A model generated the notes under the pieces. The model saw nothing but the letters and a program-made list of their open reading frames with translations. It made no database searches and was not told where the DNA came from. DNA of 64,000 nucleotides, taken from the NCBI GenBank assembly GCA_937907455.1, contig CALESQ010000111.1, positions 21,454 to 85,453 of the forward strand, given 5' to 3'. Made by a program: the position numbers and the translations under genes. Positions 1-64,000 of this stretch are shown one piece after another (position 1 is the stretch's first letter; the number at the start of each line of letters is the position of its first letter). Source of the DNA: an uncultured Caldilineales bacterium. Lineage in GTDB: Bacteria; Chloroflexota; Anaerolineae; JAAEKA01.

Positions 1-2455
1 TCCACGTCACCATAATGTCAACGGTCGTTCTGGGGAACTGACCCTCGCGGGTGATCTCTCGCTCAGTGATGGCCATGCTGACGTTGGTCGTAAGCCCCGG
101 CCGGCTCATCAGACGCATGAAGGTGTCGGCGTCGGTGAACTCATCCAGCCGCGCGGGCGCGCCGGCGATCTGCGGCTGCCCACCCTCTGGTCGCCACTGC
201 CCGCCGCGCTCGTCGCCGGCCGGCCAACGAGGCTGCGAGGGGTCGTAAGTTTTTTCGATGCCGAACAGCTCAGCAAAGCGCCGGCGGTCGTCCTCTCTGG
301 CGCCGCTGCCCACAACCCTGGGGCGGTAGCCCTGTTGAGCTGCGGCGGTGATCTGGTAGGGGCCGAAGACCCGTACCATCATCCCGTCGTCGCGCTCCAT
401 CAGGCTGGTCTCTTCAGCTTTTAGCCCGCGCCCGCCCAGGTCCCGGAACTTACGGTTGACCTGCTGGATGTCATTGCTGGCGCGCGCCGTAACCTTTTCG
501 TGGGCCTCCTCCAGGTTCAGTTGCCAGGCGTTCTGCTCGGCGACCAACTGGTTGCGCAACTTGTTGACTTGGCGGGTGTCCATCCACTGGTCGTCACGGT
601 AGCCCAGCGCCTGCCAGAGGTGCTCAGAGCCGTAGGTGGCAATCTTGCCGTCGGCGTGCTCCACGAAATAGACGTGAACGATCTTGCGTCCACAGGTGGC
701 GCACTTGCCGGCGTTGTCCCAGTCGCTGACCTGTTTGCTGTAGTAGCCCTCGTGTTCGTTGTAGGCCAGGTCCTCGACCGTCTTGTGTTCGTAGGCGACC
801 AGTTTGCTGCCGTTGGGGCCGGTAAAGGGCCGGTTCGACCGCATGTAGAGCTTGGCGTTGCGCGGCATCACCGTGCCGCCGCCGTCCTCGGACCACTGAC
901 CGCCCTCTGGCTGCCCCGCCGGCACGCGCGGCTGGTCGGGGTTAAACTTCTTCTCTCCCATCGCGAACACGCGCCGGCTGGACCACAGCGTCACCACGTC
1001 GCCAGCGCCGTTGATGGCCACGAAGTCCTCGCCGGGTTCCAGCCGGGCGCGCCGGGCCTTCTCCGCCACGGCCTGGTCAACGGCCGGCGGGGTGGCCTGC
1101 TCGGCGGCCGGCGGGGTGGCCTGCTCAGCCGGCGGCGGCTCCTCGCGCTCGACCACCTCCGGCGCCTCTTCGTCGGTGTTGGCGTTGCCGTGGACGGTGG
1201 TCATGTTGGTCTCGGCCAGCCACTCCGGCGCCATCTCCAGCTCGACCAGCCAGCGCCGGGCCTCGTCGGGCGAAATGAGCTGCCCGCCGGCCAGGGTGGC
1301 GATGTTGGCGATGACCTTCTCCCGGATCGTCTCGCGCAGCAGGTCGTCTTCCGAGTCCTTCTGGTCGAAGACGAACTCCAGCCCCTCCGGCAGGATGTCC
1401 CAGTTGACCATGCGCTCGACGCTGGACAGCGCGCGCCCAAAGCCCTTGCCCTTGGCCTTCTGGGCCTGCACCTCGGCCTCGGCCTTGGTGGCGCCGGTCT
1501 GCGAGGCCGGCCAGAACTCCCGCACATCCACGCCAAAGTCGAGGGCCAGCGTGTAGACGTACAGCTCGATGGTGGTCTTCTTGTCGAAGCCCTCCGGCAG
1601 GCTGGAGAAGCTGGTCAGGTTGACGCCAATGGGGTTGATGGGTGACGACTGCGCCGCCAGCCACAGCACCCCCTTGAACGTCGTCTGCTGCTTGTCCTCT
1701 CGGTGGGCTTTGTACAGCTCAAAGGCCGACCTGACCTCGCTCTGCGTCATGCCGGTGATGGCGGCGATGCCGGGCAGCGGCATGTCGGACAGGCGCTCCT
1801 CTTCGTAGTTGTACAGCGCCATCAGCACCTGGGCGACCTTCAGCGCGCGGCTGGTGGCGCAGAAGCCCAGGCCGGCCTTGCTCTCGTCCGGCGTCGGCAT
1901 GTCCACGATGCGGGTGTAGTCGCTCGGCTCCAGAGGGATGCGCTTGCCGCTAACCGCGCCGGTGATCAGGCGGGGATAGTAGGCCGCCGGCGTCTTGGGC
2001 GACGCGAGCAGTTGCATCGTGCCGGCATCCAGGTTGTAGACGCCCAGCACTGGCCCATTCTTGCCGTGCCGGCCCAGTTCGACAAAGCCGCCCTGGTCGG
2101 CCTGCCAGTAGTCCTGGAGCAGGCGGTCGAGGAAGAAGCTCCAGCCGGCGCCGGCGTCAGCCTCGGCCAGTATCTCCTGGTAGCGGGTGACGCGGTTGCG
2201 GCCGCCGGTGATTTGCCAGTCCAGCGAGACGGCCTTGCTGGTCATGCTGGACAGCGCGCCCACCAGGATCGGCTCCTGGCGGGCAAACTCGCGCAGCTTG
2301 TCCACCCGGCTCGGATTGCCCCATTCTGGTATCGTGTTCTCGGACGTGAAGCGGTCGAAGAAGGTCCACAAATACGCAGACGCGTCGGTCATCTGCCTGG
2401 CGTCGAAGCGGGGTTGTACCGAGAGTTTGCCGTTGGTGGCGGTCGTGGTTGGCAT
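1..2455 (-). CDS. Large phage portal/head-morphogenesis-like protein; portal-like N-terminus fused to an extension with a zinc ribbon and repeated PxQPRxPAGxxxGGQW motifs; partial (C-terminus beyond window start)
   Basis: rc ATG at 2453-2455 (MPTTTATNGKLSVQPRF...); open minus-strand frame down to nt 1 (absent from ORF track: no stop inside window); motifs FNPDQPRVPAGQPEGGQW (nt ~890-950) and YDPSQPRWPAGDERGGQW (nt ~180-240); 24-bp tandem duplication at ~1075-1125. Confidence 0.55.
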   Translation of the reverse strand, partial: MPTTTATNGKLSVQPRFDARQMTDASAYLWTFFDRFTSENTIPEWGNPSRVDKLREFARQEPILVGALSSMTSKAVSLDWQITGGRNRVTRYQEILAEADAGAGWSFFLDRLLQDYWQADQGGFVELGRHGKNGPVLGVYNLDAGTMQLLASPKTPAAYYPRLITGAVSGKRIPLEPSDYTRIVDMPTPDESKAGLGFCATSRALKVAQVLMALYNYEEERLSDMPLPGIAAITGMTQSEVRSAFELYKAHREDKQQTTFKGVLWLAAQSSPINPIGVNLTSFSSLPEGFDKKTTIELYVYTLALDFGVDVREFWPASQTGATKAEAEVQAQKAKGKGFGRALSSVERMVNWDILPEGLEFVFDQKDSEDDLLRETIREKVIANIATLAGGQLISPDEARRWLVELEMAPEWLAETNMTTVHGNANTDEEAPEVVEREEPPPAEQATPPAAEQATPPAVDQAVAEKARRARLEPGEDFVAINGAGDVVTLWSSRRVFAMGEKKFNPDQPRVPAGQPEGGQWSEDGGGTVMPRNAKLYMRSNRPFTGPNGSKLVAYEHKTVEDLAYNEHEGYYSKQVSDWDNAGKCATCGRKIVHVYFVEHADGKIATYGSEHLWQALGYRDDQWMDTRQVNKLRNQLVAEQNAWQLNLEEAHEKVTARASNDIQQVNRKFRDLGGRGLKAEETSLMERDDGMMVRVFGPYQITAAAQQGYRPRVVGSGAREDDRRRFAELFGIEKTYDPSQPRWPAGDERGGQWRPEGGQPQIAGAPARLDEFTDADTFMRLMSRPGLTTNVSMAITEREITREGQFPRTTVDIMVTW

Positions 2456-2631
2456 GGCCGGCCCGAATACGAAAAACGCCCCGCGAGAAGAAGGCTCTCG
2501 CGGGGCGCAGGGTTAGCGGTGGGTGTAGCGGCGCTCAAGGCGCTCAACGTTGTTCGTCGGCTACTCAGCCAGTATAGCACGCGACAGGACGGGTTGTCAA
2601 GACCCAAGTTTGAGTTACTCGAACTCGATAC

Positions 2632-2660
2632 TTGACAGATTTTGGTTATAGGTGTATAAT
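2632..2660 (+). promoter_or_regulatory. sigma70-type promoter, conserved cassette copy 1 (TTGACA-N17-TATAAT)
   Basis: TTGACA 2632-2637, TATAAT 2655-2660, followed by conserved TCCTTTGACGGTAGAGAGAGG block. Confidence 0.7.
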
Positions 2661-2713
2661 TCCTTTGACGGTAGAGAGAGGCCGCAGGGCCAACAGCCAA
2701 GGAGCGCACCCCC

Positions 2714-2899
2714 ATGAAACGCATCGCCACCGCAACGGCCAAAGCCTGGCCCCACACCTACACCTACCGGCTCTACCAGTTTGGCCCCCGGACCTTCGCC
2801 TGGATGGCCGGCAGCTTCCGGGTGAGCGGCCTGCCCAACTACCGCAACGCCGAAGCTGCGCTGGCTGCGGCCAAGGAGCTGGGCTGGACGATTGTCTAG
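2714..2899 (+). CDS. hypothetical phage early protein (61 aa)
   Basis: ORF track; RBS CAAGGAG 7 nt upstream. Confidence 0.6.
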   Translation: MKRIATATAKAWPHTYTYRLYQFGPRTFAWMAGSFRVSGLPNYRNAEAALAAAKELGWTIV

Positions 2900-2915
2900 C
2901 CGGCCGGCCGGCCCG

Positions 2916-2936
2916 AATCCGCAAAATTTGCGGATT
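2916..2936. promoter_or_regulatory. palindromic operator-like site (ATCCGCAAA-N1-TTTGCGGAT), copy 1
   Basis: gaatccgcaaaatttgcggattt between gene end and next RBS. Confidence 0.55.
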
Positions 2937-2959
2937 TGCCCAACAAGGAGACCTGACCC

Positions 2960-3148
2960 ATGACCGCAGACGAGCTACAGAAAGGCTATCTCTACCGCAT
3001 CAAGGCCGACGTGGCGCTCAAGGTTTGCGCCGGCCCCATGTTCTACATAGGCGTGACGACGTACCGGGGCGTCGCCTACCACGACTTCTGGGATTCCAAG
3101 CTGCGCCTGCATCACTGGATCGCCCCAGAGGAGGTAGAACTGGTATGA
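2960..3148 (+). CDS. hypothetical protein (62 aa)
   Basis: ORF track; RBS CAAGGAGACC. Confidence 0.6.
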   Translation: MTADELQKGYLYRIKADVALKVCAGPMFYIGVTTYRGVAYHDFWDSKLRLHHWIAPEEVELV

Positions 3149-3285
3149 CCCGTATCAAGCTACGCAGGACGGCGACTTGCCCGGTGTGCAAGCGTAAGAT
3201 TACCCTGATCAAGCACAGCGGCACGCTCCGTCGGCACATGAGCAGCCCCGGCGTTGTTTGCGCTGGCGCGTGGAGGAAGCCATGA
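3145..3285 (+). CDS. small zinc-ribbon protein (46 aa, CPVC...C..C)
   Basis: ATGA start/stop overlap with upstream gene; MTRIKLRRTATCPVCKRKITLIKHSG... Confidence 0.5.
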   Translation: MTRIKLRRTATCPVCKRKITLIKHSGTLRRHMSSPGVVCAGAWRKP

Positions 3286-3488
3286 CCACCGCTACCCTGA
3301 TCTGCGCCGACGGGACCCCCGTCACCATCGTCAACGTCCCGGCCTGGGTGATGGCCTACGCCAAGCACAAGGCCGGCGGCGGGCGCCTCGGCTTGGCCGC
3401 GTGGCTGGGCGAGCACGACCTGGCGACCCTGGCCGCGTTGGAGGCGGACGGCGCGCTGAGCGACCCGCTACTGGAGGGCGCCCGATGA
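3282..3488 (+). CDS. hypothetical protein (68 aa)
   Basis: ATG 3282 after GGAGGAAGCC RBS; in frame with track ORF 3258..3488. Confidence 0.5.
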   Translation: MTTATLICADGTPVTIVNVPAWVMAYAKHKAGGGRLGLAAWLGEHDLATLAALEADGALSDPLLEGAR

Positions 3489-3673
3489 CCGACCTAAAGA
3501 TCGGCGATAAAGTCATTTGGCAGGAGACAAGGAAGTGGGGAGGCAAACAGAACTGTCCTGCCACTTTTCTCGGCTATGTCGGCAAGAAGAGCATCAGCGC
3601 GCAAATCGACGTAGCCGGCCAGCGCAAGACTGTGCGCGTCGCCAACCTTAGCAAAGAGGAGACTACCCCATGA
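3485..3673 (+). CDS. hypothetical protein (62 aa)
   Basis: ATGA overlap; lower-GC codon usage; in frame with track ORF 3254..3673. Confidence 0.5.
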   Translation: MTDLKIGDKVIWQETRKWGGKQNCPATFLGYVGKKSISAQIDVAGQRKTVRVANLSKEETTP

Positions 3674-4026
3674 CCATCCCCACCTTCGACGAGCAAGCCA
3701 CCGCCGACCTGCTGGCCACCATCGAAAACGCCAAGACCCGCCAGGACGTGGTGCCGGCCTACGCCGCTGGCATCATGCACAAGCCCGGCCCCCGCTTCCT
3801 GCCGGCCAACGAGGCCATCACCGCCAAGTGGTCGAAGGCCGGCCTGCGCTGGATCAAGCAGCAGGCGTGGAAGATCGTGGACGCGGAGACGCTCAAGCAG
3901 TCGCGCGCCGATGCCGGCACGATCTGGGCCATCCAAGAAAACGGCCTGATCCTGGTCGAGCTGGCGGAGTGCCTGTGGCCGGTCAACGCAGAGGACATCC
4001 AGCCGGCAAAGGAGGCAACCCCATGA
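3670..4026 (+). CDS. hypothetical protein (118 aa)
   Basis: ORF track; ATGA overlap with neighbours. Confidence 0.6.
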   Translation: MTIPTFDEQATADLLATIENAKTRQDVVPAYAAGIMHKPGPRFLPANEAITAKWSKAGLRWIKQQAWKIVDAETLKQSRADAGTIWAIQENGLILVELAECLWPVNAEDIQPAKEATP

Positions 4027-4256
4027 CCGCATCAACTGGCTACCGCAAGCTGACGACCCAGTATCTGGAAACCGTAGACGGGCACGGCCACGCCAGCGCC
4101 GTTAGACTGCTCAGTGATGCCGAAGCGCTGCTGCGTGACGCGCTGGACTTGTTCAGCGGCACCCACGAACTTTGCGATGAAGTCGAGTCGCCTGAGTGGA
4201 TTTGGCGCTGGCGCGTGTTGGAGTTGCTAGATGACGCCCAGGAGGTGCAGATATGA
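4023..4256 (+). CDS. hypothetical protein (77 aa)
   Basis: ATG 4023 overlapping upstream stop; in frame with track ORF 3828..4256. Confidence 0.5.
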   Translation: MTASTGYRKLTTQYLETVDGHGHASAVRLLSDAEALLRDALDLFSGTHELCDEVESPEWIWRWRVLELLDDAQEVQI

Positions 4257-4501
4257 CCCACCCGACCGACCCCCGCGACGCCGCGATTGACGCTATACTC
4301 GCCAATCGCGGCTTGCCGTTCACAACGTACACTGATCCGTCAAGCGCCAGCCTGCAACGGCGGCTCGGTATCTCCCAGCGCGCCATCGTCAACGCCTGTA
4401 AGCGCAACGGCTGGCCCTGGCGCAAGGTCTACGGCCGCATCTGGGTGTGCGCCGACTTCGAGCAGCGCTGGGCGGAGATCACCGGAAAGGACAGCATTTA
4501 A
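4253..4501 (+). CDS. hypothetical protein (82 aa)
   Basis: ORF track; ATGA overlap. Confidence 0.6.
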   Translation: MTHPTDPRDAAIDAILANRGLPFTTYTDPSSASLQRRLGISQRAIVNACKRNGWPWRKVYGRIWVCADFEQRWAEITGKDSI

Positions 4502-4782
4502 TGCGTACCCTACCCCATAACGCCCTAGAGCTAGGCCCCCTGGCCGGCCCTTGGATCGACGCGACCGCCTTCGACGAACACCACGTGACGCTGGCCGAAT
4601 TAGATGCAGCCGCCGCTTTCCCGGCTGACTGGAGCAGGATTCTAGATGCGCGTCCTTTTACTGGCGTAACGGCTATAATTCACGATTTCGTCCGGCCCCA
4701 TGTGCGCGGCGAGGGCGACGTAATCGAGCACCAAACCATCGTCCACGCCAAGGGACTGGCCACGATCATGGCGTTCGCCTGA
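4501..4782 (+). CDS. hypothetical protein (93 aa)
   Basis: ATG 4501 overlapping TAA of upstream gene; frame of track ORF 4447..4782. Confidence 0.5.
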   Translation: MRTLPHNALELGPLAGPWIDATAFDEHHVTLAELDAAAAFPADWSRILDARPFTGVTAIIHDFVRPHVRGEGDVIEHQTIVHAKGLATIMAFA

Positions 4783-4804
4783 TGCGCGCGGTCGTAATTG
4801 ATAC

Positions 4805-4833
4805 TTGACAGTTTTTGCTTTTGGGTGTATAAT
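4805..4833 (+). promoter_or_regulatory. conserved promoter cassette copy 2
   Basis: TTGACA 4805-4810, N17, TATAAT 4828-4833, then ACTCTTGACGGCACAGAGAGG. Confidence 0.7.
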
Positions 4834-4891
4834 ACTCTTGACGGCACAGAGAGGCCACACCGGCCATCACCCACAGCAAGGAGACCAGACG

Positions 4892-5272
4892 ATGAGCAAC
4901 ACCAGCCGCAGCCTACGCCAAGAGGAAATCGACAGCTACAACCGCCAGCGCTTCATCGACCAGGTGCTGGCGGCCATCGCCAACGGGCGCAAGGTACGCT
5001 TCCTGATCCACAAGCGCAACTACAGCCTGGTCGAGGTGCAGAAACGCACCACTGGAGAGTACGAGTTTCAGGTAGCCGACCGCTCCCGCTACACCTACCG
5101 CATGAGTGACTTCATCCAGTTTCTGGAGACCATCTACGACAGCGGCGCCGAGATCATCAGCCTGACCGGCGAGGCCGAGATCACCGCCGAACGACAGACC
5201 GCCAACGCCGACGCCGAGCCGGATCACGACTACGAGATCGCCAAGCGCCAGGAGGCGCAGAAAGGAGAGTAA
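4892..5272 (+). CDS. hypothetical protein (126 aa)
   Basis: ATG 4892 after CAAGGAGACCAGAC; frame of ORF 4805..5272. Confidence 0.6.
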   Translation: MSNTSRSLRQEEIDSYNRQRFIDQVLAAIANGRKVRFLIHKRNYSLVEVQKRTTGEYEFQVADRSRYTYRMSDFIQFLETIYDSGAEIISLTGEAEITAERQTANADAEPDHDYEIAKRQEAQKGE

Positions 5273-5509
5273 GCCCTGAACACAAACCCCGGTCCCGGAC
5301 AGCCCCGCCGCTCAAACGTAGCCAATCGTGCGACGCGGCGGGGCAGTGGACCGAGACACCGCCGTCGCTGGGTGTGTGCCCAGCCCGATGAAGCGAAAGC
5401 AGAAACGGCACCTTACCACCAGAATGAAGCGGCTGAATAACGAGGCGTCGGGACGCCTACACGTTGATTGATCCCAACGTGAGACTGCGCACCACTTGGA
5501 AATGACCAA

Positions 5510-5645
5510 GCCCGTGTAGCTCAAACGGCAGAGCAGCCACCAGCACTTACAGCCGGGCGATGATCCCTCCCGGACTAAGTAGAAGGCAAGCTGATCACTT
5601 GCTGGCTGAAATGGAAGGTTGGAAGTTCAAGTCCTCCCACGGGCA
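5510..5645 (+). ncRNA. tRNA-like element with a ~63-nt insertion in place of the anticodon arm (interrupted, intron-containing or degenerate tRNA)
   Basis: 7/7 acceptor pairing GCCCGTG (5510-5516) with CACGGGC (5638-5644); D-arm GCTC-AAACGGCA-GAGC (5519-5534); T-arm GGAAG-TTCAAGT-CCTCC (5621-5637, one mismatch); discriminator A; insert 5540-5602 folds into two hairpins (CCGGG..CCCGG; GCAAG-CTGATCA-CTTGC) closed by AGCCA/TGGCT. Confidence 0.35.
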
Positions 5646-5886
5646 GCGCGCAGTGTAGGCCGCAAAAACAGCAATCAATACGACAGTACCTTACCAACCT
5701 CACAACGCACCCGTCGCCCATCAACGGCGACGCCCCAGGCAGGAGCGCTGTCAGCGGGAAAACCGCTGAAGCTGCGGCGAAGCCGAAAGCCCGCCGGCCC
5801 AGCGCTCCGGGCCGAACCCCGATACCACGGTGGGCGCCGGGTTTGCCGGCGAGTGAGCGTGAGGACCAGCACAAGGAGACCGCCCC

Positions 5887-6180
5887 ATGAACTGCCCCTG
5901 CTGCGGCAAGCCCATCAGTCAGAAAGACCTCAACACGCCCTACATCGACCGCCACGGGCACGCCATCAGAGGCGTCTACGAGCACAGCCGCTGCGGCGCC
6001 GTGCTGGGCCAGTGCTACAAGGGCGACGCCTACGGCATCTACATCCCCCAGTGGGCGCCGGCCGACACGCCAGCCGAGAACCAGCGCTACTTTGACCTGA
6101 CCGTGCTGGGCAGCGCCGGCATCGAGCGGGTCCACGGCTGGTTCGATATCGAGACCCGCAAGCTGACCCGGGTCGGCTGA
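5887..6180 (+). CDS. hypothetical Cys-rich protein (97 aa, CPCCG motif)
   Basis: ORF track; RBS CAAGGAGACC. Confidence 0.6.
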   Translation: MNCPCCGKPISQKDLNTPYIDRHGHAIRGVYEHSRCGAVLGQCYKGDAYGIYIPQWAPADTPAENQRYFDLTVLGSAGIERVHGWFDIETRKLTRVG

Positions 6181-6227
6181 GCACAAGGGCCGGGGACCGC
6201 AACCCGGCCCGAAGGAGGAACTACCCC

Positions 6228-6446
6228 ATGCACGACGAACAGACCTTCCCTGCCGGCACCATAGCGGAGTGCAACCGCTGCAAGCAGTTCAGCCCGTTGC
6301 CCAAGCCGTGCCTGGGCCATCTGGAGGCGCCGACATCCGAGTTTCTCTCCGCCGTCTACCGCCTGGACACCATGTGCCTGCTGGGCTGCGGCCACATGGA
6401 CGCCCACTGGGTGCTCGTTACGCCGGAGAAGGAGGCAAGCTCGTGA
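6228..6446 (+). CDS. hypothetical Cys-rich protein (72 aa)
   Basis: ORF track; RBS GAAGGAGGAA. Confidence 0.6.
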   Translation: MHDEQTFPAGTIAECNRCKQFSPLPKPCLGHLEAPTSEFLSAVYRLDTMCLLGCGHMDAHWVLVTPEKEASS

Positions 6447-6778
6447 CCGACAAGGAATACATCAGCGAGATCACCGCCGCCCTTCGGGACTGGGCGGGCA
6501 GGTGCGCCGGCGACCTGAGCGACAAGGACGCCCACGCCAGCCAGTGGCGCCAGCGCTTCCGGGAGTTCGGCTACGGCCTGGGCGACCTGCTGGCGCGCGG
6601 CAAGACGAGCGGCGCCGCCATCCGCAGCACCACCGGCTCGGCCTACTCGACCCTATACGTGGTCAACGCCTTCAACCGCCGGCCCGGCGTGGTGCTCAGC
6701 GCCGGCGACGTGGTGGGCGAGATCAACACCGGCATCGCCCAGGCCCAGGCCGACCGCACCGCCATCAAGGAGACCTGA
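6443..6778 (+). CDS. hypothetical protein (111 aa)
   Basis: GTG 6443 (GTGA overlap) after GGAGGCAAG RBS; frame of ORF 6269..6778. Confidence 0.5.
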   Translation: MTDKEYISEITAALRDWAGRCAGDLSDKDAHASQWRQRFREFGYGLGDLLARGKTSGAAIRSTTGSAYSTLYVVNAFNRRPGVVLSAGDVVGEINTGIAQAQADRTAIKET

Positions 6779-6781
6779 CCC

Positions 6782-7078
6782 ATGCCCCGCAAGCAGACCG
6801 TCCACGGCAAGCCCATCGTCCGCAAGTCCACCCACGTCCGCTACTTCTCGCAGCACCGCATCTGCCTGGAGTACCGCCCCCTGTCCAGGCCAAAGCACGA
6901 GTACGTCGCCTGGTTCATCGGCGACGACGGCAAGGAGGCCGGCTACGACGTGACCAAGAAGGTCTATGACGGCTTGCGCGTGCCTGAGACCGTCCACAAC
7001 AGCGCCAGCGACCGCCTGGAGTGGGAGCGCCTACAAAAGCGCCGGCAGCCCAGCTACAGCGGCTTTGTAAGACCTTGA
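6782..7078 (+). CDS. hypothetical protein (98 aa)
   Basis: ORF track; RBS GGAGACC. Confidence 0.6.
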   Translation: MPRKQTVHGKPIVRKSTHVRYFSQHRICLEYRPLSRPKHEYVAWFIGDDGKEAGYDVTKKVYDGLRVPETVHNSASDRLEWERLQKRRQPSYSGFVRP

Positions 7079-7090
7079 AGGAGACCACCC

Positions 7091-7324
7091 ATGCGCTGCA
7101 CCCAACGCATCCCACCGCCCGGAGCGAACGACCTGCACCCCGCCGCCAAGCCATGCACGCGGGAGGCAACCCACAAGTTGATCGCCCCTAACGGCACCCT
7201 GATCCCCGGCGGGCTGTGCCTTGAACACGGCCAGGCCGTGGTCGAGGAGTACGCCGCCAAGCTGGGCGAGACCTGGACCTTGCGGCCGGTCGATGAGCAC
7301 GGCCGGCTGGTGATCGAGGAATAA
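7091..7324 (+). CDS. hypothetical protein (77 aa)
   Basis: ORF track; RBS GAAGGAGACC. Confidence 0.6.
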   Translation: MRCTQRIPPPGANDLHPAAKPCTREATHKLIAPNGTLIPGGLCLEHGQAVVEEYAAKLGETWTLRPVDEHGRLVIEE

Positions 7325-8442
7325 TGGCAAAGAAGACCGGCCCCAACCTCGACAGCCGCGACCCAGCCGGCGAGATCATCAAGCACCTGCTGCGGGTCCA
7401 GTCCTGGACGGGCAACAATATATCCCGCATCTTCGAGGACTGGTTGCAGCTCGTGGAGTCGGAGCTTGACAACCTGCCGGCCCACCTGGAGAGCGCCGTC
7501 AAGAGCGGCAAGCTGGCCGAAGGCTCGCCGGAGACCCAGGCGCTGTGGCAGCGGATGCGCAGCGTCTACAAGCGGCCGGAGTGCTGGGAGCAGTTCAGCA
7601 TGGCCTTTGCCATCCTGCTCGACCAGTCCGAGCGCTTCTGGCAACGCGACCCGGCGCCGACCTCCTACGGCTATGACCTGGTGGGCCGGGTCTACTCCGA
7701 GTTTTCCTACAAGCAAGGCAGCGGCCAGTATTTCACCCCCTGGCCCATTGCCGAGATGATGAGCCAAATCACGATGGCCGGCATGGACGGCCCCGACATC
7801 ACCCAGGAAGTGATCGACCGCCTGAACGCGGCCGGCCGCGCGGTGCTGGCCGACGACAGCGACCCCCTCCAGGCGCTGCTGATGGCCACCACCCTGGCCG
7901 GCCTGATGCTGGACAGCCCCAGCGTCAGCGACGAAGACCGCTTCGAGTACCTGACGACCCGGCTGCTGCCCTTGGTGGCCCACAAGTATAAGCCCATCAA
8001 GATCAGTGACCCTTCCTGCGGGTCCGGCATCATGTTCGTGGCGGCCGCGTTCCATATCCCCGCTTGGATCGTCCAGAACGGCCTGGTCCAGTTCTACGGC
8101 ATGGACATCGACGCCGTTTGCGTCCGCATGGCCCGGATCAACGTCATGCTCTACGGCCTCAACGGCGCCTACGTCAAGTCAGCCCTGGCCCTTTCCGCCG
8201 GGGAGCTGGCCGCCCTGCCCCAGCCCTACGTCGCAGCCTACGAAGCCGCCCAGGCCGCCAACGGCGCCGGCGACCAGGAGACCGTCCAGGCCCTGGCCGA
8301 GGCGGTGCGCCAGCAGCAGGCCCTGTTCGACATCGACGCCTTCCAGGCCAGCCGACCGGCCACCAGCGCCAGCAAGCGCCGGCCGGCGGCCTCACCCAAA
8401 GCGCCGGCCCTCACCGAGGCGCTGTTCGAGATCGGAGAGTAA
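7324..8442 (+). CDS. N6-adenine DNA methyltransferase-like protein (HsdM-like motif X GQYFTP and motif I DPSCGSG) that lacks a recognisable motif IV (N/DPPY/F); Ala-rich C-terminal tail
   Basis: 372-aa ORF; motifs GQYFTPWPIAEMM, ISDPSCGSGIMFV, MARINVMLYGLNG; no NPPF/DPPY anywhere in the protein. Confidence 0.55.
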   Translation: MAKKTGPNLDSRDPAGEIIKHLLRVQSWTGNNISRIFEDWLQLVESELDNLPAHLESAVKSGKLAEGSPETQALWQRMRSVYKRPECWEQFSMAFAILLDQSERFWQRDPAPTSYGYDLVGRVYSEFSYKQGSGQYFTPWPIAEMMSQITMAGMDGPDITQEVIDRLNAAGRAVLADDSDPLQALLMATTLAGLMLDSPSVSDEDRFEYLTTRLLPLVAHKYKPIKISDPSCGSGIMFVAAAFHIPAWIVQNGLVQFYGMDIDAVCVRMARINVMLYGLNGAYVKSALALSAGELAALPQPYVAAYEAAQAANGAGDQETVQALAEAVRQQQALFDIDAFQASRPATSASKRRPAASPKAPALTEALFEIGE

Positions 8443-8444
8443 CC

Positions 8445-8603
8445 ATGAGCAAGGTGCAAAAGACGCCCCCTCCCGCTTGTCCACACCCGCCGGTCCGCCA
8501 GTACGCTTGGTTCGCCCGCGACGACACCGCCCCCGCCAGCCAGGTGCTCTGCACCGCCTGCTGCGACTGCGGCGCCGTCCTGGCCGGCCGCGCGACCCTG
8601 TAG
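8445..8603 (+). CDS. small Cys-rich protein (52 aa)
   Basis: ATG 8445 after GGAGAG; CTACCDCG motif. Confidence 0.4.
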   Translation: MSKVQKTPPPACPHPPVRQYAWFARDDTAPASQVLCTACCDCGAVLAGRATL

Positions 8604-8610
8604 CCAGATT

Positions 8611-8639
8611 TGACAACTTTTGCTTTTGGGTGTATAATA
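8611..8639 (+). promoter_or_regulatory. conserved promoter cassette copy 3
   Basis: TTGACA 8611-8616, N17, TATAAT 8634-8639. Confidence 0.7.
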
Positions 8640-8661
8640 CTCTTGACGGTAAAGAGAAACC

Positions 8662-8684
8662 AAATCCGCAAATTTTGCGGATTT
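8662..8684. promoter_or_regulatory. palindromic operator-like site copy 2 (AAATCCGCAAATTTTGCGGATTT)
   Basis: perfect 23-bp palindrome between -10 and RBS. Confidence 0.6.
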
Positions 8685-8709
8685 GACCACCCAACAAGGA
8701 GATGCAACC

Positions 8710-9645
8710 ATGCCGCTGACCTACCACGACAAGCAACGAGCCGCTGTGAACGTCGGCCACGCCCTGGCCGAGCGAGGCTGGAAGCTGTGGGGCTACCACG
8801 AGGACCAGTCCGACAGCATGACTGACTACTATGCCCCCGCCTCTTGGGATGGCATCGCCACCCATACCGACCTGGCCGGCTTTGTGGTCTGCGTCAACGT
8901 CAGCGAGTACGACGCACGTAAGTCCGGCCAACCCGACAGCAAGGGCGTGTCCGTGCCGGCTGAGACCTGCCCTCGCTGCAACGGCGACCGCATCGACCCC
9001 TCTGGCTGGACGCTGGAGCAGGCCCGCCAGAAACCCCGCGAGTGGCACCGGGCCTATGCTGAGCTGGAGGGCATGGGCGAGGGCGTGCGGGCGCTCTTCC
9101 CCGATGTGGTCTCACCGATCCCCTTCTTCGACAGCGGCGAACTCAAGTGCCGCAAGTGCCACGGCGCCGGCCACTTGACCCGCATCGAGACCGTGGCCCT
9201 GCCCACCTGGCCGACCTTCCAGGCTACGCCGCGCGGCAAGATGTGGCACGTCGAGCACGACGGCCAGATCATCGCCTCTGGCACCGGTTTCAACCAGTGC
9301 TACCACATCACGGAGCGACAGAACAAGGCCGGCGTCGAGGCCGTGGTCAACGCCATCCTGGCCGCCATCGCCAAAGCCACTGCCGCCGCCATCGCCGAGG
9401 GCGTCGAGGAGATCAACGCCTACCTAACCGAGACCGGCAAAGAGAAGCCGGAGCCGGGCACTACGGTCTACGAGGTGGCGCAGGAGCGAGACTGGACCTG
9501 GATCAAGTTCGCCAGCCGGCCGGCCAACAGCATCCTGGAGGCCCTGCACGACCGGCTGGACGCCCACTGGTCCAAGAAGCGCAGCGCTTGGTACATCACC
9601 CGCTCCCTGAGCGCCGCCGAGGTGGCCGCCGCCCTGAGCGCCTGA
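8710..9645 (+). CDS. hypothetical protein (311 aa) with two CxxC pairs
   Basis: ATG 8710 after CAAGGAGATGCAACC; frame of ORF 8683..9645. Confidence 0.6.
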   Translation: MPLTYHDKQRAAVNVGHALAERGWKLWGYHEDQSDSMTDYYAPASWDGIATHTDLAGFVVCVNVSEYDARKSGQPDSKGVSVPAETCPRCNGDRIDPSGWTLEQARQKPREWHRAYAELEGMGEGVRALFPDVVSPIPFFDSGELKCRKCHGAGHLTRIETVALPTWPTFQATPRGKMWHVEHDGQIIASGTGFNQCYHITERQNKAGVEAVVNAILAAIAKATAAAIAEGVEEINAYLTETGKEKPEPGTTVYEVAQERDWTWIKFASRPANSILEALHDRLDAHWSKKRSAWYITRSLSAAEVAAALSA

Positions 9646-9712
9646 GACGACCTTTCCGCCGGCCGGGCCGCTCGTGAGCCTGGCCGGCAAAGCAAGCAAG
9701 GAGACCCGACCC

Positions 9713-10072
9713 ATGACACAGCGCTGGCCTGAACCAACAGAAGACGAGCACATCCCCGGCCCGTGGGAAGTGCGCCATGTCACAGTGAAATGGAACGCAA
9801 TCTGCCCCGTAGGGTATGTGACGCGGATAGCCGAGCAGTACCAGGACGAAAGACTTACGCCCAGAGACCATGCCAACGCGCGCCTGTTGGCTGCTGCGCC
9901 GGACTTGCTGGAAGCGCTAAGCGCGCTAGGAAGCGCTATCTATGCGGCTCGCACCATTAGCGCAAGTTCGGACGGAATAGACAACGACGTGTACTACAAC
10001 GGCGCCGATTTCGGCCCTGCCCTTGACATCGCTCGCGCTGCCATCGCCAAGGCCACAGGAGGCGCCGAATGA
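9713..10072 (+). CDS. hypothetical protein (119 aa)
   Basis: ATG 9713 after CAAGGAGACCCGACC; frame of ORF 9674..10072. Confidence 0.55.
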   Translation: MTQRWPEPTEDEHIPGPWEVRHVTVKWNAICPVGYVTRIAEQYQDERLTPRDHANARLLAAAPDLLEALSALGSAIYAARTISASSDGIDNDVYYNGADFGPALDIARAAIAKATGGAE

Positions 10073-10410
10073 TCCCGCCCGTGGCCATCCAACTCGATGA
10101 CCTGCTCTCCCTCCAGCAGACCGGACGCGTGCCGTTCGGTATGCTGATGGCCGACTTCATCTCTGCCAACAGCCCGCTGGCCAGGGTGGACAAAGACAAC
10201 TTCGACGGCAGCGCCGTGGTGGTGGATGGGCCGGCGGCCAGCGACGACGAGCACGTCGCCGGCTTGGTGGACCTGCTGATGACCGTGCTGGGGCCGCGCA
10301 AGCTCAAGCGCCGCGTGCGCGTCTACCAGCAAGGCAGCCAGGGCGGCTGGCGCCCGATCCGCAAGATGGAAGACCTGCGCCGGCCTGAGCCGGAGGAGGT
10401 GATCGCTTAA
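10069..10410 (+). CDS. hypothetical protein (113 aa)
   Basis: ORF track; GGAGG RBS; ATGA overlap. Confidence 0.6.
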   Translation: MIPPVAIQLDDLLSLQQTGRVPFGMLMADFISANSPLARVDKDNFDGSAVVVDGPAASDDEHVAGLVDLLMTVLGPRKLKRRVRVYQQGSQGGWRPIRKMEDLRRPEPEEVIA

Positions 10411-10814
10411 TGGGCGCCCGCAAGGAACACCGCGACGCACAAGCCAGCCGGCGCTACTTCGACCGGATACTGGAAGACCACCGCCGGGCCGGCAACGCCG
10501 ACCAGCGCGCGCTGAACGAGTCCCACCAGCGCCTACTGGACGGCTACGCGGCCCAGGTGGACACCTTGCAAGCCCAGGCCGATACCCTGCGCGGCGACGT
10601 GGGCCGGCTGGAGGCCGAGAAGGCCGGCCTGGCCGAAGCCCTGGAGACCGAGCGCCGGCGCGCTGACCGCATGGCTGGCTGGGCGGCCCAAATGAAGGAC
10701 AACTGGTTGGCCGAGAAGGCCAATCGCCAAGAGTTGAGCCAAATCGTCAGCCTGGCCCTGACGCCTGAGCAGTACCACAACTACCGACAGATCGTGAAGG
10801 AGACAACCCAATGA
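10410..10814 (+). CDS. coiled-coil hypothetical protein (134 aa)
   Basis: ORF track. Confidence 0.55.
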   Translation: MGARKEHRDAQASRRYFDRILEDHRRAGNADQRALNESHQRLLDGYAAQVDTLQAQADTLRGDVGRLEAEKAGLAEALETERRRADRMAGWAAQMKDNWLAEKANRQELSQIVSLALTPEQYHNYRQIVKETTQ

Positions 10815-11002
10815 CCGACTTGACCGACAGCGAGAAGCGCCGCCTGGCCCTGGCCCGGCCGGCCGACCGCAGCCTGGAAGCCTACAAGGCTTGGATACAG
10901 AAGATGGTGCGCGCGATGGGCGGCCCAACTGGCGACACCACCGATGAGGAGTGGGCCGAGCTGCACGCTGAGTTCTGGGCCGGCGCGGACAAAGCTCAGT
11001 GA
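10811..11002 (+). CDS. hypothetical protein (63 aa)
   Basis: ORF track; GGAGACAACC RBS. Confidence 0.55.
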   Translation: MTDLTDSEKRRLALARPADRSLEAYKAWIQKMVRAMGGPTGDTTDEEWAELHAEFWAGADKAQ

Positions 11003-11193
11003 CCCGCACCCGCTGCCCTGCCTGCGCCGGCAAGCTGACCCCGGTCGGCCCGCCGGCCAGGCACGGCGCCTTCCTCGACCAACTGCTCGACTGCCCGGCC
11101 TGCGGCTGGTGCAGCGTGGACTCGGAGATCGCCGACCCCGCCGCGCCGGCCCAGCCGGAGCAACTGGCCTTAAGGCTGGAAGTTGCATCTTGA
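10999..11193 (+). CDS. zinc-ribbon protein (64 aa, CPAC...CPACGWC)
   Basis: GTG start with GTGA overlap; ORF track. Confidence 0.5.
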   Translation: MTRTRCPACAGKLTPVGPPARHGAFLDQLLDCPACGWCSVDSEIADPAAPAQPEQLALRLEVAS

Positions 11194-11218
11194 CATGATT
11201 TGTTTTCGGTTGTAAACT
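11189..11218 (+). promoter_or_regulatory. promoter (TTGACA-N18-TAAACT), divergent variant of the cassette
   Basis: TTGACA 11189-11194, TAAACT 11213-11218. Confidence 0.45.
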
Positions 11219-11253
11219 GGTACAAACACCCAAAAGCAACAAGGAGACCAAGC

Positions 11254-11448
11254 ATGAGACCGCACATCCGACCCACTGTTGAACACCTGTTGGCCAGCGT
11301 CAGAGAGAATACCCTGGCGGCTATGTACCAGGATGTGACCGACAAAGACGACATCTATTCCGACGACCTGGCCCAAGCCATCTTCGACAAGTTGGCCGAA
11401 CGCGTGGGCCACGACGAAGCCAGTCGCCGGCTGGACTTGATCACGTAA
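11254..11448 (+). CDS. hypothetical protein (64 aa)
   Basis: ATG 11254 after CAAGGAGACCAAGC. Confidence 0.55.
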   Translation: MRPHIRPTVEHLLASVRENTLAAMYQDVTDKDDIYSDDLAQAIFDKLAERVGHDEASRRLDLIT

Positions 11449-11460
11449 GGAGACCACACC

Positions 11461-11733
11461 ATGCCCGACACCACCTTCGCCGTCGGTGACAAAGTGACCT
11501 GGACGCACGTCTCTCCTGGCAGAAACGTGATGAGTATGCGCCTGCGAGAAGGCACCATCACTGCCCTGGAGGGCGCCGTAGCCACGGTCCAGCCGCCATC
11601 CAAGAAGACACGCCCAATCCAGATCAACGTCGCTCGCCTGCGCCGGCCTGGCCAGCGCTCACAAATCACCGAGTTCATCGAGGCCGTCCGCACCGCCAAC
11701 GCGCCGGCCCAACAGGAGACCACCAGCTTATGA
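11461..11733 (+). CDS. hypothetical protein (90 aa)
   Basis: ORF track; AAGGAGACC RBS. Confidence 0.6.
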   Translation: MPDTTFAVGDKVTWTHVSPGRNVMSMRLREGTITALEGAVATVQPPSKKTRPIQINVARLRRPGQRSQITEFIEAVRTANAPAQQETTSL

Positions 11734-12155
11734 CACCAGCGAATCCCGACCACCCGTCCTGGGGCGGCAAGCGCAAGCCCCGCCAAGGCAAGAAGATCGG
11801 CCGGCCCCGGATGCACCCGTCCGGCCTGAACCGCTTCTACATCAACCTGTCACCAGACGACCTGGCCTGGCTGGACGAGCACACCGGCGAGATGGGCACG
11901 CGCGCCAGCGTGGTGCGCCGGCTGATCGACGAGGCGCGCCAGGCTGAGGCCGACCCGACAGCCGGCCCGGTCGGCCAGATCAACCTGCTGGCAGGCGTGC
12001 TGCTGGACGAGTTCGGCGGCCCGGTCGAGGGCGACGGCGGCGCCGGCAGCATGGCCGTCCGGCTGCTGCGCGAGCAGCAAGCGGAGATCGAACGCCTGCG
12101 CCGTATGCTGACCTGGCACGAGGACGCGCCCAACCGAAAAGGTTTCGCCGCATGA
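11730..12155 (+). CDS. putative ribbon-helix-helix DNA-binding protein (141 aa)
   Basis: ORF track; GLNRFYINLSPDDLAWLDEH RHH-like segment. Confidence 0.45.
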   Translation: MTPANPDHPSWGGKRKPRQGKKIGRPRMHPSGLNRFYINLSPDDLAWLDEHTGEMGTRASVVRRLIDEARQAEADPTAGPVGQINLLAGVLLDEFGGPVEGDGGAGSMAVRLLREQQAEIERLRRMLTWHEDAPNRKGFAA

Positions 12156-12646
12156 TCCACACCATCTACCCCCACATCAACGCCGCCGGCCTCCTGGTCT
12201 TCGACGCGCCTGAGCACGGCCTGATCGAGGAGCCGTTCGTCAACGGCGCCGACGCCATCATCCTGCGCGCGGTCGAGGAGGCCGGCATCCCCGACCCCGG
12301 CGCCGGCTTCGAGCTGCGCTTCAGCGCCGACCCGGACGCCGGCCTGGACTACCCCTTAGACTGGGTGGGCGGCGAGACCATCGGCGGGCTGGCCGGCAAC
12401 TGGTACTACTCGCCGGACATCGCTGCCGCCGGCTGGCTTTGCCCGGCCCTGCTGTGCTACTACGAGACGCCGCCGAGGCAGCTCTACTTCCAGGTAGCGC
12501 CGCTGCCGGATCACCACAAGCAGACCGACCGGCTGCGGATCAACCGCATGACCGACGGCGAGTTCCGGGCCTACTGTGGCCGATTGGACATCGGCGGAAT
12601 GCTGGAGCTGCTGGCGCGGGTGAAACCCATTAAGGCCGACCCATGA
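12152..12646 (+). CDS. hypothetical protein (164 aa)
   Basis: ORF track; ATGA overlap. Confidence 0.6.
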   Translation: MIHTIYPHINAAGLLVFDAPEHGLIEEPFVNGADAIILRAVEEAGIPDPGAGFELRFSADPDAGLDYPLDWVGGETIGGLAGNWYYSPDIAAAGWLCPALLCYYETPPRQLYFQVAPLPDHHKQTDRLRINRMTDGEFRAYCGRLDIGGMLELLARVKPIKADP

Positions 12647-12927
12647 CCGACAAAGCCGCCGCCCAGCAAGAACTCGAAATGGGCGACAAATACCCCTACG
12701 ACGCGCCTGACTCCTGGCACGACGCCTACCCTAACGAGCCGGCGCCGCCTGCGGTCGATTGGGCGCACCGTGCGGCGCGCGGCGTCATCAGCGACCTGAC
12801 AGACCGGCGCGACATCAAGCGTGGCTTCGAGAACGTAGACGAGGGCACGCGTATAGAAATCGTTGCCGCCCTGGCCGACATTATCCGAACAGCGCACGAC
12901 GCGGTTGAAATCGAGGTCATCCTGTGA
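12643..12927 (+). CDS. hypothetical acidic protein (94 aa)
   Basis: ORF track. Confidence 0.55.
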   Translation: MTDKAAAQQELEMGDKYPYDAPDSWHDAYPNEPAPPAVDWAHRAARGVISDLTDRRDIKRGFENVDEGTRIEIVAALADIIRTAHDAVEIEVIL

Positions 12928-13148
12928 TCGTTCAACTCTCCCCCATTACCTACCAACTTTGCTGTGACTACTGCCGCCAGCCCGTCTCATCGCGTTTCAA
13001 CGACACGAAGTGGCCCACCGTGCGCGGCGGCGTAGAGTGCCCGGAATGCCTAGAACTGGTGGACGAAGCCATCGCCAACGCCTACATCGGCGCGATGCAA
13101 GAAGCCGGCAAGACGCGTCGCCGGCAACTGGCCCAGGAGGCCCCATGA
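12924..13148 (+). CDS. zinc-ribbon protein (74 aa; CCDYC...CPEC)
   Basis: ORF track; GTG start overlapping upstream stop. Confidence 0.5.
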   Translation: MIVQLSPITYQLCCDYCRQPVSSRFNDTKWPTVRGGVECPECLELVDEAIANAYIGAMQEAGKTRRRQLAQEAP

Positions 13149-13597
13149 AAAAAACACTACTGCTGATCTTGCTGCTTGCCCTGCTGGCCGGCTGCGCGCC
13201 GGCCGCGCCGACCGCCACGCCTGAGCCGCGCCTGTCAAGCTGCGAGTACCTGGAGCGCTGGACGCCCTGGTTCAAGATGATGACGGATCGCGCCGCTGCC
13301 GCCTTCGAGGACTACAGCAACGAGAACTTCAACAACGAACCGCTGGAGGCGCACATTTTCTTCCTGGAAACGCTGCGCGACGAAGTTGAGGAGACCCAAG
13401 TCGAAGCCGCCGGCGCGGAGATGCACCGGCAAACCCTGAACGTCATCGACCTGGGCCTGACCGTCTTCGAGACCCTGCGCGACGAGGGGCCGGCCGAGAT
13501 GAGCCGGCCGCGCTTCAAAGAGCTATTCGAGCAATATACCGATGACCTTTGGGAGTTGATGCGGGTCAGCAACGAACTGCGCAAGGGCTGCCCATGA
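13145..13597 (+). CDS. phage-encoded lipoprotein (150 aa; signal peptide plus lipobox LLAGC)
   Basis: ATG 13145 after GGAGG; MKKTLLLILLLALLAGCAP... Confidence 0.6.
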   Translation: MKKTLLLILLLALLAGCAPAAPTATPEPRLSSCEYLERWTPWFKMMTDRAAAAFEDYSNENFNNEPLEAHIFFLETLRDEVEETQVEAAGAEMHRQTLNVIDLGLTVFETLRDEGPAEMSRPRFKELFEQYTDDLWELMRVSNELRKGCP

Positions 13598-13854
13598 TCA
13601 GCGAAAACATCTGGGGCATCCCCATCGCTCCCGGTCTGCTGGCCGCGCTCAAGCCGGGCGCCCGCCTACGCCGCACCATCGGCAGCCTGACCCCTACGCC
13701 GTACACCGAGCTATGGCACGTCCGGGCCATCGTAGACGGTGAATACATCGTTTACCGGGTCTGGAGCCGGAGCCGGCGGCGCTGGCAGTACCGCATCAAA
13801 GACCTGATCTTCTTTCACCTGTGCTGGCAAGACGGCACCCTGGAGGCCCAGTGA
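13594..13854 (+). CDS. hypothetical protein (86 aa)
   Basis: ATG 13594 overlapping upstream stop. Confidence 0.5.
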   Translation: MISENIWGIPIAPGLLAALKPGARLRRTIGSLTPTPYTELWHVRAIVDGEYIVYRVWSRSRRRWQYRIKDLIFFHLCWQDGTLEAQ

Positions 13855-14207
13855 GACAACCCGACGAACTCCGCACCTACCTGGCCGGCCAGCCCGACAC
13901 TGAGACCGCCGCGCGCAACGCCATCGCGGTCTACCGGGAGGCCCGCCTGCACGCCAAAACCGCCGCCCAGGAGTGGGACGCCGTGGCCGACGAAGCCAAG
14001 GCCCTGCTGGGCGAGATCATCGTCGAGACTGGGCGCACGTCCTGGAAGTTCGACGAGGGCAGCGCCTACCTGCCGGCGCCGGGCGTGACGGTCGCTTACG
14101 ACGCCAAGGCCCTGGACGTCCTCTGCGCCAGCGACGACGGGCTGAAGCGCCTGCTCTGGCCGCACCGCCAGGAGCGCGAGCGGGCCGGCAGTTTGACGAT
14201 ACGGTGA
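13851..14207 (+). CDS. hypothetical protein (118 aa)
   Basis: GTG 13851 (GTGA overlap); frame of ORF 13821..14207. Confidence 0.45.
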   Translation: MRQPDELRTYLAGQPDTETAARNAIAVYREARLHAKTAAQEWDAVADEAKALLGEIIVETGRTSWKFDEGSAYLPAPGVTVAYDAKALDVLCASDDGLKRLLWPHRQERERAGSLTIR

Positions 14208-14214
14208 GGCTCCC

Positions 14215-14460
14215 ATGACCAAGAAATACGACGAGACCTCCGACCCCCTCTCCGACCTACCCCAACACCCGCGCGGCATCATCGGCGCGATGTGCGCCAA
14301 CCGGCTGCTAGGCGCCGGCTGGCAGGAGTACGATCACCCCCACCCCGCCTTTGGTACGCTGTGGATGACTCCAGGCGCCACTACCGACGCCTGCTCTCTA
14401 TTTGACCTGGAGACCGCCTACAAGATCGCCTTCGACGCCTGGACCGGGCTGGAAGCCTGA
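14215..14460 (+). CDS. hypothetical protein (81 aa)
   Basis: ORF track; GAGG RBS. Confidence 0.55.
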   Translation: MTKKYDETSDPLSDLPQHPRGIIGAMCANRLLGAGWQEYDHPHPAFGTLWMTPGATTDACSLFDLETAYKIAFDAWTGLEA

Positions 14461-14475
14461 CCGAGGAGACCCACC

Positions 14476-15315
14476 GTGAAACTTGCAAGCATCTTTAGGC
14501 AGGCGATAGAAAGCGCTGAAGAGTGGTATTACGACACCGGCGAGGCGGGCACGGCGAGGCGCGAAGCAGAAGCGAGGCGCAATATGGATCAGGCCAGCCG
14601 CTTGCTTAATGTTCTCGCTAAACAGCATGGACTAGGCCAATCGCCTGCTCGCGACTATGTACCCCCTTCGCCTATCCGAGACTTTTTGCCCTATGGCCGC
14701 GTGTTAGTAAGGGCAATCGAGATGCTGAACGCCCGTCCCTGTGGCCAGTGGACTGTGCAGTGGAAACCAGGCAGTATCATTGTCACCCCTCCGGCCGGCA
14801 CAGAGATCGTGTATCCGTCTGATAACCTCAGCGGATACTTTGGCGATCCCAACGATGAAGACGACCTAAACCGGAGAGCGGAGGCAATGGCAGTGGGATT
14901 GGTGAGGGGCACCAGGTTCGGGATCAACGCGGATACGAGTCGCGACACGATGCACTTCGAGCCTCTGTATTCGTCTCTCATCAAGAAGGACATCTGGGCA
15001 TTGGTGAACAGCGGCGACATCATCCACATGGAGCCTGACGACCCATTTGCCATCGAGACAGTGCGCTTCGTGGTCTACTACATAGACCCACATTCGCTGT
15101 TTCTGGTCAGACAAGACGGCGAGATGCTGTCTCTGAATCTCCCGCTGGACACGGACGAGTGGCGCCCAGCATGGAAGGAACTACCCTCTATCAGCGTCGG
15201 CTGTATCAACGACGATTGCCAGGAATACCGAACCGTCCGGTGTCCTGTCTGCAAGGCATTCATGGATGCAGACCAGCTTCTGGCGCACACTCACTGGGAG
15301 CATGTTCGTTCTTAA
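14476..15315 (+). CDS. hypothetical protein (279 aa) with C-terminal C2H2-type zinc finger; lower-GC gene
   Basis: GTG start after GAGGAGACC; CPVCKAFMDADQLLAHTHWEH; clearly lower GC than flanks. Confidence 0.6.
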   Translation: MKLASIFRQAIESAEEWYYDTGEAGTARREAEARRNMDQASRLLNVLAKQHGLGQSPARDYVPPSPIRDFLPYGRVLVRAIEMLNARPCGQWTVQWKPGSIIVTPPAGTEIVYPSDNLSGYFGDPNDEDDLNRRAEAMAVGLVRGTRFGINADTSRDTMHFEPLYSSLIKKDIWALVNSGDIIHMEPDDPFAIETVRFVVYYIDPHSLFLVRQDGEMLSLNLPLDTDEWRPAWKELPSISVGCINDDCQEYRTVRCPVCKAFMDADQLLAHTHWEHVRS

Positions 15316-15344
15316 CCCGCCCCCCACATCCCCCAGGATCGCCC

Positions 15345-15380
15345 CACAGCCCCCGCAACACGCCGGGGCTGTGTCTTTTT
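15345..15380 (+). terminator. rho-independent terminator ending the plus-strand early block
   Basis: CACAGCCCC-N10-GGGGCTGTG followed by TCTTTTT. Confidence 0.65.
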
Positions 15381-15423
15381 ACGCCCCCACCGCACACAAG
15401 CCGCCCTGGCCCGTCCTGGCGTC

Positions 15424-16401
15424 TCACGCGGCCCGGTAGTAGGCAATAACCTGGCGCAGCGTCGCGTCCAGCCCGTGCTCAGGCCGCCAGCCGATGGCCG
15501 CCTCGATCTTGGTCGTGTCCGGCACCCGGCGCTGCATGTCCTCGAAGCCGGCGTCAGCAAACGCCTCCCCGTAGGGCACCAGCTCAATCGGGCTGTTGGA
15601 GCCGGCCAGAGCGCGCACCCAGTGGGCCAGGTCCAGGATCGTGATCTCCTCGGTCGAGCCGATGTTGAAGACCTGGCCCACGGCTCCCGGCGCATAGGCC
15701 AGGCCGGCGATGGCGCGCGCCGCGTCCAGCACATTGCAGAAGCAGCGCGACTGCATCCCGTCGCCGTAAACCGTCAACGGCTGGCCGGCCAGCGCCTGCT
15801 GCACAAAGCGCGGCACCACCATGCCGTACTGGCCGCTTTGGCGCGGGCCGACGGTGTTGAACAGGCGGAAGACTACCGCCGGCAGGCCGTACTCCCGGTG
15901 ATAGGCCAGCGCCAGGAACTCGTCCACCATCTTGGACGCAGCGTAGGCCCAGCGGCTGCGCGCCGTAGGCCCCAGCAGCGCGTCGTCGTCCTCGCTGTAG
16001 GGCACGCGCGCGCTCTTGCCGTAGACCTCCGACGTGGAGGCCACCAGCACCTTGGCCCGGTAGCGCAGGGCGGCCTTCAGCACCGCCTCCGTGCCCATGA
16101 CGTTGTTCTCGATGGTGTGGACCGGGCGCTGGAGGATCAACTGCACGCCGACCGAGGCGGCCAGGTGGAAGATCACGTCGCACTGGCTGGCCAGCCGGTC
16201 CAGCACCGCCGCGTTGGCGATGGTCTCGACCACCACCTGAAACTGCTCACGGCCGGCCAGGTCGACCAGGTGCTGGACGTTGGCCAGGCTGCCGGTGGAC
16301 AGGTCGTCGATGGCCGTGACGCGCCAGCCGCGGTCGAGCAGCAGGCCGGCCAGGTGGGAGCCGATGAAGCCGGCGCCGCCGGTGATGAGGGCGTGTTGCA
16401 T
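15424..16401 (-). CDS. NAD-dependent epimerase/dehydratase (SDR family; UDP-sugar epimerase/decarboxylase-like)
   Basis: GGAGFIGSHL Rossmann motif; YxxxK (YAASK); 325 aa. Confidence 0.85.
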   Translation of the reverse strand: MQHALITGGAGFIGSHLAGLLLDRGWRVTAIDDLSTGSLANVQHLVDLAGREQFQVVVETIANAAVLDRLASQCDVIFHLAASVGVQLILQRPVHTIENNVMGTEAVLKAALRYRAKVLVASTSEVYGKSARVPYSEDDDALLGPTARSRWAYAASKMVDEFLALAYHREYGLPAVVFRLFNTVGPRQSGQYGMVVPRFVQQALAGQPLTVYGDGMQSRCFCNVLDAARAIAGLAYAPGAVGQVFNIGSTEEITILDLAHWVRALAGSNSPIELVPYGEAFADAGFEDMQRRVPDTTKIEAAIGWRPEHGLDATLRQVIAYYRAA

Positions 16402-16404
16402 GGA

Positions 16405-16770
16405 CTAGTGCTCCTCCGCGCCGTTGCTGTGGTCCCACGGCGCGTAGACCAGCCGCCGGCCGCCGCCCTTGATCGTCTCCTGGCGCACCTGCACCAGCAG
16501 GCCCAGGCGCTCCAATTCGGCCAGCCGGTTGCAGAGCGCGGCCGCGCTGGTGGTGGGGTAGAGCGGTCGCAGGTCGGCGCTGCCCACCGTCCCCCCGGCG
16601 CGCGCCAGCCGCATCGCCTCGGCCAGCGCCGGCGACAGCCGCGCCTCCTGGAGGCCCAGCCACACGAAGCGCGGGTCGTTGCCGGCGTCCAGTCCCCGCA
16701 CAGCGTCCACCACCGGCTGCCCGCCGACGGCGAACACCAACAGCTCAGCGTAGTCGGGTTGTTCTGTCAT
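16405..16770 (-). CDS. putative winged-helix DNA-binding protein (121 aa)
   Basis: rc ATG 16768-16770; LCNRLAELERLGLLVQVRQETIKGGGRRLVYAP wHTH-like. Confidence 0.45.
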   Translation of the reverse strand: MTEQPDYAELLVFAVGGQPVVDAVRGLDAGNDPRFVWLGLQEARLSPALAEAMRLARAGGTVGSADLRPLYPTTSAAALCNRLAELERLGLLVQVRQETIKGGGRRLVYAPWDHSNGAEEH

Positions 16771-16885
16771 AGTTACTCTCCAATCGCCCCGCAACGTGCG
16801 GACTTGAACGCTGCGCTCCCGGCCGGCCAGCAGGATGACCGCCTTCCAGTCGCTCAGGAAGCGCAACAGCAGGGCCGGCTTGGGG

Positions 16886-17092
16886 TCACAGCATAAACCC
16901 TTTCCCGCTGGCCTCTGCCTTGGCCTCGACCTCGCACAGGTAGGCTTGCAGCTCAGCCACCAGCGCCAGGACGCTCACCTGCTTGGGCCGGCCGCAGCGG
17001 GGACAAACGATGGTGATCGTCGCCCCGTCGCACTTGGCCAGCAGCTTGCCGCAGCCGTTGCCGGCGCTGTCCTGGCAGCGGATGTCGGACAC
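16886..17092 (-). CDS. com: Mu Com-like zinc-finger translational regulator (68 aa)
   Basis: IRCQDSAGNGCGKLLAKC...ITIVCPRCGRPKQV matches the Com family pattern IRCxxCxKLL..IxIxCPRC. Confidence 0.6.
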   Translation of the reverse strand: MSDIRCQDSAGNGCGKLLAKCDGATITIVCPRCGRPKQVSVLALVAELQAYLCEVEAKAEASGKGFML

Positions 17093-17093
17093 A

Positions 17094-17294
17094 TTACAAC
17101 CTGGTCGCCCAGAGCGCCGGGCGCGCGCCAGCCAACTCCGCGCGGATGCCGGCCAGGGCGGTCGTCGTAGCCTGTACCGCCGGCAGCGGGATGCCGTCGT
17201 CCAGGGCCTGCTGGCGGTAGTAGTCCAACAGCCAAAGCACGCAGCGCTCGGCGTCGGCCCGGTTGGGTTCGCGGGCGGTGATGAGGATGGTCAT
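17094..17294 (-). CDS. hypothetical protein (66 aa)
   Basis: ORF track. Confidence 0.45.
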   Translation of the reverse strand: MTILITAREPNRADAERCVLWLLDYYRQQALDDGIPLPAVQATTTALAGIRAELAGARPALWATRL

Positions 17295-17340
17295 AGGTTA
17301 ATGTGCATCCCGTGGAACTGGTTTGATGTATTTCGCCATA

Positions 17341-17394
17341 CCCTTTGTGTCTATAATAGGTGAAACAGCTTCTGCGACGAATTTAGTGTACAAT
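17341..17394. repeat. left copy of perfect 54-bp inverted repeat (contains TGTCTATAAT -10-like box)
   Basis: ccctttgtgtctataataggtgaaacagcttctgcgacgaatttagtgtacaat is the exact reverse complement of 19992-20045. Confidence 0.9.
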
Positions 17395-17414
17395 TGGCGC
17401 TCCACCCGTCCCGC

Positions 17415-18152
17415 CTATTTGCGTACCACGTAACGCACGTTGTTCCAGTCGTCGCTGCGCACGTAGTAGACCCGCACTTCGCCGCTGCTCAAGTGCTCAG
17501 CGCGCTGAGCCGTGTAGTCCTGCCCAGTCCACTGCACCTTGAACTCGCCAGAGTTGGGCACGAACCCATCGGCGAAGATGCGTTTCTGCAGGGCAGCGCC
17601 CGGGTTGAATTCGATCACCTGCTTGCGTTGGCCGTGCCAAACGAGGGCATCATCCAACTTGCCAAAGATCGGCTCCACATCCTCTAGCTGCCAGACGCCA
17701 TGCAATGGGCCTCGGTGATTGGTGCCACCCTTCATGCCAGTACCAGACAAACAATCAGACGGAGCGCTGGACAACACCCAAAGGTGATACCACGGTCCAT
17801 AGGCGCTGCCTAGGCCAAGGCCGTGCATTCCATCCGAGGCCGTGCGCTTGACAACGCCACGATCTGCCCAGCGATTATCATAGCCCGTCAGGTTGTCGAA
17901 AGTTGGCTCGTTGCCTGGACTGTCCAGACTCGGCCAAGTCATCACCACCGGTTGATTATCCACCGGCATGTTGTTCTTGCCGCGAACTTCAGCCTTGACC
18001 AACGCAGGGCCTTCCGTGCAGAAGATTGCTTGCAAGCGCCAAACTTCCTTGGCATTGCCAATCTTGGCCGGCAATACGACGCAGCCATCATATGTTTGCG
18101 CCAGCCAAGTCAGGCTGCGCTCGGTTCCGTCAACATCAAATACACGTGTCAT
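17415..18152 (-). CDS. hypothetical secreted/cell-wall-associated protein in lysis cassette (245 aa)
   Basis: rc ATG 18150-18152 after AGGAGACAAACG RBS; low-GC. Confidence 0.55.
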   Translation of the reverse strand: MTRVFDVDGTERSLTWLAQTYDGCVVLPAKIGNAKEVWRLQAIFCTEGPALVKAEVRGKNNMPVDNQPVVMTWPSLDSPGNEPTFDNLTGYDNRWADRGVVKRTASDGMHGLGLGSAYGPWYHLWVLSSAPSDCLSGTGMKGGTNHRGPLHGVWQLEDVEPIFGKLDDALVWHGQRKQVIEFNPGAALQKRIFADGFVPNSGEFKVQWTGQDYTAQRAEHLSSGEVRVYYVRSDDWNNVRYVVRK

Positions 18153-18162
18153 CGTTTGTCTC

Positions 18163-19812
18163 CTATGGTTTGTTGACTTGCCTGACGACCCACTGTCCGT
18201 CAGGAGTAAGGTTGGTGGCAAAGAAGGCGACCTCATGGCCGTCAGCGGGGCGATATCCCAGCTGAGTTACCCCCTGCCACGTGCTTCCCGCGCGTACATC
18301 CGTCTCGTTGCCGATGGGTGTGTAGCCCGCCTGACGCATGGCAATCTCGATGGCTGAGACAGGGTTGGGCGAGATGACCTGTGCAGTCTTGGCGACTGCC
18401 CAGATCAGCGAACTGCTGGCGTCGGGACTGTTCAACCAAGGCAGGACAGCGGCCAGTTTGTCGCCAGGGCACGAGGTCTGGTTGCCCGGCACATCGCGGT
18501 GGCCCGCCACCGGCAAGGGCGCAGCAGTCCAAGTGGCCCAGCGCCGTGCTGTCTGAAGGACCCGGCGCAGCACGTCCACTTCCTCGACGGTCGGTTCTTC
18601 ACGGACGAAGCTGCCGGCCAGGCAGACGGCGAGGCCGCGGTCGTTGCCAATCGTGTGGGCGTGATAGCTGCGCGTCCGCGGGTCGTTGAGCAGTGAGACC
18701 ATCACCTTGCCACCAAATGAGCGCACGCCGATGTGATAGCCGATCCCCGGCCAGCCGTTGCTGTTGACGTGGTATTGCGCCACGCTCTGCCACGTTGCCG
18801 CCTTCGATGCCTCGGTGTGGTGCAGAACAATGCGGTCGATGGCTGAAAGCGCCCGCTCGTGATAGACCAGTGTCGCATGGCGAGGCAGCGACCTGGATAG
18901 GTCCTCGTAGTCGGCGCCGAACTCTGCCCTGAGCAGTTCTCCCAGCGGGGGCGGCGCGCTGGGTGCGGTCGGCTCATACGAGCCACCCCGCGCTTGAATG
19001 TGTGCATTGATCATGTCGTTCATCTCCCTGTCCACTTCGAAGTCCTCCCAGCCCATGGGGCCGGCCGTGAAGATGGTGGCCGTCAACACGTAGGGGTCTT
19101 TTGCCAACTCGGCATCGAACATGGCCAACTGCTCCATGTAGTGCGCCCGATCTCGGCAGAACGTCCTCCAGCCCCTCTTGGGCATATCGATCACTCCGCC
19201 ATCCACACCACATTCGGTGATCAGCAGTGGGGGCAGCACGATGCCCGCTTCAATGGCATAGCGCGCGTTCAGGCGATAGCGAAAAGCGTGCCATTCGGTC
19301 ATGCCACTTTCCAAATGCGGATAGTCCAACACCCAGTAGCAGTGCTGAGACCAGTAGTCGCAGGCCGCCAACCCACGGGCGATTTCCTGAAAACAGGCTC
19401 TGCGCTGCGCCTCGTCGCCGCCCGGATTGCCCTCGCTCAGGTTGCCGCCCACAAGCTGCAACCCGGCGCCGTGCATCAGCTCGGCCAGGCGGATCGTGAA
19501 CTCGCTCAGCTGGCGGCAAAACGCCAGATCGGCTACCGGCTGCGGCTCGTTGGGCGCCTCCCAAATGCGGATGTATGGCGCGCGGGCGAATGTGGGCTGG
19601 CAGAAGCCGAACCATGCCTCAGCGCCGGCCGCCCCGCGCCTAACCAAGTCATTGCTGTCATTGTCGGGCATGTACACCCGCCCAATGATCTGCTTTCCCG
19701 GCCAACGATTCTCGCTGGGCGGATCCATGACCTTGATCCAGCGCGCTGCGCTGCTGTTACCATCGGCCCAGTTGGGGTGGGCCTGTAAGTGCAACGACAG
19801 TTTACTTGTCAT
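18163..19812 (-). CDS. two-domain endolysin: N-terminal GH5-like glycoside hydrolase (NEP...ITECG) plus C-terminal N-acetylmuramoyl-L-alanine amidase (Amidase_2/PGRP)
   Basis: WEAPNEP and ITECGVDGG catalytic-type motifs; amidase_2 signature HHTEA..GIGYHIG..HRDV..TSCPG. Confidence 0.75.
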   Translation of the reverse strand: MTSKLSLHLQAHPNWADGNSSAARWIKVMDPPSENRWPGKQIIGRVYMPDNDSNDLVRRGAAGAEAWFGFCQPTFARAPYIRIWEAPNEPQPVADLAFCRQLSEFTIRLAELMHGAGLQLVGGNLSEGNPGGDEAQRRACFQEIARGLAACDYWSQHCYWVLDYPHLESGMTEWHAFRYRLNARYAIEAGIVLPPLLITECGVDGGVIDMPKRGWRTFCRDRAHYMEQLAMFDAELAKDPYVLTATIFTAGPMGWEDFEVDREMNDMINAHIQARGGSYEPTAPSAPPPLGELLRAEFGADYEDLSRSLPRHATLVYHERALSAIDRIVLHHTEASKAATWQSVAQYHVNSNGWPGIGYHIGVRSFGGKVMVSLLNDPRTRSYHAHTIGNDRGLAVCLAGSFVREEPTVEEVDVLRRVLQTARRWATWTAAPLPVAGHRDVPGNQTSCPGDKLAAVLPWLNSPDASSSLIWAVAKTAQVISPNPVSAIEIAMRQAGYTPIGNETDVRAGSTWQGVTQLGYRPADGHEVAFFATNLTPDGQWVVRQVNKP

Positions 19813-19830
19813 GCTGTTTCTTCTCCTTCT

Positions 19831-19971
19831 TCATATCCAACTCAGCTTGCACTCAGCACTGAACCTGCGTCGTTTGGCCTTCGGCACGACTTCCGGGTTT
19901 GACTGTACTACCAGTGAGTGGCCGTTCAGTGATCCGTTCTTGCTGACTTTGACCGGTTGCTTGTGTGACAT
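19831..19971 (-). CDS. small basic protein (46 aa) between right IR and endolysin
   Basis: rc ATG 19969-19971 preceded by GAAGGAG RBS; MSHKQPVKVSKNGSL... Confidence 0.4.
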   Translation of the reverse strand: MSHKQPVKVSKNGSLNGHSLVVQSNPEVVPKAKRRRFSAECKLSWI

Positions 19972-19991
19972 CTTCTTGACTCCTTCGGTGT

Positions 19992-20045
19992 ATTGTACAC
20001 TAAATTCGTCGCAGAAGCTGTTTCACCTATTATAGACACAAAGGG
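19992..20045. repeat. right copy of perfect 54-bp inverted repeat (likely promoter for lysis cassette)
   Basis: exact reverse complement of 17341-17394; TATAAT on minus strand upstream of 19971 gene. Confidence 0.9.
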
Positions 20046-20120
20046 CTTGATATATGCGCATTCCTGCATTCTCCTATTGCCTCACCACGAAGGGGATTAC
20101 ACTTTCATTTGACGAGATGT

Positions 20121-21995
20121 TTACAACACAAACCCCACGCCGCCCACCGGCCCCCGCAAATCCTGCCAGGACCAGTACGCGGCGTCAGTCAGGTCGAACG
20201 GCTTGACCTTGGGAAAACGGCGCAGCGCCTTCTCCAGGGTGACGTGGGTGCCCAGGACGTGGATGATGCGGCCCCGTTCGTAGTCGGCCAGCATCTGCTG
20301 CGCGCGATGGGCCTTGGGGCCGTGGCCGGCGCCGGCCTTGTCGGAGCGGAACGGCGGCGGGTCGCTGATCCCTAAGCCGGCGGCCGCCTCCCGATAGACG
20401 CTGGCCCAGGTGTCGCCGCCCTGGTCGGTCTCCACGCCCACCGCCTCGGCGCCCAACTCGACCGCCTTGCGGATGGCGCGCTGGAGGGCGTCCTGCGGAC
20501 TGGTGACGTGCTCCCACGAAAACAGGCGGAAGATCGTGCCGTCCGGGCCGATGCCGTCGGCCTGGATGCCCTGGCTGTCCGAGGCGTCGGTGGACGTGAC
20601 AGCCGGGTCTACCCAGACCACGATGCGCACCAGCGCCGGCAGCTCGTCCCAGGCGCAGCGCATGAACTCCAGGTGGTCGAACATGCCGCCGGCAGCCTCC
20701 TCGACCTCGTGCTGGGCCTCGTGCAGGAAGGCCGTCAAGCCCCAGGCGTCGAGCTGCTGCTGGGCGTGCTCCATGCTCTGGCCGACCCAGATCGACTGGC
20801 CGCCGGTGATGACGTAGCGCCCGCCGCGCATCTCGTAGGTCAGGTTGCGCACCGCCGGGTGGGGACCTGAGACGATGCGCTCGCGCAGGAAGTCGGCGCG
20901 GCCGTCGGCCATGCGGCTGAACAGCCCGTTGGGGATAATCAGGTTCTGGATGCCAATCACCGCCACGTCGGGCGAGCCGGCCGGCAGCAGGGACGTGGTG
21001 AGGGTGGTGATCTTCTTGGCCGTGTAGCCGGGGTTGTCCAGCTTGTTGTCCAGGTCATCCAGGCAGTTGTGGGAGAGGCCGAACGCGGTCAGGTAGGTAT
21101 GCGAGGCCGTGGTGATGGGCGCGAAGGTCCTGACGCCGGCCGGCTGGACGCTGCGCACCCGGTTCCAGAAGGCGCCGTTCAGTAGGCCGTAGCCGATCTG
21201 GTCGCCCGGCTCCAGGTCGCGCGCCTCGATCCAGCCGCCGTCTTCAACCACGTTCTTGCGCGCCCAATAGCGGTGTTCAGGCGTCACCACCTCGGCAAAC
21301 GACAGGCCGGCCACCTGCACCTCCAGGCCCTCAGCCTGGCGCAGGCCCAGCAGTCCGGGGTGCTCCTCGACCATCACCCAGCGGCCCATGTCGTAAACGG
21401 GCGTGCCGACCTCGTGGCAGATCAAGTCGGGCCGGTTCTCCTCGACTTTCGAGCCGCGGTAGGCCGTGTCGAAGCCGATGGCGTCCACCGTGAAGCCGCT
21501 GGCCGCGCGCATTCGCTCACGCCGCCAGCCGCGCGTGTTGCCGTACTTGCCCTTCTGCGGCGCGCCCAGCATGGGGTAGAACTCGGCGATGGCCGACGAC
21601 TCCAGCAGCACGGCGATGTTCTCGACCGACTTGTCGGCCAGCTCCTGGGTCTCGCGCACGTACCAGGCGTACTTGCGCACGCCGCGCGCTCCCAGGGCCA
21701 CGGTGGCCATCTCGGCGGAGGACGACTTGCCGCCGCCGCGCGGCCAAATCGCGATGAAGGCCGGCGGGCGCTGGCCCCGCTTTAGCGCCCAGACGTGATC
21801 CCAGAACTCGGCATGGTGGTCGCCGAACTCGAAGCCGACGTAGGCCGGGAACATGGCGCGCAGCCAGCCGGCCCAGTCAGCCGGCGGCGGGTCGATGCGC
21901 TGGGCGCGGCTGCGCGGGTCGATCTCGTCGGCCGCGCGCCGCAGCAGCATGTCGTAGGCCGTCCCGAACTGCGGGAGGAGGGAGGAGACCGTCAT
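20121..21995 (-). CDS. terL: terminase large subunit (ATPase plus nuclease) containing a mini-intein
   Basis: Walker A IWPRGGGKSSS; nuclease-domain similarity; 624 aa immediately downstream of the terS-like gene. Confidence 0.8.
   Translation of the reverse strand: MTVSSLLPQFGTAYDMLLRRAADEIDPRSRAQRIDPPPADWAGWLRAMFPAYVGFEFGDHHAEFWDHVWALKRGQRPPAFIAIWPRGGGKSSSAEMATVALGARGVRKYAWYVRETQELADKSVENIAVLLESSAIAEFYPMLGAPQKGKYGNTRGWRRERMRAASGFTVDAIGFDTAYRGSKVEENRPDLICHEVGTPVYDMGRWVMVEEHPGLLGLRQAEGLEVQVAGLSFAEVVTPEHRYWARKNVVEDGGWIEARDLEPGDQIGYGLLNGAFWNRVRSVQPAGVRTFAPITTASHTYLTAFGLSHNCLDDLDNKLDNPGYTAKKITTLTTSLLPAGSPDVAVIGIQNLIIPNGLFSRMADGRADFLRERIVSGPHPAVRNLTYEMRGGRYVITGGQSIWVGQSMEHAQQQLDAWGLTAFLHEAQHEVEEAAGGMFDHLEFMRCAWDELPALVRIVVWVDPAVTSTDASDSQGIQADGIGPDGTIFRLFSWEHVTSPQDALQRAIRKAVELGAEAVGVETDQGGDTWASVYREAAAGLGISDPPPFRSDKAGAGHGPKAHRAQQMLADYERGRIIHVLGTHVTLEKALRRFPKVKPFDLTDAAYWSWQDLRGPVGGVGFVL
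21066..21419 (-). other. mini-intein (Hint domain, ~118 aa, no homing endonuclease) inside terL
   Basis: starts CHEVGT (Cys1 and Thr6 of block A), block B TPEH, C-terminal block VRTFAPITTASHTYLTAFGLSHN followed by +1 Cys. Confidence 0.65.
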
Positions 21996-22624
21996 CGGCC
22001 CTCCGCGGCGATGATGCGCCGGATGCCGTCGGAGATGGCAATCAGCGCGCGCTGGTCGTCTACGTGCTCCTTGACCAACTTCGTGACCGCCATCACCAGC
22101 ACCATCGCCTGCTCAGCCGTCACCATCTGGGAAAGTTGCACCAGCCGCTTGCGCTCCGACTCCACCAGTTTGCGCCGCAGGTCCAGCATTTCGCCCACCT
22201 CGCGCCAGGCATGATACCCGGCCTGGCCCCGCCTCAGCGCGCCGCCCATCGCGTCCAGGGAGGACTTCAGGCCGGCCGCGTCGCCGGCGGCGATGGCGTC
22301 CTGGAGGGCGGCGTAGTTCTCCATCGCCTTGGCCCAGGCCGCCCCGGTCTCGCCGCTGTCCAGCTTAGAGAGCAGCTCGGCCAGGCGGGTGTCGATGATG
22401 GCGATGTCGTCGCGCATGACCAGCAGGTCGCCGTCGTTGGCCGCCCGCTCGTACTGCTCCAGCAGGCGCTTGGGCATGTAGCGGGAGTAGCGGCCGTCCT
22501 TGTACTGCGGCAAGGCCACACCCACCAAAGACTTACCACCGTGTAGCCGACACCGCCCGTTGGCCATGACTGCTGTGTTTTTGCACGGTTCTCCGCTGCG
22601 CGTCTTCGCGCCACACTGTTTCAT
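21992..22624 (-). CDS. putative terminase small subunit / DNA-binding protein with N-terminal zinc-ribbon (HGG motif)
   Basis: rc ATG 22622-22624; CGAKTRSGEPCKNTAVMANGRCRLHGGKS; directly upstream of terL. Confidence 0.55.
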   Translation of the reverse strand: MKQCGAKTRSGEPCKNTAVMANGRCRLHGGKSLVGVALPQYKDGRYSRYMPKRLLEQYERAANDGDLLVMRDDIAIIDTRLAELLSKLDSGETGAAWAKAMENYAALQDAIAAGDAAGLKSSLDAMGGALRRGQAGYHAWREVGEMLDLRRKLVESERKRLVQLSQMVTAEQAMVLVMAVTKLVKEHVDDQRALIAISDGIRRIIAAEGR

Positions 22625-22671
22625 TATGACAACCGTACATGGGGGTTTTGCGCGTGCATAGGGGTGTGCGC

Positions 22672-22863
22672 CTACGCCTGAGCCGGGCCGGCTTCGAGGA
22701 GGACGGGCGCGACGCCGGTTAGGAGGAAGAAGCGCTCCAGCGCCACAGCCACATAACCCGGCTCGATCTCCACAGCCCGGCAGCGCCGCCCCAGCCGCTC
22801 GCAGGCTATCAGGTCTTGTGCTTTTGCCAGTCTTGTGGTACAATGCCCGTATGAAACACTCAT
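22672..22863 (-). pseudogene. orphan 3'-end fragment of a DNA methyltransferase (paralog of the C-terminus of the 23490..24680 gene)
   Basis: RLGRRCRAVEIEPGYVAVALERFFLLTGVAPVLLE vs RLGRRCFGIEIDPGYCAVTLERMSGLGVTPILVE. Confidence 0.5.
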
Positions 22864-23591
22864 TGCAATGCTCTCACTGTGGCAAGGCGATTAAACGGGA
22901 AGATTACCAGATTGCCCGTAACACGACGGGGCTTTGGTTTTGCTCTTACGACTGCCAAAAGTCCTACCGCAAAGCCAACACCATTGCGCCTGAGTTGACT
23001 TGTCCGGTGTGCGGAAAACAGTTCATTGTCAAACCCTACAGGGTGAAGCAAGGAAAACAGCTTGCTTGCTCGTTGGAATGTCGCCAAGTTCTGCTTGGCT
23101 GGGGTAGCAAGCTGCTCAACTGTGAATGGTGCGGACAAGAGTTTCGCCGTCGAAATGCCCAGGTGAACGGACACAACTTTTGCAGCCGTCATTGCATGGG
23201 ACAATGGCAGTCTGAATACGTCACGGGTGAACAAAGCCCAAGTTGGCGCGGTGGCTGGCAACCTTACTATGGCAAGGATTGGAACAAGCAAAACCGCCAA
23301 GCCCGCAAGCGAGACGACCACACCTGCCAGGGGTGCGGAGTTCATCAAAGTGAAATCGCCTATACCCTCGAAGTTCATCACAAGAAACCTGTGCGCCTTT
23401 TCGACAATCCCAACGATGCCAACTCGCTGGACAATCTCGTTACGCTTTGCCGTCCGTGTCACGTCAAGATGGACGTATACGCCCGTTGGCTATTCGACAA
23501 GAATGGGCGTGACACCAAGCCCGCTCATCCTCTCCAAAGTGACAGCGCAATAGCCAGGGTCTATCTCAATACCAAAACAGCGCCGTCCTAG
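22851..23591 (+). CDS. HNH homing-type endonuclease with N-terminal multi-CxxC zinc fingers; low-GC
   Basis: HNH motif DDHTCQGCGV..EVHHKKP..NLVTLCRPCH; own TTGTGC-N17-TACAAT promoter; 3' end overlaps convergent MTase by ~100 nt. Confidence 0.8.
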   Translation: MKHSLQCSHCGKAIKREDYQIARNTTGLWFCSYDCQKSYRKANTIAPELTCPVCGKQFIVKPYRVKQGKQLACSLECRQVLLGWGSKLLNCEWCGQEFRRRNAQVNGHNFCSRHCMGQWQSEYVTGEQSPSWRGGWQPYYGKDWNKQNRQARKRDDHTCQGCGVHQSEIAYTLEVHHKKPVRLFDNPNDANSLDNLVTLCRPCHVKMDVYARWLFDKNGRDTKPAHPLQSDSAIARVYLNTKTAPS

Positions 23592-24680
23592 TCTGTGCGC
23601 TGCGACCATTGTCGTGCCGCTGCCGAGGAAGGGATCGTAAACAATGCCGCCAACGCGCTTCACAAGATCAATGACCACGGCTTGCGGCTTGACGCTGGCG
23701 TGCCATCCTTCTGTGTCAGACAACTCTTGCCCAAGCGTCGTTGGTGAATAGCAGTCGTGAGAATACGGGTGTACGTCCAACCACTCCGCTTTCCCTTTAC
23801 TGCTGGCGCGGATGGCTTCTGAAGTCAGAAGCCATCCGCGCCAGGGGAAAGTCTCATCATTCGGCTTGTACATCCACAACAGCCGCTCAGGATGCCAGCC
23901 CGCCGCCCGCGTTGCGTCAAGCCACACCCATTCAAGCCGTGGTGACTGAAACGCAATCAGCACGCCGTCGTCAATCGGCATCGCAGCAAGGCACCCATCG
24001 AACAGCGCCCGCAGCCCTTCGGGATCGTCGTTTGTGATGCCCTCCCGATTGATGCCGTAGGGCGGATCAGTCACGCAACACCCTGCCTTCTCCCCGCCCA
24101 TCACTCGTGCCACCACCGCCGCGTCCGCGCAGTCGCCGCAGATCAGCCGGTGCTCGCCCAACTGCCACAGTTGCCCCGTGGCCGTTGACCACTTGGCTTG
24201 CAACTCCGCCGCCCGATTTACCTGCCCGCTGTCGTCCTCGCCGGCCGGCGCCTTGAGGCTGCGCAGCAACTCCTTCAGCCGCGCGTCCCCGCCAGCCGCC
24301 ACCGCCGCCAGCTCCTCGTCGGTCTCCTTGAGCTTCGCCACCAGCGCCGCCAGCCTGGCCAGGTCGGGGCTGGAGCCGCGCGCGGTCTCGTTGTCGGCGG
24401 CCATGTAGGCGACGACCTTCTCCGCCGTCCAGTCGGGCGGGATCACGTCGGCCTTGACCTCGGTCTTGCCTTCGGCCTGGGCCGCCTCGATAAAGCCGTG
24501 GCCGGCGACGCCGACGAAGCCGCCCTGGCCGTCGTCCAGCACCACGACGGAGCGAACCTGGCCGAACAGCCGGACCGACCGGCGTAGGTCGGCGATTTGC
24601 TCGTCCGGGTGCTCGTTGTAGTTGTCCGGGCTGGCCCGGTAGCGGTCGAGGGAGATGATGCGGTTGACGACTTCTGACAC
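23490..24680 (-). CDS. ParB-like nuclease domain fused to N4/N6 DNA methyltransferase (beta-class: DPPY then FLGSGTT)
   Basis: VTDPPYG motif IV; DPFLGSGTT motif I; N-terminal ParB-like region. Confidence 0.8.
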   Translation of the reverse strand: MSEVVNRIISLDRYRASPDNYNEHPDEQIADLRRSVRLFGQVRSVVVLDDGQGGFVGVAGHGFIEAAQAEGKTEVKADVIPPDWTAEKVVAYMAADNETARGSSPDLARLAALVAKLKETDEELAAVAAGGDARLKELLRSLKAPAGEDDSGQVNRAAELQAKWSTATGQLWQLGEHRLICGDCADAAVVARVMGGEKAGCCVTDPPYGINREGITNDDPEGLRALFDGCLAAMPIDDGVLIAFQSPRLEWVWLDATRAAGWHPERLLWMYKPNDETFPWRGWLLTSEAIRASSKGKAEWLDVHPYSHDCYSPTTLGQELSDTEGWHASVKPQAVVIDLVKRVGGIVYDPFLGSGTTMVAAHRLGRRCFGIEIDPGYCAVTLERMSGLGVTPILVE

Positions 24681-24694
24681 AGCGTTACTCCAGA

Positions 24695-24724
24695 CTTGAC
24701 AGCTTTTGCTTTTGGGTGTATAAT
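24695..24724 (+). promoter_or_regulatory. conserved promoter cassette copy 4
   Basis: TTGACA 24695-24700, TATAAT 24719-24724. Confidence 0.65.
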
Positions 24725-24748
24725 TCCCTTAGCAGTAGAGAACAAACC

Positions 24749-24771
24749 AAATCCGCAAATTTTGCGGATTT
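24749..24771. promoter_or_regulatory. palindromic operator-like site copy 3
   Basis: aaatccgcaaattttgcggattt upstream of parB-like RBS. Confidence 0.6.
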
Positions 24772-24793
24772 GCCCAGCAAGGAGGCACGACCC

Positions 24794-25693
24794 ATGACCG
24801 GCGAGCGCACCATCCAGCTAATCGACATGCAGCAGATCGTCCCTGGCGACAACGGCACCGGCCACCAAGATCGCACCGTCTTTGACCCGGCCGGCTTGGC
24901 CGAGTTAGCCGGCTCGATCCAGCAGCACGGCCTCTTGCAGCCCATCACCGTCCGGCCTATCGGCGAAAGCGACCTCTACCGCATCGTCGCCGGCGAGCGC
25001 CGCTTCCGGGCCTGCGAGCTGCTGGGCTGGCTGGAAATCCCGGCCATCGTGGCCGACGTGACCGCCGACGAGGCCGCGGCCCTGATGCTGGCCGAGAACA
25101 CGAGCCGGGAAGACCTCAACCCGGTGGACGAGGCCAACGCCTACCAGGTGCGCATCGAGCGCTTGGGCTGGACGGTGGCCGACTGCGCCAGAGCTGCCGG
25201 CGTGTCCGAGGCCCGTGTCTTGTTCCGGCTCAAGCTGCTCAAGCTGCGGCCCGACCTGCTGGACCTGGTGCGCACGGGCAACCTACCGCTGGGCTATGCG
25301 CAGATCATCGCCGACGGCAACCTGGACGTGAACCGCCAGCTCCTGGCCCTGCGGGCGCTGCGCAACAACCCGTCGCCTACGCCCGGTTGGTTCCGCCGCC
25401 AGGTGGGCGAGTTGCTGACCCAGCAGGCCCAGGCCAGCATGTTCGACGACGGGCCGCTGTTCGGCGGGCTGGACTTCGACGAGCCGGCCCAGCACGCCAC
25501 GCCCATCGAACCGCCCACGCCGGCCACGGTCGCGCCGCCGGCAGTAGGGCAGACGCCCAGGGAGATCGTCGCCGGCCAGATAGGCTTCTGGGAACAGGCC
25601 GCCGACGCTTGGGCTGATCTGGGCAAGCCGTTCAAGCGCCAAGAGTGTAAGGCGGCAGCCCAAGCGCTGGGGTTCCTGTTTGCCACGCTCTGA
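24794..25693 (+). CDS. ParB/Sulfiredoxin-domain protein (ParB-like nuclease/partition protein)
   Basis: ATG 24794 after CAAGGAGGCACGACC; ParB N-domain motifs LQPITVRP..YRIVAGERRFRA. Confidence 0.75.
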   Translation: MTGERTIQLIDMQQIVPGDNGTGHQDRTVFDPAGLAELAGSIQQHGLLQPITVRPIGESDLYRIVAGERRFRACELLGWLEIPAIVADVTADEAAALMLAENTSREDLNPVDEANAYQVRIERLGWTVADCARAAGVSEARVLFRLKLLKLRPDLLDLVRTGNLPLGYAQIIADGNLDVNRQLLALRALRNNPSPTPGWFRRQVGELLTQQAQASMFDDGPLFGGLDFDEPAQHATPIEPPTPATVAPPAVGQTPREIVAGQIGFWEQAADAWADLGKPFKRQECKAAAQALGFLFATL

Positions 25694-25841
25694 GCGCCGC
25701 TTGGGCGACCAGCGCGCCGCTGCCAGCGCACGGCTCCAGCAACACCGCGCCGGGGACGTGGGTCGGCGTGAAGAACAAGCCGCGAGCTGGGGGGGTGTAG
25801 CCGCCAGCGCCTGCTCCAACAGTTGACCGAGAGCGGTGGGA

Positions 25842-26072
25842 TCAAGGGGCATTCTGCGTTTCCTCTCTCGCCATCTGCCTGGCCTGGGCTGGCGTCTTGC
25901 CGCTGTATTCGCAGCGCCCAAAACCATTGGTGTGTTCCACGTAGCGGCCGCGTCGCAGCATGACGCGCGCGCTGCATAGGCAGAACGTCTCCACCGCAGC
26001 AGCCGGCAGGTGGCCGGCCTGGACCGCCAGCCTGTGAGTAGCAGGGTTGCGGGTGTAGATCATATTAGGCAT
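25842..26072 (-). CDS. small Cys-containing hypothetical protein (76 aa)
   Basis: ORF track; weak. Confidence 0.3.
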   Translation of the reverse strand: MPNMIYTRNPATHRLAVQAGHLPAAAVETFCLCSARVMLRRGRYVEHTNGFGRCEYSGKTPAQARQMAREETQNAP

Positions 26073-26556
26073 GACAACCCTCGCCGATGCCGACCAGCGC
26101 CGCGCCGCCGTCGGTCAGAGGATCGCCCGCTGGCACAACGCAGCACCGGCACTGACCCAATGATGCCAGCGTCGCCTCGTAGCCCGCCGGCTCAGGCGCG
26201 GTCGACGCGATACGGATCACCACGCGCGGGGCGGCCTTGTCCAGCGCCGTCACGGTGCGCACGCTCAGGACGTGCTGCTGGTCATCGTCAACCAGCAGCC
26301 AGCCCTTCAACGCGTCGATGTACAGCTTGCCGGGGATGTTGTCCGCGTCCAGGGGGCGGCTGGCGAAGAAGACCGTGATCGTCACGTCCACCGGCACAGC
26401 GAACGGCTCCACCGCGTCCGGGTCGATCTGCTCCCGCACTGCCAGGCGTATGCGCTCGACCTCGGCTTTGCGCTGCGTCCAATGCTGGCCAGCGTAGGCT
26501 TTGTTCCAACTGAGTGGCCTTTCGCTGGGGAGGGTGAGGGTGACGGTGTTACTCAT
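26065..26556 (-). CDS. rusA: RusA-family Holliday junction resolvase
   Basis: rc ATG 26554-26556; motifs DADNIPGKLYIDALKGWLLVDDDQQH (DxDN / DDxQ). Confidence 0.7.
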   Translation of the reverse strand: MSNTVTLTLPSERPLSWNKAYAGQHWTQRKAEVERIRLAVREQIDPDAVEPFAVPVDVTITVFFASRPLDADNIPGKLYIDALKGWLLVDDDQQHVLSVRTVTALDKAAPRVVIRIASTAPEPAGYEATLASLGQCRCCVVPAGDPLTDGGAALVGIGEGCHA

Positions 26557-26560
26557 CAAT

Positions 26561-26821
26561 TTACACGTTGATCCCGTTCCTGCGTAGTTCGGCAATGCAG
26601 GCATCGTAATTCCGGCGCGGTACCATCTGATACCAGTCAAGATCGTGCGTTACGTCAAGCCCTCGCCCGCCATGCTTGCGGATGATCTTGTCGGCTATGC
26701 GGAACTCCGCATCTGTGAACTCAACCATTCCTTCGCCGTTGGCTGTTCGTATCCCGTTTACGACTGGTGAGGCCCAGTCCATCATTGCACCGACTTTGAG
26801 TATTGTGGTGAAAAGCCCCAT
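26561..26821 (-). CDS. hypothetical protein (86 aa), lower GC
   Basis: ORF track; GGAGGTAAGGAG RBS. Confidence 0.5.
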   Translation of the reverse strand: MGLFTTILKVGAMMDWASPVVNGIRTANGEGMVEFTDAEFRIADKIIRKHGGRGLDVTHDLDWYQMVPRRNYDACIAELRRNGINV

Positions 26822-26826
26822 GCTCC

Positions 26827-27039
26827 TTACCTCCGATGTTTCAAAAACAAATCAGAGCCTTGGTGGCCGGCGGCGGGCTGGGCGGGGTCGGTTATCGTTG
26901 TCGGTGTTCCAGTGCCACAGGATGCCGCCGCCGGCCACCAGTCCTCGTCGCCGCTGGGCGCGCACAGGTCGCCGTCGAAGACCATGCGCAAGCCAATGCG
27001 GTCACAGAGGCTGTCGAGAAGGCGGGTGAGGATGGTCAT
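26827..27039 (-). CDS. hypothetical protein (70 aa)
   Basis: ORF track. Confidence 0.4.
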   Translation of the reverse strand: MTILTRLLDSLCDRIGLRMVFDGDLCAPSGDEDWWPAAASCGTGTPTTITDPAQPAAGHQGSDLFLKHRR

Positions 27040-27593
27040 CGTGCCACCTTGACAAACTTAATCCGTTTTCCGAGTTGACCCTTCAAGTATTCAACGGCAT
27101 TGACGATCTGTCCGTCCACGCGCATTACGCCGCGAGAGTAGGTGTATTCGTCTATGTACACAGTGACCTTTTCAATGTTCCACGCGCCAATGGTGGCCTC
27201 GGCCTTGTCAAGCGTTGGGTGGTCGTCGGGACGCCTTGTCCATTTGATGGATTCGTTTGTTGTCATTTCTACAACGGCGGACCCAGGGACGCGGCGAACC
27301 TTATCACTAACAACTTTTGACGCTTGGGCGTCGGCGTAGAGCTGAGCGCGCTCAGGCGTATCAGTCACAGACAAACCAGGGAACCTTGTGCTCTCGCCAC
27401 TTAATAAGTTGGAGAGCTTGTAATAAGTCGTCCCGTGGTATACACGCGTTTGACCTGTTTGGGCGTTCCTGCCACCGCCGGCCCCGCTCGTCCACTGGCC
27501 GCCGCCTTCCTGGCCGGCAGGCACACGCGGCTGGTCAGGGTTGTACCCCTTCGACCGCACCGATACCTTGGAAATGTTGATCTGTTGCGTCAT
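27036..27593 (-). CDS. hypothetical protein with N-terminal NPDQPRVPAGQ..GGQW motif (same motif as in gene 1..2455)
   Basis: GYNPDQPRVPAGQEGGGQWTSGAGGG at N-terminus; 185 aa. Confidence 0.5.
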   Translation of the reverse strand: MTQQINISKVSVRSKGYNPDQPRVPAGQEGGGQWTSGAGGGRNAQTGQTRVYHGTTYYKLSNLLSGESTRFPGLSVTDTPERAQLYADAQASKVVSDKVRRVPGSAVVEMTTNESIKWTRRPDDHPTLDKAEATIGAWNIEKVTVYIDEYTYSRGVMRVDGQIVNAVEYLKGQLGKRIKFVKVAR

Positions 27594-27865
27594 TGCGCCG
27601 TCTCCAGCAGAAGCGTCTGGTCGATGGGGATGCAGTCAATAGCGACCGCAGAGCCTCCGTAAACGTGATTTCGGGCAAACCAACAGACCACGCCGGCCTC
27701 GTAGTCAACAGCGCGAAACCAAGCCGTATGGCCGACGGCGCCCAACTCGACCACCAGTGTGTCTCCTGGCTGGTCAGCAGCCGAACCAGACACCGCGACA
27801 CACCCCAGCGCAAGGGTGAGCAGTATCAGTCCTATTGTCCAAGCCCAGAGCGTCTTAGCTTTCAC
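27590..27865 (-). CDS. small lipoprotein (signal peptide plus lipobox LALGC)
   Basis: GTG start after GGAGGAG; MKAKTLWAWTIGLILLTLALGCVAVSG. Confidence 0.55.
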   Translation of the reverse strand: MKAKTLWAWTIGLILLTLALGCVAVSGSAADQPGDTLVVELGAVGHTAWFRAVDYEAGVVCWFARNHVYGGSAVAIDCIPIDQTLLLETAQ

Positions 27866-27998
27866 GGCTACTCCTCCTCCGCCTTCTTGCCGGCAACCGG
27901 ATCGGCGAAGGTCACTTTGTACTGGATGTCAGGCATCAGCATACTCCGCAACGAGACGTAGGCGCGTGATGGGCCGGTTCTCGATGGGTCCTACCCGG

Positions 27999-28358
27999 TC
28001 AAAGGCACCCTCGAAGTGGACGCGCCCCGTAGAAAATCACCGGCTCCAGCGGCTCGCCGACTCGGTGCGTGTTCTCGCGGCGCAGGGTCAGTTCGTCGAT
28101 GCTCGCCCCTGTCGCCTCGACCAGCACTTGCACCTCTGGCTGCGGCTGGACTGGTGGGATGTGCATCCAGCGGTCAACGGCCTGGGGGGAGCCGATGGTT
28201 TGCGCTCGCACACCAAGGAAGTCGTTGCAATACCAAACATCGCTTTTTATGTAAGCAACGACTGGCCTGCCGCCCGTATAGGCCAACACTTCTTTGAAAT
28301 CTTCCGGCAGCGCGTCACGCGGGCTATTCCATTTGCCGGTTTCCAAATAGTCAACCAT
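27999..28358 (-). CDS. hypothetical protein (119 aa); possible frameshift at 3' end
   Basis: ORF track; coding continues in another frame for ~30 codons. Confidence 0.4.
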   Translation of the reverse strand: MVDYLETGKWNSPRDALPEDFKEVLAYTGGRPVVAYIKSDVWYCNDFLGVRAQTIGSPQAVDRWMHIPPVQPQPEVQVLVEATGASIDELTLRRENTHRVGEPLEPVIFYGARPLRGCL

Positions 28359-28554
28359 CGGTCTCGGCCTCCTCCCACACCAGCGGAGTCTCTGCCGGCA
28401 CCCAGCGCCCGATCACCCTCAGCACCAAGAACGGCTCTCCGTGCTTCCGCGCCAGCCGCTGGGCCTCGGCGTCGGCGGCCTCAGAAGTCTGGTGCCTGAT
28501 GGTCGCCTTGATGTCCGGCACACCCTCGCGCGCCACGATCCAGAACGGTGTCAC
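28351..28554 (-). CDS. hypothetical protein (67 aa)
   Basis: ORF track. Confidence 0.4.
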   Translation of the reverse strand: MTPFWIVAREGVPDIKATIRHQTSEAADAEAQRLARKHGEPFLVLRVIGRWVPAETPLVWEEAETDG

Positions 28555-28976
28555 TTTCGCACTCCTCTGGCCGCATCAGCCTCGGCCTTGCGCACGCCCT
28601 TGGCCATCATGTCATCAACGGCCAACGAGTCGGCCAGCACCGCCGCCGGCACCACCAGGTCGGCCAACTCGTGGGCCAAGACGGCAGTGTTGACCGTCAC
28701 ACCGGCGAACAAATCCAGCCGCTCGGTGAACAGCACACGCGCCCGCTCGCCCAGGTCGATGGCGTCCATCACGAACATCAACATGTCGCCGGTGATGCTG
28801 GGCAAGGAGATGGCGGCGCAAGCCTCGCCAACCTCCTCTAGCAACTTGACGAGCTGGCGCAAGGCCACCTCGTCGTCGGTCCAGCCGTCCAGGTAGCCGC
28901 GCAGGGCAACGGCCTGGACGATGCGATCTTGAGCGTTGCTGGTCTTCAAGAATTGCTCCAATTGCTGGCCCCGCAA
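28551..28976 (-). CDS. hypothetical protein (141 aa)
   Basis: ORF track. Confidence 0.5.
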   Translation of the reverse strand: MRGQQLEQFLKTSNAQDRIVQAVALRGYLDGWTDDEVALRQLVKLLEEVGEACAAISLPSITGDMLMFVMDAIDLGERARVLFTERLDLFAGVTVNTAVLAHELADLVVPAAVLADSLAVDDMMAKGVRKAEADAARGVRK

Positions 28977-29256
28977 AGCGAGGCCGTTACTGTTTCCGCG
29001 CGTGGCGGATCAGCTTCTCTGGGGCGGGCCGCCCTGGGCCATTGTGAAACCCATCAGCCCGCCCCATCGCTCGGCTTCGTTCGACACGGCCGATTTACAC
29101 GACCGTTGTCTGGGCCTGTTAGCCGGCGGGGAAAGGAAAACCGCCGTAGCGCCGGCCGGCCAAGGAGGAAGCACCGAACCGGGGCCGCGCCACCGAACGA
29201 AGACCCATGTCGCGCAAACATGCACCGCAGAAAACCAGTCTCTCCCTGGTCTACCA

Positions 29257-29640
29257 TCATTGCAACACCATCTCGCCGCGTCGCGCGGCCGGCTTGATAG
29301 TGGCCAAATACTCCGCCCGCTCTGCCACCGGCCACAGTTCGGCATACTGCGGGCGCCACGGGCCGGCCCAGATAGCCTCGTCCACGTCGGCGATCAGGTT
29401 GCGCGACTGCCGGTAGGCGACGTGGCCAGCCCAAGCGCAGTCCGCTACCCCGACCAACACGTCGCGCTGCCCAGGGCGCACCAGCACGTAGCGGTTGCCC
29501 AGCTCTGCGCAGTCGTTGACGGCGATGTAGCCCTCGACGCCGGGGTCGGCGCGGTCGGGGTAGCGGTCAAGGACGCTGGGCATCGCCGCGTGGACGACGA
29601 TCTGGCCGGCGATGACGCTGGCAAGGAGCAGGTTGGTCAC
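29257..29640 (-). CDS. hypothetical protein (127 aa)
   Basis: ORF track. Confidence 0.5.
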   Translation of the reverse strand: MTNLLLASVIAGQIVVHAAMPSVLDRYPDRADPGVEGYIAVNDCAELGNRYVLVRPGQRDVLVGVADCAWAGHVAYRQSRNLIADVDEAIWAGPWRPQYAELWPVAERAEYLATIKPAARRGEMVLQ

Positions 29641-29969
29641 GCTGCGTCCACCGGCAACGAGGCCGCCGCCACGGCAGCCGCCTCGTCCATGTCGAGCGAG
29701 TTCTGCACCAACTCCCAGACCAACTGGCAGAACTCATCCCGGCCCACGTAGTTGCTTCCCACGGCGAAGGTGTCATAAGCCACACCGGCCAGCAACTTGA
29801 TACGCTCCTCGGTGACGACCGAGCCGGCCTGGACGCGGATAGCAGCGGCCAGGGCGGCCGCGTCGCGCCAGAGCGGCTCAGGCAGGCCACGGCGCGCGAA
29901 CCAGGCGACAGCGGCGCCGGCAATGAAGATGGCGACAGCGGCAAGAGCGAGGGCGATACCAGAATCCAT
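29637..29969 (-). CDS. small membrane protein (one N-terminal TM helix; holin-like candidate)
   Basis: rc ATG 29967-29969 after GGAGG; IALALAAVAIFIAGAAVAWF. Confidence 0.45.
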   Translation of the reverse strand: MDSGIALALAAVAIFIAGAAVAWFARRGLPEPLWRDAAALAAAIRVQAGSVVTEERIKLLAGVAYDTFAVGSNYVGRDEFCQLVWELVQNSLDMDEAAAVAAASLPVDAA

Positions 29970-29994
29970 GTGAGAGACCTCCAGGGGGACAACG

Positions 29995-31272
29995 CTAAAG
30001 GGAAGCGCGCAAAAGACTGTAGTCGTATCCATCACTGCGCTGTAGTAGCGTAAGGTGTTTGTGGTGTACGCTGAAACCGCTAAGAGAAAAAAACGGTGAT
30101 CGACGGATAGTTATCCTACCAACATGCGTACCTGTATGCTTGCCTCTTGGCACAACCGCCTTCACGATGTCACCGGTCTGGTAGCCAAGGTAGCGCTTCT
30201 CATTCCCGCGGTGGCGCTTGGGGAAACCGTACTTGTCAGTTTGGCACATCTGGCGCGTGCCACGTCCGGTCGCCTTGATGCGTAATACCTGCATCTCAGG
30301 GTTCAGCATCACACCCAACCCCGATATACCCACGCACGCCGCGTCGATCCAATGCGCTTTGGGATAGCCGTTTTCGTGCCGGTTCCGGGCGGTACGGCCA
30401 CCGCTGCCCCACTCGACGCGCAGGCCGGTTTGACCAAGCGCGTCAGCGAGGGCGTTACGAGTCGTGTTGACTGATGCCGCATCTCTGAGTGGCTTCTTCA
30501 CTTGCCGCTCGATATTGGCCGCCTTCTCTGGCCCGACGAAGACCTCCAGCCGCTGGTTGCCGCGCTTCTGGTTGCACTCATAGCAGGCCCAGGCCAGATT
30601 GTCGATGCGGTCGGAACCGCCGAGGCTGCGAGGGGTGATGTGCTCGATGGTTCCCCGCACTGCCGGCCGCGCGCCGCAGTAGATGCAGGTGTGGTTGAAC
30701 TTGTGCAGCAGATACTCGCGCACCTCCGTACCTTGCAAGGTGCCCTGTTGGTACTCTACGCCGCTGATCTCCGGGTTGCGCATCGCCTGCACGTCGAACT
30801 TGACGCGCTCTAGGCTGATCATGCTGACTGGCGCAAAACGGCGCAGCCTGCCGACCCAGGTCATTACGCTGTCCACCTTGCTGCGCATCGACGGCGCCAA
30901 CCATCCTTGAAGGCGACGGCGGTTGTCAAAACGAGCGGGGCGGTAGCGGGTCTTGCGGTTGCGCCGGCCGCGCCGCAGTTGCCGTCGCGCTGTCATCTTG
31001 TTAGCCACGTTGGTACGGTGCTGCAACTCAGCAGCCCAGACAACTTCGCCGTTGGTTACAACAGCCAAGCCAGTTTGTTTGCTGCCGGGGTCGATCTTGA
31101 CCTGGACCGGCTGCACGTCGCCATTTTTTCGGTCGTGTAGGATAATGGTAAAAGGGTAGCGCCTGTAGACGCTGGCCCGCCCACTCTTGAGGAGTTCTCG
31201 CGCCCGTGCTGGGTGGCAGGGCATCAGGGGTTTACGGTTCGTATCTAGTACGAAAACTGAGTTTTGTTTCAT
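29995..31272 (-). CDS. iscB: IscB-family RNA-guided nuclease (OMEGA / proto-Cas9; PLMP, RuvC-I/II/III, Arg-rich bridge helix, HNH)
   Basis: NRKPLMPCHPARA (PLMP); KIDPGSKQTGLAVV (RuvC-I); RRQLRRGRRNRKTRYRPARFDNRRR; CIYCG..HITPRSLGGSDRIDNLAWACYECNQKRGN (HNH); HWIDAACVG (RuvC-III); 425 aa. Confidence 0.85.
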   Translation of the reverse strand: MKQNSVFVLDTNRKPLMPCHPARARELLKSGRASVYRRYPFTIILHDRKNGDVQPVQVKIDPGSKQTGLAVVTNGEVVWAAELQHRTNVANKMTARRQLRRGRRNRKTRYRPARFDNRRRLQGWLAPSMRSKVDSVMTWVGRLRRFAPVSMISLERVKFDVQAMRNPEISGVEYQQGTLQGTEVREYLLHKFNHTCIYCGARPAVRGTIEHITPRSLGGSDRIDNLAWACYECNQKRGNQRLEVFVGPEKAANIERQVKKPLRDAASVNTTRNALADALGQTGLRVEWGSGGRTARNRHENGYPKAHWIDAACVGISGLGVMLNPEMQVLRIKATGRGTRQMCQTDKYGFPKRHRGNEKRYLGYQTGDIVKAVVPRGKHTGTHVGRITIRRSPFFSLSGFSVHHKHLTLLQRSDGYDYSLLRASL

Positions 31273-31508
31273 CTTACGATGAACTCACCTTTCGGTGGTA
31301 ACGGTCTCCTCGACAATGTTATCCGAAGGTTTTCGACCAACGCACTGGCTTAACCACTTCACCTGTTTAACGTTGGCCCGCAGAGCGTGGGGCTGGAGAA
31401 GCACCCCACGGTGCCTGTATCATTCTTCGGTAACGTAGCCCGATGGACCTTGCGGCCCCTTGCTGTGTCTGGTTTCACGTCTCCTGTGCGGATTGTCAAG
31501 ACTGCGAG
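31273..31508 (-). ncRNA. omega-RNA/tracrRNA-like scaffold: anti-repeat (plus coords 31472-31508) joined to a ~200-nt structured leader directly upstream of the iscB start
   Basis: 31472-31508 is an imperfect reverse complement (~29/38) of the CRISPR repeat; non-coding, 236 nt; position matches IscB omega-RNA architecture. Confidence 0.5.
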
Positions 31509-31535
31509 TTGTCCATGTTTCGCCTACGTCTTTGC

Positions 31536-31785
31536 GCTCTCAGTCTAGACAACCCGCACAGGCGTGGGTGAAACCTACGTGACCCGAAAAAGGCGGCGCG
31601 CGCCAAGCGGCTCTCAGTCTAGACAACCCGCACAGGCGTGGGTGAAACCTATGCTATCCAGAAAAGCGCGGGCCGCTGCAATGTCTCTCAGTCTAGACAA
31701 CCCGCACAGGCGTGGGTGAAACCGGGCACCAAGTACGATCTAACCAACCTCTCAGTCTAGACAACCCACACAGGCATGGGTAAAA
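31536..31785 (-). CRISPR. CRISPR mini-array: 4 repeats of 38 bp (4th degenerate), spacers 36, 36 and 26 bp
   Basis: repeat CTCTCAGTCTAGACAACCCGCACAGGCGTGGGTGAAAC at 31536, 31610, 31684, 31748 (last has 3 mismatches); spacers unique. Confidence 0.8.
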
Positions 31786-31817
31786 CCATATCGTGCCGGA
31801 ATCATCGTGCCAGAACA

Positions 31818-31847
31818 ATTGTACCACGCCCCCCGCCCTGCTGTCAA
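31818..31847 (-). promoter_or_regulatory. minus-strand promoter (TTGACA-N18-TACAAT) reading into CRISPR array, omega-RNA and iscB
   Basis: rc TTGACA at 31842-31847, rc TACAAT at 31818-31823, in AT-rich leader. Confidence 0.55.
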
Positions 31848-31891
31848 TAGTTTTGGGGATAAATTTCAGTACATCGGCAAAATTCGTATCT

Positions 31892-32176
31892 TTACCCCAA
31901 ATCCACGCCAGTTACCTCCCCGCGCGCAATCGTAATCTCCGTGAAGATTTGCCGCAATAGCGCGTTGGCCTCCGTCACCGGCGCCGCCAGCAGTCGCTCC
32001 TCCAGGGTGGGCAAGACTTCCGCCAACAGCGCCAGCCGCCCCGCGCGTCGGCGCACCCGGCCGGCCGCGTCGCGCAAGCGCTGAAGCTCCCCTTCCACCT
32101 GGGCCACCTGCGTCGCCGTCTCCCGCTCCCGCGCGTCGAACTCCTCCAGGCTGATGCGGGCGGTCTCGAACAGCAA
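31892..32176 (-). CDS. hypothetical coiled-coil protein (94 aa)
   Basis: ORF track. Confidence 0.35.
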   Translation of the reverse strand: MLFETARISLEEFDARERETATQVAQVEGELQRLRDAAGRVRRRAGRLALLAEVLPTLEERLLAAPVTEANALLRQIFTEITIARGEVTGVDLG

Positions 32177-32317
32177 GATCAGCCGGCCGCGCCGTTCGGT
32201 CAGGCCGGCCAGCTCGCGCGCCAGCGACTCCGCCCGGTCGGCGCCGGCCAGAGGCGGCGGCGCGTCGTCCGGCGTATACTCAGCCAGGATCAGGCGCAGG
32301 TACGTCGAACTTCAGAT

Positions 32318-32346
32318 TTGACAGAGTACGTTATAGTCGCTATAAT
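32318..32346 (+). promoter_or_regulatory. perfect consensus promoter TTGACA-N17-TATAAT
   Basis: TTGACA 32318-32323, TATAAT 32341-32346. Confidence 0.7.
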
Positions 32347-32392
32347 GACTTTAACAGTACGAGTAAGTCAAACAACAGCCACGGAGGTACAA

Positions 32393-32593
32393 GTGCAGCA
32401 AGAACCAGAATACACCACGATGCAAATCTTGACGCTTCATCGCAGGCAGATTGAGCGATTGCAGTTTTTGGCCCAGGCCGCAGAAAACCGCCCCATCCAA
32501 CTGCGCGAGATGACCGCTACGGTGGTTGACGCCGGCCTGAAGGCGCTAACTCCCATCATCGCGCCGAATAGCGTTTTTGTCGATGAGGTGTAA
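32393..32593 (+). CDS. hypothetical protein (66 aa)
   Basis: GTG 32393 after GGAGG. Confidence 0.45.
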   Translation: MQQEPEYTTMQILTLHRRQIERLQFLAQAAENRPIQLREMTATVVDAGLKALTPIIAPNSVFVDEV

Positions 32594-32600
32594 AAACGCA

Positions 32601-32840
32601 ATGAAAACCATCATTCCGCAGCAAAAGGCGCACCGCCTGCGAACTGCTTTGCACACCAGCTACGGGCGGGATGCCGCCGCTGGCTACACCGCGGTGCGCA
32701 TCAACCACACGCCCTTCCCGCAATTAACCGCTGAAGATCGGTGTTCGGTCCTCGGCCAGATCGCGCAGTTCTTTCGTGACCTGGCCGAGCAGGCCGAAGA
32801 GGAACGCCTCACCATCGCCCAGGAGGAACTTTCAGCATGA
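32601..32840 (+). CDS. hypothetical protein (79 aa)
   Basis: ATG 32601; frame of ORF 32577..32840. Confidence 0.5.
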   Translation: MKTIIPQQKAHRLRTALHTSYGRDAAAGYTAVRINHTPFPQLTAEDRCSVLGQIAQFFRDLAEQAEEERLTIAQEELSA

Positions 32841-32965
32841 AGAACACCCTACTCGCCGTCGCCTTTCTCGCATCGACGCTCCTGCCGGCGGCCTCGGTCG
32901 CGCCGGCCCAGAGCCTGGTTTGCAAAATCGTCCCCAACCAAATTGTCTGCCAGGTGGTGAAATGA
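32837..32965 (+). CDS. small secreted peptide (42 aa): signal peptide plus 16-aa mature peptide with two Cys (LVCKIVPNQIVCQVVK)
   Basis: AGGAGG RBS 10 nt upstream; MKNTLLAVAFLASTLLPAASVAPAQS signal; ATGA overlaps on both sides. Confidence 0.5.
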   Translation: MKNTLLAVAFLASTLLPAASVAPAQSLVCKIVPNQIVCQVVK

Positions 32966-33330
32966 AACGCGTCGCCGACCTGGACGTGAAAGACCCCGTC
33001 TGGCGAGAGATCGTAGTCGCCGCCATCGCCCGTGGCTCGGTGCGCGGCCTGCCCAAGCCGGCGGGGCTGCCAACCGACGGCGATCTGACGTTGCAGTACA
33101 ACGTCTACGGCCGGCGCCGGGTGATCTACCGGATGGCAAACCAAACTGTCACCCTGGGCAGTTGCAAGGACAGTTACTTCGAGCAGCTACGGCAGGAGTG
33201 GTTGCGAGACCACCCCGTCACCCTGGAGTGCGGCCGGCAAGTCGTCGTCACCTTTGACGGCGGCAACCCCGACCTGGCCCGACCTTTGCCGGTGGAGCTT
33301 TTTCGCCGGCCCACCTTACAAGGAGCGTAA
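32962..33330 (+). CDS. hypothetical protein (122 aa)
   Basis: ATG 32962 overlapping upstream stop. Confidence 0.5.
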   Translation: MKRVADLDVKDPVWREIVVAAIARGSVRGLPKPAGLPTDGDLTLQYNVYGRRRVIYRMANQTVTLGSCKDSYFEQLRQEWLRDHPVTLECGRQVVVTFDGGNPDLARPLPVELFRRPTLQGA

Positions 33331-33334
33331 CCCC

Positions 33335-33592
33335 ATGACCTGCGTCGCTGACAACACCCACGCCTTCATCTCCCCTGGCGCCTTCGAGATCGACGGCAAG
33401 GTCCGTGACGGCCTTATCACCGCCACCCGCTGGGAGGAGGGACGGCTGGAGATCGTCATCCAGCCCCTGTTCCAACTGCCCCACCCCATCGAGATCAGAG
33501 TTCTCCTGGACGACGCTGACCTGGCCAGTGTCAACACCCTGCTGCGCCAGCAAGTGAACGAGGAGGAGGTCGCCGATGATCAAGCCGCGTAG
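33335..33592 (+). CDS. hypothetical protein (85 aa)
   Basis: ATG 33335 after AGGAGCG. Confidence 0.5.
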   Translation: MTCVADNTHAFISPGAFEIDGKVRDGLITATRWEEGRLEIVIQPLFQLPHPIEIRVLLDDADLASVNTLLRQQVNEEEVADDQAA

Positions 33593-34550
33593 AACCCCCA
33601 TCATTCTCTCCCAGACCACCACCGCACAGGACGACGTGGCCGTGGTGCTGGGCCGCGCGCCGGCGCAGGAAATCATCGCCCCGTTCAGCTACGAGGAGTT
33701 GGATCCGGAGACCCGCATCGTCGCCCGCCAGGCCGCCAGCGAGATCAAGACGCTGATGCGGCAGACAGCCCAGGGCGTGATGGACATCGGCCAGCGCCTG
33801 ATCGAAGTCAAGGAGCGCCTGCCCCACGGGCGCTTCGGCAGCTGGCTGCACCAGGAGTTTCAGTGGTCGGAGCGCACGGCGCACAACTTCATGGCCGTGG
33901 CGCACAGCTTCAAATCCGCAAATTTTGCGGATTTGAGCATCGCCCCGTCGGCCCTCTACGCGCTGGCCGGCCCGTCGGTGCCGGCGGCGGCCCGCCAGGA
34001 GGCTGTCCAGCGCGCGACCAACGGCCAGGCCGTCACCCACAAGCAGGCCCGCCAGATCGTCGCCCAGCACCGGCCGGCGCCGACTCCCAAGCCCAAGCCG
34101 GCCCCGGTCGCCGCGCCGGCTGAGGAGACGCCCGACAGCCCCTACACCGTCGTGGTTTCCTGGCTGGCCGGCCGCTTCGGCAACGACAACCAGCGCCTGT
34201 TTGCGGTGCGGGAGTTGCTCAACCAAAAGACCAAGAGCCAATACTGGCCCAGCATCGCCCGCCTGCTGCCCGGCGTCAGCGAAAGCGACGCGCTGATGGT
34301 GCTGGATGCGGTAAGGGCCGACCTGGAGGGCAGCGCGCCGGCCACGCCCAGGGCGCCGCTGCCGGCTGCCCGCGTCACCTTTGCCCCGCCGCCGGCCGCG
34401 CGCCAGCCCAGCGCCGAGGAGCGCCTGGAGAGCCTGCGCCGCCGGCTGGCCGACGTGCTGCTCCTGCCCCACACCGCCAGCGACGACGAGTTGGTCGAGG
34501 CCGTTGAGACGGTGGTCGCAGCCTGGCGATTGAACGAGGCCGGCCAATGA
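33576..34550 (+). CDS. DUF3102-like DNA-binding protein (plasmid/phage partition-associated), Pro/Ala-rich C-terminal half
   Basis: GRFGSWLHQEFQWSERTAHNFMAVAHSF; AGGAGGAGG RBS; operator palindrome lies inside the coding sequence (33912-33934). Confidence 0.6.
   Translation: MIKPRRTPIILSQTTTAQDDVAVVLGRAPAQEIIAPFSYEELDPETRIVARQAASEIKTLMRQTAQGVMDIGQRLIEVKERLPHGRFGSWLHQEFQWSERTAHNFMAVAHSFKSANFADLSIAPSALYALAGPSVPAAARQEAVQRATNGQAVTHKQARQIVAQHRPAPTPKPKPAPVAAPAEETPDSPYTVVVSWLAGRFGNDNQRLFAVRELLNQKTKSQYWPSIARLLPGVSESDALMVLDAVRADLEGSAPATPRAPLPAARVTFAPPPAARQPSAEERLESLRRRLADVLLLPHTASDDELVEAVETVVAAWRLNEAGQ
33912..33934. promoter_or_regulatory. palindromic operator-like site copy 4 (intragenic)
   Basis: aaatccgcaaattttgcggattt encoding KSANFADL. 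Confidence 0.5.
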
Positions 34551-35524
34551 GAATCCTTGAGCAAGACGCCCGTTTTCGCGCTTACATCTATGACGCGATA
34601 CAGCAAACGAACATCGCGCCTGCGATGGTGGATATTAGCGATGCCGCCAATTGGTTCTGGGCCGAAAGTCCGCAGGATAACTGGGACTTAGCAACTGACA
34701 TGCACGCTTTAACGCTGCCCAACAAAGTCACATATCTGGAGTATGCCATTCCGTCCGCGATGAACGTAAACGGAACAATGGAAAAATCAGGATTGACGGG
34801 AAAGAGGGCAGGATGTATTGCGCTGTGCTTGGAGATCGAAAATGAGAAGAGGATTGATGCCCAAAGAAATTGGATGCTGGAGGCTTTTCTTGTTGCGCCG
34901 GAGCCAGATAGGAAATTGTATTTTGAGCGCTTGCAAAAAGACAAGGAGTGGCAAGAGAAACGAGAGACCGGATTAGTGAACGGCATCATCCCTTCGTTTC
35001 TTCTCGACGCCACTGTTCTTATCAGTGACGGCAAGAAAACCATACGGATGATCAGAGTTACTATGTACCTTGATGAGCAAGGAAAGGCATACCCAGGCGA
35101 ACAAGGAACTATGTTGCTCAGCGCCCATTTGCCTGGCCTGAGCGAAAAACATGCACCTTTATCGGGATTTTTACCGTTTGCGTTCGCCATTAGCCTGATG
35201 AACTGCCGAAACGTGGAACTCATTGACGACCGAAGAGTGCTTTCGCGAAACCAGCGGCGGCGGATGGAGAGGGACAAGCAGCCGATCATCACGTACAAAT
35301 GGCTGCACATCAAGCAATTCCAAAAGAGGGTGGACTCCGACATGGAGCACCAGAAGACCGGACGGCATAACCGCCTGCACTTCGTGCGTGCCCACTGGGC
35401 CACCTACACAGCGGACGCCCCTCTGTTCGGCAAATACGAGGGAGTGTTTTTCAAGCCATCGCACGTCAAAGGACGATTATCTTCCGGCGTCGCGCTCAAG
35501 GATTACAAGGTCGATGCCCCATGA
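34547..35524 (+). CDS. hypothetical protein (325 aa), low-GC island
   Basis: ORF track; markedly lower GC than flanks. Confidence 0.6.
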   Translation: MRILEQDARFRAYIYDAIQQTNIAPAMVDISDAANWFWAESPQDNWDLATDMHALTLPNKVTYLEYAIPSAMNVNGTMEKSGLTGKRAGCIALCLEIENEKRIDAQRNWMLEAFLVAPEPDRKLYFERLQKDKEWQEKRETGLVNGIIPSFLLDATVLISDGKKTIRMIRVTMYLDEQGKAYPGEQGTMLLSAHLPGLSEKHAPLSGFLPFAFAISLMNCRNVELIDDRRVLSRNQRRRMERDKQPIITYKWLHIKQFQKRVDSDMEHQKTGRHNRLHFVRAHWATYTADAPLFGKYEGVFFKPSHVKGRLSSGVALKDYKVDAP

Positions 35525-35709
35525 CTCCCATCACCCGCCCCACCAGTCAAACGCGCCGCGCGCAGGTGGCCCAAGCCTGCGCCCGGCTGGTGGATTTGCT
35601 TGCCGACCGGCCGCTGCCGGCTGGTTCTGTGGCCGCGCCAGGTCGTGCCAACCCCCAGCCAACGAGCTACAGAACCAGCCGGCAGCGGCTGGAGGAGACC
35701 ACCCCATGA
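35521..35709 (+). CDS. hypothetical protein (62 aa)
   Basis: ORF track. Confidence 0.4.
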   Translation: MTPITRPTSQTRRAQVAQACARLVDLLADRPLPAGSVAAPGRANPQPTSYRTSRQRLEETTP

Positions 35710-35843
35710 CCACCCCAAAACGCCTGCGCCTTTTCCTGGCCGCGCTGCTGCTGGCGCTGGCCACTCTCGCCTGCGGCAACATGAGCGAAAACAGCCGCAC
35801 GCTGGACGGCATCCAGCGCACCGTACAGGAGGCATCCCGATGA
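35706..35843 (+). CDS. small lipoprotein (45 aa; lipobox LATLAC)
   Basis: ATG 35706; MTTPKRLRLFLAALLLALATLACGN. Confidence 0.45.
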   Translation: MTTPKRLRLFLAALLLALATLACGNMSENSRTLDGIQRTVQEASR

Positions 35844-36049
35844 CCGCCGCCACCCTGCCCCTCGACTTCGACCTGCCCGACTTCGGCCGCGGCGCCTGGC
35901 AGATGTTCACCGCCGACCACGACCCGGACGAGGCGCGCGCAGCCTTCCAGGCCCGCTACGGCCGGCCCCCGCAACACGTCGCGCTGGACAAGCGCTTCCG
36001 GGTTGTGACCCTGAAAGCCGGCCCGGCGCCGGAGGAGGAGACGCTGTGA
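35840..36049 (+). CDS. hypothetical protein (69 aa)
   Basis: ATG 35840 overlapping stop; frame of ORF 35600..36049. Confidence 0.45.
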   Translation: MTAATLPLDFDLPDFGRGAWQMFTADHDPDEARAAFQARYGRPPQHVALDKRFRVVTLKAGPAPEEETL

Positions 36050-38085
36050 CCGACATCCCGCGCGTAGACTGGTACGGCTGCTTTGATAAAACCTGGGCTG
36101 GCTTGCTAGTTGGTGAGGCATTCTCGCACCCCGCCAAAGCCCCGCACGGGTTAGCGGAACGCATTTATCGCCACATGCTTGACAATGGCTGGATCAAGCC
36201 CGGAGACAAAATTATTGATCCCTTTGGTGGCATCGGCGGCCTGGGTTTTCATGCGGCGCTCTTCGGCCTGCACTGGACCGGCTGCGAGTTGGAGGCCCGC
36301 TTCGTGGACTTGGGCAACGGCTACGAGTGCAGCGAGGCGCACCCCTGCCCGGCCTGCAAGCCGGCCTTCGACGAGCTGGCCCGCTGCCGGCGCGCGGAGG
36401 AGGAGGCCAAGGCGCTGCTGGACGGCGGTACTGAGGACGACACCGAGGCGGTCGCGCGCCAAGCGGCCTACGATCACGCTCACGAGAAGCTGCTGGACGC
36501 GCTGACCGTCGAACCCTGCGGCCAGCGCCAGGCCGGCAACATCGAGACCTGGCGCGCCCGCTATGCGCCCCACTTCCCCGGCTACGGCTCAGCCCGGCTC
36601 CTGCAAGGCGACAGCCGGCGGCTTAGGGCGGTGATCGCGGAGGCGGATGGCGTGGTGAGTAGCCCGCCGTTTCATGACAGCCTCGACCTGGGCTTGGTCA
36701 ACGCTGCAGAACGCCGTCAGGTGGCGCGTGCCGCTGGCATAAGCAACGCTGAACACATTTCGCCAATCGACATGGAGCGGCACAAACTACGCAATCAAGC
36801 TGACTACGACTCCACCCCCGGCCAACTCGGCGCCATGCCTGCCGGCTCTCACGACGCCGTAGTCTCCTCACCCCCCTACGCCCAGGCCCGCATCGACGGC
36901 CACGGCGACGAGGGCGCGTCGGGGCTGCGTGCGCAGGACGGCAGCTACCTGCGCGGCCCGGACGGCTGGCAGCAGCGCAAGGCAATGGGCGGGCGCTACG
37001 GCGATAGCGACGGGAACCTGGCCAATCTGCCGGCAGGGGAGCTGGCCGATGGGGTGGTGTCAAGCCCGCCCTACGCGGAGACGGAGATCACCGGACGCCG
37101 CAACTTCGCCTCGCCGGCCAACCCCGGCGGCCAGGACGCCAACATCAACACCGCCGACCGGCAAGACGGCTACGGCAGCACGCCGGGCAACCTGGGCGCG
37201 CTACGGGCCGGCGATTGGGATGCGGCCATCTCGTCGCCGCCCTACGCGGAGACCATCAACCAGACCGATGGCGCCAACGACGCCCAGGCCCGCGTGCAGC
37301 GCAAGGCCGCGGCCGGCGTAGACGTGACGCAACCGATCAACGTCGGCGGCCCCAACAGCGTCCTGAACCAGCCGCAAAACTACGGCAGCACGCCGGGCAA
37401 CCTGGGCGCGCTACGGGCCGGCGATTGGGATGCGACCATCTCGTCGCCGCCCTACGCGGACGGCGCGCAGCACACAGGCGGCGAGACCCGCATGACCAGC
37501 GGGCAAGGCGGTCCGATCCAGTTCGTGGCCTACGGCTCATCGCCCGGCCAACTTGCCGACCTGCCAGCCGGCGACTTCGACGCCTCGGTGGCCTCGCCGC
37601 CCTACGAGCAGCGCACCGTCCACGGCCAGGCCGGCGTGACACGGGAAGGCTTTGCTGACCCGGCGCGCGTCGGCAAAACAAGCGCTGCGCTGGTGTTGGA
37701 CGACTACGGCGCCGACCCGGACAACCTGGGCAACAACACTGGCGAGACGTTCTGGTCTGCCGCGCGCACGATCCTGGAGGAGACCTTCGCCATCCTGAAG
37801 CCGGGCGGCTATGCAGCGTGGATCACTGGCGATTTTGTCCGCGACAAGAAGCGCGTCCTTTTCGGCGAACAGTGGCTGGCGCTGTGCGAGGCCGTCGGCT
37901 TCGAGCCGGTGCTGTGGGCGGTGGCCTGGAAGGCCGAGACGCACGGCCACCAGCTCGGCATCTTCGGAGAGCCGGTCGAGCTGAGGACCTCAAAAGTTTC
38001 GTTCTTTCGCCGGCTGGCCAACCGCAACAACCCGGACGCGGCGATTGAGAACGAGGATGTCCTGTTTGTTCGCAAGCCTTTATAG
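36046..38085 (+). CDS. DNA methyltransferase-like protein with N-terminal SAM motif I and six tandem SPPY(F) modules
   Basis: IIDPFGGIGGLG; VVSSPPF, VVSSPPYAQA, VVSSPPYAET, AISSPPYAET, TISSPPYADG, SVASPPYEQ each preceded by a YGSTPGxLGA-type segment; C-terminal ILKPGGYAAWITGDF. Confidence 0.7.
   Translation: MTDIPRVDWYGCFDKTWAGLLVGEAFSHPAKAPHGLAERIYRHMLDNGWIKPGDKIIDPFGGIGGLGFHAALFGLHWTGCELEARFVDLGNGYECSEAHPCPACKPAFDELARCRRAEEEAKALLDGGTEDDTEAVARQAAYDHAHEKLLDALTVEPCGQRQAGNIETWRARYAPHFPGYGSARLLQGDSRRLRAVIAEADGVVSSPPFHDSLDLGLVNAAERRQVARAAGISNAEHISPIDMERHKLRNQADYDSTPGQLGAMPAGSHDAVVSSPPYAQARIDGHGDEGASGLRAQDGSYLRGPDGWQQRKAMGGRYGDSDGNLANLPAGELADGVVSSPPYAETEITGRRNFASPANPGGQDANINTADRQDGYGSTPGNLGALRAGDWDAAISSPPYAETINQTDGANDAQARVQRKAAAGVDVTQPINVGGPNSVLNQPQNYGSTPGNLGALRAGDWDATISSPPYADGAQHTGGETRMTSGQGGPIQFVAYGSSPGQLADLPAGDFDASVASPPYEQRTVHGQAGVTREGFADPARVGKTSAALVLDDYGADPDNLGNNTGETFWSAARTILEETFAILKPGGYAAWITGDFVRDKKRVLFGEQWLALCEAVGFEPVLWAVAWKAETHGHQLGIFGEPVELRTSKVSFFRRLANRNNPDAAIENEDVLFVRKPL
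37170..37250 (+). repeat. 81-bp intragenic direct repeat, copy 1 (encodes one SPPY module)
   Basis: 80/81 identical to 37380-37460, spacing exactly 210 bp (70 codons). Confidence 0.85.
37380..37460 (+). repeat. 81-bp intragenic direct repeat, copy 2
   Basis: see copy 1. Confidence 0.85.
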
Positions 38086-38256
38086 CCCGCAGCGACCAAC
38101 ACGGCCAAATCGCCGGTCGAGCAAGCCGCTACAGTAGCCCCCAGGGACGCCAGGACGGCCCAGGAGCGATTTTACCGCCATTTCGTGTGTATCCATCCAG
38201 CAGATCGCCAGAACGCCCATTCTGGCCCCGCTACAGCCAACCGAAAGGACCGCACC

Positions 38257-38493
38257 GTGACCACTGAAGCCCAACTGCGACTCGCCATTCGCCTGCGCGA
38301 CGGCGGCGCCGCCCTCTACGACCTGGCCTACCTGGCCAGCCACAGCAGCATCCACCCCGACTATGGCCGGATCGCCTTCCGCATGAACGCCGAGGGCTGG
38401 GCCAGGCGCTCCGGCGACGAGGTAGTGGCCGAAGCTGCGGCCCGCTTCGCTGCGGAGCAGGCCGCGCTCGGTGCGATGGACGGGCAGCCATGA
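38257..38493 (+). CDS. hypothetical protein (78 aa)
   Basis: GTG 38257; weak RBS. Confidence 0.35.
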   Translation: MTTEAQLRLAIRLRDGGAALYDLAYLASHSSIHPDYGRIAFRMNAEGWARRSGDEVVAEAAARFAAEQAALGAMDGQP

Positions 38494-39029
38494 CCACCAT
38501 CATCGTCCGCCATCGCACCGACAAGCAGCCCACCGAGAGGCCCTACCTGCGGCGCTTCCAGCGCATCAGCTGCGCCAAGACGTACGGCTACCGCCCGCTC
38601 TGGTCGGCAGAGCGCGAACACGCGGCGGAGTTGGAGGCGCCAGCGGCCCGCGCGCTGCTGGCCTGGCTGCGCTCCTCCAAGTTCGGAGCCGGCTACGAGT
38701 ACGAGTCGCCCGGCCTAGCCGAAGCGCCCGCCATCTCCCCGCGCGAACGGGAGATTACCCGCCGGCAACACCTGGTGCTGGAGGCGCTGGCTCAGTGGAG
38801 CGAGATCAACTCCGGCGCGCTGGCTGACCAGACCGGGCTGCCCCGCCGCGAGATCAGAACCATCTTGACCTACCTGAAAGACACCGGCGCAGCCGAGCGC
38901 GACGGCGATCTGTGGCACGGCCAATGGCGCGCCACGAAGTACGGCTACTGGCTGGTGGCACGCCGCCGGCTGGTGGCGCAGATCGCCGGCCGGCCCGGCT
39001 GGGTGGTGCAGGAGGCTCCCCGTGTTTGA
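38490..39029 (+). CDS. winged-helix (MarR-like) DNA-binding protein (179 aa)
   Basis: ORF track; REITRRQHLVLEALAQWSEINSGALADQTGLPRREIRTILTYLKDTGAAER. Confidence 0.5.
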   Translation: MTTIIVRHRTDKQPTERPYLRRFQRISCAKTYGYRPLWSAEREHAAELEAPAARALLAWLRSSKFGAGYEYESPGLAEAPAISPREREITRRQHLVLEALAQWSEINSGALADQTGLPRREIRTILTYLKDTGAAERDGDLWHGQWRATKYGYWLVARRRLVAQIAGRPGWVVQEAPRV

Positions 39030-39396
39030 GCACTGGCGCATGGCCCTCTTCGTGGCCGGCATGATCGTTCTGGCTCCCCTGCTCGCGCTGGGCCTGCTGC
39101 GGCTCGCGCACTTCCTGGCCATCAACGCCCTGGCCCGCCTCACTATGCGGCCTGGCGTGCGTTACGAGGGCTGGCGTTGGCGCCGGGTGCGCGCCTACGT
39201 CATCGACCGGGACCACGGCAAGTGCGTGCGCTGCGGCCGGCGCTACCGGCTGATGCACGTCCACCACCGGCTCCCCGTGGCGCGCGGCGGGTCGCACCAG
39301 ACGTGGAACCTGGAGACGCGCTGCTACGAGTGCCACCGGGATGAGCACGCGTGGATGCCCGAAACTGGCCCATCAAATAGCTTGACAATCCGGTGA
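39022..39396 (+). CDS. HNH endonuclease with N-terminal TM segment (124 aa)
   Basis: GTG start after GGAGG; DHGKCVRCG..HVHHRLPVARGG..NLETRCYECH. Confidence 0.65.
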   Translation: MFEHWRMALFVAGMIVLAPLLALGLLRLAHFLAINALARLTMRPGVRYEGWRWRRVRAYVIDRDHGKCVRCGRRYRLMHVHHRLPVARGGSHQTWNLETRCYECHRDEHAWMPETGPSNSLTIR

Positions 39397-39410
39397 TAAT
39401 AGGTTATAAT
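39382..39410 (+). promoter_or_regulatory. promoter TTGACA-N17-TATAAT upstream of RHH gene
   Basis: TTGACA 39382-39387, TATAAT 39405-39410. Confidence 0.65.
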
Positions 39411-39420
39411 CGGTGATGCC

Positions 39421-39651
39421 ATGACAAATAGAAACCACCCCCCTGTCACACTCTCTATTCGGATGCCGCGCAACGTCTACGACGCCGTGGCCGCGCGGGC
39501 GCAGGCCGAGGATCGCTCGCTGAACTACGTGATCAACACGACTCTGGGCGCAGCGCTTGCCGGAGCAGGTGGACGACCTGCTGAGACAACGAACGGTTCT
39601 CTTGCCGCGCCAGCTCAGCCAGCGCCTGGTGCAGATCGGCCGGCATCCTGA
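39421..39651 (+). CDS. ribbon-helix-helix (CopG/Arc-like) protein, plus-strand member of convergent pair
   Basis: VTLSIRMPRNVYDAVAARAQAEDRSLNYVINTTL; low-complexity tail. Confidence 0.5.
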   Translation: MTNRNHPPVTLSIRMPRNVYDAVAARAQAEDRSLNYVINTTLGAALAGAGGRPAETTNGSLAAPAQPAPGADRPAS

Positions 39652-39700
39652 CGCTCATCGTCACGGTCTCTTGAGACTGGTCGAGTTTGGGTCTGGACAT
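39533..39700 (-). CDS. ribbon-helix-helix protein (55 aa), minus-strand member; 3' ends overlap ~120 nt with plus-strand paralog
   Basis: VTMSVRMPADLHQALAELARQENRSLSQQVVHLL; own minus-strand TTGTGC-N17-TATACT promoter, near-leaderless start. Confidence 0.5.
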   Translation of the reverse strand: MSRPKLDQSQETVTMSVRMPADLHQALAELARQENRSLSQQVVHLLRQALRPESC

Positions 39701-39744
39701 AGCCCAAGTATAGCACCAAAACGGTGCGCGCACAAGAGTTTTTT

Positions 39745-40593
39745 ATGACGACTTACAAAATCGCCGTCAACCGTCACCCCCTCGACCGAAAACTACCCCA
39801 CGGCGACCCGTTCTGGCCGACCTTCAACGCGTCGTTTCAGAACCTGGAGCTGGAGCCGTTCGACCTGGGCCGGATGATCTACGACGGCCACGCCATTACC
39901 ACCTGGCACGGCAACAACTGGCGCCACTCCAAGAACTTCCTGCTCGGCCAGCACCTGGGGCTGGACTTCGACACCGAGGACAAGCGCAGCGCGCTGGCCA
40001 CGCTGATGGCCGACAAGTTCATCGCCCGCTATGCGGCGCTGCTCTACACCACCCCCAGCCATACCCCAGAGAAACCTCGAACGCGCGTGATCTTCCTGTT
40101 GGACACCCCCATCCAGCAGGCCAAAAACTACGCCTTGGCTGCCCAGGCGCTCATCTGGTCGTTCGGCTCCGCCGACAGCGCCTGCAAAGACCCGGCCAGA
40201 AGCTGGTGGGGGTCCCTGCACTGTGAGATGGAGATACCCTACAAGGAACTGCCGCTGGATATGGTTAAGCGGCTGATCGCCCAGCACCAGGAAGTTACGG
40301 CTAGGGAAAAGAGTAGCCGGCCGCGCGTGGCGCTAGACACGGCGGTCAACGACAAGTACATCACGGCCGCTCTGCGCAGCGAGGTGGAAGCAATGCTCGC
40401 TGCCCCCCAAGGCGCGCGCAACGCGACACTGAACCGGGCGGTCTTTAACCTGGGGCGCTTCGTCGCCAGCGGGGAAATGTCGGAGACCGTGATCGAGGAC
40501 GCGCTGGCTGATGCGGCACGCGCGGTCGGCCTGGAAGAGCAGGAGATAGTGGCCACCCTACGGAGCGCAATGAGAGCAGCGACAGGAACGTAA
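39745..40593 (+). CDS. bifunctional primase-polymerase (Prim-Pol) with PriCT-1-like C-terminus
   Basis: LGLDFDTED (DxD); TTPSHTPEKP; NATLNRAVFNLGRFVASG PriCT-like. Confidence 0.6.
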   Translation: MTTYKIAVNRHPLDRKLPHGDPFWPTFNASFQNLELEPFDLGRMIYDGHAITTWHGNNWRHSKNFLLGQHLGLDFDTEDKRSALATLMADKFIARYAALLYTTPSHTPEKPRTRVIFLLDTPIQQAKNYALAAQALIWSFGSADSACKDPARSWWGSLHCEMEIPYKELPLDMVKRLIAQHQEVTAREKSSRPRVALDTAVNDKYITAALRSEVEAMLAAPQGARNATLNRAVFNLGRFVASGEMSETVIEDALADAARAVGLEEQEIVATLRSAMRAATGT

Positions 40594-40595
40594 CT

Positions 40596-40799
40596 ATGCC
40601 AACCATCACGCACCACGAAGACGGGCTAGAACTGTTCGTCAACCAACTTGGCACCATCTCGCTCCAGCAATACGAGCCGGCGCTGGGGATGACCATGACC
40701 GTCTGTATCCGACCGGAACACGTCGAAGCAGTGCGTCAGCACCTTGCTGACCTGAGCGCCGAAGCGCAGCAGTTTGTCGCAGAGGAAACACCGCGATGA
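40596..40799 (+). CDS. hypothetical protein (67 aa)
   Basis: ORF track. Confidence 0.45.
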   Translation: MPTITHHEDGLELFVNQLGTISLQQYEPALGMTMTVCIRPEHVEAVRQHLADLSAEAQQFVAEETPR

Positions 40800-41215
40800 G
40801 TGTCAAGCTAATGTCCGCCATCTGGGACAACGACGATCCCAACTTATACGGTGATGGCTTGCTGACCATGCTGGTTTTGGCAGACAACACTCAGGACGAC
40901 GGAGCGTGCGAGGTAGCAATAAAGCGCCTCGACCGCCGCTTGCGGCTGACGCGCGCCGACACAATCAGCATCTTGCTGATGCTTGAAAAGATGGGCTACG
41001 TGACCATCGGGTGTGTAAACGATTTTTCTTTTACAGGAACCGTTAACGTCTTTGCCGACGACAAGCGCTGCGCAAAGTGCGGTACGGGATTTCACCTGAC
41101 GATTGATCATGTCACGCCGAAATCATGGGGCGGCTCCGATGAACCAGGCAACTTGCAATGGCTGTGCCGGTCATGCAACAGCAGCAAAGGCAATCGCCAC
41201 GCCACGAGGTATTAG
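40796..41215 (+). CDS. HNH endonuclease (139 aa), low-GC
   Basis: CAKCG..HLTIDHVTPKSWGGSDEPGNLQWLCRSCNSSKGN. Confidence 0.7.
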   Translation: MSVKLMSAIWDNDDPNLYGDGLLTMLVLADNTQDDGACEVAIKRLDRRLRLTRADTISILLMLEKMGYVTIGCVNDFSFTGTVNVFADDKRCAKCGTGFHLTIDHVTPKSWGGSDEPGNLQWLCRSCNSSKGNRHATRY

Positions 41216-42118
41216 ATGACCCGCAGAATGCTCGATAGCGCAATCTGGAAAAACGAGAAGTTCGCAGTCATGCCCCCGATGGCGAGACTGCTTGCTATCG
41301 GCATAATCAACCACGCCGACGACCAGGGACGGGGAAAAGCGCACCCGGTTTATCTGCGTTCGCAAATCTTCCCCTTCGACGACGTGACAGCCGGACAAGT
41401 AGCCGACTGGCTAGATATGGTTGCGGGGAACGAAACGATCCTGATCTACCAAGCGGACGGCAAGGACTATTACCAAATCCTGAACTGGTGGACCTACCAG
41501 TCACACCAGTACGCCATGCCGTCGCAGTATCCCAAACCCCCCGGCTGGCGGGACCGAATCCGCAAGACATTCACCAGGGGCGTAATAGTCACCTGCAACT
41601 GGATCACAGCGGACGGCAAACGTTCACCTGATACGTGCGATGAGCAAGGACTTGCTATTCAGGTGAAGGATCAGGTGAAGGATCAGGTGAAGGTACAAGG
41701 TGAAGGATCGGGTGAAGGTACAAGTTCAAGTATAAGTTTAAGTATAAGATCATCTTCTAAAGACGCCGCTGAAAACGCTTTGATCGACCCGGAACTTGCG
41801 CAAGCGCTGACTCGCTGGAAAGAAATCTTTACCGGCACGCCCCACGAAGCCACCCCGCCGATTGCGATGCTGCCTAAGTGGCTAGCCTACGGTGGCGTGA
41901 ACGTTTTGTGCTACATGATCGACAAGGCCAAGGACAAGTCAAACCCTACCGGGTATCTCTACACAACTTACGATAACTGGCGCCAAGACGGCGAGGTGGC
42001 GCCCTACGTGCAAAAGGCCGTCGCAAATGGAAAGAACCCGGCGCCTACGAAACTCGAAGTCACTCACTTCATTCATCCTATCACTGGAGAAATTACGCCG
42101 GTGCCAGAAAAAGCATAA
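41216..42118 (+). CDS. phage replisome organiser-like / DnaD-like replication initiation protein with internal QVKD tandem repeats
   Basis: N-terminal MLDSAIWKNEKFAVMPPMARLLAIGIINHADDQGRG; 12-bp tandem repeats at ~41660-41700. Confidence 0.5.
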   Translation: MTRRMLDSAIWKNEKFAVMPPMARLLAIGIINHADDQGRGKAHPVYLRSQIFPFDDVTAGQVADWLDMVAGNETILIYQADGKDYYQILNWWTYQSHQYAMPSQYPKPPGWRDRIRKTFTRGVIVTCNWITADGKRSPDTCDEQGLAIQVKDQVKDQVKVQGEGSGEGTSSSISLSIRSSSKDAAENALIDPELAQALTRWKEIFTGTPHEATPPIAMLPKWLAYGGVNVLCYMIDKAKDKSNPTGYLYTTYDNWRQDGEVAPYVQKAVANGKNPAPTKLEVTHFIHPITGEITPVPEKA

Positions 42119-42187
42119 TTACAACAGCGTCTTGCCGCAAACGGTGGCAAGTTCTCGCCCTCCCCAAAGGGTATCCCGGAGCATTTA

Positions 42188-43246
42188 ATGAATCCCGACG
42201 TTGCGCAATTTGAAGCCCTTGGCAAGGAACTCCTGCGCCGCTGTCTCGCCGAGGAGGAGCCGGCCGACCTGCACGCTTGGGCGACACAGGCGCTGGCCCA
42301 CATCGGCGGCACGACCGACGCCAGCGCGGTCTTGCGCTGGAAAGACAGCTTCACCTATTACGAGGAACTCTTGCGCCAGCGCGCCGCAATGGCCCTCCTG
42401 CCGCCTGATCAGCGCCGGCAGATCGACTGGCCCTGGGCCTCCTGGAACCGGCTGATCAGTCCCATGAAGCCGGGGATGCTGGCCAGCATCTCTGCCCCGG
42501 ACGGCGAGGGTAAGACCATCGTGGTTGAGTGCCTGGCAGAACATTGGGCGGCGCGCGGCCACCGGGTTGCCTTTGTCCACTACGAGTTGAACCGCGAACT
42601 GATGATGGATCGGCGCACCGCGCGCCATACGTCCATCGTTGTGCGAATGCTTGAGTCTGGTATGCTCACGCCAGAGCAAGAGGCAATTATTCAGGCCGTG
42701 CGCCCCCGACTTGAGGCGTGGGAGGGCGAGATCAACTACGTCCACACCCCCGGCTGGACGATGGAGCAGACTGTCGCCGAGCTACGCAGGCTGCGCGAGG
42801 AGGGCTTGTGCGACGTGGTGGTCATCGACTACCTGGAGAAAGCATTTGCCAGCGCGCGCCAACTCAAGATGTACGGCGCCAACTACTGGCTGCGTGAGGC
42901 CGACAACGTAGAGATGCTCAAGAGTTTCGCCGAGAGCGCCAAATTGCCGGTCATCATGGTGACGCAACTAAACAAGGCCGGCAAGACCATCGAGGCGGCC
43001 AAGATGGATCGCAGTGACATCGGTGGTTCCGGCGAGAAGTCCACCAAAGCAAATCTGGTGGTGCTACTGAAGCGCGAGACGAACGCCGACGGCAGCCGGT
43101 CCAACGTCGTCCGGGTGCGCATTGACAAGAACACAATGGGCGCGGACGGCGCCTTCGTGCAGTACATGCAGCCGGAGTTCTTCCGGCTGGCCGACATCCA
43201 CGAGGCAGGCAACAACAACAATGGACGATCTCATACAGCGAATTGA
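42188..43246 (+). CDS. DnaB-like replicative helicase (RecA-fold C-terminal domain)
   Basis: Walker A SAPDGEGKT; Walker B VVVIDYLE; helicase-type segment DIGGSGEKSTKANLVVLL. Confidence 0.7.
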   Translation: MNPDVAQFEALGKELLRRCLAEEEPADLHAWATQALAHIGGTTDASAVLRWKDSFTYYEELLRQRAAMALLPPDQRRQIDWPWASWNRLISPMKPGMLASISAPDGEGKTIVVECLAEHWAARGHRVAFVHYELNRELMMDRRTARHTSIVVRMLESGMLTPEQEAIIQAVRPRLEAWEGEINYVHTPGWTMEQTVAELRRLREEGLCDVVVIDYLEKAFASARQLKMYGANYWLREADNVEMLKSFAESAKLPVIMVTQLNKAGKTIEAAKMDRSDIGGSGEKSTKANLVVLLKRETNADGSRSNVVRVRIDKNTMGADGAFVQYMQPEFFRLADIHEAGNNNNGRSHTAN

Positions 43247-43403
43247 TGAACTGGAACAGACCCTGGCGCAGATCGCCGGCTGCGCGGCTCACCAGCAGCA
43301 GCCGCACCGCCGGCTGGCCGCCATCCACCGCTGGGCCACGAACGCGCTGCTGCCTGAGCCAGAGCACAGCATGGGCCTGGTGGTCGAGGAGTTTGACGCA
43401 TGA
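43221..43403 (+). CDS. hypothetical protein (60 aa)
   Basis: ATG 43221 overlapping helicase 3' end (frame of ORF 43122..43403). Confidence 0.35.
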   Translation: MDDLIQRIDELEQTLAQIAGCAAHQQQPHRRLAAIHRWATNALLPEPEHSMGLVVEEFDA

Positions 43404-43576
43404 CCCCAAACCAGAAGCAAGGCCGCTTCGACTTCCTGCTCGCCCTGCCACACCTGTGGCCAGAGCAGGTCGAAGAGCTGCGGCAACTCAGCGTCGAGCT
43501 GGGCCGGGCAGCGCGCTTCTACCAGCTCGACCTCAACAACCAGCCGGCCGCCTGGCTGGAGGCCAACCATGACTGA
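43400..43576 (+). CDS. hypothetical protein (58 aa)
   Basis: ATGA overlaps both sides. Confidence 0.4.
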   Translation: MTPNQKQGRFDFLLALPHLWPEQVEELRQLSVELGRAARFYQLDLNNQPAAWLEANHD

Positions 43577-43826
43577 GACCGAGCGCCTCCTACTCCTCGT
43601 CGCCATCGGCTTCGCCCTGGGCTACGCCACCGGCCGGATGATCCCCGTCCTCTGGGCCACCCGCCTGCGCTGGACCATCCAGGATCACACGCCCCGCCGC
43701 TGCGCCGAGTGCGGCCGCTGGTGCTGGACCGGCGACACGGAGCGCGCCCGCCACAAGCTCGCCGGCTGGGTGCGCGTCTGCCGGCGCTGCTACGCCGAGC
43801 ACTACAAGCCGTTCAGCAAGGAATAG
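43569..43826 (+). CDS. small membrane/zinc-ribbon protein (85 aa)
   Basis: ORF track; CAECGRWC..CRRC. Confidence 0.5.
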   Translation: MTETERLLLLVAIGFALGYATGRMIPVLWATRLRWTIQDHTPRRCAECGRWCWTGDTERARHKLAGWVRVCRRCYAEHYKPFSKE

Positions 43827-43828
43827 TT

Positions 43829-43948
43829 ATGTCAAAAAGCGAGGTGATCAAACTTGTCCAAGAAATCAAGGCCACTAAAGACCCGCAAACCTTGCGTGAG
43901 CTGCGCAAGCGCCTCATCAAGGCGGTCGCGCTCACGCCCAAACGCTAA
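43829..43948 (+). CDS. small basic protein (39 aa)
   Basis: ATG 43829; in-frame part of ORF 43709..43948. Confidence 0.3.
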   Translation: MSKSEVIKLVQEIKATKDPQTLRELRKRLIKAVALTPKR

Positions 43949-44022
43949 CAGCCACGACGCGCACCGCGCCGAGTACGTCGCCGCCGGCTGGCGCGTCGTT
44001 GACATCGACGCCCCTGTGGCGC

Positions 44023-44480
44023 CTGAGCCGGCCGCGCCCGACGCCCGACCGCTCACCCTCCTCCTGGCCGGCGCGCTCCTCCTGGCGGCGCTGACCGTGC
44101 TGCTGGTCGGCGGCTCCCTGGCCTGGCTGGACGCCGAGGCACAAGGACAGCCAACTGTTTACCGCGCGCTGCTCACCTGCCCAGAGAACCGCATCATCGT
44201 CAACGACGAGACGCCCCATACCTACTGGCGCGCGGTCTACACTGGCCGGCCACCCACCGATCCAGCCTGCAACTGGGGATGCGTCTGCTTCACCGGCTGG
44301 GGCCTGCTGCCGGCTGGCGGCAGTTGGTGGGTGCCGATGTACCAGGACGATGGCGCTGTTGTGCGCCGCAACCTCTCCGTTGAAGTCATGGAGGCCGGCA
44401 ACGCGCCGCTAGTCGTGGCGGTGTGGCCGGCGCGCCCCTGTGGCAGCTCGGTGTGGCTGCCGGCAGTGGAGCGCTACTGA
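44023..44480 (+). CDS. membrane protein (one TM helix; start uncertain, possibly GTG 44023)
   Basis: frame of ORF 43854..44480; LLLAGALLLAALTVLLVGG. Confidence 0.35.
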
Positions 44481-44679
44481 TGACCATCTCCAACGCCCTG
44501 GCTGTTTGGGGCCGGCAACTGGAGGCCGCCGGCTACCGCGACGTACAGCCGCGCGTGCTGGTCGTCACGCAAGGCCCCAACCCGCTGCCTGTCCTGCTGA
44601 TCGACGCCGCCCTGAGCGATGCCGAGGCCGAGCAGGTGCTGCTGGCCGCGCTGGCCGTGCTCAAGAAGGGAGACGGTTG

Positions 44680-45363
44680 ATGATCAAGCTGACCCACGCT
44701 TCGCGCGGCTCCGAGTTGTACCAAGTCGTTTCTGATTACGTGCGCGAGCGCCACTACCTGCACACCATGCCCGATCCGCGGGCAACGCCTGAGACGTTTA
44801 TTGTTTGGTTGCCGTCCGGCCTGGCCGGCGTCCTGGTCTTCAGCCGCCCGGAGGCCACCCGCTGCGCTGATTGGTACGGCAGTGTTGACGATGCAGCCGC
44901 CGGCCGCTGCGACTCCACGCGCTGGCAGGTTCTCAACCTGGCCCGCGTTTGGATCGCGCCGCGCTACCAGGCCGGTGGGGAATTGTATGAGCCTGCGCAT
45001 GTACCCGGCTACACCGACCGGCGCGGTCGCTTCCGCTCAACGCTGGCCAGCGCAATTCTGCGCACCGCCATCGACCACATCGGCTATGAGTACCTGCTTT
45101 TGCGCCCGCCCTGCTTTCTGGAGGAGCCGTACCGCATCCGTTGGCTGCTGTCCTACTGCGACACTCGCCTGCATCGCGGCGTGATTTATGCCGCTGCCGG
45201 CTTTGAACTTTACAAGACCAACCCCAAAGGCATCCAGACCTGGCGCATTCGCCTGCCCGACCTAACTGCTCAGCAGGATGCCGCCATTCGCCTGGCCGCT
45301 GAGCGCCACCCCCGGTCTATCGCCTACCGCGGCCAGCGCGCGCAGATGGCGCTAGGAATCTGA
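44680..45363 (+). CDS. hypothetical protein (227 aa); possibly GNAT-fold / Mom-like (very tentative)
   Basis: ATG 44680 after GGAGACGG; motifs ERHYLH, RVWIAP, HRGVIYAAAGFE. Confidence 0.5.
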   Translation: MIKLTHASRGSELYQVVSDYVRERHYLHTMPDPRATPETFIVWLPSGLAGVLVFSRPEATRCADWYGSVDDAAAGRCDSTRWQVLNLARVWIAPRYQAGGELYEPAHVPGYTDRRGRFRSTLASAILRTAIDHIGYEYLLLRPPCFLEEPYRIRWLLSYCDTRLHRGVIYAAAGFELYKTNPKGIQTWRIRLPDLTAQQDAAIRLAAERHPRSIAYRGQRAQMALGI

Positions 45364-45657
45364 TTGCGTGGCCAGCTCTATGATGCGCTTCACTACCGCC
45401 CGCCATTGCTCCGGCACTGCATCCAGGTCTAGCGGCCGGCCCGGATCATCGGTTATCCCGTACAGAAAATCGGTAGTCGTCTCGCAGGCCAGAGCGATAG
45501 CCGGGGCATATTTGCCCAGCCCCTGGCGGCCTGTCTCGATGTCGGAGATGGTTATGGGCCGGTGGCTGAGGCCGACCCGCTCGGCGAGCTGAACCTGCGT
45601 CAGGCCGGCCCGCTCTCGGACAATCCGAACCCGCTGGGCGGTGATAGGTAGCGACAT
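45352..45657 (-). CDS. XRE-family (CI/Cro-like) HTH transcriptional repressor
   Basis: rc ATG 45655-45657 after AGGAAG; RVRIVRERAGLTQVQLAERVGLSHRPITISDIETG. Confidence 0.75.
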   Translation of the reverse strand: MSLPITAQRVRIVRERAGLTQVQLAERVGLSHRPITISDIETGRQGLGKYAPAIALACETTTDFLYGITDDPGRPLDLDAVPEQWRAVVKRIIELATQSDS

Positions 45658-45681
45658 TTTCAACTTCCTGTAAGTCGGGAC

Positions 45682-45710
45682 TTGACAAGATAGCGTTTTG
45701 GGTGTATTAT
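45682..45710 (+). promoter_or_regulatory. promoter TTGACA-N17-TATTAT within divergent repressor/early switch region
   Basis: TTGACA 45682-45687, TATTAT 45705-45710; minus-strand TATAAT overlaps. Confidence 0.6.
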
Positions 45711-45785
45711 ACCAACAACGGCAAACGAAAGCCCCGGCAGGTGTTAGCAGCACCTCCAGGGGCGTGATCGCAACAGGAGTGCGAT

Positions 45786-46058
45786 ATGACCAGTCTATCA
45801 GAAAACCGTAGTTCTGTCAATGAGCAATTTCAACCCGGCGCCCCGGTCTTCCTTCGCCGCCCCCAGCCTCGCCAGTTCAGCCAGGCCGGGCGCGTTGTCG
45901 CGGCCTGGGACACTGGCATCAGCGCCGCCGGCATCGTGGCCTGCATCACCAGCGCGGCCGGCCAGATGTTCGTCCGGGTCACGCCCGACCCCGCCGCCGG
46001 CTTTGGCGAATTTGCATTTTTTGCGCATGAACTGCGATTGGTCGAGGTGGTGCAATGA
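45786..46058 (+). CDS. hypothetical protein (90 aa), first gene divergent from repressor
   Basis: ORF track; AGGAGTG RBS. Confidence 0.55.
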   Translation: MTSLSENRSSVNEQFQPGAPVFLRRPQPRQFSQAGRVVAAWDTGISAAGIVACITSAAGQMFVRVTPDPAAGFGEFAFFAHELRLVEVVQ

Positions 46059-46348
46059 CCTCCGATGAGTTCACCACTTTACAGCGGGCGCGCGCCGAGC
46101 AGTACGCCCCAGCCGAAGCGGTTTCCGAGCAAGAGTTTGTCAGCCTGGCCGGCTGCTACCCCATCGACGTACTGCGCCTGGCCAGCGTGCGCTACTCGCC
46201 GGCGCGCGGCCGCAACCACGAACAGGTGCTGGCGCGCTTCACCGCCTTTCTGGAGAACGAGCACGTCAACCGGGGCGACGACTTCCGGCTGGCCCTTGGC
46301 CACATCGAGGCCACATACCGCTGGATGGTCGAGCGAGGGTTGCAATGA
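46055..46348 (+). CDS. hypothetical protein (97 aa)
   Basis: ORF track. Confidence 0.55.
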   Translation: MTSDEFTTLQRARAEQYAPAEAVSEQEFVSLAGCYPIDVLRLASVRYSPARGRNHEQVLARFTAFLENEHVNRGDDFRLALGHIEATYRWMVERGLQ

Positions 46349-46845
46349 GCCGCTACCGCCCGCCCGCCAAAGAGGACCCGAACGCCTGGATGCTGGCCGA
46401 CATCGACAAGTACCTGGCGCCGACCGACCCGCACAGCGCCAGCTACGTCCCGCAGTCCCGCTACCTGGGCGGTGACTACCGGCAGATCAAGGCCGCCGAG
46501 CTGGACCGCTTCCCCGGCCGCGTCACCCGCATCGACCTGGTGACGACTGAGCACGGACCAGTCAAGCGTTGCTGGCGGGCCGGCTGGATGCCCGGCGACA
46601 AGGCGCTGACCCAGGACGTGGGTCGGCTGGCTGCCGGCTGGACCGTCGAGAGCGCTGCCGACAAGCTGGTCGCCGACGGCTGGACCGTCCGGCGTTGGCC
46701 CGGCGGCGCCAGAGCCTGGCGCATCGCCGCCCGTCCGGTGCGCACTGGAGAATGGGCTGCTCGCTTTCGCGACCGCCTGCTGGCCAACCCGCCGGCAGAG
46801 CTGGCTGGACGGGTAGGCAGCTTCGACAAGTACCTGGGTTTGTAA
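46345..46845 (+). CDS. hypothetical protein (166 aa)
   Basis: ORF track. Confidence 0.55.
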   Translation: MSRYRPPAKEDPNAWMLADIDKYLAPTDPHSASYVPQSRYLGGDYRQIKAAELDRFPGRVTRIDLVTTEHGPVKRCWRAGWMPGDKALTQDVGRLAAGWTVESAADKLVADGWTVRRWPGGARAWRIAARPVRTGEWAARFRDRLLANPPAELAGRVGSFDKYLGL

Positions 46846-46866
46846 ATCCGCAAATTTTGCGGATTT
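46844..46866. promoter_or_regulatory. palindromic operator-like site copy 5
   Basis: aaatccgcaaattttgcggattt immediately before CAAGGAGACC RBS of 46891 gene. Confidence 0.6.
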
Positions 46867-46890
46867 GCCCACCGACAAGGAGACCCACCC

Positions 46891-47790
46891 ATGACTACCG
46901 ACAACGCCCCAGACTGGGCATTCCTGGCCCAAACGATAGCCAGTATTGACGTTTCGCTCAAGACCATTGCCGACTACGTGCAGCTCTTGCACATCGAGAA
47001 GACCGGCGAGAAAACCTGGGAAGTTCAGCGCTTCGTCGTCGGAGCAGACGGAGAGGACCAGCCGTGCGTGTGGCTCTACGCGACGCACCCCGGCATCGAG
47101 TTCGCCGTCACCCGCATCTACCACGAGCGCATTGCCGACCTGCCCCTGACCATACCCGCCAACGCCAAGGTCTGGGATGGCGAGGTAGCACCTAGCGCAG
47201 AGGCCGCCGCCAAGAAGGGCTACTTCTACGTGGCGCCGGCACCGTTCACTATTAGCCTTATGCCGACCGGCAAGAAGACCGACGCCGGCCAGGACATCCG
47301 CCGCTTCAGCCGGGTTCTCTCGGTAGGAGAGCCTTCCCGCAACCCGGCCGGCAAGGCACCGGCGCAGCCGGCCAGCAACCGGGCCGCCAAGGATGAAGAG
47401 GACGCGGCGCACGCCGCGTACCTGGCCGGCCAGCGCCCGCCGGCCCCTCCTGCCACCAGCGAGGAACCTTCGCCTTGGTCCGCTGAGGCCGAGTTCGAGC
47501 ATCTCCCCTCTGCCGCGCAAGCCCCGGCCCAGGCCCACGCGCTGGCCCAGGCTGCTGCCAGTCGGCCCGCACCGACCCCCGCCGGCGAGTTGCCCTTCAA
47601 GGACCAAGGGACCGCTGTCAAGTGGGCGGTCGGTTTTGCCCACTACCAGAAAAAGGACGGTAGCCCTGACTTCCCGCACGCAGTAGGATCGCACGCAGAT
47701 TTGTGCAAGCGACTGGGCTGCAACGACAAGGCCCTGGACCGCTGGGGCCAGGCGTGGCTGAAACACGTCCAGGAGCGCGCCGGTAACTAA
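46891..47790 (+). CDS. hypothetical protein (299 aa) with Ala/Pro-rich central linker
   Basis: ORF track. Confidence 0.6.
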   Translation: MTTDNAPDWAFLAQTIASIDVSLKTIADYVQLLHIEKTGEKTWEVQRFVVGADGEDQPCVWLYATHPGIEFAVTRIYHERIADLPLTIPANAKVWDGEVAPSAEAAAKKGYFYVAPAPFTISLMPTGKKTDAGQDIRRFSRVLSVGEPSRNPAGKAPAQPASNRAAKDEEDAAHAAYLAGQRPPAPPATSEEPSPWSAEAEFEHLPSAAQAPAQAHALAQAAASRPAPTPAGELPFKDQGTAVKWAVGFAHYQKKDGSPDFPHAVGSHADLCKRLGCNDKALDRWGQAWLKHVQERAGN

Positions 47791-47925
47791 CACCCCACCG
47801 CTGCCCCGTTCGTGACGCCGTGCCGACACAGCACGTAGCAAACGGGCCGACCCGTAGCCGGAAACAAGCCCCGGCCTGTCGTAAGACAGCATCAAGCGGC
47901 TGGGCGGCGGTGAGAAGGAGATGAA

Positions 47926-48234
47926 ATGATGGATAGCATAACAAAAATGGTCGGCGTAATCGAGACAGCGCTGCTAAACATCGAGGAGATCACTCAGCCA
48001 TCACCGATTGATATGCTCTACGCTTTGCAGGATCGCCTCGAAGCTGCCCGCGCAGAAGTTGAGGAGGTTCATCGATACCTCGATGAGTGCTTCGTCAACG
48101 ACCCCGACGAGGGACGCGCCGTGCCGCTGATTGATCGAGTGGTGCTACTGGTGAGCCAGATCGCCAGGGACAACGGCGAAGCGGCGTCATTGGCTATGCC
48201 TGAAACTGGCATAGAAAAAACGGAGATGTCGTGA
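47926..48234 (+). CDS. hypothetical protein (102 aa), lower GC
   Basis: ORF track; GAAGGAG RBS. Confidence 0.55.
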   Translation: MMDSITKMVGVIETALLNIEEITQPSPIDMLYALQDRLEAARAEVEEVHRYLDECFVNDPDEGRAVPLIDRVVLLVSQIARDNGEAASLAMPETGIEKTEMS

Positions 48235-48500
48235 TGATTGTTACGCTGGAAACAGACAATGGTCCCGTTACGATGGATGCCGTCTGCATCAGTCGCTGCG
48301 TGCAGCGCAACGGCAGAACCCCCGCTGGCCTACTGACAACCGTGATTGAGGTTTGGCGTGATGCAAGTGGTCAGGAATGGGAGTACACAGAGAACTTCAT
48401 TCAACCGCCAATGCCGTTTGCGTTTTTGGCGCTGATCGAGAAATCTTCACGAGCGCAGGATGCGCAGCACGAAACGGCGATTGTCGAGGTGTTGCGGTGA
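48231..48500 (+). CDS. hypothetical protein (89 aa)
   Basis: ORF track. Confidence 0.5.
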   Translation: MMIVTLETDNGPVTMDAVCISRCVQRNGRTPAGLLTTVIEVWRDASGQEWEYTENFIQPPMPFAFLALIEKSSRAQDAQHETAIVEVLR

Positions 48501-48883
48501 CTACGAAACCACGACTCGTACATTTCGCGTTGGCTGCCTTGGTACTGCTGTCCATGTGCGGCGCATCAATGGCCATCGGGTATATCGCTGACATTGGGCA
48601 TGGTCGCATCAGCCCTGGCGAAATCGAGCGCATCGTCGAGGAACTGGAGCCAGCGGCTGATGGTTCGCAAGTCGTTGTCCAGATTGCCACTGGAATTGGC
48701 ATCAAACAGGATGCCCAGCCGGCTATGACTGTCACCAGTACGCGCACTACCGTGGAGCGGGCTGAACCTGTCAAAAACAACTGGCTGCTAGCGCTGGCTA
48801 CGGCGCTGGCGTGTTTGATGGTGCTGGCCGGCGTGGCGGCGGCTAACAGTCTACCAGATTGGCCGTTTGGCGGCAGGAAGTAA
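48497..48883 (+). CDS. membrane protein (two TM segments)
   Basis: GTG 48497 (GTGA overlap); frame of ORF 48377..48883. Confidence 0.45.
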   Translation: MTTKPRLVHFALAALVLLSMCGASMAIGYIADIGHGRISPGEIERIVEELEPAADGSQVVVQIATGIGIKQDAQPAMTVTSTRTTVERAEPVKNNWLLALATALACLMVLAGVAAANSLPDWPFGGRK

Positions 48884-48946
48884 CGCCATAACCAGCATCT
48901 GCTTCAACACCGCCGCACCTGACAGCTGGAGAGCAGGAAGATTTCG

Positions 48947-50572
48947 GTGAAACGACTGGCCCTCCCCTTGACAATAGTCGCCGCCGGTTTGGCCGCGGCT
49001 TTTGTCGTAGGAAGTCTCGAACTCGTTGACCGCATCGACAGAGCGGTTGACCGGCGCTTCGGCGACTGGCTCTACGTAGCCGTCGTCGTGGTGCTGTTTG
49101 TCGCGTTCGCCGTCGTCGTCCTGAGCATCGCCGCAGCCGTTGCCGGTCGCGCGCTGGCCTGGTCTCGCCAAATCTCCCCCAACCGGCACGGCCTGTTTGC
49201 AATCTTCTTCCACCGCGGCCAGCCGCTCAATTTCAACGAGCCGGGCGCGCAATCCCTGTCGGCCCTATCGGCCCACAAGCGCCCCACCGCGCCGCTGGCC
49301 CAGCGCGTCATCGAGGCCAACTACCGCCTGCAACGGCCGGCCAACCTGCCTGAGCTGGCGCCCCCGCCTGACGCCCCGCCAGAGATCGACTACGCCGCGT
49401 CGCTGCCGCGCGAGGTCTCACTCTACTCGGCCCCCCTGCCGCGCGAGTTGTCGCTGCCGGTCGGTGTGGACGCCGCCGGCCGTCAGGTGGCCATCCCGCT
49501 GCGCAACCTGGGCAACGTTCTGATCGGCGGCCGGCCCGGCGGCGGCAAGTCCGAGCTGCTGGCCGGTTTCGTCGCCGGCCTGGCCCGCCAGGACGCCACC
49601 GGCGTGCGCGTCCAGATCGCCGTGGCCGACATGAAGCTGGTCTCGTTCGGGAACATTCCGCCCGACCTGTCGCTGCTGCGCTGGCCGGTCGCGGTGGACA
49701 TGGCGCCGGCGCAGGAGTTGATCGAGCAGGTGCTGGAGGAAGTGCGCCGGCGCTACGCCCTGCTCCAGCAAGCCGGCGTGCGCTCCCTGGACGGCTACAT
49801 CCAGCGCACCGGCGAGCCGCTGCCCCACCTAGTGACGATCATCGACGAGATTGCCGACCTGAGCGCGTCGCGCATCAGCCGGGCCTCGTTTGTGGAGGTC
49901 GCCAGCGAGATCGCCCGCAAGGGTCGCGCCGCCGGCGTCACCCTGGTCATGGCCACCCAGCGCCCCTCCTCCGACACGCTGCCGGCCGACCTGCGCAACC
50001 TGGAAGGCGTGGCCGTCGCGTTCGCCGTCGAGCGCCCAGAGGACAGCCGCCTGATCCTGGGCCGGCGCGGCGCGGAGATGCTGCCCGCCATCCCCGGCCG
50101 CTGCCTGGTGCGCATGGAGCGCGCCGTCGTCGCGCAAGCCTACCTGGCCGGCCTGGACGAAGCCGGCGGCCACTCCTCCTTCGACGCCTTCCTGGCCGGC
50201 CTGCCGCGCGCCGATGCGGTGCTGACGCCTGTACCGGCCCGTACCAGCATACCGATGCCCGCGCCGGCCCCGATACCGGCCCAAAACACGCCCAGCGCCG
50301 GTATACCGGCGTCTGTACCGCCGTTTCGTACCGATGAGCCAGAGGCTCCCTACACGCCGGAGCAGATCGCTCACATCGTCCGGTTGTATCGCGAGAGCGT
50401 CTCTGATCGTTACCCGAAAGGCAGCCTGAAGGCAGTTCAGCGGGCCATCTACCCCGACCAAGCGACTGGCGGCCACTGGTGGTATCGCATTCGCGATACA
50501 GTGCGCGAGGCGGGATATGACACCGCCCTGCCCACCACTCCCCGCCGGCACCGGCGCGTCGCGCGACAGTAG
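48947..50572 (+). CDS. FtsK/SpoIIIE-family DNA translocase-like ATPase with N-terminal TM segments (TraB-like)
   Basis: Walker A GGRPGGGKSELL; Walker B TIIDEIADL; MATQRPS; 541 aa. Confidence 0.75.
   Translation: MKRLALPLTIVAAGLAAAFVVGSLELVDRIDRAVDRRFGDWLYVAVVVVLFVAFAVVVLSIAAAVAGRALAWSRQISPNRHGLFAIFFHRGQPLNFNEPGAQSLSALSAHKRPTAPLAQRVIEANYRLQRPANLPELAPPPDAPPEIDYAASLPREVSLYSAPLPRELSLPVGVDAAGRQVAIPLRNLGNVLIGGRPGGGKSELLAGFVAGLARQDATGVRVQIAVADMKLVSFGNIPPDLSLLRWPVAVDMAPAQELIEQVLEEVRRRYALLQQAGVRSLDGYIQRTGEPLPHLVTIIDEIADLSASRISRASFVEVASEIARKGRAAGVTLVMATQRPSSDTLPADLRNLEGVAVAFAVERPEDSRLILGRRGAEMLPAIPGRCLVRMERAVVAQAYLAGLDEAGGHSSFDAFLAGLPRADAVLTPVPARTSIPMPAPAPIPAQNTPSAGIPASVPPFRTDEPEAPYTPEQIAHIVRLYRESVSDRYPKGSLKAVQRAIYPDQATGGHWWYRIRDTVREAGYDTALPTTPRRHRRVARQ
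50490..50570 (+). repeat. 81-bp direct repeat copy 1 (3' end of the ftsK-like gene)
   Basis: identical to 52382-52462. Confidence 0.85.
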
Positions 50573-50634
50573 CCGCGCCGCCCTGGACAGCCCTCCTCGC
50601 CGCGCGCCAGGCCGTTGACCGTTGGCAGGAGGAG

Positions 50635-50970
50635 TTGCAGCGCATCTATCCAGTCGTGCAGCGCTGGGACGTGCTGTACTACCGCAAGCACCCCTGCCAC
50701 ATCCTGCGCGCCAGCCGGCGCGATCCGCTGGCCTTTGACTACACCGGCATGGACGAGTCCAAGGTCATCGCACAGGCTGCGCGTATCGAGGACTATGCCG
50801 TGCTGGGCGATTTCTGCATGGGCCAGGGGCTGGTCGGCTTGGCCGCCTGGGATGCCGGCAACCCCTTTGTTGGCACGGAACTCAACCCGCGCCGCCTGGC
50901 CGTGCTGTTGCAGAAGCTGGCAAAACGAGGCGCACCCGTTGGGCACGAATCGGTCGATGTTGATACTTGA
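50635..50970 (+). CDS. hypothetical protein (111 aa)
   Basis: ORF track; its 3' end overlaps the promoter cassette. Confidence 0.4.
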   Translation: MQRIYPVVQRWDVLYYRKHPCHILRASRRDPLAFDYTGMDESKVIAQAARIEDYAVLGDFCMGQGLVGLAAWDAGNPFVGTELNPRRLAVLLQKLAKRGAPVGHESVDVDT

Positions 50971-50995
50971 CAAGTTTTGATTATAGGTGTATAAT
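50967..50995 (+). promoter_or_regulatory. conserved promoter cassette copy 5
   Basis: TTGACA 50967-50972, TATAAT 50990-50995, ACTCTTGACGGTAGAGATTAAACACCC. Confidence 0.7.
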
Positions 50996-51056
50996 ACTCT
51001 TGACGGTAGAGATTAAACACCCACCGGGCCACGGCCCACAGCACAAGGAGAACATC

Positions 51057-51308
51057 ATGGAAGCGCACTCGATCAAGGCAATAGCGGAATATCTAGTTAC
51101 TACGCAGTCTTCGGTTGAGGAAGCCATGCACGACTTTTGGAGTATTGACTTTTTGAATGACGTGAAGTTGGTATTTGGCCGGCACGCCGGTCAATACCTG
51201 AGCACGGTGCCGGGAAGATACCAAACGTGGATAGCCGACGAGGTTGCAAAATGGCTCTCTACGCACTCTGTGCATGGAGTGTCAATGAAGGTCAAGATCA
51301 ACGTCTAG
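51057..51308 (+). CDS. hypothetical protein (83 aa)
   Basis: ATG 51057 after CACAAGGAGAAC. Confidence 0.5.
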   Translation: MEAHSIKAIAEYLVTTQSSVEEAMHDFWSIDFLNDVKLVFGRHAGQYLSTVPGRYQTWIADEVAKWLSTHSVHGVSMKVKINV

Positions 51309-51366
51309 CACCCCACCCACCGGGCCGGGACTGACACCGGCCCACAGCAACAAGGAGCACAAGATC

Positions 51367-51672
51367 ATGTTCAAGAAGTTGTCGATGCGGCGTGAGCGAG
51401 AGTTCGCGGCGAACAAGGACACGTTCGCGACGCCTTCTAACCAGTACGCGGAATGCCGCGGGGTAGTCCCGTGGCAAGTTGACATCTTTGTAAAGTTGGC
51501 CGTGCGGCTGCGCGGCCACAAAAAGATTGCCGTTTTTCTTCTAGAAATGGCTTGGTTGTCCGCGTGGGTCATCGGCCCGCCAGAGGATACGAAGGAGTGG
51601 CGCTCGCGCCACCCGATGACCATCCCCCGTCCGCTGGCCTGGGTCGTTTTCCGTGTAGGCAAAGGGACGTAG
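51367..51672 (+). CDS. hypothetical protein (101 aa)
   Basis: ORF track; CAAGGAGCAC RBS. Confidence 0.5.
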   Translation: MFKKLSMRREREFAANKDTFATPSNQYAECRGVVPWQVDIFVKLAVRLRGHKKIAVFLLEMAWLSAWVIGPPEDTKEWRSRHPMTIPRPLAWVVFRVGKGT

Positions 51673-51838
51673 CCGGTTCGCAACAGCTAACCCCCCACCC
51701 ACCGGGCCGGCTCTGCGCAAGCATCTGACTGGTCTGAGCGCCGAGCCAAGGCATTGGCTCGGCGCCGAAGCGACTGGGCGCAGCCCGATTGGGTGTTAGG
51801 CCCTGAAGGGCAGAAGCGTTACTAGAAGGAGATGAACC

Positions 51839-52333
51839 ATGAAGGCAATTATTATCGGCAGACACGCCGGAGAAGTTCCCGGCATTGAAGTTTTCGAGAC
51901 CCGCGCCGTGACCTTCCCCGCCACGGCAACGGAGTGCCGTCCTGTCATTGAAAATCTGATCGCAGAGGCAAAAGCGCAGGGCGCTGCTGTCCTGTTCCAG
52001 AACACGCCCGGCCAAGTAGCCGTGGCGCTGGCGCAGATCGCCGTCAATCATGCATCACATTATCATGCGCTCTCTATGGAACCGCCGCCGATGGGTGTTG
52101 GCGTCGTCATCTCCGTCCCCGGCCCGCGACCGGGAAAGGTGTCGGCCATTTTCACGCTAGACGATCCCATGACGCTGGATCAGGCCAGCGCGCACATGAT
52201 TGCAACTGCACAGGGCATTGCGCGGTTCGCTAACCCCCGCGCCGTAGTTGTCTCCGAAGAGCCGGGCACCGTTACTGTCTCCGTGGATGGCCCGCCGATG
52301 CCATTCGAGTTCAGCCACATCGAGTGGCTGTAG
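51839..52333 (+). CDS. hypothetical protein (164 aa)
   Basis: ORF track; GAAGGAGATGAACC RBS. Confidence 0.55.
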   Translation: MKAIIIGRHAGEVPGIEVFETRAVTFPATATECRPVIENLIAEAKAQGAAVLFQNTPGQVAVALAQIAVNHASHYHALSMEPPPMGVGVVISVPGPRPGKVSAIFTLDDPMTLDQASAHMIATAQGIARFANPRAVVVSEEPGTVTVSVDGPPMPFEFSHIEWL

Positions 52334-52381
52334 CCCACCATCCACCGAGCCGGGACTGCCACCGGCCAGATCGTCACCCGC

Positions 52382-52462
52382 TTCGCGATACAGTGCGCGA
52401 GGCGGGATATGACACCGCCCTGCCCACCACTCCCCGCCGGCACCGGCGCGTCGCGCGACAGT
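52382..52462 (+). repeat. 81-bp direct repeat copy 2 (non-coding remnant of the ftsK-like 3' end)
   Basis: identical to 50490-50570. Confidence 0.85.
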
Positions 52463-52563
52463 GAAGGAAACAACCATGCAAAAACAACTCGCTAACTTCC
52501 TGGTGGCCGGCGCCGCTGCGCTACCGGGAAAACGAGGCGGCGTGAATCGGTCAGTATTGATAC

Positions 52564-52592
52564 TTGACAAGATTTGATTTTGGGTGTATAAT
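52564..52592 (+). promoter_or_regulatory. conserved promoter cassette copy 6
   Basis: TTGACA 52564-52569, TATAAT 52587-52592. Confidence 0.7.
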
Positions 52593-52655
52593 ACTCTTGA
52601 AGGTAGAGATTAAACACCCACCGGGCCACGGCCCACAGCACAAGGAGAAACGACC

Positions 52656-52880
52656 ATGGACTTTTGGAACGACGACAACGACACCACAGCCTGCGATATC
52701 TGCGGGGCCGACACCGGCGACAACATCGGCCAAGGTAGCTACAACGAAGTCACCCAGATGCACAGCTTCTACCTCTGCCCCACCTGCGCCGCAGCCGAAG
52801 CGAAGCGCCAGACCGAGGAAGACGCCGAGAACCAGCGCCGCATTGCAAACTCCATCGCAATGCACATGACGATGGACTGA
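52656..52880 (+). CDS. acidic Cys-containing protein (74 aa)
   Basis: ORF track; CAAGGAGAAACGACC RBS. Confidence 0.55.
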   Translation: MDFWNDDNDTTACDICGADTGDNIGQGSYNEVTQMHSFYLCPTCAAAEAKRQTEEDAENQRRIANSIAMHMTMD

Positions 52881-52948
52881 CACCACCGACACCCCACCCA
52901 CGCACCGGGCCGGGACTGACACCGGCTCGCAGCAACAAGGAGAGGACC

Positions 52949-53230
52949 ATGGACAAGTCGCATTTCCGTATTATGAACACCGTGTTTTACGGTGAAAACT
53001 ACATCAACCTGGACAAGGAGGCAAGGCCCATGTCTAAATTTGAGGTCGAGGTAAACGGGAAAGTTCACCGCTTCATGTTCGCCCCCTCCACCGACGATCC
53101 GGCGGAGGGGGCAACCTTGGTTGGTGTACGATACGCAGGAAGCGTGGACGTGCACCAGCTCTCGCCATCGAAGCACGCAGAGCCTGCGGCGTGGGATGCC
53201 GCCGCAGCGCATTACGGGCTGAAGAGATAG
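52949..53230 (+). CDS. hypothetical protein (93 aa)
   Basis: ORF track; CAAGGAGAGGACC RBS. Confidence 0.5.
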   Translation: MDKSHFRIMNTVFYGENYINLDKEARPMSKFEVEVNGKVHRFMFAPSTDDPAEGATLVGVRYAGSVDVHQLSPSKHAEPAAWDAAAAHYGLKR

Positions 53231-53289
53231 CCACCGGGCCGGGACTGCCACCGGCCAGATCGTCACCCGCAAGAGCCAGCCGCTACGCC

Positions 53290-53484
53290 GTGGGCCTGGT
53301 CCACAAGCAGACCGGCAAGCTGGTCAACGTCAAGTTCACCGCTGGCGCTCCAACGCCCGACTGGCGCGGCGTAGCCACCACGGTGCGCAAAGGCTACGGC
53401 ATCAGCCAGAATGACGCCGACCGCTGGACCGCCGAGGCGCTGGCCGAGCGGGAGAAGTGGAACGTCGAGGTGGTCAAGCTGTAG
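53290..53484 (+). CDS. possible small protein (64 aa); start uncertain
   Basis: GTG 53290 in frame of ORF 53191..53484; no clear RBS. Confidence 0.25.
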   Translation: MGLVHKQTGKLVNVKFTAGAPTPDWRGVATTVRKGYGISQNDADRWTAEALAEREKWNVEVVKL

Positions 53485-53492
53485 GAGTATGG

Positions 53493-53527
53493 CCCGCCAA
53501 ATCCGCAAATTTTGCGGATTTGGCGGG
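53493..53527. promoter_or_regulatory. extended 35-bp perfect palindrome containing operator copy 6
   Basis: CCCGCCAAATCCGCAAATTTTGCGGATTTGGCGGG. Confidence 0.6.
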
Positions 53528-53542
53528 CAAGGAGATGACGCC

Positions 53543-53830
53543 ATGTATCGCATCTACATCAAAGCAAACGACGCACCCACTGACCGCAAGCACCTGGTGG
53601 TGAAAGATTACCACTACCAGTACAGCGCCAACACGGTCAAATACGCGTGGCACTTGGCCGACATACTGGTCGATAACTTCAACGTCCGCAGCATCAAGAG
53701 CGGCAGCGCCGACCGGGCCAGCCTGATGCCCAGAGCGCGGCGAGACGTGGCGCTATCCAAGCTCGTCCCGGCGTCTCCGCACCTGATCGGCCACGCAGGA
53801 GACCGAACAATCGTCGTGGAGAGGATTTGA
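53543..53830 (+). CDS. hypothetical protein (95 aa)
   Basis: ATG 53543 after GGCAAGGAGATGACGCC. Confidence 0.5.
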   Translation: MYRIYIKANDAPTDRKHLVVKDYHYQYSANTVKYAWHLADILVDNFNVRSIKSGSADRASLMPRARRDVALSKLVPASPHLIGHAGDRTIVVERI

Positions 53831-54069
53831 TGAGCACAAAAGACAAGATCGCAGCAATCCTTCGTACAGCCGCCGCCGAACTCGAAGCCCTGGCGCCAGA
53901 AGGCGCAGGCGAGAGCATGGCGCTGATGGACGAAATCGGCTATGACTACCAGAGCGTTCTGGACGAGGACGAGAATTTTCAAAACAGCCAACTGCAACGG
54001 CTAGGCCGCAATCGCTTCAATTGGTTGGTCAACGCGGCCTTGAGCGAGCTTGACAATTTTAGGCCATGA
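53827..54069 (+). CDS. hypothetical acidic protein (80 aa)
   Basis: ORF track. Confidence 0.5.
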   Translation: MMSTKDKIAAILRTAAAELEALAPEGAGESMALMDEIGYDYQSVLDEDENFQNSQLQRLGRNRFNWLVNAALSELDNFRP

Positions 54070-54260
54070 AACGTACCTGCAACGGATGCAAGGCATTGAT
54101 CCAGGGAGAAAACCCGCCGACTTGTCTTCTGGGCTACGCTCAAGTCTACAGCTACCCAAGTCACGAGGAGCACTACGTCCGGCCAGCCGGCCCGGAAAAC
54201 TGCCCTAAACCTACCACCTACTCCGATTTGCTATTCTGGCAAAGACAGCCAGGTCACTGA
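54066..54260 (+). CDS. zinc-ribbon protein (64 aa)
   Basis: ORF track; CNGC..C and CPKP motifs. Confidence 0.45.
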   Translation: MKRTCNGCKALIQGENPPTCLLGYAQVYSYPSHEEHYVRPAGPENCPKPTTYSDLLFWQRQPGH

Positions 54261-54528
54261 ACCCCAGGAAGCCCGCCACGAGTAAGCGAACATACAGCTA
54301 TCGCTGGTGCTATGTCTGTGGGTGTGATGTCAGCGCGGCGGGTGCTGCGTGGGCTGCGCACTGCAAGATGCACGTCAAAGAAGGCAAGATGGTTGCGCTC
54401 CCGTACTATCACCGCACGCGATATGAACCAGCGCCAGGAGTGCCCATCATACCACCGCAAAAACGTCAACCAGCCTAGCCCTTTCCTCACCGGGCGCGGC
54501 GGTGTCCCGGCCCCTGACGACCGCCGAT

Positions 54529-54551
54529 CAAATCCGCAAATTTTGCGACTT
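54529..54551. promoter_or_regulatory. degenerate operator copy 7 followed by an orphan RBS and an ATG-TAA start-stop
   Basis: aaatccgcaaattttgcgacttt; CAAGGAGGCCCGCC then ATGTAA at 54565-54570. Confidence 0.4.
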
Positions 54552-54596
54552 TACCAACCAAGGAGGCCCGCCATGTAACGCCCACCGTTCCACCGC

Positions 54597-54634
54597 ACAA
54601 AAGCCCCGGCTTGTGTCGAGCCGGGGCTTTTGCT
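54597..54634. terminator. bidirectional rho-independent terminator between convergent plus and minus blocks
   Basis: AAAAGCCCCGGCT-TGTGTCG-AGCCGGGGCTTTT. Confidence 0.75.
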
Positions 54635-54684
54635 TGGAGTGGGATCACGCTCCCTTCTGGCCTCGCTTACGCCTGGCCAAGCGC

Positions 54685-54870
54685 TTACACCGAGGGCAGC
54701 GCCGCATCTGGCGCCGCCTGAGCCAGTTGGTTGTTCTCAGTTCGCATCTCCTCCAAAGCCGCCAGCAGATCGTCCAGCGCGGCCAGCATGTCGGTCAGCG
54801 TCCTCGCGTCCAACGGCAACGCCAGCAGGGCCGCGCGAAAAGCCCGGCCGGCAACCACAGCCTTGCGCAT
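54685..54870 (-). CDS. hypothetical protein (61 aa)
   Basis: ORF track. Confidence 0.35.
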   Translation of the reverse strand: MRKAVVAGRAFRAALLALPLDARTLTDMLAALDDLLAALEEMRTENNQLAQAAPDAALPSV

Positions 54871-55545
54871 TTACCACCACCATCCTGCCGCGTCCAGCAA
54901 CTGGGTCCGGGGTATCTTCTTGTCGATCATCGAGAACTGCTTCTGCTTCTGCTGCCGGAGCATCACCGCCGAGTCGTGCGGGCTGCGCTGGAGCCGGTGC
55001 AGGTGCAGGGCGTGGTAGCGCAGACCCGGCGGCGCGTCCCAGTAGAAGAAGTTGCGCGGATCGTTGAACACCACCGGCGCCTCGAAGGGGTAGTCGCCGG
55101 CCCACGCCACGCCGGCCGGCATCACCGCCGCGCGGCTGAACAGGTCGTCTAGCTCCCAATACTCGCCCGTCGCCTCGTCCTGGTCGATGGTCAACATAGC
55201 CGTGAAGCCGAGCTGCCGGCCTTCCGGCATCGGGTTGGCCGCGATCTGCGCCAGCGCCGCCGGGTGGTACAGCTCGTCGCCGTCCACTTGCATGATCCAC
55301 TGGCGGCCCAGCTCTAGCGCGCGCCGTCCCAGGGTGCGCCGGGCCTGGCCCAACTGCGGCGCGCCCAGCGGCCCCAACTCCAGCAGCTCCACGCCGGCCA
55401 CCGACCGGGCCACGTCTCTGGTCGCGTCGGTCGAGCCGGTGTCGCCGACGATGGCTATCCCAAATTGGGATACCAAGGGCCGCAGCACCCGCTCCAGCCA
55501 AATCTCCTCGTTCTTGACAAGCACCACGGGGGCTAAATCAACCAT
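54871..55545 (-). CDS. family-2 glycosyltransferase (GT-A fold)
   Basis: rc ATG 55543-55545; IVGDTGSTDATRD and QVDGDE DxD-type motifs. Confidence 0.6.
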   Translation of the reverse strand: MVDLAPVVLVKNEEIWLERVLRPLVSQFGIAIVGDTGSTDATRDVARSVAGVELLELGPLGAPQLGQARRTLGRRALELGRQWIMQVDGDELYHPAALAQIAANPMPEGRQLGFTAMLTIDQDEATGEYWELDDLFSRAAVMPAGVAWAGDYPFEAPVVFNDPRNFFYWDAPPGLRYHALHLHRLQRSPHDSAVMLRQQKQKQFSMIDKKIPRTQLLDAAGWWW

Positions 55546-55644
55546 CGTGTATATTTCCTCGTGTTCTGAGTGCAAAATCGCTCCTGGGTCGTCCTGGCGT
55601 CCCTGGGGGCAATCTGTAGGGGCTTGAATGCCGCATTCAACCCC

Positions 55645-56118
55645 CTACTTCCCGCATTCCTCGATTACCACCGGGCCGACCGTGTAGGCGTCCTCGCGGC
55701 CGTTGACCGAAACGTGGTCCAGCCAGTACACGCCCGCCGGCAAGTCCGGGATCAGCCGCCGCGCCGTCGTGCGCACCTCCACCGGCCGCACCAGCGGCAG
55801 CTCGTAGCTTCTGGCCGTGGTTTGCAGCGTCACGCCGTCCGCCTCCCGCCGCCACGCCTCGACGACGTGGGCAATCGACGGCAGTTCGTGCGCCAGCACC
55901 AGCACCTCCACCGGAAAGCGCATCTCCTCGCCGGGACAATACGCCGCCTTGTCCGGCGCGTAGATCGCTGAGCCGTACTCAACTACCACCGGCCGGCTTT
56001 GCACGTCCAGCAGGATTGCATACAGCAGCAGCGCCACCGCCGCCATCATCGTCACGATCAGCAGCCCCACCCCGCGCCGCGTCGTCCACAGAGTGCGGGC
56101 AATTGTTACCGGGGTCAT
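55645..56118 (-). CDS. membrane-anchored protein (157 aa, N-terminal TM)
   Basis: rc ATG 56116-56118 after GGAGAG; LLIVTMMAAVALLLYAILL. Confidence 0.45.
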   Translation of the reverse strand: MTPVTIARTLWTTRRGVGLLIVTMMAAVALLLYAILLDVQSRPVVVEYGSAIYAPDKAAYCPGEEMRFPVEVLVLAHELPSIAHVVEAWRREADGVTLQTTARSYELPLVRPVEVRTTARRLIPDLPAGVYWLDHVSVNGREDAYTVGPVVIEECGK

Positions 56119-57032
56119 CGTGATCTCTCCATCGTCACCGCCGCCATGCGCAGGCACAGCACGGCCAGCAACAACAGCACCGCCTCGAACATCGTGCCCA
56201 TCCACCAGGGCGTGAAGAGCACGGTGCGCGTCTGGAGGATGAAGAGCAGGCTCGCGCCGAAGAACAGCACCGTCGCCGCGCACCAGCGCCAGAACCACAC
56301 CTGCCAGGGCGGATTGATGCGCCGCTCCAACGCGCTGACCCTGCCGTCCAGGCCCAGGAAACGATCCTCCAGCTCGTTCAGCGTCGCGTGGCACTCGTGG
56401 ATGATGCGCAGCGCCTCCTGCGGGTGGCCGGCGTTGACCGCGTCCTGAAGCTGGCGCACTTGCGCGCCCAGCTCGTTGGTCGCCGACTTGCTGTCCGGCA
56501 TGAACAACTGCGGCGCGGCCCGGTTGCTGGTGTCGCTCACGCCGATGGCGGCCAGGCCGATGCGGTGCGCCGCGCGCACCGTCTCGCCGCCCAGCAGCGC
56601 GTGCAGCAGCGCCACGTCGTAATCGACCGCCGCCGTGTCTGAGATGCCGCTGGCCATCGCCACGAGCTGGATGCCTTCAGCCGGCAGCACGTCGGCGAAA
56701 CTCTCCCAGCCGGCCCGCTGCCCGCTGTCGCACACGCTCAGGATCACCAGCGTGGCGCCGCTGGTCTTGATCTCGCTGGCCAGCCAGTGCGGCTCGACAT
56801 CCTTGCCGCCTGGCAGCAGCAGCCGGCCGTTTTTGCCGTGGCCGCTCCACAGCACCACGTCGTAGTTGCCGCGCCGCAGCCGGTTCTGCACCCGCTCAGG
56901 CGTTACAAGCGGCCCGGTCAGTGGCTCCACAGTCAGCCCCTCCACGTCGCCCAGGCGCGTCAGCTCTGAGGTCTGCGCCAGCGCCGGCAGCCCGGCGATC
57001 TCCGGCGCAATGACCAGCGCGGAGAGCGTCAT
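56115..57032 (-). CDS. CHAT-domain (caspase-like His-Cys) peptidase with C-terminal TM helices
   Basis: VVLWSGHGKNG (His) and LVILSVCDSG (Cys) dyad; C-terminal VLFFGASLLFIL..LLLLAVLCL. Confidence 0.55.
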   Translation of the reverse strand: MTLSALVIAPEIAGLPALAQTSELTRLGDVEGLTVEPLTGPLVTPERVQNRLRRGNYDVVLWSGHGKNGRLLLPGGKDVEPHWLASEIKTSGATLVILSVCDSGQRAGWESFADVLPAEGIQLVAMASGISDTAAVDYDVALLHALLGGETVRAAHRIGLAAIGVSDTSNRAAPQLFMPDSKSATNELGAQVRQLQDAVNAGHPQEALRIIHECHATLNELEDRFLGLDGRVSALERRINPPWQVWFWRWCAATVLFFGASLLFILQTRTVLFTPWWMGTMFEAVLLLLAVLCLRMAAVTMERSR

Positions 57033-57295
57033 AGACCCCTCTCGCGCCAGTAGCGCCGCATACTGCCCCAGATCATCGGGCTGCCGCACGCCACGAAGAC
57101 CAGCAGCGCCAGCACGAACGTGCGCAGGTCCGTCAGCAGCAGCAGGCCCACCAGCGCAATGCCCACGCCGCCCACCACCAGCCAGGCCGTCACGCCGTGG
57201 GCGCGCGGCAGTTGCGCCTGCACGTACTCGACCAGCTCGTTGTACAGCAAGCCGGCGACGAACATCAGCGCCAGCACCAACCAGACAGGGATCAT
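57029..57295 (-). CDS. small integral membrane protein (88 aa, 3 TM)
   Basis: rc ATG 57293-57295; MIPVWLVLALMFVAGLL... Confidence 0.45.
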   Translation of the reverse strand: MIPVWLVLALMFVAGLLYNELVEYVQAQLPRAHGVTAWLVVGGVGIALVGLLLLTDLRTFVLALLVFVACGSPMIWGSMRRYWRERGL

Positions 57296-57306
57296 CAATG
57301 TCGCTC

Positions 57307-60300
57307 CTATGGCGATGGGGTCAGCGTTGGAGTCGGGGCCGCCGCCCAGTAGGAATTGCCCAGGCCCATCGTGGGCCAGCGCTGCTCGATCCACGTCGGC
57401 GCGCCGTCGTACAGCCGCGCCAGGCAGTGGTCGGGATTGACCAGCTGCCAGGATAGCGTATCGACCGCCGTCCAGGGCGTTGTGTTGCCGTTGAACAGCG
57501 TCACCTCGCCGCGCTGGTTGGAGAGCGTCACGCCGTCCAGCTCCTGGTAGAACACCAACCGCTCGCCTGCGTCCAGTGTCCCGTTCAGCCGCACGCAACG
57601 ATCCCGGCCGCACAGGCGCCAGCCGGTCACGTCCGTCGTGGCCCGCGCCAGCAGCTCGGTCGCGTTATCGTTGCCCAGCGTCCCGTCTGGGAACAGGTCG
57701 ATGCCCTGCATGTTCGGGCAAATCTCGTTCAGCATCACCGCCGGCATGGACGATACCACCGTCGGCGTGGCCGTTGCGGTCGGCGTTCGTGTTGGCGTCG
57801 CGGTGGCGGTCCCGGTGGGCGCGCTGGTCGCCGTCGGCGTGCTCGTTGCCCCACCCGGCGTGTTGGACGGCACGACCGTCGGCGTTCGGGTTGGGGTAGG
57901 CGTCAATGTCGGCGTGTTGGTCGGGGTGGGCGTGGGCGTGCTCGAAGCCAGCGGCGTGGCCGTGGGGGAGGCCGTCCAGGTCGCGGTCGGCGTGCTGCCG
58001 GCGGCGCTGGCCGAAACGAGCAGGCTGGGCAGGTTGCCCGTCGAGTTGTTCTGCGTGTTGAGGTAATAATCGACGTTGCAGTACCCTGACGGGTTGGGCG
58101 TGCAGACCGGCTGTAGCTTGATGTTGAGACCCTGGTACGTCATCAGGTTGGTCACGTCGAAGGTCAGGCGCGAGCCTACATCGGCGCTCGTGATCGGCAC
58201 CGGCGTCCCGCATGTCCCCACGTCGTTGGCCCCGTAGGCGCCCGGCGTCTGCCAGGCTGAGCCGGCGGCGTAGCTGTTCCAGGTCGCGCCCGCCTCCGTC
58301 CAGGCCCGCTTGATCTGGCAGGGGATGACGTACATCGTCGCCGGCCCGCCGCTGTTGACGTAATAAGACAAGCCGGCAAAGCCGAAGGCCACGTCGGTGG
58401 GGAAGGTCAGGTCAACGTCCACCAGCCCCTGCTTGGCCGTGCTGGGCGCGTAGGTCGGCATCGGCGTGTTGCGCAGCGTCCCCGCCGACAGGTTGACGTA
58501 CTGGTTGAAACCGTAGTTCGTGTCGCTCACCTGGCTGTTGATGTACGTGTCCTGCCAGTTATTGTTCGGCACAACGGTCTGCGCCCAGACGCTGCCGGCC
58601 GTCGGGGTGGCCGTCGGCGCAGCCGCGGTCGGCGTGGGCGGCGTGCCAGGCGTCCATGTGGGCGTGGGTGTGGGCGCGCCAGGATAGGTTGCGTCAACTT
58701 CCAGCTTCACCTTCTGAATGATCAGATTGCCGCCGCTGGTGCCGTCTCGCAGGTAGATGTCGCTCGCGCCGACCAGCGAGTTGGTGAGCGAGCAGGAAAG
58801 CTCAGTCTGCACCGTGACCCACTGCCCGGTGTTGGTCTTCGTAATCTCTGCGCTATCTGCTGAGCAACCGACTGTGAAGGAGGCCGTCCCCACGTCGGCA
58901 TAGGTGGTGTAGACCTGCACCAGCGAAGAGCCGTAGAAGAAGTCGTCGCTGACCCGGAAATACATATAAGGGTTGCCTGCCGTGGTCTTGCGGGCGTAGC
59001 GATTGCGCGGGTCGCACGATGGCACGCTTTGCAGATCCTGGCCTGCACACGCGATTTGCGGGATGGCGTCGTAGGCCGGGGCCGTGACGCTGCCCGCAAT
59101 CGCCGGCAGCGTGCTGGCCGGCAGGTTGCACGACTGGTTGGCCGGCCTCGACCCTTGCGTCATCACAAGCTCCAGGCCGCGCTCGAAGTTGCCGCACTTG
59201 GGCCGCCACGCAAACTGGCTCTCGCGCTGGTAGGAGACCACAAAGGGTAGCTCGTTGTCCTGTTTGTCGCCTAACTCCATGAATTCGGTCATGATCTCGG
59301 CCACCTGGGTGTTGGTGTACGGTACCCGGTAGGAGTAGATCGACCCCGGCACAGGCTCGAAATTGACCTTGAGGATGCTGATCCGGTTGGCGATGGCGTT
59401 GGCGACCGACCAGTACAACTGCTCTTCCAGATTGGTCTGGTTGGGCACTGGAGGGTTGTTGGGCGGGTTGGAGTTGCCGTAAGCCCAGCTATCCTGCGCC
59501 TCGGCCAGGCCGAAGCTCTCCGTCCCCATCAGTGGGAAGCCGTCATACTGGCCGTAGCGCCCGTTGGGCCAGTAGGAGTACCAGTCGTCGCCGTCGTCCA
59601 GCAGCTTGTTGTGGCTGATCCCCGCGCCGTTGGCGATGGCGTACCCGTTGATGCTCTCACGCACCCACGGTTCAAAACTGTAGTTGGCCGTCATGACGAC
59701 GAGGCGCTGCGTCGCGCCGGCTGCGGTAAACGCGTCCACCCATACGTCGATCACCGCCCTGATCGTCGCATCCCAGATGCGCGCGCCGTCGTTGGTGGTG
59801 CAGCCCGTCGCCGCCGTGCAGATCGAGCCGGCGGCAAAGCCCAGGTGCGCCAGGTCGCCGGCATCTGCGTCCGTGTTCATCTGCGCCAGGTGGAAGACGT
59901 TCTCCTCGCTAACGGTGATGCCCAGCTCGCCAAAACGGCCAAAAGGTATCTCGACCCAATCCACGAGCCGACCCTGCGGGTCTTCTGAGAAATGCACAGC
60001 CGCCTCGCTAGCAAAGTCCTCCATCCACGCCAGATACTCAGCGCCCCAGAAGCGGGGGACGCGGTGATAGTCCGCGCCGCTGCCAAAAATCTTGTAGTAA
60101 TAGACGCCCTCGTCGGCTGCCTCCAGATAGTCCGACGGCAGCCACACGTAGTCGTTGGGCGCCCACGTCCCGATCCCCCAGGAGATTGACGTAAAGCCCA
60201 CGCCGATGTCGAAGCCGAACGTGTTCTTGGTTCGGTCGGCCCAGTTGTCGAAGCGGCCCCAACTGAACACCCCGGCTGTGGGGTTGATCTCGTTCATCTC

Positions 60301-60516
60301 GATGCGGTCAAAGCTGCCGGTCTTGAACTGCGCGTAGGAGGCTCCGTTGCTTGGCCGGTAGTCCTCGAACTCGTAGAAGCCAGCCGGCGCGCCTTCTGCC
60401 ATGATCGAGACGCCATCCATTTTAGGCGGGATGGTATCGTCCGGCTCGCTCGCGCAGCGCGCCAGCAGCGCCACCGCCAGCAGCGCCAGCAGCAAAACAG
60501 GCAGCTTTCGTCTCAC
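57307..60516 (-). CDS. large secreted lipoprotein (1069 aa) with Pro/Thr-rich linkers, DNRLRE-like beta-sandwich region and C-terminal lamin-tail-like domain; possible carbohydrate-active/surface protein
   Basis: signal plus lipobox [13 protein letters not shown]; PTPTPT linkers; [12 protein letters not shown]; [18 protein letters not shown]-like. Confidence 0.6.
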
Positions 60517-60716
60517 AATCCGCCTCCTATCGGCAGGTTCTTCAGCACCTCGATCAACTGCGCCACCTGCCGCCAGCGCATCGGCGCCACCATGATTTTA
60601 CCCGTCTCGTCCGCCCACACCAGCGGCTGCACCCTGACCTGCTCAGGCGCTGTAGCCTCCGGCGCGCCGGTCTCATCTGTCGTCGTGTCTGTCTTCTTCA
60701 TCGTTCTGCCTCTCAT
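60513..60716 (-). CDS. hypothetical protein (67 aa)
   Basis: ORF track. Confidence 0.4.
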   Translation of the reverse strand: MRGRTMKKTDTTTDETGAPEATAPEQVRVQPLVWADETGKIMVAPMRWRQVAQLIEVLKNLPIGGGL

Positions 60717-63181
60717 GCAGTGCTCTTGATAGCCCAGTTCGCGCCCAGCCGTCGAATCGTCACAGTCTGGTACTGAGCCGTCAGAATGTAGGACGCCGCG
60801 CCGTTGATGGTTGCCGCGCCGTCCGGCTCAATCGCAACCTCGTTCGCGCCGCTGTCGCTCTTGTGGAACGTATATTCCCAATTGCGTGGCTTGGAGGTTG
60901 CGGCTGGTAGATTGATCGTGATCTTGCCGCTCGTCGCGTCGCAGGTATAGAAACGCACGTTGCCGGCCGTCATGCCGCTGTCGCTGCTGTCCACCGCTTC
61001 CCAGCCGGTAGCATCGCCAGCCAGCGCAACCGGCACCCAATAGCCTCCATACCATATGTACACGCCAGCGCCAGCCCCCGGTTCGTAGGTGCCGTTGCTA
61101 TGCAGCAGCCCGCCGTTCTGGATCGTCCCTCCTGGTATGGTTGCGGCAGTGTAGGGCATCGGGTAGATGATCTCGGCGCTCAGGTCAATGCGCGTGTGTG
61201 TGAACGGCGCCGTACCTTCCGCTCGATAGGCCCACAGGTCGATGTACGTCATTTGCTGGTTGGCCGTGTCGTAGCCGCCCACCGCGCGCACGCGGGCACT
61301 GGCCTGGTAGTCGCCCAGCGCGCTCAGCATGGCGCGCGCCCGCTTGCCGGTCAGCGGCTGCGCTTGCAGCAGCAGGATGTGCTCCTCCGGCGTGCCGCCG
61401 TTGTTGATCGCGCTGATCCGGTGGCTAGAGTGATCGTCCGTGGGGCTGGTCCAGAAGGAAACCATCCGGCTCTCGCCGTACTCCTCGCCTGTCACCTCTG
61501 GGTCCTCCGACTCTGGGGTGAAGAACTGCAACCCCTCGGTCGTGTCCAGCCGGATCGCGCCGCTCGGAGACGCCAGCATAGCCGTCCTGATGGCCCAGCC
61601 GCCCACACTCCCCTCGCCGGTGTAGACTTGGCCGGTGAAATGGCCGTCGCCGTTGTAGTCCAGGTAAACCACCGGCGTATCGCCGTTGAACAGGCCCACC
61701 CTGCCCAGCGCGCCGCGCTCGGTGCGAAAGTTGCGAAAGTCCGGGTCGCCGCGCATCATCGTGCCGGCCAGCCAGGTCTTCCACACGCCCGACCCTGGCC
61801 GGTTCTCCAGCGTCAGCGGCCCCCAGGCGTCCACCGCCGACAGGTATTGCGCGCCCAGCCCGTCCACCGAGTAGCCGGCTATGCCGCGGCTGGTGATCAC
61901 GCCCCGCCGCTGTGGGTCGTCCGGGTCGGTGATGACGAACTGCCCGTCGCTCTCGAAAATCAGCGTCCCCTTGACCACCGCCGACTCCATGATGACCGTG
62001 CCATCCATGATCAGCACGCCCGTCTCGTCGTCGTAGCTGACCGAGTTTGCCTGCGGTGGGGGGTTGCCGATGTAGGCATGGACCCCGCCCGTCTCGGTAT
62101 TGCGCAGCACCGCCTTGGCCACGCCGGCCTCGTTGCGCAGCGCAAACGTCGCCCGGTTGTTCACTTCGCCCAAGTCTATCCTGGCGCCCATCGCGTCGCC
62201 GATAGTGAACAGGTCTCGCAGATAGCTGTGCTCTGGCGTGATCTCGATAATCGGGCTGGCCCCACGGTACACCCCCCAGCGCTCGTTTGTCCCGTCGAAG
62301 GTGTTGTGAACGCCCTCCAGCGGGCCGAAGTCGTAGTCGCCGGCCAGCCGCTCGTTTTCGTCCTTGCCAAAAATGCGCACGCGGTCTTTGCCGTCGGAAT
62401 CAGCCACAACGATGTTTGTGTTGCGCAGCAGCAACTCCTCGCGCGTGGCCGAATACATCACATACGTGTCATAGTTGCTCAGGTCGCCGAACGCCATGCC
62501 AAACTCGTCCGTCGTCACGCCGGCCACCCCGTTCAGGTTGCCCAGACGGAAAACGCGCTCTTGTCTGGTGGGCGGGCTGTCGGTCCAGTAGGCCGCGGTC
62601 ATGTTCGGCGCGGCGTTCGAGTTGGCGTGCCGGTTGTCAATCGAGATGTAGCCGATCTCGGTCAGGCCGTTGATCAGCGTCGATACGGCCCACCCCGTCA
62701 CCAGGCCGGCCGGGCTGGTAAATACCCGCCGCGTCACCGGGTAGCGATAGCACACGCCCCCGCCGGGGCACGAGACCACCGTCGCTGCCGCCGTCACCCG
62801 CATGAACTCGATCTGGCCGGCCGTGTCGCTCACCGCCGCCTGCTCGCCCACCGCAAAGATGTCATCGGCCACGGTGATGAGTGTGCCGGTCGCGGTGAGC
62901 GCCGCGGTCAGGTGCGTTGAGTGGGTGAAAACCGTCCAGCCCGTGCGGGCGATGGTATCGGCCGCTTGCAAGTTGCCTATCGAAGACAGGGCAAGCTCCA
63001 CGTCCTCTCCCAGCTCCTGCAACGCGTTCTCGACCTCCAGCGCGTCGAAATAGGCGCCGGTATCCACAATGGGTACATCGACCGCCATTACCAGGCGCGA
63101 CGAGGCGTGTACGCCAGGAGACGCCACTGCGGGGCTGGTGGGGATGCTATCAATGCGGCGGCGAAGATCAGCTTTTGGCAC
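60713..63181 (-). CDS. putative phage tail fibre / host-specificity protein (822 aa)
   Basis: large Gly/Thr-rich beta-type protein; context with the following tail-like gene. Confidence 0.45.
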   Translation of the reverse strand: MPKADLRRRIDSIPTSPAVASPGVHASSRLVMAVDVPIVDTGAYFDALEVENALQELGEDVELALSSIGNLQAADTIARTGWTVFTHSTHLTAALTATGTLITVADDIFAVGEQAAVSDTAGQIEFMRVTAAATVVSCPGGGVCYRYPVTRRVFTSPAGLVTGWAVSTLINGLTEIGYISIDNRHANSNAAPNMTAAYWTDSPPTRQERVFRLGNLNGVAGVTTDEFGMAFGDLSNYDTYVMYSATREELLLRNTNIVVADSDGKDRVRIFGKDENERLAGDYDFGPLEGVHNTFDGTNERWGVYRGASPIIEITPEHSYLRDLFTIGDAMGARIDLGEVNNRATFALRNEAGVAKAVLRNTETGGVHAYIGNPPPQANSVSYDDETGVLIMDGTVIMESAVVKGTLIFESDGQFVITDPDDPQRRGVITSRGIAGYSVDGLGAQYLSAVDAWGPLTLENRPGSGVWKTWLAGTMMRGDPDFRNFRTERGALGRVGLFNGDTPVVYLDYNGDGHFTGQVYTGEGSVGGWAIRTAMLASPSGAIRLDTTEGLQFFTPESEDPEVTGEEYGESRMVSFWTSPTDDHSSHRISAINNGGTPEEHILLLQAQPLTGKRARAMLSALGDYQASARVRAVGGYDTANQQMTYIDLWAYRAEGTAPFTHTRIDLSAEIIYPMPYTAATIPGGTIQNGGLLHSNGTYEPGAGAGVYIWYGGYWVPVALAGDATGWEAVDSSDSGMTAGNVRFYTCDATSGKITINLPAATSKPRNWEYTFHKSDSGANEVAIEPDGAATINGAASYILTAQYQTVTIRRLGANWAIKSTA

Positions 63182-63969
63182 TACGCCTCCTCATCCTCGA
63201 TGGCATAAAGCGCTTCGCGTAGATGGTATTGGGTGCCCGGCCACAAGCCCTCGACGCTCTCCAGGTCTAACGCCAGCCAGCGCTCCGAGGCGTCCGGCAT
63301 TCCCACGGTTTGCTCCTCGCCGCGGTTGTCGAAGACCAGCGTCACGTTGCGCCCGGCGTCGTTGCGGTAGTGCAGGTAGCGGTGCCGGCGCACGCCGTAC
63401 AAGTCGGTGAAAATCGCTCCTGTGCTGGCCTCGCCCTCAGCCGTCACTGGGTTGATGTAGGCGGTCGTCGTCGCGCCTAGCGCCTCTAGGTTGTCCTTGA
63501 TGGTTACAATCTGGCGGGTGCCGGGGCCAGGGTTGGCGTTGCCCCACGCGTAGTCACCGTGTTGCCAGGTCTCGAAGTTGGTCCAACCTGGCAGGGTCTC
63601 GACGGGCGCCGGAGCCTCATACAAATAGTCTAGCCGCAGCGAAACGACATCATCCTCTGTGGTGCTGCCCTGCGACGTGACGGTCAGCACGTACTCCTCG
63701 CCCGGCGTGAGCGTGCCAGGATATGTGTCGAGATCGACCAACCCCGACCACTCGCCGTTGTCAACCGACTGGTCGAAATCCAGCCCTGGGCCGGCGGTGG
63801 TAGGCCGGCCAGTGCGCCGGTGCAGAATGCCCGTGCCGTTGATGCCGATGAAGGTCGAGACCCAGGGGTCGCCGCCGTCGTCGGCGGGGTGGTAGGGCGC
63901 CACCTGGAAGAAGCTGTAGGCCAGGTAGCGGCAGCGGTGGATCATCGTGCCGGCAAATTTGGTCTCCAA
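63181..63969 (-). CDS. putative tail-associated protein; N-terminus may extend beyond the annotated ATG
   Basis: ORF track; minus strand. Confidence 0.4.
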   Translation of the reverse strand: METKFAGTMIHRCRYLAYSFFQVAPYHPADDGGDPWVSTFIGINGTGILHRRTGRPTTAGPGLDFDQSVDNGEWSGLVDLDTYPGTLTPGEEYVLTVTSQGSTTEDDVVSLRLDYLYEAPAPVETLPGWTNFETWQHGDYAWGNANPGPGTRQIVTIKDNLEALGATTTAYINPVTAEGEASTGAIFTDLYGVRRHRYLHYRNDAGRNVTLVFDNRGEEQTVGMPDASERWLALDLESVEGLWPGTQYHLREALYAIEDEEA

Positions 63970-64000
63970 GTGTAGCGCGCCGGGGTTGGCTGGCCTGGCG

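Follow-up and report, generated by a model that had tools for sequence, protein, structure and literature searches.

The palindrome that is dispersed over the genome of this uncultured phage is linked to its DUF3102 gene and not to its ParB-like or XRE-family genes, and this link is family-wide and covarying. The most likely mechanism is proposed from sequence comparison, and we assign it a probability of about 0.5: the palindrome may be the cognate site of a DUF3102 dimer that blocks RNA polymerase, and the promoter cassettes of the same genome may be separate modules similar to the PeSL elements of T4-type phages. We infer each of its three components, namely DUF3102 as the binder, DNA rather than RNA as the target, and repression as the effect. 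The repeats are real regulatory-type modules, and it is plausible that one sequence-specific factor reads all copies of the palindrome. Positions refer to the window, which is the whole stretch of 64,000 nucleotides analyzed.

The palindrome in the DUF3102 gene family

The gene and its internal palindrome are located as follows.

33576-34550, + strand: gene for a DUF3102 (PF11300) protein, about 1.2 kb downstream of a perfect promoter at 32318
33910-33936: intragenic palindrome of 27 bp, TCAAAT...ATTTGA, within the DUF3102 ORF, encoding K113-L120

The protein matches Pfam family PF11300 over residues 52-116 (47.8 bits against a cut-off of 24.4, E = 2e-12), and PF11300 is present in 31 of 31 homologues. 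DUF3102 is known from phages and mobile elements ranging from Streptococcus to planctomycetes; mentions of it were found in the literature, none of which concerned function, and the palindrome sequences were not found there. The N-domain is predicted to be all-helical (pLDDT 86-90), and the segment encoded by the palindrome is modeled as a loop following an HTH-like helix, W-S-E-R-T-A-x-N-F-M-x-V-A. Comparison of the predicted fold with solved DNA-binding proteins gave no significant match, and DNA binding therefore rests on the HTH-like sequence motif together with a genetics-style association.

For the family-wide analysis, 56 non-redundant DUF3102 homologues were selected by the peptide VKxxLxHGx[FW], a motif independent of the palindrome. 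The palindrome class is defined here as a 23-24 bp dyad, AAAW...WTTT, at a fixed offset of approximately 103-111 nt after VKxxLxHG. A 23-24 bp palindrome with a score of at least 8 was found at one fixed offset in the ORF in 29 of the 56 homologues, against 5 of 280 control windows in the same genes, and in 24 of the 56 the palindrome score was reached by at most 1% of synonymous-codon resamplings. The intragenic copy of the window belongs to this class with a score of 13 and an offset of 103. The outer ends are conserved across the family as CAAAW...WTTTG and the AAAW-to-WTTT distance is steady at 23-24 bp, while the arms covary between lineages (CCGCAAA, CGGCAAA, CGGACAC, CCGAACC, CGGAAAT and TTCAACAGC); CCGCAAA is the variant of the window, CGGCAAA that of the relative L040, and CGGAAAT that of L202. 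The encoded peptides vary as well (KSANFADL, KTEIISDL, PNSSTYSNL), as does the codon phase. From the peptide KTEIISDL, a palindrome was predicted and then found in the DNA of L202. In the Streptococcus phages CHPC642 and Javan623, the corresponding position of the ORF is occupied by AAATTCGAGTAC/GTACTCGAATTT.

The exact palindrome of the window also occurs in DUF3102 genes of IMG/VR contigs that have no other sequence in common with the window, and in those of a planctomycete MAG, an alphaproteobacterial MAG and at least 16 metagenome contigs. The original prediction had correctly located the copy at 33912 inside the DUF3102 ORF. This copy is no exception: such a copy defines the family and is present in dozens of otherwise unrelated elements. 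Most DUF3102-bearing elements have the intragenic copy only; the complete 35.7-kb genome of Streptococcus phage CHPC642 has no dispersed copies beyond its one intragenic copy, and in a 102-kb relative a single palindrome, of its own variant, was found in the 36 kb covered, inside DUF3102. Where extra copies exist (the window, L071, L117, L132, L133 and L163), they match the variant of their own genome. Judged from these sequences, the intragenic copy appears to be the ancestral, family-defining copy. Since most family members have the intragenic site only, operon control may not be the primary function of the family.

Approximately 50 further exact matches were obtained in AT-rich contigs of metagenomes and genomes, including Clostridia and Bacteroidales. 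They are terminator look-alikes with A5/T5 flanks and do not belong to the same system.

In B. subtilis, parS lies within spo0J, and in lambda, ori lies within gene O; in both, the site is in the linker-coding part of the binder's own gene, and specificity is lineage-specific. The putative cognate site embedded in the DUF3102 coding sequence would share this classic arrangement. The palindromes could thus be non-transcriptional loading or marking sites, bound by DUF3102 for replication initiation, segregation or recruitment of a DNA methyltransferase, with their proximity to ribosome-binding sites as a by-product of module duplication. Such a role is in line with the fusion of some DUF3102 homologues to Dam-type methyltransferases (PF05869), with the position of one DUF3102 gene after a ParA gene (L163), and with the replication and methylase genes that surround the gene both in the window and in its relatives. 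We nevertheless consider it unlikely. DUF3102 is unrelated to ParB or O and has no constant ParA or replication partner; a search for a constant neighbor gene gave none, both flanks being heterogeneous (PcfJ-like in 6/48 loci, ORF6C in 4/49, and ParA adjacent in only 2/48). Furthermore, the Streptococcus phages possess separate annotated replication initiators, the site is a single 23-bp dyad without the iterons or AT-rich tract of known origins, and its exact leader placement is kept in L190, L191 and L071, which suggests a link to expression.

Palindrome copies in the phage genome

In addition to the intragenic copy, six copies are present in leader or intercistronic positions.

2915-2937: palindrome flanked by a stop codon (2897-2899) and an SD (2945-2950), with A as centre base and G as first base
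8661-8685: palindrome of 25 bp, CAAAT...ATTTG, spanning about +16 to +40 relative to cassette 3; SD 11 nt downstream
24748-24772: palindrome of 25 bp spanning about +17 to +41 relative to cassette 4; SD of parB 7 nt downstream
46844-46866: palindrome overlapping the upstream stop codon; the SD of the gene at 46891-47790 follows 10 nt downstream
53493-53527: palindrome perfect over 35 bp, ending directly 5' of the SD of the gene at 53543-53830
54530-54552: degenerate palindrome whose right arm has two mismatches; an SD and a start-stop ATG-TAA come next

The total of seven copies in the window, with zero expected by chance in shuffled sequence, agrees with the number and approximate positions of the original prediction, including the 35-bp perfect palindrome. 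The sequence AAATCCGCAAATTTTGCGGATTT is exact at 8662, 24749, 33912, 46844 and 53499, and the 27-bp form of the site is TCAAATCCGCAAATTTTGCGGATTTGA. Each of the six extra copies, all in + strand units, is followed 6-14 nt downstream by an AAGGAG ribosome-binding site. The arms are perfectly kept at five sites and the centre base flips freely; the copy at 2915 departs from the exact palindrome in its centre base and in one terminal base, and is polymorphic in the sister sample L196. Two of the extra copies are situated at about +16 to +41 of cassette promoters (8610 and 24696). Three copies had been placed between a cassette and a ribosome-binding site; this holds for 8662 and 24749 but not for 54530, upstream of which neither a cassette nor a promoter with at most two mismatches from consensus was found. 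Three good copies (2915, 46844 and 53499) do stand without an adjacent promoter, as had been described. A scan of about 10.6 kb of this genome beyond the window showed no additional copies of the cassette or palindrome repeats.

In L190 and L191, whose ParB is 90% identical, the 25-bp site is intact with identical arms, while the promoter spacer and leader have diverged. This comparison indicates purifying selection on the 25-bp site of the parB leader.

Promoter cassettes and module shuffling

The promoters of the cassette family are as follows.

2632-2677, + strand: cassette 1, TTGACA-17-TATAAT with the conserved post -10 block
4805-4850, + strand: cassette 2
8610-8655, + strand: cassette 3, followed by the palindrome at 8661-8685
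24696-24741, + strand: cassette 4, driving the isolated + strand parB-like gene; post -10 block diverged
50967-51012, + strand: cassette 5, leader type TTAAACACCCACCGGGCCACGGCCCACAGCACAAGGAG
52564-52609, + strand: cassette 6, a near-duplicate of cassette 5
45682-45710, + strand: variant promoter (TATTAT) with the common TTTTGGGTGTAT, divergent from the XRE gene and conserved in L037
11190-11218, + strand: degenerate variant promoter, TTGACA-17-TAAACT

The cassettes are approximately 55 bp long, with six near-identical copies and two variants, close to where they had been predicted, and none is expected in shuffles. The six copies stand at the head of + strand transcription units of non-structural genes. 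Perfect TTGACA-17 nt-TATAAT sites on the + strand are found at 2632, 4805, 8610, 24696, 50967 and 52564. All 12 hexamer positions match the sigma-70 consensus, with the 17-nt spacer, at these six cassettes and at two further + strand sites, 32318 and 39382, whose spacers are unrelated to the cassettes. Common to the cassettes are a spacer sequence (..TTTTGcTTTTGGGTG) and a block after the -10, ACTCTTGACGGTAGAGA, which does not occur without a cassette promoter. The TTGACA-N17 formula given earlier is imprecise in that TGGGTG is located within the 17-nt spacer and is not additional to it. A promoter on the - strand, 2600-2571, diverges from cassette 1. The promoter of the parB-like gene (cassette 4) is kept in L190, L191 and L032. 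The post -10 block, suggested earlier as a possible second operator, is missing from the L032 orthologue of this promoter. A search of IMG/VR with the cassette pattern returned three single matches, all unrelated; no match to this 101-kb phage was obtained by a near-identity search of 50,697 GenBank phages or by a ParB-based search of IMG/VR.

Cassette promoters and palindromes are two families of modules that can occur apart. With the palindrome at only two of the six cassettes, and with three good copies that lack an adjacent promoter, the observations fall short of supporting the single regulon of all cassettes that had been postulated. The repeats are confined to the + strand and to blocks of non-structural genes. 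The likeness of cassettes 5 and 6 begins about 25 nt before the -35 and extends as far as the ribosome-binding site; where these two stand, the relative L040 has one copy. Two copies of a unit consisting of the palindrome, an SD and ATGAC.AC.GAC enclose an additional gene of 89 aa in L071.

T4-type PeSL elements are repeated modules upstream of small ORFans that combine a strong sigma-70-like promoter with a stem-loop and an SD/ATG, and recombination between their copies inserts or deletes genes (PMC2839356, PMC4122927). The modules described here are similar in that a strong promoter with a 3' SD/ATG lies 5' of small ORFs of unknown function, and in that copies flank indels between relatives, i.e., the L071 gene and cassettes 5/6 versus L040. 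In contrast, the PeSL stem-loop is a G/C-run terminator of variable position, whereas the palindrome here lies downstream of the -10, has no U-tract and is tied to a protein family; moreover, the present phage is not T4-like. The cassette, one of a few alternative leader modules and AAGGAG could together form a duplicated regulatory unit at which genes are inserted or lost. If so, cassette and palindrome modules would serve in the annotation of uncultured phages as markers of transcription-unit boundaries and gene-shuffling hot spots.

It is very improbable that the intergenic copies are only recombination scars or module-shuffling linkers without regulatory activity. The module duplicated around the inserted gene in L071 and the PeSL precedent (PMC2839356) would fit such scars, as would the decay of the copy at 54530 and the polymorphism seen in L196; however, the perfect arms at five sites, their retention in L190/L191 despite divergence of the flanks, and the maintained identity to the genome's own intragenic variant would not.

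Candidate binding proteins

Besides DUF3102, two other proteins encoded in the window had been named as possible binders.

24794-25693, + strand: ParB-like gene with ParB_N and HTH_ParB domains and GERRFRA; proposed target of the palindrome and not its binder
45352-45657, - strand: XRE-family HTH gene, unsupported as palindrome binder

Among the three candidates, the family-wide intragenic palindrome favors DUF3102, and the other two lose ground, since a ParB-like match was found in 2 and an XRE homologue in 1 of 79 DUF3102 loci.

In plasmid RK2 (IncP), the palindromic site OB is dispersed over 12 operators at varied promoter distances and is read by KorB, an autoregulated regulator of a partition-type gene set (PMC11790492). 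The palindrome here is likewise a single site dispersed over a mobile genome at varied promoter distances. By this precedent, the ParB-like protein could be a centromere binder or a global repressor of the KorB type that loads at the dispersed palindromes and silences the cassette promoters; its domains, its CTP-binding-type GxxRxxA box (GERRFRA) and the cassette and palindrome in front of its own gene are consistent with this. Yet such a role is improbable. KorB is a ParB-family CTPase clamp, whereas the site examined here, which differs in sequence from OB, neither co-occurs nor co-evolves with the ParB-like protein: orthologues at 79%, 73% and 71% identity keep the strong promoter without the palindrome, the 102-kb relative has its variant only inside DUF3102 (36 kb covered), and 77 of 79 DUF3102 loci have no ParB-like match within a range of about 10 kb. 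There is also no adjacent parA.

The XRE-family product is a clear HTH_31/HTH_3 protein beside divergent promoters, which would suit a repressor, but the idea that it reads the palindromes is hardly credible: its own control region has no palindrome, the nearest copy being 1.2 kb away, it recurs in just the one locus mentioned above, and L037 keeps the XRE gene and promoter yet has, in the range covered, the intragenic site only.

DNA-level and RNA-level readings

The main rival to the DNA-level reading is a hairpin in the mRNA. The extra copies all lie in + strand transcripts, 6-14 nt 5' of AAGGAG, and this placement would also suit an mRNA hairpin acting as a 5' stabilizer, an RNase III/RNase E site, a weak attenuator or a translational operator to which DUF3102 might bind; the intragenic copy could then serve autoregulation through the mRNA. 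Folding predicts stable hairpins (-14 to -35 kcal/mol, z-scores -2 to -6) in which the SD stays unpaired, the arms covary, and the copy at 8688-8658 is terminator-like on the - strand. We nonetheless find an RNA-level role rather unlikely, as the mismatches do not have the character expected of an RNA stem. Among the 29 arm mismatches, 5 are sense-strand G.U, which is not an enrichment, being the same as the number of A.C; the commonest, with 11 cases, is A/A at the degenerate W position, a mismatch that would disrupt a stem in RNA. Moreover, no U-tract follows the stem on the + strand, the extra site of L117 sits between a terminator and the -35, the arrays of L181 and L182 lie within a gene on the strand opposite to the DUF3102 gene, and no Rfam family matches the leaders. 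The mismatch types, the position of the L117 site and the flipping centre base favor a DNA-level over an RNA-level reading.

A simple intrinsic terminator on the + strand was rejected: the stem has 4 G-C of about 11 pairs and its tail is UUUG(A/C)CC, so that only three U follow the hairpin; a T-rich tail occurs only on the - strand at 8688. Evident terminators of the phage, e.g., 54598-54632, look unlike the palindrome.

Proposed mechanism

In the proposed mechanism, the DUF3102 protein would be made early from the perfect promoter at 32318, dimerize on double-stranded palindromes and obstruct RNA polymerase. At cassettes 8610 and 24696 (parB), the block could be promoter-proximal, at +16 to +41; at 2915, 46844 and 53499 it could be an intra-operon roadblock in the manner of stoperators, and inside the DUF3102 gene itself an autoregulatory block. 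Some of the non-structural genes, parB among them, may in this way be subject to negative feedback or to a temporal shut-off. The site would have been copied from the gene to the six leader and intercistronic positions in this phage lineage.

More broadly, and only tentatively, DUF3102 proteins could represent widespread, undescribed DNA-binding regulators whose specificity dyad, of 23-24 bp, lies in their own ORF, encodes a loop behind the recognition helix and co-diversifies with them, with a roadblock operator set that in the present phage includes the ParB-like gene. If this is true, the cognate site of any member could be read directly from its gene, and specificity swaps between close relatives would therefore be a ready-made experiment. 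It would also provide a first testable hypothesis for the function of DUF3102, cheap to test, and a clear case of a DNA element that dictates the amino-acid sequence of a protein loop.

Comparison with other dispersed operators

Phage phiC31 reportedly has a family of closely similar early promoters, and its repressor operator recurs as highly conserved inverted repeats (CIRs) at many intergenic positions and near the repressor gene, according to work by Ingham, Smith and co-workers in the 1990s. Its repressor belongs to a different family and its dyad is 17 bp, against 23-27 bp here, and we know of no family-wide site within coding sequence in that system.

Stoperators of Cluster A mycobacteriophages, bound by L5 gp71 or the TipsytheTRex repressor, occupy many sites genome-wide, in short intergenic spaces within operons; some are beside promoters and most are not, binding halts elongating RNA polymerase, and the specificities of site and repressor diverge between close relatives (PMC9283540, PMC6550527). 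The palindrome resembles them in its multiple copies and in its presence in short intra-operon spaces away from promoters (2915, 46844, 53499 and 54530), and would be a second, unrelated example of dispersed intra-operon operators. On the other hand, the stoperator is a 13-bp, asymmetric, orientation-dependent site of a monomeric immunity repressor, whereas the site here is a symmetric dyad of 23-27 bp, and stoperators number about 30 copies, compared with seven here, where the roadblock is a proposed one. DUF3102, the putative binder, is unrelated to gp71, and, unlike in stoperator systems, the defining copy of the site lies in the ORF of its proposed binder.

The palindrome embedded in DUF3102 genes

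The lone intragenic palindrome of the window had been placed in a DUF3102-like gene, and its position within 33576-34550 (+) was confirmed. The same 21-mer occurs within a DUF3102 homologue on IMG/VR contigs otherwise unlike the window, and the palindrome is also found within the DUF3102 genes of at least 16 metagenome contigs and of two MAGs, one planctomycete and one alphaproteobacterial. Other exact matches were A5-stem-T5 terminator look-alikes in AT-rich genomes, unrelated to the DUF3102 site. For an unbiased sample, 80 IMG/VR loci were picked by the peptide VK[EDA]xL[GP]HGx[FW], which is encoded ~35 codons 5' of the site. A palindrome score of at least 8 at the same offset (103-111 nt) was obtained in 29 of 56 non-redundant genes versus 5 of 280 control windows from the same genes, and in 24 of the 56 the score was equalled by at most 1% of re-encodings that kept the peptide and drew codons from the gene's own usage. 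The outer ends are kept (CAAAW...WTTTG, with 23 or 24 bp from AAAW to WTTT), and the inner arm bases are lineage-specific, with both arms changing together. All four bases occur at the centre, giving Asn or Lys, and the arms retain AT-ending codons, which are rare in these GC-rich genomes. The peptide encoded by the site differs (KSANFADL, KTANFADL, KSDTVSDL, PNSSTYSNL and others), as does the codon phase. Three specificities occur within the window's own phage group:

CCGCAAA: window and relative contig L037
CGGCAAA: relative contig L040, right-arm change synonymous
CGGAAAT: relative contig L202

The L202 palindrome was forecast from the peptide KTEIISDL before the DNA was retrieved, and was then present. 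In the cultured Streptococcus phages CHPC642 and Javan623 the corresponding position reads AAATTCGAGTAC|GTACTCGAATTT, and the gene that contains it directly follows a cro-like gene. The palindrome is therefore under selection as a nucleic-acid element, and the protein sequence encoded there is secondary to it. An AlphaFold model of DUF3102 places the site-encoded residues in a loop between helices. The three publications found to mention the DUF3102 domain contain no functional work on it, and the palindrome sequences were not found in the literature; the family link between DUF3102 and an embedded covarying palindrome thus appears to be undescribed, and it is open to direct testing.

Candidate reader of the palindrome

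The original prediction assigned a single regulon to one repressor, with the XRE, ParB-like and DUF3102 proteins as candidates, and this interpretation is partly supported. Of the three candidates the evidence favours DUF3102, which alone accompanies the site consistently; across 79 DUF3102 loci a ParB-like match was found in two and an XRE match in one, which counts against both. A single regulon is at present only a possible reading. The neighbours of DUF3102 are heterogeneous, with no common gene upstream or downstream, and the control region of the XRE gene itself contains no palindrome. On contigs L190 and L191, whose ParB orthologues are 90% identical, the 25-bp site is exact but for a T-to-A flip at its centre, whereas both spacer and leader have diverged, a comparison that indicates purifying selection on the site. 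At parB of 79%, 73% and 71% identical orthologues the palindrome is absent and a strong promoter is kept. Within the 36 kb read of a 102-kb relative, a palindrome variant occurs only inside DUF3102. The HTH-like helix differs among close relatives with different sites (WSERTAHNFMAVAHSF, WSERTARNFMAVTRQF, WSDRTARSFMAAARSF), although the tracking of site differences by helix differences is suggestive only. The DUF3102 fold has no significant solved relative, so that its role as a DNA binder is a predicted one.

One intragenic palindrome is the usual state, as in a Streptococcus phage whose complete genome contains just one. Extra copies that match the variant of their own genome are present in the window and in contigs L071, L117, L132, L133 and L163. 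Spread to six leader positions is thus a trait of the window's lineage, atop a family-wide autogenous site. L133 also has an intergenic cluster (2690-2900) of about five different family-type dyads in 200 bp, ~7 kb upstream of its DUF3102 gene. Arrays of two or three distinct DUF3102-type dyads (CAAAW...WTTTG) are embedded in the CI-like repressor genes (HTH + Peptidase_S24) of L181 (4918-5040) and L182/L183 (5421-5505), where the linker between the domains is encoded; in all three contigs DUF3102 itself is without an intragenic site.

Palindrome copies and promoter cassettes in the window

Seven copies of the palindrome AAATCCGCAAATTTTGCGGATTT were confirmed, with none expected by chance; four contain CAAAT...ATTTG or longer.

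2915: near-exact, between cistrons, no promoter near
8662: exact, linked to cassette 8610
24749: exact, linked to cassette 24696
33912: exact, within the DUF3102 gene
46844: exact, between cistrons, no promoter near
53499: exact, between cistrons, no promoter near; perfect 35-bp dyad at 53493-53527
54530: degenerate, followed by a ribosome-binding site and a start-stop ATG-TAA

As predicted, the copies at 2915, 46844 and 53499 have no adjacent cassette; the placement of 54530 between a cassette and a ribosome-binding site was not borne out, as no promoter of whatever quality lies upstream. The two promoter-linked palindromes fall at ~+16 to +41, assuming a transcription start ~7 nt past the -10. 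The 2915 copy is polymorphic in the population, since the near-identical contig L196 from a sister sample (271-293, equivalent to window 2915-2937) has a right-arm point change from TTTGCGG to TTAGCGG. Where the + strand block meets the - strand structural block, ~600 nt (54070-54684) are gene-free and hold the degenerate palindrome, its SD, the ATG-TAA (54574-54579) and a bidirectional terminator (54598-54632); the stretch may represent a minimal ORF or a gene start that has decayed.

An AAGGAG ribosome-binding site lies 6-14 nt downstream of the end of every intergenic palindrome, a constant position that would suit an mRNA hairpin, and such a hairpin is predicted to be stable in RNA and to leave the ribosome-binding site free. 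However, among arm mismatches (29 positions in 32 family palindromes) sense-strand G.U (5) was no commoner than A.C (5), and the commonest mismatch, A/A at the W position, is usual degeneracy for a DNA half-site but would break an RNA stem. In addition, L117 has its extra site flanked by a terminator on one side and a -35 on the other, the gene that contains the dyad arrays of L181 and L182 is of cI type and runs on the opposite strand, and the + strand lacks a U-tract. The favoured reading is therefore a site in double-stranded DNA that a dimer would bind, and action as an mRNA hairpin is unlikely.

The repeated cassettes and their variants proved real, again with none expected by chance, and the earlier list had missed two perfect promoters (32318, 39382).

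2632, 4805 (+): perfect TTGACA-17 nt-TATAAT, leader with a small GGCC hairpin
8610, 24696 (+): perfect TTGACA-17 nt-TATAAT, leader with the palindrome
50967, 52564 (+): perfect TTGACA-17 nt-TATAAT, leader with TTAAACACCCACCGGGCCACGGCCCACAGCAC
45682, 11190: variant cassette promoters
32318-32346, 39382-39410 (+): perfect 12/12 sigma-70 promoters, spacers unrelated to the cassette family, both kept in L037

The window thus has eight perfect promoters on the + strand and zero on the - strand. Common to the cassettes are a post -10 block (ACTCTTGACGGTAGAGA) and the greater part of the spacer (TTTTGcTTTTGGGTG); the leader attached to each cassette belongs to one of three types. The post -10 block was never seen apart from the promoter, and in a relative the orthologous parB promoter has not kept it. 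Cassettes 50967 and 52564 form a near-duplicate pair with a single counterpart in L040. The leader GGGCCACGGCCCACAGCACAAGGAGA (51013-51045, 52610-52645) is kept between this pair and L040 ~18230-18270, whose promoter differs, and may be a separate leader element.

Proposed mechanism

We infer a roadblock mechanism in which DUF3102, transcribed from the perfect promoter at 32318, would bind the dyads and obstruct RNA polymerase. Obstruction could occur in three settings: close to the promoter (8610 and 24696), inside operons (2915, 46844 and 53499) and within DUF3102's own gene. In the stoperators of Cluster A mycobacteriophages, elongation is stopped by repressor bound at many intergenic sites (PMC9283540, PMC6550527); the proposed roadblock likewise involves multiple sites, but differs in site symmetry, protein family and the defining site inside an ORF. 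A functional analogue is KorB with its OB operators (PMC11790492); the window's ParB-like protein, however, does not hold up in the co-occurrence test. The cassettes resemble T4-type PeSLs, in which a strong promoter, stem-loop and SD are substrates of modular shuffling (PMC2839356). L071 has an additional 89-aa gene between two copies of a unit of palindrome, SD and first codons.

Phage genome and its layout

The window is phage-like (GC ~64%), and no close relative was found among GenBank phages. Its counterpart is the JGI metagenome contig Ga0181821_1000926 (101,006 bp), which is circularly permuted relative to it (window x = record x + 81048, modulo 101,006). The window spans both ends of this contig, which points to a complete genome of ~101 kb that is either circular or terminally redundant. 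The cassettes and palindromes are confined to two + strand blocks (2.7-14.5 kb and 32.3-53.8 kb), whose genes are small and for the most part unknown, and to the parB-like gene, alone on the + strand inside a - strand block. The motif scan was extended to 10.6 kb of structural-gene DNA of the same genome outside the window, where neither element occurs.

In relatives, a CI-like HTH repressor and a large serine integrase (L037 6434-8625; L040 427-2438) lie beside the perfect promoter heading the DUF3102 operon. The equivalent place in the window (31892-32320) holds an unrelated 94-aa ORF and no integrase, and the lysogeny module may thus have been lost or replaced. A HEARO RNA (Rfam RF02033, 103 bits) at 31298-31574 (-), directly 5' of an RRXRR+HNH protein at 29995-31272 (-), constitutes with it a phage-borne IscB-type OMEGA nuclease with guide RNA; L037 has a TnpB-like gene (OrfB_IS605) nearby in its place. 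A 136-nt Rfam tRNA match (38.6 bits) at 5510-5645 (+), within the ORF-free gap 5273-5886 where ARAGORN gave zero tRNAs, may be a tRNA with an intron or a tRNA-like element. A near-perfect 34-bp palindrome, CGCGGATGGCTTCTGA AG TCAGAAGCCATCCGCG, lies at 23807-23840 inside the N6_N4 methyltransferase ORF 23490-24680 (-).

Follow-up and report, generated by a model that had tools for sequence, protein, structure and literature searches.

Inverted ends of an IS3-family insertion sequence probably bracket a foreign cell-wall hydrolase module in an uncultivated phage

Between the gene for the terminase large subunit (TerL) and the 66-aa gene downstream of it, the window (the whole 64,000-nt stretch of DNA analysed here) carries a cell-wall hydrolase gene and its partner gene, enclosed by inverted repeats. 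The question is whether these repeats regulate the enclosed genes, move them, or record how they arrived. A preliminary description of the DNA had reported a perfect 54-bp inverted repeat, an inward-oriented box in each copy and ORFs of 46, 549 and 245 aa in between. We confirmed these features: the left arm is the exact reverse complement of the right arm (54 nt, 100% complementary, spacing 2,597 nt; Table 1), box TGTCTATAAT points inward in each arm at 8–17 nt from the outer tip, and all three ORFs lie on the minus strand. Searching the 64-kb window with the arm halves, with ≤3 mismatches allowed, returned these two sites only (0 expected, 100 shuffles). Our answer, which we hold to be highly probable, is that inverted left terminal repeats (IRLs) of an IS3-family element bracket a two-gene hydrolase module from a lower-GC phage, in a 2,819-bp block inserted at the overlap of TerL and the 66-aa gene (gp66).

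Table 1. Features of the cassette and its surroundings, in window coordinates; IS parts and protein domains are as assigned by comparison and modelling
Feature	Coordinates	Strand	Description
66-aa gene	17094..17294	-	Downstream neighbour; overlaps TerL stop directly in relatives
Left target copy	17286..17296	-	CTATGACCATC, contains ATG start of 66-aa gene
Left outer flank	17297..17340	.	44 nt, AT-rich, foreign, GC 0.43
Left arm	17341..17394	+	Solo IRL, tip 17341, identical to right arm
3′ untranslated remnant	17395..17414	-	20 nt, cut by inner end of left arm
245-aa partner protein	17415..18152	-	β-sandwich N-domain, C-terminal domain of roughly 60–80 aa
549-aa cell-wall hydrolase	18163..19812	-	TIM barrel about 1–280, Amidase_2/PGRP 324–451, C-terminal small β domain
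IS leader and orfA fragment	19843..19991	-	20-nt leader with GGAG ribosome-binding site, first 43 orfA codons
Right arm	19992..20045	-	Complete IRL, IS3-family; tip 20045; TATAAT reads inward to orfA′
Right outer flank	20046..20115	.	70 nt, AT-rich, foreign, GC about 0.45, contains GGAATGCAGGAATGCGCAT
Right target copy	20116..20126	-	Imperfect duplicate TTGTAAACATC, contains TerL stop TAA
TerL	20121..21995	-	phrog_38, E 1.5e-36; 98%-identical homolog P0161; upstream gene

The arms and a Chloroflexota insertion sequence

At 51/54 identity, the arm was found in 16 metagenome contigs from four samples and in four contigs of one Chloroflexota MAG; a copy in a Caldilinea sp. MAG is identical over the arm (54/54) and over arm plus leader (74/74). 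The metagenome copies have 14 different outer flanks and one common inner sequence, which continues into ATGTCACACAAGC.... The parent insertion sequence (IS) occupies at least 14 sites in Chloroflexota metagenome contigs and MAGs, as counted from IRL-side flanks only; the contigs break inside the IS.

One locus (L026) holds the complete parent element of 1,917 bp. Its full-length OrfA matches PF01527 HTH_Tnp_1 (E 2.4e-7), its OrfB matches rve PF00665 (E 4.4e-23) and rve_3, and an A8 slippery run leads to a 527-aa OrfAB by −1 frameshift; the element has the orfA (HTH) and orfB (DDE/rve) organization with programmed −1 frameshifting of the IS3 family. Its terminal inverted repeats (TIRs) bound a multicopy element, the 14 flanks abutting the same tip. 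Usual IS3 termini are TG...CA, whereas the tips of L026 are CCCTTTGTG... and ...CACATTCCG (CCC.../...CCG), with TG/CA 6–7 nt inside. The IRL contains TATAAT, and the right repeat (IRR) has an outward-facing TTGACA at 7 nt from its tip; IS2 and IS911 have been described with the same PIRL/Pjunc arrangement (PMC3219604). Abutted IRL-IRL or IRR-IRL junctions would have the form …GACACAAAGGG N0-4 CCCTTTGTGTC…. The IRL and IRR of L026 align over about 54 nt and are only about 65% alike (manual count on the alignment); because the natural ends differ in this way, both arms of the window can be assigned to the IRL type. By these comparisons, each arm is the 54-nt IRL of a Chloroflexota IS3-family insertion sequence.

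On the right side of the cassette, 19843–20045 is 85% identical to nt 1–210 of L026, colinear with the arm. On the left side, the match is to the IRL only, with no IS sequence further inside, and the identity stops exactly where the IRL/IRR similarity of the natural IS stops. No IS homology was found elsewhere in the 64 kb, beyond IS nt 1–210 and the solo IRL. The 46-aa ORF (19831–19971, minus strand) is not a lysis gene but the truncated start of a transposase orfA, read on into a stop. It was the only small ORF available as a holin and was rejected as such, being a basic, non-hydrophobic orfA fragment. Scanning the three ORFs against Pfam and PHROG revealed no transposase in the cassette; of its own transposase, the element has this 46-aa orfA′ stub.

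The parent IS is probably native to Caldilinea-like Chloroflexota, the probable host. A transposase search of viral contigs for the parent IS returned only relatives at 39–57%, not this IS, and a search of IMG/VR viral contigs with an arm 24-mer gave no match. In the Caldilinea MAG contig (L035), there is no second arm within 2.6 kb.

The length of the arms raises the question of an assembly artefact. As 54 is 55 − 1, a de Bruijn graph with k = 55 could have been mis-joined through a 54-mer (k − 1) shared with an IS that is multicopy in these communities; moreover, the JGI contig ends inside the IS-derived part and the contig in ENA ends just past the left arm. We regard this as scarcely credible. 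The contig walk needs every junction between flank, arm and inner sequence to exist in the reads, the JGI assembly has the left arm in the middle of a contig, the independent ENA assembly (ERZ795037 NODE_163069, which stops 1 nt beyond the arm) contains it too, and the natural TIR is itself 54 nt long. A longer k is suggested by other JGI contigs, whose ends fall exactly 127 nt inside the IS. JGI contig Ga0181821_1000926 contains both arms, and a 101,061-bp version of it exists. Window positions 19959/19971, inside the cassette, are where the ends of the public JGI record fall, and the window spans that junction. The join is credible, because the homology to the natural IS (nt 1–210) continues through it without loss of colinearity, extending from 20045 to 19843. 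Within the orfA fragment region (19843–19991), the JGI assembly has a 13-nt frameshifting deletion.

The hydrolase module and its source

The C-terminal Amidase_2 domain of the 549-aa protein, already named in the preliminary description, was recovered with Pfam (E 1.9e-13), and the protein also matches phrog_1493 endolysin (E 3.2e-19); the cassette thus has the peptidoglycan hydrolase expected of a lysis cassette. No holin adjoins the endolysin in the cassette, and there is no second lysin among the 30 larger ORFs of the window, which covers 64 of 101 kb.

For the N-domain, which had been called GH5-like from its NEP/ITECG motifs, a structure prediction and an alignment check for two catalytic Glu had been proposed. 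In the AlphaFold model of the protein (pLDDT 88), the N-domain is a (β/α)8 barrel of clan GH-A type, with N88-E89-P90 after strand 4 and E200 in strand 7. N88, E89, P90 and E200 are invariant in 33 homologs, so both Glu (E89 and E200) are present throughout that alignment. Clan GH-A (the 4/7 superfamily) is recognised by an Asn-Glu pair following strand 4 and a second Glu where strand 7 ends, and the model places the N-domain in this clan. Foldseek matched it to GH128, GH2, GH158, GH51 and GH1 structures, with GH128 as the best PDB fold match; two phage proteins annotated GH5 also match, by fold only. In Pfam, GH5 (Cellulase PF00150) included, the N-domain has no match even at E ≤ 10, and a PDB profile search of the 549-aa protein returned the amidase only, with nothing for the N-domain. 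GH5 membership was rejected on the Pfam result and the GH128 fold match: the barrel and its two Glu stood, but the GH5 assignment by sequence did not.

In relatives, the 245-aa gene always follows the 549-aa gene; P0024, P0028, P0029 and P0033 are fusions that join the N-domain of the 245-aa protein to the GH-A domain. The C-domain of the 245-aa protein is common to Anaerolineae proteins and Chloroflexota wall-associated proteins. Searches with this protein gave no match in Pfam or PHROG and, in the PDB, none by sequence and no significant one by fold. Behind its gene, the 3′ untranslated remnant bears a partial likeness (11/20, by eye) to the first terminator-stem half after the homologous gene in L007.

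The region between the repeats had been described as distinctly lower in GC. The drop is real but modest: the interior has a GC of 0.607, the adjoining 300-nt windows 0.69–0.73 and the flanking 5 kb 0.646–0.659. The segment 17410–19825 shares 76–85% DNA identity with lysin loci of GC 0.57–0.60, and no repeats were found around these related loci (inverted-repeat search of L005–L008 and L011; arm search of all loci). A megablast search of 16500–21000 against GenBank phages gave no match. The horizontal acquisition suggested earlier agrees with this identity to lower-GC phage modules and with the absence of the module from relatives with 98%-identical TerL; these comparisons support a different, lower-GC phage lineage as the source. 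The arm-bounded cassette was found in one phage only, with no second context among 54 fetched loci.

The insertion site

Closer TerL relatives, which provided empty sites, were obtained by protein search; the IMG/VR TerL relatives (57–58% identity) had been rejected for this purpose, sharing no downstream synteny. In L040–L044, whose TerL is 98% identical and whose flanks are 96–97% identical to the window, the 2,819-bp block (17297–20115) is missing and TerL overlaps the 66-aa gene. In L040, CTGTGACCATC occurs once at the empty site, and the TGA of TerL overlaps the GTG with which the following gene starts; homology with the window extends to 20116 on the right and resumes at 17296 on the left. 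The two target copies form a duplication of roughly 7–11 bp, sited 44 and 70 nt outside the arms. Directly at the arms there is no target duplication, the flanks reading ...gccata / arm ... arm / cttgat... (ata / ctt).

The two outer flanks (44 nt and 70 nt) are absent from the empty-site relatives, and among the fetched loci the right one matches only the JGI contig of the same phage (L004). They were also considered as repeats of a larger element and rejected: their likeness is not significant, and 40% of shuffles score as high. From the composition of the block and its foreign homology, we infer that the polarity is insertion here and not deletion in the relatives.

Origin of the cassette, alternatives and known systems

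We propose that IS copies or ends came to lie on either side of the module in a donor genome, and that internal deletion and decay followed. The block would have entered the phage by a non-IS3 route, because its arms lack a flanking 3–4-bp duplication, and would today be a transposase-less passenger cassette. Its lysin genes may be read from the terminase operon, possibly also from a weak IRL −10 promoter with its ribosome-binding site. Both IRL ends would be potential substrates for OrfAB from host IS copies, and the identical arms would allow occasional homologous inversion, with local expression unchanged. Several observations weigh against this explanation. The arms lack the abutting 3–4-bp target duplication that would attest transposition of the arm-bounded unit; the presence of the cassette in a single phage gives no evidence of movement as a unit, and the polarity is deduced from composition and foreign homology. 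The inner end of the left arm coincides exactly with that of the IRL, which is unexpected for random deletion, and the IS tips depart from the usual IS3 form.

An active mobile insertion cassette (MIC), in which host OrfAB excises and re-inserts the module in trans between phage and host genomes, is unlikely though not negligible. In its favour, each side has a complete, undamaged IRL whose tip points outward, the arrangement of a compound element; candidate hosts contain many cognate IS copies, and mobilisation in trans is known for MICs (PMC4337579). However, the arms have no adjoining target duplication, the cassette has a single genomic context while all other copies of the lysin module are without arms, and IS3 elements normally pair IRL with IRR. 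That a functional two-IRL cassette moves in trans between Chloroflexota phages and hosts, with lysin expression under OrfA control via the leader, is a rather doubtful proposal; if true, a complete cell-wall hydrolase module would travel between Chloroflexota phages and hosts as a transposable unit. The preliminary description had instead offered an invertible or hairpin-forming device, or a sense/antisense timing device, and neither fits arms that are IS3-family IRL ends. Pairing of the arms in a TerL read-through transcript, with RNase III cleaving the 54-bp duplex and excising the cassette mRNA, seems to us a slender prospect: the genes all point the same way, the stretch from TerL to the cassette contains no terminator-like site, and the predicted duplex energy is −95.8 kcal/mol, but any inverted repeat pairs automatically, which makes pairing a by-product and not evidence of function, the pairing is not conserved in relatives, and co-transcriptional folding over 2.6 kb is uncertain. 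The terminator scan returned one terminator-like site, below chance expectation.

A phase switch, in which recombination between the arms flips the lysis genes and changes their expression, is improbable. Perfect inverted identity of 54 bp suffices for homologous recombination, and TIR-TIR inversions occur in natural IS copies (PMC3004938). Nevertheless, Pfam and PHROG scans of genes in the cassette and next to it detected neither an invertase nor a recombinase, the orientation is the same in all three assemblies, with no inverted isomer found, and inversion would give an equivalent local arrangement, the same inward −10 being present in both arms. We find it very improbable that a right-arm promoter drives lysin mRNA and a left-arm promoter an antisense RNA as a timer. 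Identical TATAAT hexamers do face inward from both arms; however, the consensus scan for two-hexamer promoters found none (0.7 expected), and no full sigma-70 promoter, no −35 was seen by eye upstream of either copy, and none of the related lysin loci has this arrangement. The TATAAT comes from the IS; there it is used for transposase expression and in the junction promoter.

Phage genomes seldom carry IS elements or derivatives of them, and strong counter-selection there is presumed (PMC3429520). In this phage, IS ends have been kept around useful cargo, and the empty site in near-identical relatives offers a clean before-and-after picture of the gain of a lysin module. The identity of the IS links an uncultivated 101-kb phage to Caldilinea-like Chloroflexota. 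The cargo defines a lysin architecture that is as yet uncharacterised, in which an amidase is joined to a clan GH-A barrel and the 245-aa protein is an obligate partner. As a set, these are candidate enzymes for the unusual envelopes that filamentous Chloroflexota possess. Gene blocks in perfect inverted repeats should be compared with multicopy IS ends before regulation is proposed.

The parent element resembles the IS3 family (IS2, IS911 and IS150 type) in its orfA (HTH_Tnp_1)/orfB (rve) pair with an A-run −1 frameshift (PMC3219604), its imperfect TIRs of roughly 54 nt, the −10 in its IRL and the outward −35 in its IRR. Different from IS3 elements, the element in the window has no orfB and only 43 orfA codons left, and is not an IS. 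By sequence as well as by fold, the Amidase_2 domain matches modular amidase endolysins (T7 lysozyme/PGRP fold; Thermus phages Ts2631 and Ph2119); unlike in those endolysins, it is preceded by a clan GH-A barrel outside any Pfam family and accompanied by the conserved 245-aa partner. As in the invertible segments of phages (Mu G/P1 C, with Gin/Cin), a few kb of phage genes with late functions lie between inverted repeats, but the cassette has no serine invertase, alternative gene sets or second orientation, and its repeats are IS ends. Compound transposons of the Tn5/Tn10 type likewise have identical IS ends facing outward beside cargo, whereas here neither side has a complete IS copy and one side is a bare TIR.

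Among MICs (Bacillus cereus MIC231; Xanthomonas TnXax1-derived), cell-wall enzymes are known as cargo: those of B. cereus carry an endopeptidase, and TnXax1 is accompanied by a murein lytic transglycosylase (PMC4337579). The cassette differs from MICs in its IRL/IRL ends, 100% identical, in place of IRL/IRR, in having no direct target duplication just outside the repeats, in its single known context, in lying in a phage genome and in keeping an orfA stub. Like MICs, it holds passenger genes inside IS- or transposon-type inverted repeats and has no transposase gene of its own inside. Taken together, the cassette is probably a MIC-like passenger bounded by IS ends, the product of a decayed IS-mediated acquisition.

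Inverted arms and their parent insertion sequence

The two arms are 54 nt in length, fully complementary to each other and spaced by 2,597 nt. Each arm half occurs at just two sites in the window with ≤3 mismatches allowed, and shuffled sequences are expected to contain none. The GC content of the interior is 0.607, compared to 0.69–0.73 in the directly adjoining windows; the minus strand of this interior holds ORFs of 46, 549 and 245 aa, and one TGTCTATAAT box reads inward close to the outer tip of both arms. The perfect inverted repeat, the three ORFs, the GC drop and the inward boxes of the preliminary description are all present in the sequence.

One 22-mer from the arm matched 16 contigs from four JGI metagenomes, in which the 54-nt end is identical to the window arm at 51 of 54 positions. 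Its inner side is uniform in all 16 contigs (leader, ribosome-binding site, then ATGTCACACAAGC...), its outer side has 14 different flanks, and most of the contigs end 127 nt into the insertion sequence (IS); because of these three features, the 54-nt sequence is recognized as the terminus of one multicopy mobile element. The complete copy (L026) is 1,917 bp in size. It encodes OrfA (146 aa, PF01527 HTH_Tnp_1), OrfB (368 aa, PF00665 rve plus rve_3) and, through a -1 shift at an A8 run, the 527-aa OrfAB. The right terminal inverted repeat (TIR) of L026, IRR, is ~65% like the left one, IRL, and the likeness stops at IRL position 54. TATAAT is located 11 nt from the IRL tip and reads inward, whereas TTGACA is located 7 nt from the IRR tip and reads outward; this is the same PIRL/Pjunc layout as described for IS2 and IS911 (PMC3219604). 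The parent element belongs to the IS3 family, although its tips are not TG...CA.

Both arms are IRLs of this element with their tips outward; they do not form an IRL/IRR pair. The left arm matches IRL alone, its length being exactly the TIR length. The right remnant comprises IRL, leader and 43 orfA codons, and the 46-aa ORF (MSHKQPVKV...KRRRFSAECKL, compared to MSHKQSVKV...KRRNFSAEYKL in OrfA) is therefore a transposase stub, orfA', and not a lysis gene. No other resemblance to the natural IS was found anywhere in the 64-kb window.

The same IS end is present in four contigs of one Chloroflexota MAG. In addition, a Caldilinea sp. MAG (JAWOHO010000289.1, 921–994) carries a solo IRL plus leader that is 74/74 identical to the right arm plus leader of the window; it is placed between a truncated gene and an unrelated short-chain dehydrogenase gene and is fused to the latter, so solo ends of the IS recur in host genomes. 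Natural IS copies often adjoin heptamer tandem repeats GCGTAAT/TAATGCG (outer flanks of L019, L022, L025, L028, L029, L033, L034, L036 and L037), and the right outer flank of the window has GGAATGCAGGAATGCGCAT; this may reflect a target preference of the IS.

Features of the window
Feature	Position (strand)	Remark
68-aa protein gene	16886–17092 (-)	two genes downstream of the insertion, upstream of nucleotide-sugar epimerase
TerL/gp66 junction	17286–20126
Block missing from close relatives	17297–20115	2,819 bp
Left arm	17341–17394	54 nt
DNA homology to other 549/245-aa loci	17410–19825	limited to this interval
245-aa protein gene	17415–18152 (-)
Right IS remnant	19843–20045	85% identity to IS nt 1–210
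13 nt missing from JGI record	19936–19948	agtcagcaagaac; compared with L001 1–40
Ends of JGI record	19959 and 19971
Right arm	19992–20045	54 nt
Right outer flank	20050–20075	has GGAATGCAGGAATGCGCAT
TerL gene	20121–21995 (-)
TerL insertion	21030–21400 (-)	residues ~200–322
ParB-like gene	24716–25693
HNH endonuclease gene	29995–31272	phrog_2214, E 4e-131
FtsK/SpoIIIE-like gene	48947–50572

The insertion site and the assembly

In close relatives (L040–L044), whose terminase large subunit (TerL) is 98% identical, the TerL stop overlaps the start of the 66-aa gene, gp66 (GTGCTGTGACCATCC; L040 8312–8315), followed by the same 68-aa gene and epimerase gene as in the window. The flanks are 96–97% identical. 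The extra block of the window consists of one 70-nt AT-rich stretch, arm, 2,597 nt, arm and one 44-nt AT-rich stretch. Its edges are imperfect target copies, TTGTAAACATC with the TerL stop and CTATGACCATC with the gp66 start; directly next to the arms there is no duplication, nor do the 70-nt and 44-nt stretches have any repeat relation to each other. The junction is variable: one more distant relative (L038, 9518–10327) carries a 269-aa N6/N4 DNA methyltransferase gene at the same spot, and others carry nothing. It therefore tolerates accessory genes. An IS605 OrfB/TnpB-like gene in L041 (1–621) indicates that these phages tolerate other transposon-derived genes as well.

Two neighboring proteins were also noted. 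The 68-aa protein is a weak match to Com, the zinc-ribbon translational regulator of Mu (phrog_6417, E 8.5e-5; the Pfam match, E 4e-4, falls short of the curated cut-off). TerL contains a ~125-aa insertion, starting CHEVG and ending SHN|C, that the 98%-identical relatives share and that 485–520-aa homologs, including the 92%-identical P0162, lack; it is most likely a mini-intein.

JGI contig Ga0181821_1000926 (101,006 bp; a 101,061-bp version is also recorded) is the same phage. Both of its linear ends, which overlap by 13 nt, map inside the cassette, so the window spans the junction of this record. The record lacks 13 nt of the orfA stub, causing a frameshift that fits a pseudogene; since the natural IS has these 13 nt, the allele in the window represents the older state. 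That the arms and cassette are an assembly artefact is highly improbable. Natural-IS homology runs unbroken from 20045 to 19843 across the record junction, 13 nt included, and the join is therefore sound; the JGI record carries the left arm mid-contig, and one independent ENA contig, which ends one base past the arm, has it too.

The lysin cargo

The expected Amidase_2 domain spans residues 324–451 of the 549-aa protein (Pfam E 1.9e-13), and the protein also matches endolysin PHROGs. No Pfam family matches the N-terminal 280 residues, even at E≤10. The predicted model (pLDDT 88) contains eight β/α units, with N88-E89-P90 after strand 4 and E200 within strand 7; all four residues are invariant in 33 homologs. 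Foldseek retrieved GH128, GH2, GH158, GH51 and GH1 structures and phage proteins annotated GH5. The N-domain is a clan GH-A barrel: the GH5-like fold proposed previously holds, whereas membership of family GH5 is at most putative.

In the homologs, the barrel is joined variously to Amidase_2, Peptidase_M23 or the N-domain of the 245-aa protein (the last in P0024, P0028, P0029 and P0033). The 245-aa protein is a β-sandwich with no significant PDB match; its C-terminal 60–80 aa are shared by many lysin homologs, at their own C-termini, and by Anaerolineae wall-associated proteins (CAP-domain, M23, amidase). The fusions and the recurring C-terminus point to a functional partnership and to a Chloroflexota wall-binding module.

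At least five further phage contexts retain the 549/245-aa pair, either beside very large proteins, presumed to be structural, or close to an integrase. The GC content of these loci is 0.57–0.60, and a search for flanking repeats found none. The lysin module carried here is foreign, in agreement with the horizontal acquisition suggested earlier. Of the proposed lysis cassette, the peptidoglycan hydrolase stands; no holin is present between the arms, and 30 larger ORFs of the window yielded no second gene of the lysis category.

Origin of the block

The feature is real and now largely explained. We propose that IS copies or ends flanked the lysin module in a donor genome and then decayed, which would fit how strongly phages are constrained in size (PMC3429520); the block would then have reached the phage by some means other than IS3 transposition.

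The inward TATAAT is inherited from the IS, and the promoter scan found no -35 beside either copy, which argues against the suggested sense/antisense promoter pair. The cassette contains no transposase or recombinase and no inversion isomer was seen in the three assemblies, so the proposed invertible element is improbable; homologous inversion between the arms is possible (PMC3004938), but the resulting arrangement would be equivalent. The arms could also pair as an RNA duplex in a read-through transcript (computed energy, -95.8 kcal/mol), but any inverted repeat gives rise to such a duplex as a by-product.

In descriptive terms, the block fits the definition of a mobile insertion cassette (MIC) (PMC4337579). 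However, it lacks target duplication at the arms and no second context was found; an active MIC is therefore unlikely, and we only describe the block as resembling one. It is a new example of something already known, cargo bounded by IS ends; unusual are the setting, a Chloroflexota phage, and the cargo, a lysin module. The repeat itself is of moderate-to-low significance, which is raised somewhat by the lysin family and by the link to a host.

What the first reader, a model, noticed from the sequence alone, without database searches (positions are those of the whole stretch)
21066..21419. Mini-intein in the terminase large subunit
TerL (624 aa) has a 118-aa insertion with intein hallmarks: N-terminal Cys with Thr at +6 (CHEVGT), block B TPEH, and a C-terminal ...ASHTYLTAFGLSHN immediately followed by Cys (+1). 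It has no homing-endonuclease domain. Splicing would rejoin ...ENRPDLI to CLDDLDN... within the ATPase domain.
Basis: partly seen in the sequence, partly recalled or inferred. Interest (0 to 1): 0.55.

Follow-up and report, generated by a model that had tools for sequence, protein, structure and literature searches.

The report
118-residue mini-intein in phage terminase
The phage DNA-packaging enzyme (large terminase) in this window is interrupted by a real self-splicing protein element that has lost its homing nuclease; this is an ordinary kind of feature, but at 118 residues it is shorter than any intein I could find described, and standard domain databases do not detect its family.

Summary
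Window 21066..21419 (- strand) encodes 118 aa, CHEVGT...GLSHN, followed by Cys, inside a 624-aa ORF (20121..21995, -) that is a large terminase by PHROG match and by predicted fold.

Of 64 aligned homologues, 57 lack the segment exactly. One is a 506-aa protein, 92% identical, whose length equals 624-118. The segment splits the Walker B strand (RPDLI | CLDD).

Modelled alone, it folds with high confidence (pLDDT 92.6) into a HINT domain, and the top 50 PDB fold matches are all intein, intein-like or hedgehog domains. Homologous terminases carry 350-380-aa LAGLIDADG inteins of the same sequence family at the same site, so this is a derivative that lost its endonuclease.

The +1 residue is Cys in 7/7 intein-bearing alleles and Ile/Val in 57/57 intein-less ones. 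The family-conserved residues are all present.

Verdict: a class 1 mini-intein, very probably splicing-competent, immobile and vertically inherited. It is a new member of a known kind, because terminase inteins, including Walker B ones, are already described.

Two points are mildly notable. It is shorter than gp41-1 (125 aa), which the literature calls the smallest intein. Pfam, NCBIfam and PDB sequence searches do not detect its family. Splicing itself is untested.

The parts
20121..21995 (-). Large terminase (TerL) precursor gene. 624 aa, 68.8 kDa. The stop codon is 20121-20123.
   Evidence: ORF list. phrog_38 'terminase large subunit' at 1.5e-36. The predicted fold best matches PhiV-1, T4 gp17, Sf6 gp2 and D6E large terminases. 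Molecular weights.
21420..21995 (-). N-extein, aa 1-192, ending ...EENRPDLI. It contains Walker A (PRGGGKSS, aa 85-92, window 21720-21743).
   Evidence: Coordinates. R86, G87, K90 and S91 are invariant in 64 homologues. In the model, a strand at 79-83 is followed by a helix at 90-104.
21066..21419 (-). Mini-intein. 118 aa, 13.1 kDa, class 1, with no endonuclease domain.
   Evidence: Exact gap in intein-less homologues. AlphaFold pLDDT 92.6. Top 50 PDB fold hits are all intein, intein-like or hedgehog HINT domains; gp41-1 has TM 0.78-0.79 at rmsd 2.4-2.5. Family hits in 1.84e9 proteins.
21390..21419 (-). Block A, CHEVGTPVYD. Cys1 (21417-21419) is the first nucleophile. His2 is present in every family member examined.
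   Evidence: H2 is 83/83, G5 is 78/83 and T6 is 82/83 in the family alignment. Cys1 was a selection criterion for that set; for the unfiltered list.
21264..21293 (-). Block B, EVVTPEHRYW. It contains Thr46-x-x-His49 (TPEH, 21273-21284).
   Evidence: E43 is 83/83, T46 is T 73 / S 10, and H49 is 83/83.
21165..21197 (-). Junction left by loss of the homing endonuclease (IGY-GLL-NGAFW). In relatives, about 235-260 aa of LAGLIDADG domain sit here.
   Evidence: Alignments A2 and A4. The relatives carry PF14528 LAGLIDADG_3. Model confidence dips to 81-84 in this stretch.
21234..21263 (-). Shortened loop after block B (ARKNVVEDGG). It has 10 residues between W52 and W63, against a family median of 18. 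This is the second source of compaction.
   Evidence: loop length statistics; alignment.
21066..21128 (-). Blocks F and G, TFAPITTASHTYLTAFGLSHN. These include the penultimate His117 and the terminal Asn118 (SHN, 21066-21074).
   Evidence: Y109 and S116 are 83/83, H117 is 81/83 and P101 is 78/83. The position corresponding to the canonical block F Asp is Ala here, and V/A/I/C but never Asp in the family.
20124..21065 (-). C-extein, aa 311-624. It starts with the +1 Cys (21063-21065), followed by LDDLD, the acidic end of Walker B. It also contains the C-terminal RNase H-like nuclease domain.
   Evidence: +1 is Cys in 7/7 intein-bearing alleles and Ile 41 / Val 16 in 57 intein-less ones. D313 and D314 are invariant. 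Nuclease-domain fold hits include P22 and Sf6 terminase nucleases and RuvC.

Best explanation
This is a class 1 mini-intein. It descends from a full-length LAGLIDADG intein that invaded the Walker B strand of this terminase family and later lost its homing-endonuclease domain.

Shown:
- It is a precise 118-aa in-frame insertion.
- It has a HINT fold (predicted).
- It is homologous to both splicing halves of larger inteins at the same site.
- It retains every family-conserved residue and the +1 Cys.
- It has diverged together with its host gene.

Inferred mechanism:
1. The 68.8-kDa precursor is translated with its ATPase active site split.
2. Cys1 attacks the Ile192-Cys193 peptide bond (N-S acyl shift), helped by block B Thr46/His49.
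3. The +1 Cys311 takes over the N-extein by transthioesterification.
4. Asn118, helped by His117, cyclises and releases the 13.1-kDa intein.
5. An S-N shift gives a 55.7-kDa terminase with Walker B restored as ...RPDLI-CLDD..., leaving Cys where intein-less relatives have Ile or Val.

Without an endonuclease the element cannot home. It is inherited vertically, or moved by ordinary recombination, and it persists because any mutation that stops splicing would inactivate an essential packaging enzyme.
For: - Exact coordinates and motifs.
- Precise absence in 57 of 64 homologues, including P0002 (506 aa = 624-118, 92% identical). At DNA level.
- Fold: intein model pLDDT 92.6, pTM 0.85. All 50 best PDB matches are intein, intein-like or hedgehog HINT domains at 10-19% identity. 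Viral structure matches are HINT inserts in phage terminases, RNR and DnaB.
- Origin: homologous TerLs carry 352-381-aa inteins with PF14528 at the same RPDxx|C[LFI]DD site, and both splicing halves align to the window intein at 52-59% identity.
- Independent loss: the window's nearest relatives are full-length inteins. Another mini-intein (P0121, 125 aa) is closest (72%) to a different full-length intein. So endonuclease loss happened more than once.
- Need for a nucleophile: +1 is Cys in 7/7 intein-bearing alleles against Ile/Val in 57/57 intein-less ones. Across 83 family members +1 is Cys 81 / Ser 2.
- Co-inheritance with the host gene: against a second allele found in contigs from at least four sequencing runs, nucleotide identity is 97.2% in the intein and 95.5-95.9% in the exteins. 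The intein has 6 synonymous and 3 non-synonymous codon changes, all at variable positions. GC and GC3 of the intein match the exteins.
- Host protein is a terminase, and the site lies on a strand just before the invariant DD.
- Published precedent: TerL inteins, including a Walker B one, splice efficiently, and the intein sites are incompatible with the TerL pentamer (PMC5050341).
Against: - Splicing was not demonstrated and cannot be with these tools.
- No curated intein model recognises the sequence (Pfam and NCBIfam). A family profile finds no solved intein by sequence. The intein assignment therefore rests on fold prediction, motifs and comparative anatomy.
- The structure is a prediction from a 10-sequence alignment. 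In the full-length model the intein region is only moderately confident.
- The position that carries the conserved block F Asp in many class 1 inteins is Ala here. My mapping of that position uses the Mtu RecA intein sequence from memory.
- 118 aa is below the size of any intein shown to splice that I found, so a folding or activity defect cannot be excluded.
- The synonymous/non-synonymous counts in the intein (6:3) are too small to show purifying selection on their own.
Confidence: 0.85

Rival explanations
1. A decayed, non-splicing HINT domain. The insert is an intein remnant that no longer splices. Either it stays in the terminase as a tolerated surface domain, or the element carrying it is a defective phage.
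For: It has no endonuclease and is extremely short, with two compaction events. There is no Asp at the block F position. No intein HMM matches it. PHROGs did not recognise a portal or capsid gene next to TerL.
Against: All residues needed for the four splicing steps are intact, and so are the residues invariant in 83 family members. The +1 Cys, which intein-less relatives never have at that position, is retained. The insert splits the Walker B strand immediately before the invariant DD, which is not a place where a 13-kDa domain is likely to be tolerated. Two alleles about 4% apart at nucleotide level both keep the ORF and motifs, and their changes fall at variable positions. The lack of a block F Asp is shared by the whole family, including its many full-length, presumably mobile members.
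Confidence: 0.08
2. A conditional intein acting as a switch. Splicing is gated, for example by redox state through Cys1 and Cys+1 or by metal binding through the invariant His2, so that terminase becomes active only late in infection. On this reading the intein is kept for regulation, not only because it is hard to lose.
For: The intein persists without an endonuclease in at least two diverged alleles. It sits in a catalytic motif. His2 next to the nucleophile is invariant in the family, which is unusual. The literature proposes such sensor roles for ATPase inteins (PMC5050341, PMC4760082).
Against: Nothing in the sequence data requires regulation. Persistence of a mini-intein is fully explained by the difficulty of precise deletion. 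Closely related phages do without it (P0002, 92% identical). Full-length relatives with the same His2 look like ordinary mobile inteins.
Confidence: 0.05
3. Not an insertion at all, but a native terminase subdomain or an assembly or annotation artefact.
For: None beyond the lack of database domain hits.
Against: 57 of 64 homologues lack it precisely. The same 624-aa protein, 98% identical, is encoded on 7 contigs read; the loci shown come from four sequencing runs. The insert alone folds as a HINT domain. Related inserts occur at other sites and in unrelated host proteins: DUF932, DnaB-like helicase and glycosyltransferase-containing proteins.
Confidence: 0.01

Closest known systems
Terminase large-subunit inteins of actinobacteriophages, in particular the Walker B insertion TerL1-e of phage Gaia (PMC5050341; bioRxiv 10.1101/2025.01.02.630785)
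   Same: The host protein type is the same. The location is also in the ATPase domain at the Walker B motif. The logic is the same: the precursor cannot form the active motor, so splicing is required. Mini-inteins also occur in that set.
   Different: In those papers TerL1-e groups with class 3 inteins, whereas this one has Cys1 and no block F Cys, so it is class 1. I detected no sequence similarity: there is no tblastn hit of the intein or of this TerL in 50,697 GenBank phage records. The smallest class 1 intein in the 2025 survey is 134 aa; this one is 118 aa.
gp41-1 intein (naturally split, 88+37 = 125 aa; PDB 6QAZ/6RIZ)
   Same: It is the best-superposing solved structure (TM 0.78-0.79, rmsd 2.4-2.5 A). 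It comes from a metagenomic phage. It has a very compact HINT domain and a hydroxyl-His-Asn C-terminus (THN there, SHN here; PMC12245125).
   Different: gp41-1 is split and trans-splicing, with a Ser at +1, and sits in a gp41 helicase. This one is contiguous, has Cys at +1, sits in a terminase and is 7 residues shorter. Sequence identity is about 10%.
Full-length LAGLIDADG inteins of the same 'CHxxGT...SHN' family in metagenomic terminases (e.g. P0126 352 aa, P0048 375 aa, P0007 375 aa)
   Same: They use the same insertion site, the same +1 Cys, the same sequence family (56-59% identity over the splicing domain) and the same invariant residues.
   Different: They carry a PF14528 endonuclease of about 235-260 aa at the point where the window intein has only Y-GLL-N. 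They also have a longer loop after block B. They can presumably home; the window intein cannot.
AceL-TerL / GOS-TerL split inteins (25+104 and 37+115 aa; PMC11766414)
   Same: They are small inteins in metagenomic phage terminase large subunits with a Cys at +1.
   Different: They are naturally split at an atypical site and are larger (129 and 152 aa). I did not compare their sequences directly.

Membership tests
Intein (HINT superfamily, protein-splicing element) | In-frame insertion that is precisely absent from otherwise collinear homologues of the host protein | tested here: met
   There is a 118-aa gap in 57/64 homologues. P0002 is 506 aa (= 624-118) and 92% identical. At DNA level the break is at window 21423/21062.
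Intein (HINT superfamily, protein-splicing element) | HINT fold | tested here: met
   AlphaFold model pLDDT 92.6. The 50 best PDB matches are all intein, bacterial intein-like or hedgehog HINT domains, probability 1.00, TM up to 0.79. This is a predicted structure, not a solved one.
Intein (HINT superfamily, protein-splicing element) | Catalytic set: N-terminal Cys/Ser, block B Thr-x-x-His, C-terminal (His)-Asn/Gln, and Cys/Ser/Thr at +1 | tested here: met
   C1, T46-P-E-H49, H117-N118 and C+1 are read directly and conserved in the family.
Intein (HINT superfamily, protein-splicing element) | Recognition by curated intein sequence models (Pfam Intein_splicing/Hint, NCBIfam intein N- and C-terminal models) | tested here: not met
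   No hit at E<=1 for the intein or at E<=10 for 30 family members. A family profile finds no solved intein. Positive control: the same Pfam scan finds the canonical third intein of P0121 and the first intein of P0192, but not the CHxxGT-family inteins in those same proteins. This is an operational criterion, not a mechanistic one, so it does not exclude membership.
Intein (HINT superfamily, protein-splicing element) | Demonstrated protein splicing (ligated exteins plus free intein) | not testable with these tools
   This needs expression and a gel or mass spectrometry. Expected sizes are 68.8 kDa going to 55.7 + 13.1 kDa.
Mini-intein | Contiguous splicing domain without a homing-endonuclease domain | tested here: met
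   It is 118 aa with no LAGLIDADG, HNH or other domain hit. Relatives have PF14528 inserted between IGx and DGxLW, where the window has Y-GLL-N.
Class 3 intein | No N-terminal nucleophile; Trp (block B) / Cys (block F:4) / Thr (block G:5) triad, with the block F Cys as first nucleophile | tested here: not met
   Cys1 is present. The F:4-equivalent position is Ala. There is no Cys in blocks F or G of the window intein. A Ser-His-Asn end and an aromatic Tyr-Trp pair after block B His resemble class 3 and gp41-1 (PMC12245125). The F:4 position was assigned by my own gapless comparison with the Mtu RecA intein C-terminus, recalled from memory.
Bacterial intein-like (BIL) domain | HINT domain in variable, non-conserved regions of secreted or hypervariable proteins; usually cleaves rather than splices; often lacks a +1 nucleophile | tested here: not met
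   It is inserted in the most conserved motif of an essential enzyme, with a +1 Cys that is specific to the intein-bearing alleles.
Large terminase subunit (host protein) | N-terminal ASCE ATPase with Walker A and B plus a C-terminal RNase H-like nuclease | tested here: met
   phrog_38 at 1.5e-36. Fold matches to PhiV-1, T4, Sf6 and D6E TerL and to P22 and Sf6 nuclease domains. Invariant GKS and DD motifs. No Pfam or PDB sequence hit, so this is a divergent TerL family.

The most novel reading that the evidence does not exclude
This is the shortest natural, contiguous, splicing-competent intein yet seen: 118 aa, against 125 aa for gp41-1, which recent papers call the smallest. It also represents a large phage-borne intein family (block A 'CH..GT', invariant His2, no block F Asp, Ser-His-Asn end) that current intein HMMs miss entirely. 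If so, intein censuses of viral metagenomes undercount, and the HINT splicing core can be smaller than assumed.
Probability: 0.35. Interest if true: 0.5.

Novelty: new member of a known kind. Interest (0 to 1): 0.35.

Why it matters
For biology, this is one more case of a well-known pattern. Inteins target the ATPase motifs of phage terminases, and after losing their endonuclease they persist as immobile mini-inteins.

Two practical points go a little beyond that.

First, small, robust inteins are sought as protein-engineering tools. A natural 118-residue Cys1/Cys+1 intein with an SHN C-terminus would be 7 residues shorter than gp41-1. It comes with about 110 natural homologues to guide engineering.

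Second, Pfam and NCBIfam do not detect this family, even though it occurs in terminases, DnaB-like helicases, DUF932 proteins and others in metagenomes. Such genes are therefore annotated as oversized hypothetical proteins, and HMM-based surveys miss these inteins.

Tried and rejected
- Pfam, NCBIfam and PHROGs on the 118 aa gave nothing.
- phmmer of the intein against PDB sequences gave nothing. A 30-sequence family profile against PDB gave only chance hits with E>=0.3.
- Pfam on 30 family members gave only chance hits.
- The word-indexed homologue search with the 118 aa alone found nothing. It failed even to recover P0001, so this is a sensitivity limit of that tool. The exhaustive HMMER search did work.
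- tblastn of the intein and of the whole TerL against 50,697 GenBank phage records gave no match.
- A profile of the TerL family against PDB sequences gave no terminase hit. The terminase assignment needed the fold search.
- A second copy of this intein family elsewhere in the window was searched for and not found (six-frame search).
- Class 3 intein and BIL domain were considered and rejected (see the membership tests).
- I considered that the neighbouring HNH gene (22818..23591) might act in trans to mobilise the intein. I found no evidence for it. That gene is a separate insertion, absent from the closest intein-bearing relative.
Full report
**1. The observation**

The window has a 624-aa ORF on the minus strand, 20121..21995. 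Residues 193-310 read CHEVGTPVYDMGRWVMVEEHPGLLGLRQAEGLEVQVAGLSFAEVVTPEHRYWARKNVVEDGGWIEARDLEPGDQIGYGLLNGAFWNRVRSVQPAGVRTFAPITTASHTYLTAFGLSHN. That is 118 residues, encoded by window 21066..21419. The stretch is preceded by ...EENRPDLI and followed by CLDDLDNK....

**2. The host protein**

Pfam and NCBIfam do not recognise the ORF. PHROGs places it in phrog_38, 'terminase large subunit', at E 1.5e-36 over residues 23-618.

A full-length AlphaFold model built on 64 homologues has confident exteins. Its best PDB fold matches are large terminases: PhiV-1 (8dgc_E, 2.6e-11), T4 gp17, Sf6 gp2, D6E, and the P22 and Sf6 nuclease domains.

The family-invariant residues include R86, G87, K90 and S91, which form Walker A (PRGGGKSS). 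They also include D313 and D314, which lie directly after a beta-strand. That hydrophobic strand plus DD is the Walker B motif.

The neighbourhood is phage-like. It holds an endolysin, HNH endonucleases, ParB-fused DNA methylases, a replication initiator and a DnaB-like helicase. There are no tRNAs. Overall GC is 64%. Relatives of this TerL occur in metagenome-assembled genomes of Chloroflexota, Actinomycetota, Dormibacterota and others, and in the Rubrobacter marinus chromosome.

**3. A precise insertion**

A homologue search returned 1,293 proteins. Most of the best 120 are about 500 aa. The exceptions are P0001 (624 aa, 98% identical) and eight proteins of 863-978 aa that carry PF14528, a LAGLIDADG domain.

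P0002 is 92% identical and 506 aa long, exactly 624 minus 118. In the alignments the 118 residues face a clean gap between RPDxx and [IV][LF]DD.

At DNA level, the contig encoding P0002 is 87-88% identical on both sides. The alignment breaks at window 21423/21062.

Of 64 aligned homologues, 57 lack the insert. All 57 have Ile (41) or Val (16) where all 7 intein-bearing alleles have Cys. A nucleophile that appears only together with the insert is what a splicing element requires. It is hard to explain for a structural domain.

**4. What the insert is**

Modelled alone, using the homologous parts of nine relatives, the 118 aa give a confident all-beta model (pLDDT 92.6, pTM 0.85).

Foldseek against the PDB returns only HINT domains among the 50 best matches. 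These include the Prp8, Mtu RecA, Npu/Ssp/Mch DnaB, gp41-1, RadA, GyrA, VMA and PolB inteins, bacterial intein-like domains and the hedgehog autoprocessing domain. Probability is 1.00 and TM-score reaches 0.79, at only 10-19% identity.

Against predicted viral structures, the matches are HINT inserts in phage terminases, ribonucleotide reductases, DnaB and polymerases.

By sequence the insert matches nothing curated. There is no hit in Pfam, NCBIfam or PDB sequences, even with a 30-member family profile. A positive control shows this is divergence and not absence of an intein. In P0121 and P0192, which carry several inteins, Pfam finds the canonical ones (Intein_splicing, Hint_2) but not the inteins of this family.

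**5. Origin**

The eight long homologues resolve the history. Five of them (P0007, P0026, P0048, P0050, P0059) have inteins of 366-381 aa at the same RPDxx|C[LFI]DD site. Their N-terminal part (CHEVGT......VTPEHRYWA......GW.EA..L....IG) and C-terminal part (DG.LWS.VRSV....KFAPI.T...TY.T.FGLSHN) align to the window intein. A LAGLIDADG domain lies between them.

The window intein has only Y-GLL-N at that point. It also has a shorter loop after block B, with 10 residues between W52 and W63 against a family median of 18.

An exhaustive HMMER search of 1.84 billion representative proteins found 96 relatives. Almost all were matched in two stretches, meaning they are interrupted by an endonuclease.

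I measured intein length in 90 intein matches, with a few mis-registered boundaries, among the 214 proteins fetched from the two searches. I measured it again in 22 intein matches in IMG/VR loci.
- The bulk are 320-390 aa.
- A few are minis of 125, 129, 135, 155, 158, 166 and 172 aa.
- The window intein and its 98% twin, at 118 aa, are the shortest.

The window intein's nearest relatives are full-length inteins (P0126 59%, P0048 58%). The 125-aa mini in P0121 is closest (72%) to a different full-length intein, P0026. So endonuclease loss happened independently in different lineages.

The same family also sits at other sites:
- a second TerL site (YxLYV|CxTQ);
- a site one residue later in other terminases (PDLII|CDD);
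- DUF932 proteins, DnaB-like helicases and a glycosyltransferase-containing protein.

**6. Is it likely to splice?**

Shown:
- Every residue that is invariant or nearly so in 83 family members is present. These are H2, G5, T6, E43, V45, T46, H49, Y51, P101, Y109, T111, G114, S116, H117 and N118.
- Cys1 and the terminal Asn were selection criteria for that set. The unfiltered list shows the same, apart from a few mis-registered boundaries.
- A second allele, on 7 contigs read (the loci shown come from four sequencing runs), is 97.2% identical in the intein and 95.5-95.9% in the exteins.
- That allele has 6 synonymous and 3 non-synonymous codon changes in the intein. The three replacements (L24R, V58A, E59D) are at variable loop positions.
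- Base composition of the intein equals that of the exteins (GC 0.69 against 0.70; GC3 0.91 against 0.94-0.95).

These points fit long residence and co-inheritance.

Inferred:
- The insert breaks the Walker B strand of an essential enzyme, so an unspliced product should be inactive. This matches published experiments in which TerL inteins, including a Walker B one, splice efficiently and are incompatible with the pentameric motor (PMC5050341).
- The mechanism I propose is the standard class 1 pathway: Cys1 acyl shift, attack by Cys+1, Asn118 cyclisation, then S-N shift.

Caveats:
- Splicing is untested.
- The family lacks the block F Asp common in class 1 inteins. The equivalent position is V/A/I/C and never Asp; I mapped that position against the Mtu RecA intein from memory.
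- No intein this short has been shown to work.

**7. Comparison with what is known**

Terminase large subunits are the commonest intein hosts in phages. Seven ATPase-domain sites have been described in mycobacteriophages, including Walker B (TerL1-e) (PMC5050341; also PMC4760082).

A 2025 survey of actinobacteriophages found 293 TerL inteins and nine mini-inteins. The smallest class 1 intein there was 134 aa (bioRxiv 10.1101/2025.01.02.630785).

So the kind of element, the host, the motif and the loss of the endonuclease are all known. What differs:

(a) Size. gp41-1 at 125 aa is called 'the smallest intein' (PMC12245125) or 'one of the smallest' (PMC12468823; bioRxiv 10.1101/546465). AceL-TerL is 129 aa and Neq Pol 128 aa (PMC11766414). 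I could search only an open-access library and not the curated intein databases, so the record claim is provisional.

(b) Sequence family. It is undetected by Pfam and NCBIfam. It has no hit in 50,697 GenBank phage records. It has its own signature: an invariant His2, no block F Asp, and an invariant Ser-His-Asn end. That end resembles the THN/SHN motif discussed for gp41-1 and class 3 inteins (PMC12245125).

It is not class 3, because Cys1 is present and there is no block F Cys. It is not a BIL domain.

**8. Verdict**

This is a genuine mini-intein and very probably active (confidence 0.85). It is a new member of a known kind.

Interest is moderate to low for biology. It is somewhat higher as a candidate minimal intein scaffold and as a marker of an intein family that current annotation misses.

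Noticed in passing
window 29995..31272 (-): A 425-aa protein with Pfam RRXRR (6e-75) plus HNH_5/HNH. This is the domain pair of IscB-like RNA-guided nucleases. The closest intein-bearing relative (L003) lacks the gene at the syntenic point, but the intein-less relative has it (L001:2220-3479, about 86% nt). I did not look for an associated guide RNA.
   Followed up: partly
window 22818..23591 (+): A free-standing HNH endonuclease gene (257 aa, phrog_1271 at 2e-34) on the opposite strand, between the ParB-methylase gene and the gene upstream of TerL. In L003/L004 the matching interval has no HNH gene, and blastn identity breaks at window 24058 and 22737. So it looks like a separate mobile insertion. 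I found no link to the intein.
   Followed up: partly
window 17296..20116 (-): About 2.8 kb directly downstream of TerL is absent from L003/L004, where the TerL stop is followed at once by the small ORFs that resume at window 17296. The stretch holds a 549-aa endolysin (Amidase_2 in the C-terminal half, N-terminal 320 aa unassigned) and a 273-aa ORF.
   Followed up: partly
P0121 (789 aa, N-terminally truncated) and P0192 (1332 aa), relatives: Single terminase genes carrying three inteins each. In P0121, two are of the CHxxGT family: one at the YV|CxTQ site and a 125-aa mini at Walker B. The third, near the C-terminus, is a canonical Pfam-detectable mini-intein. This terminase family appears to be an intein hot spot.
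   Followed up: partly
P0154, P0177, P0180 and others; P0128, P0183, P0147: The same intein family is inserted in unrelated host proteins: DUF932 (...VRxV|CxNT), DnaB-like helicases (|CDYHxL) and a glycosyltransferase-containing protein. This suggests repeated switching of host gene among phage genes.
   Followed up: partly
window 21992..22843 (-): The 283-aa ORF listed upstream of TerL is probably over-extended. The homologous gene in L003 is 211 aa, which fits a start at the internal MKQCGAK.... It overlaps the TerL start by 4 bases and has no PHROG hit. From its position it is possibly the small terminase subunit.
   Followed up: no
window 23490..24680 (-), 24716..25693 (+), 36046..38085 (+): Several DNA methyltransferase genes, one fused to a ParB_N domain, plus a separate ParB. 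A Mom-like modification protein hit lies at 44440..45363. The element appears to invest heavily in DNA modification.
   Followed up: no
L003:1-2621 (contig of P0001): The close relative carries a serine recombinase and a TnpB (OrfB_IS605 plus Cas12f1-like_TNB) upstream of the shared region. This hints that the element integrates as a temperate phage or prophage and hosts IS200/605-type elements.
   Followed up: no
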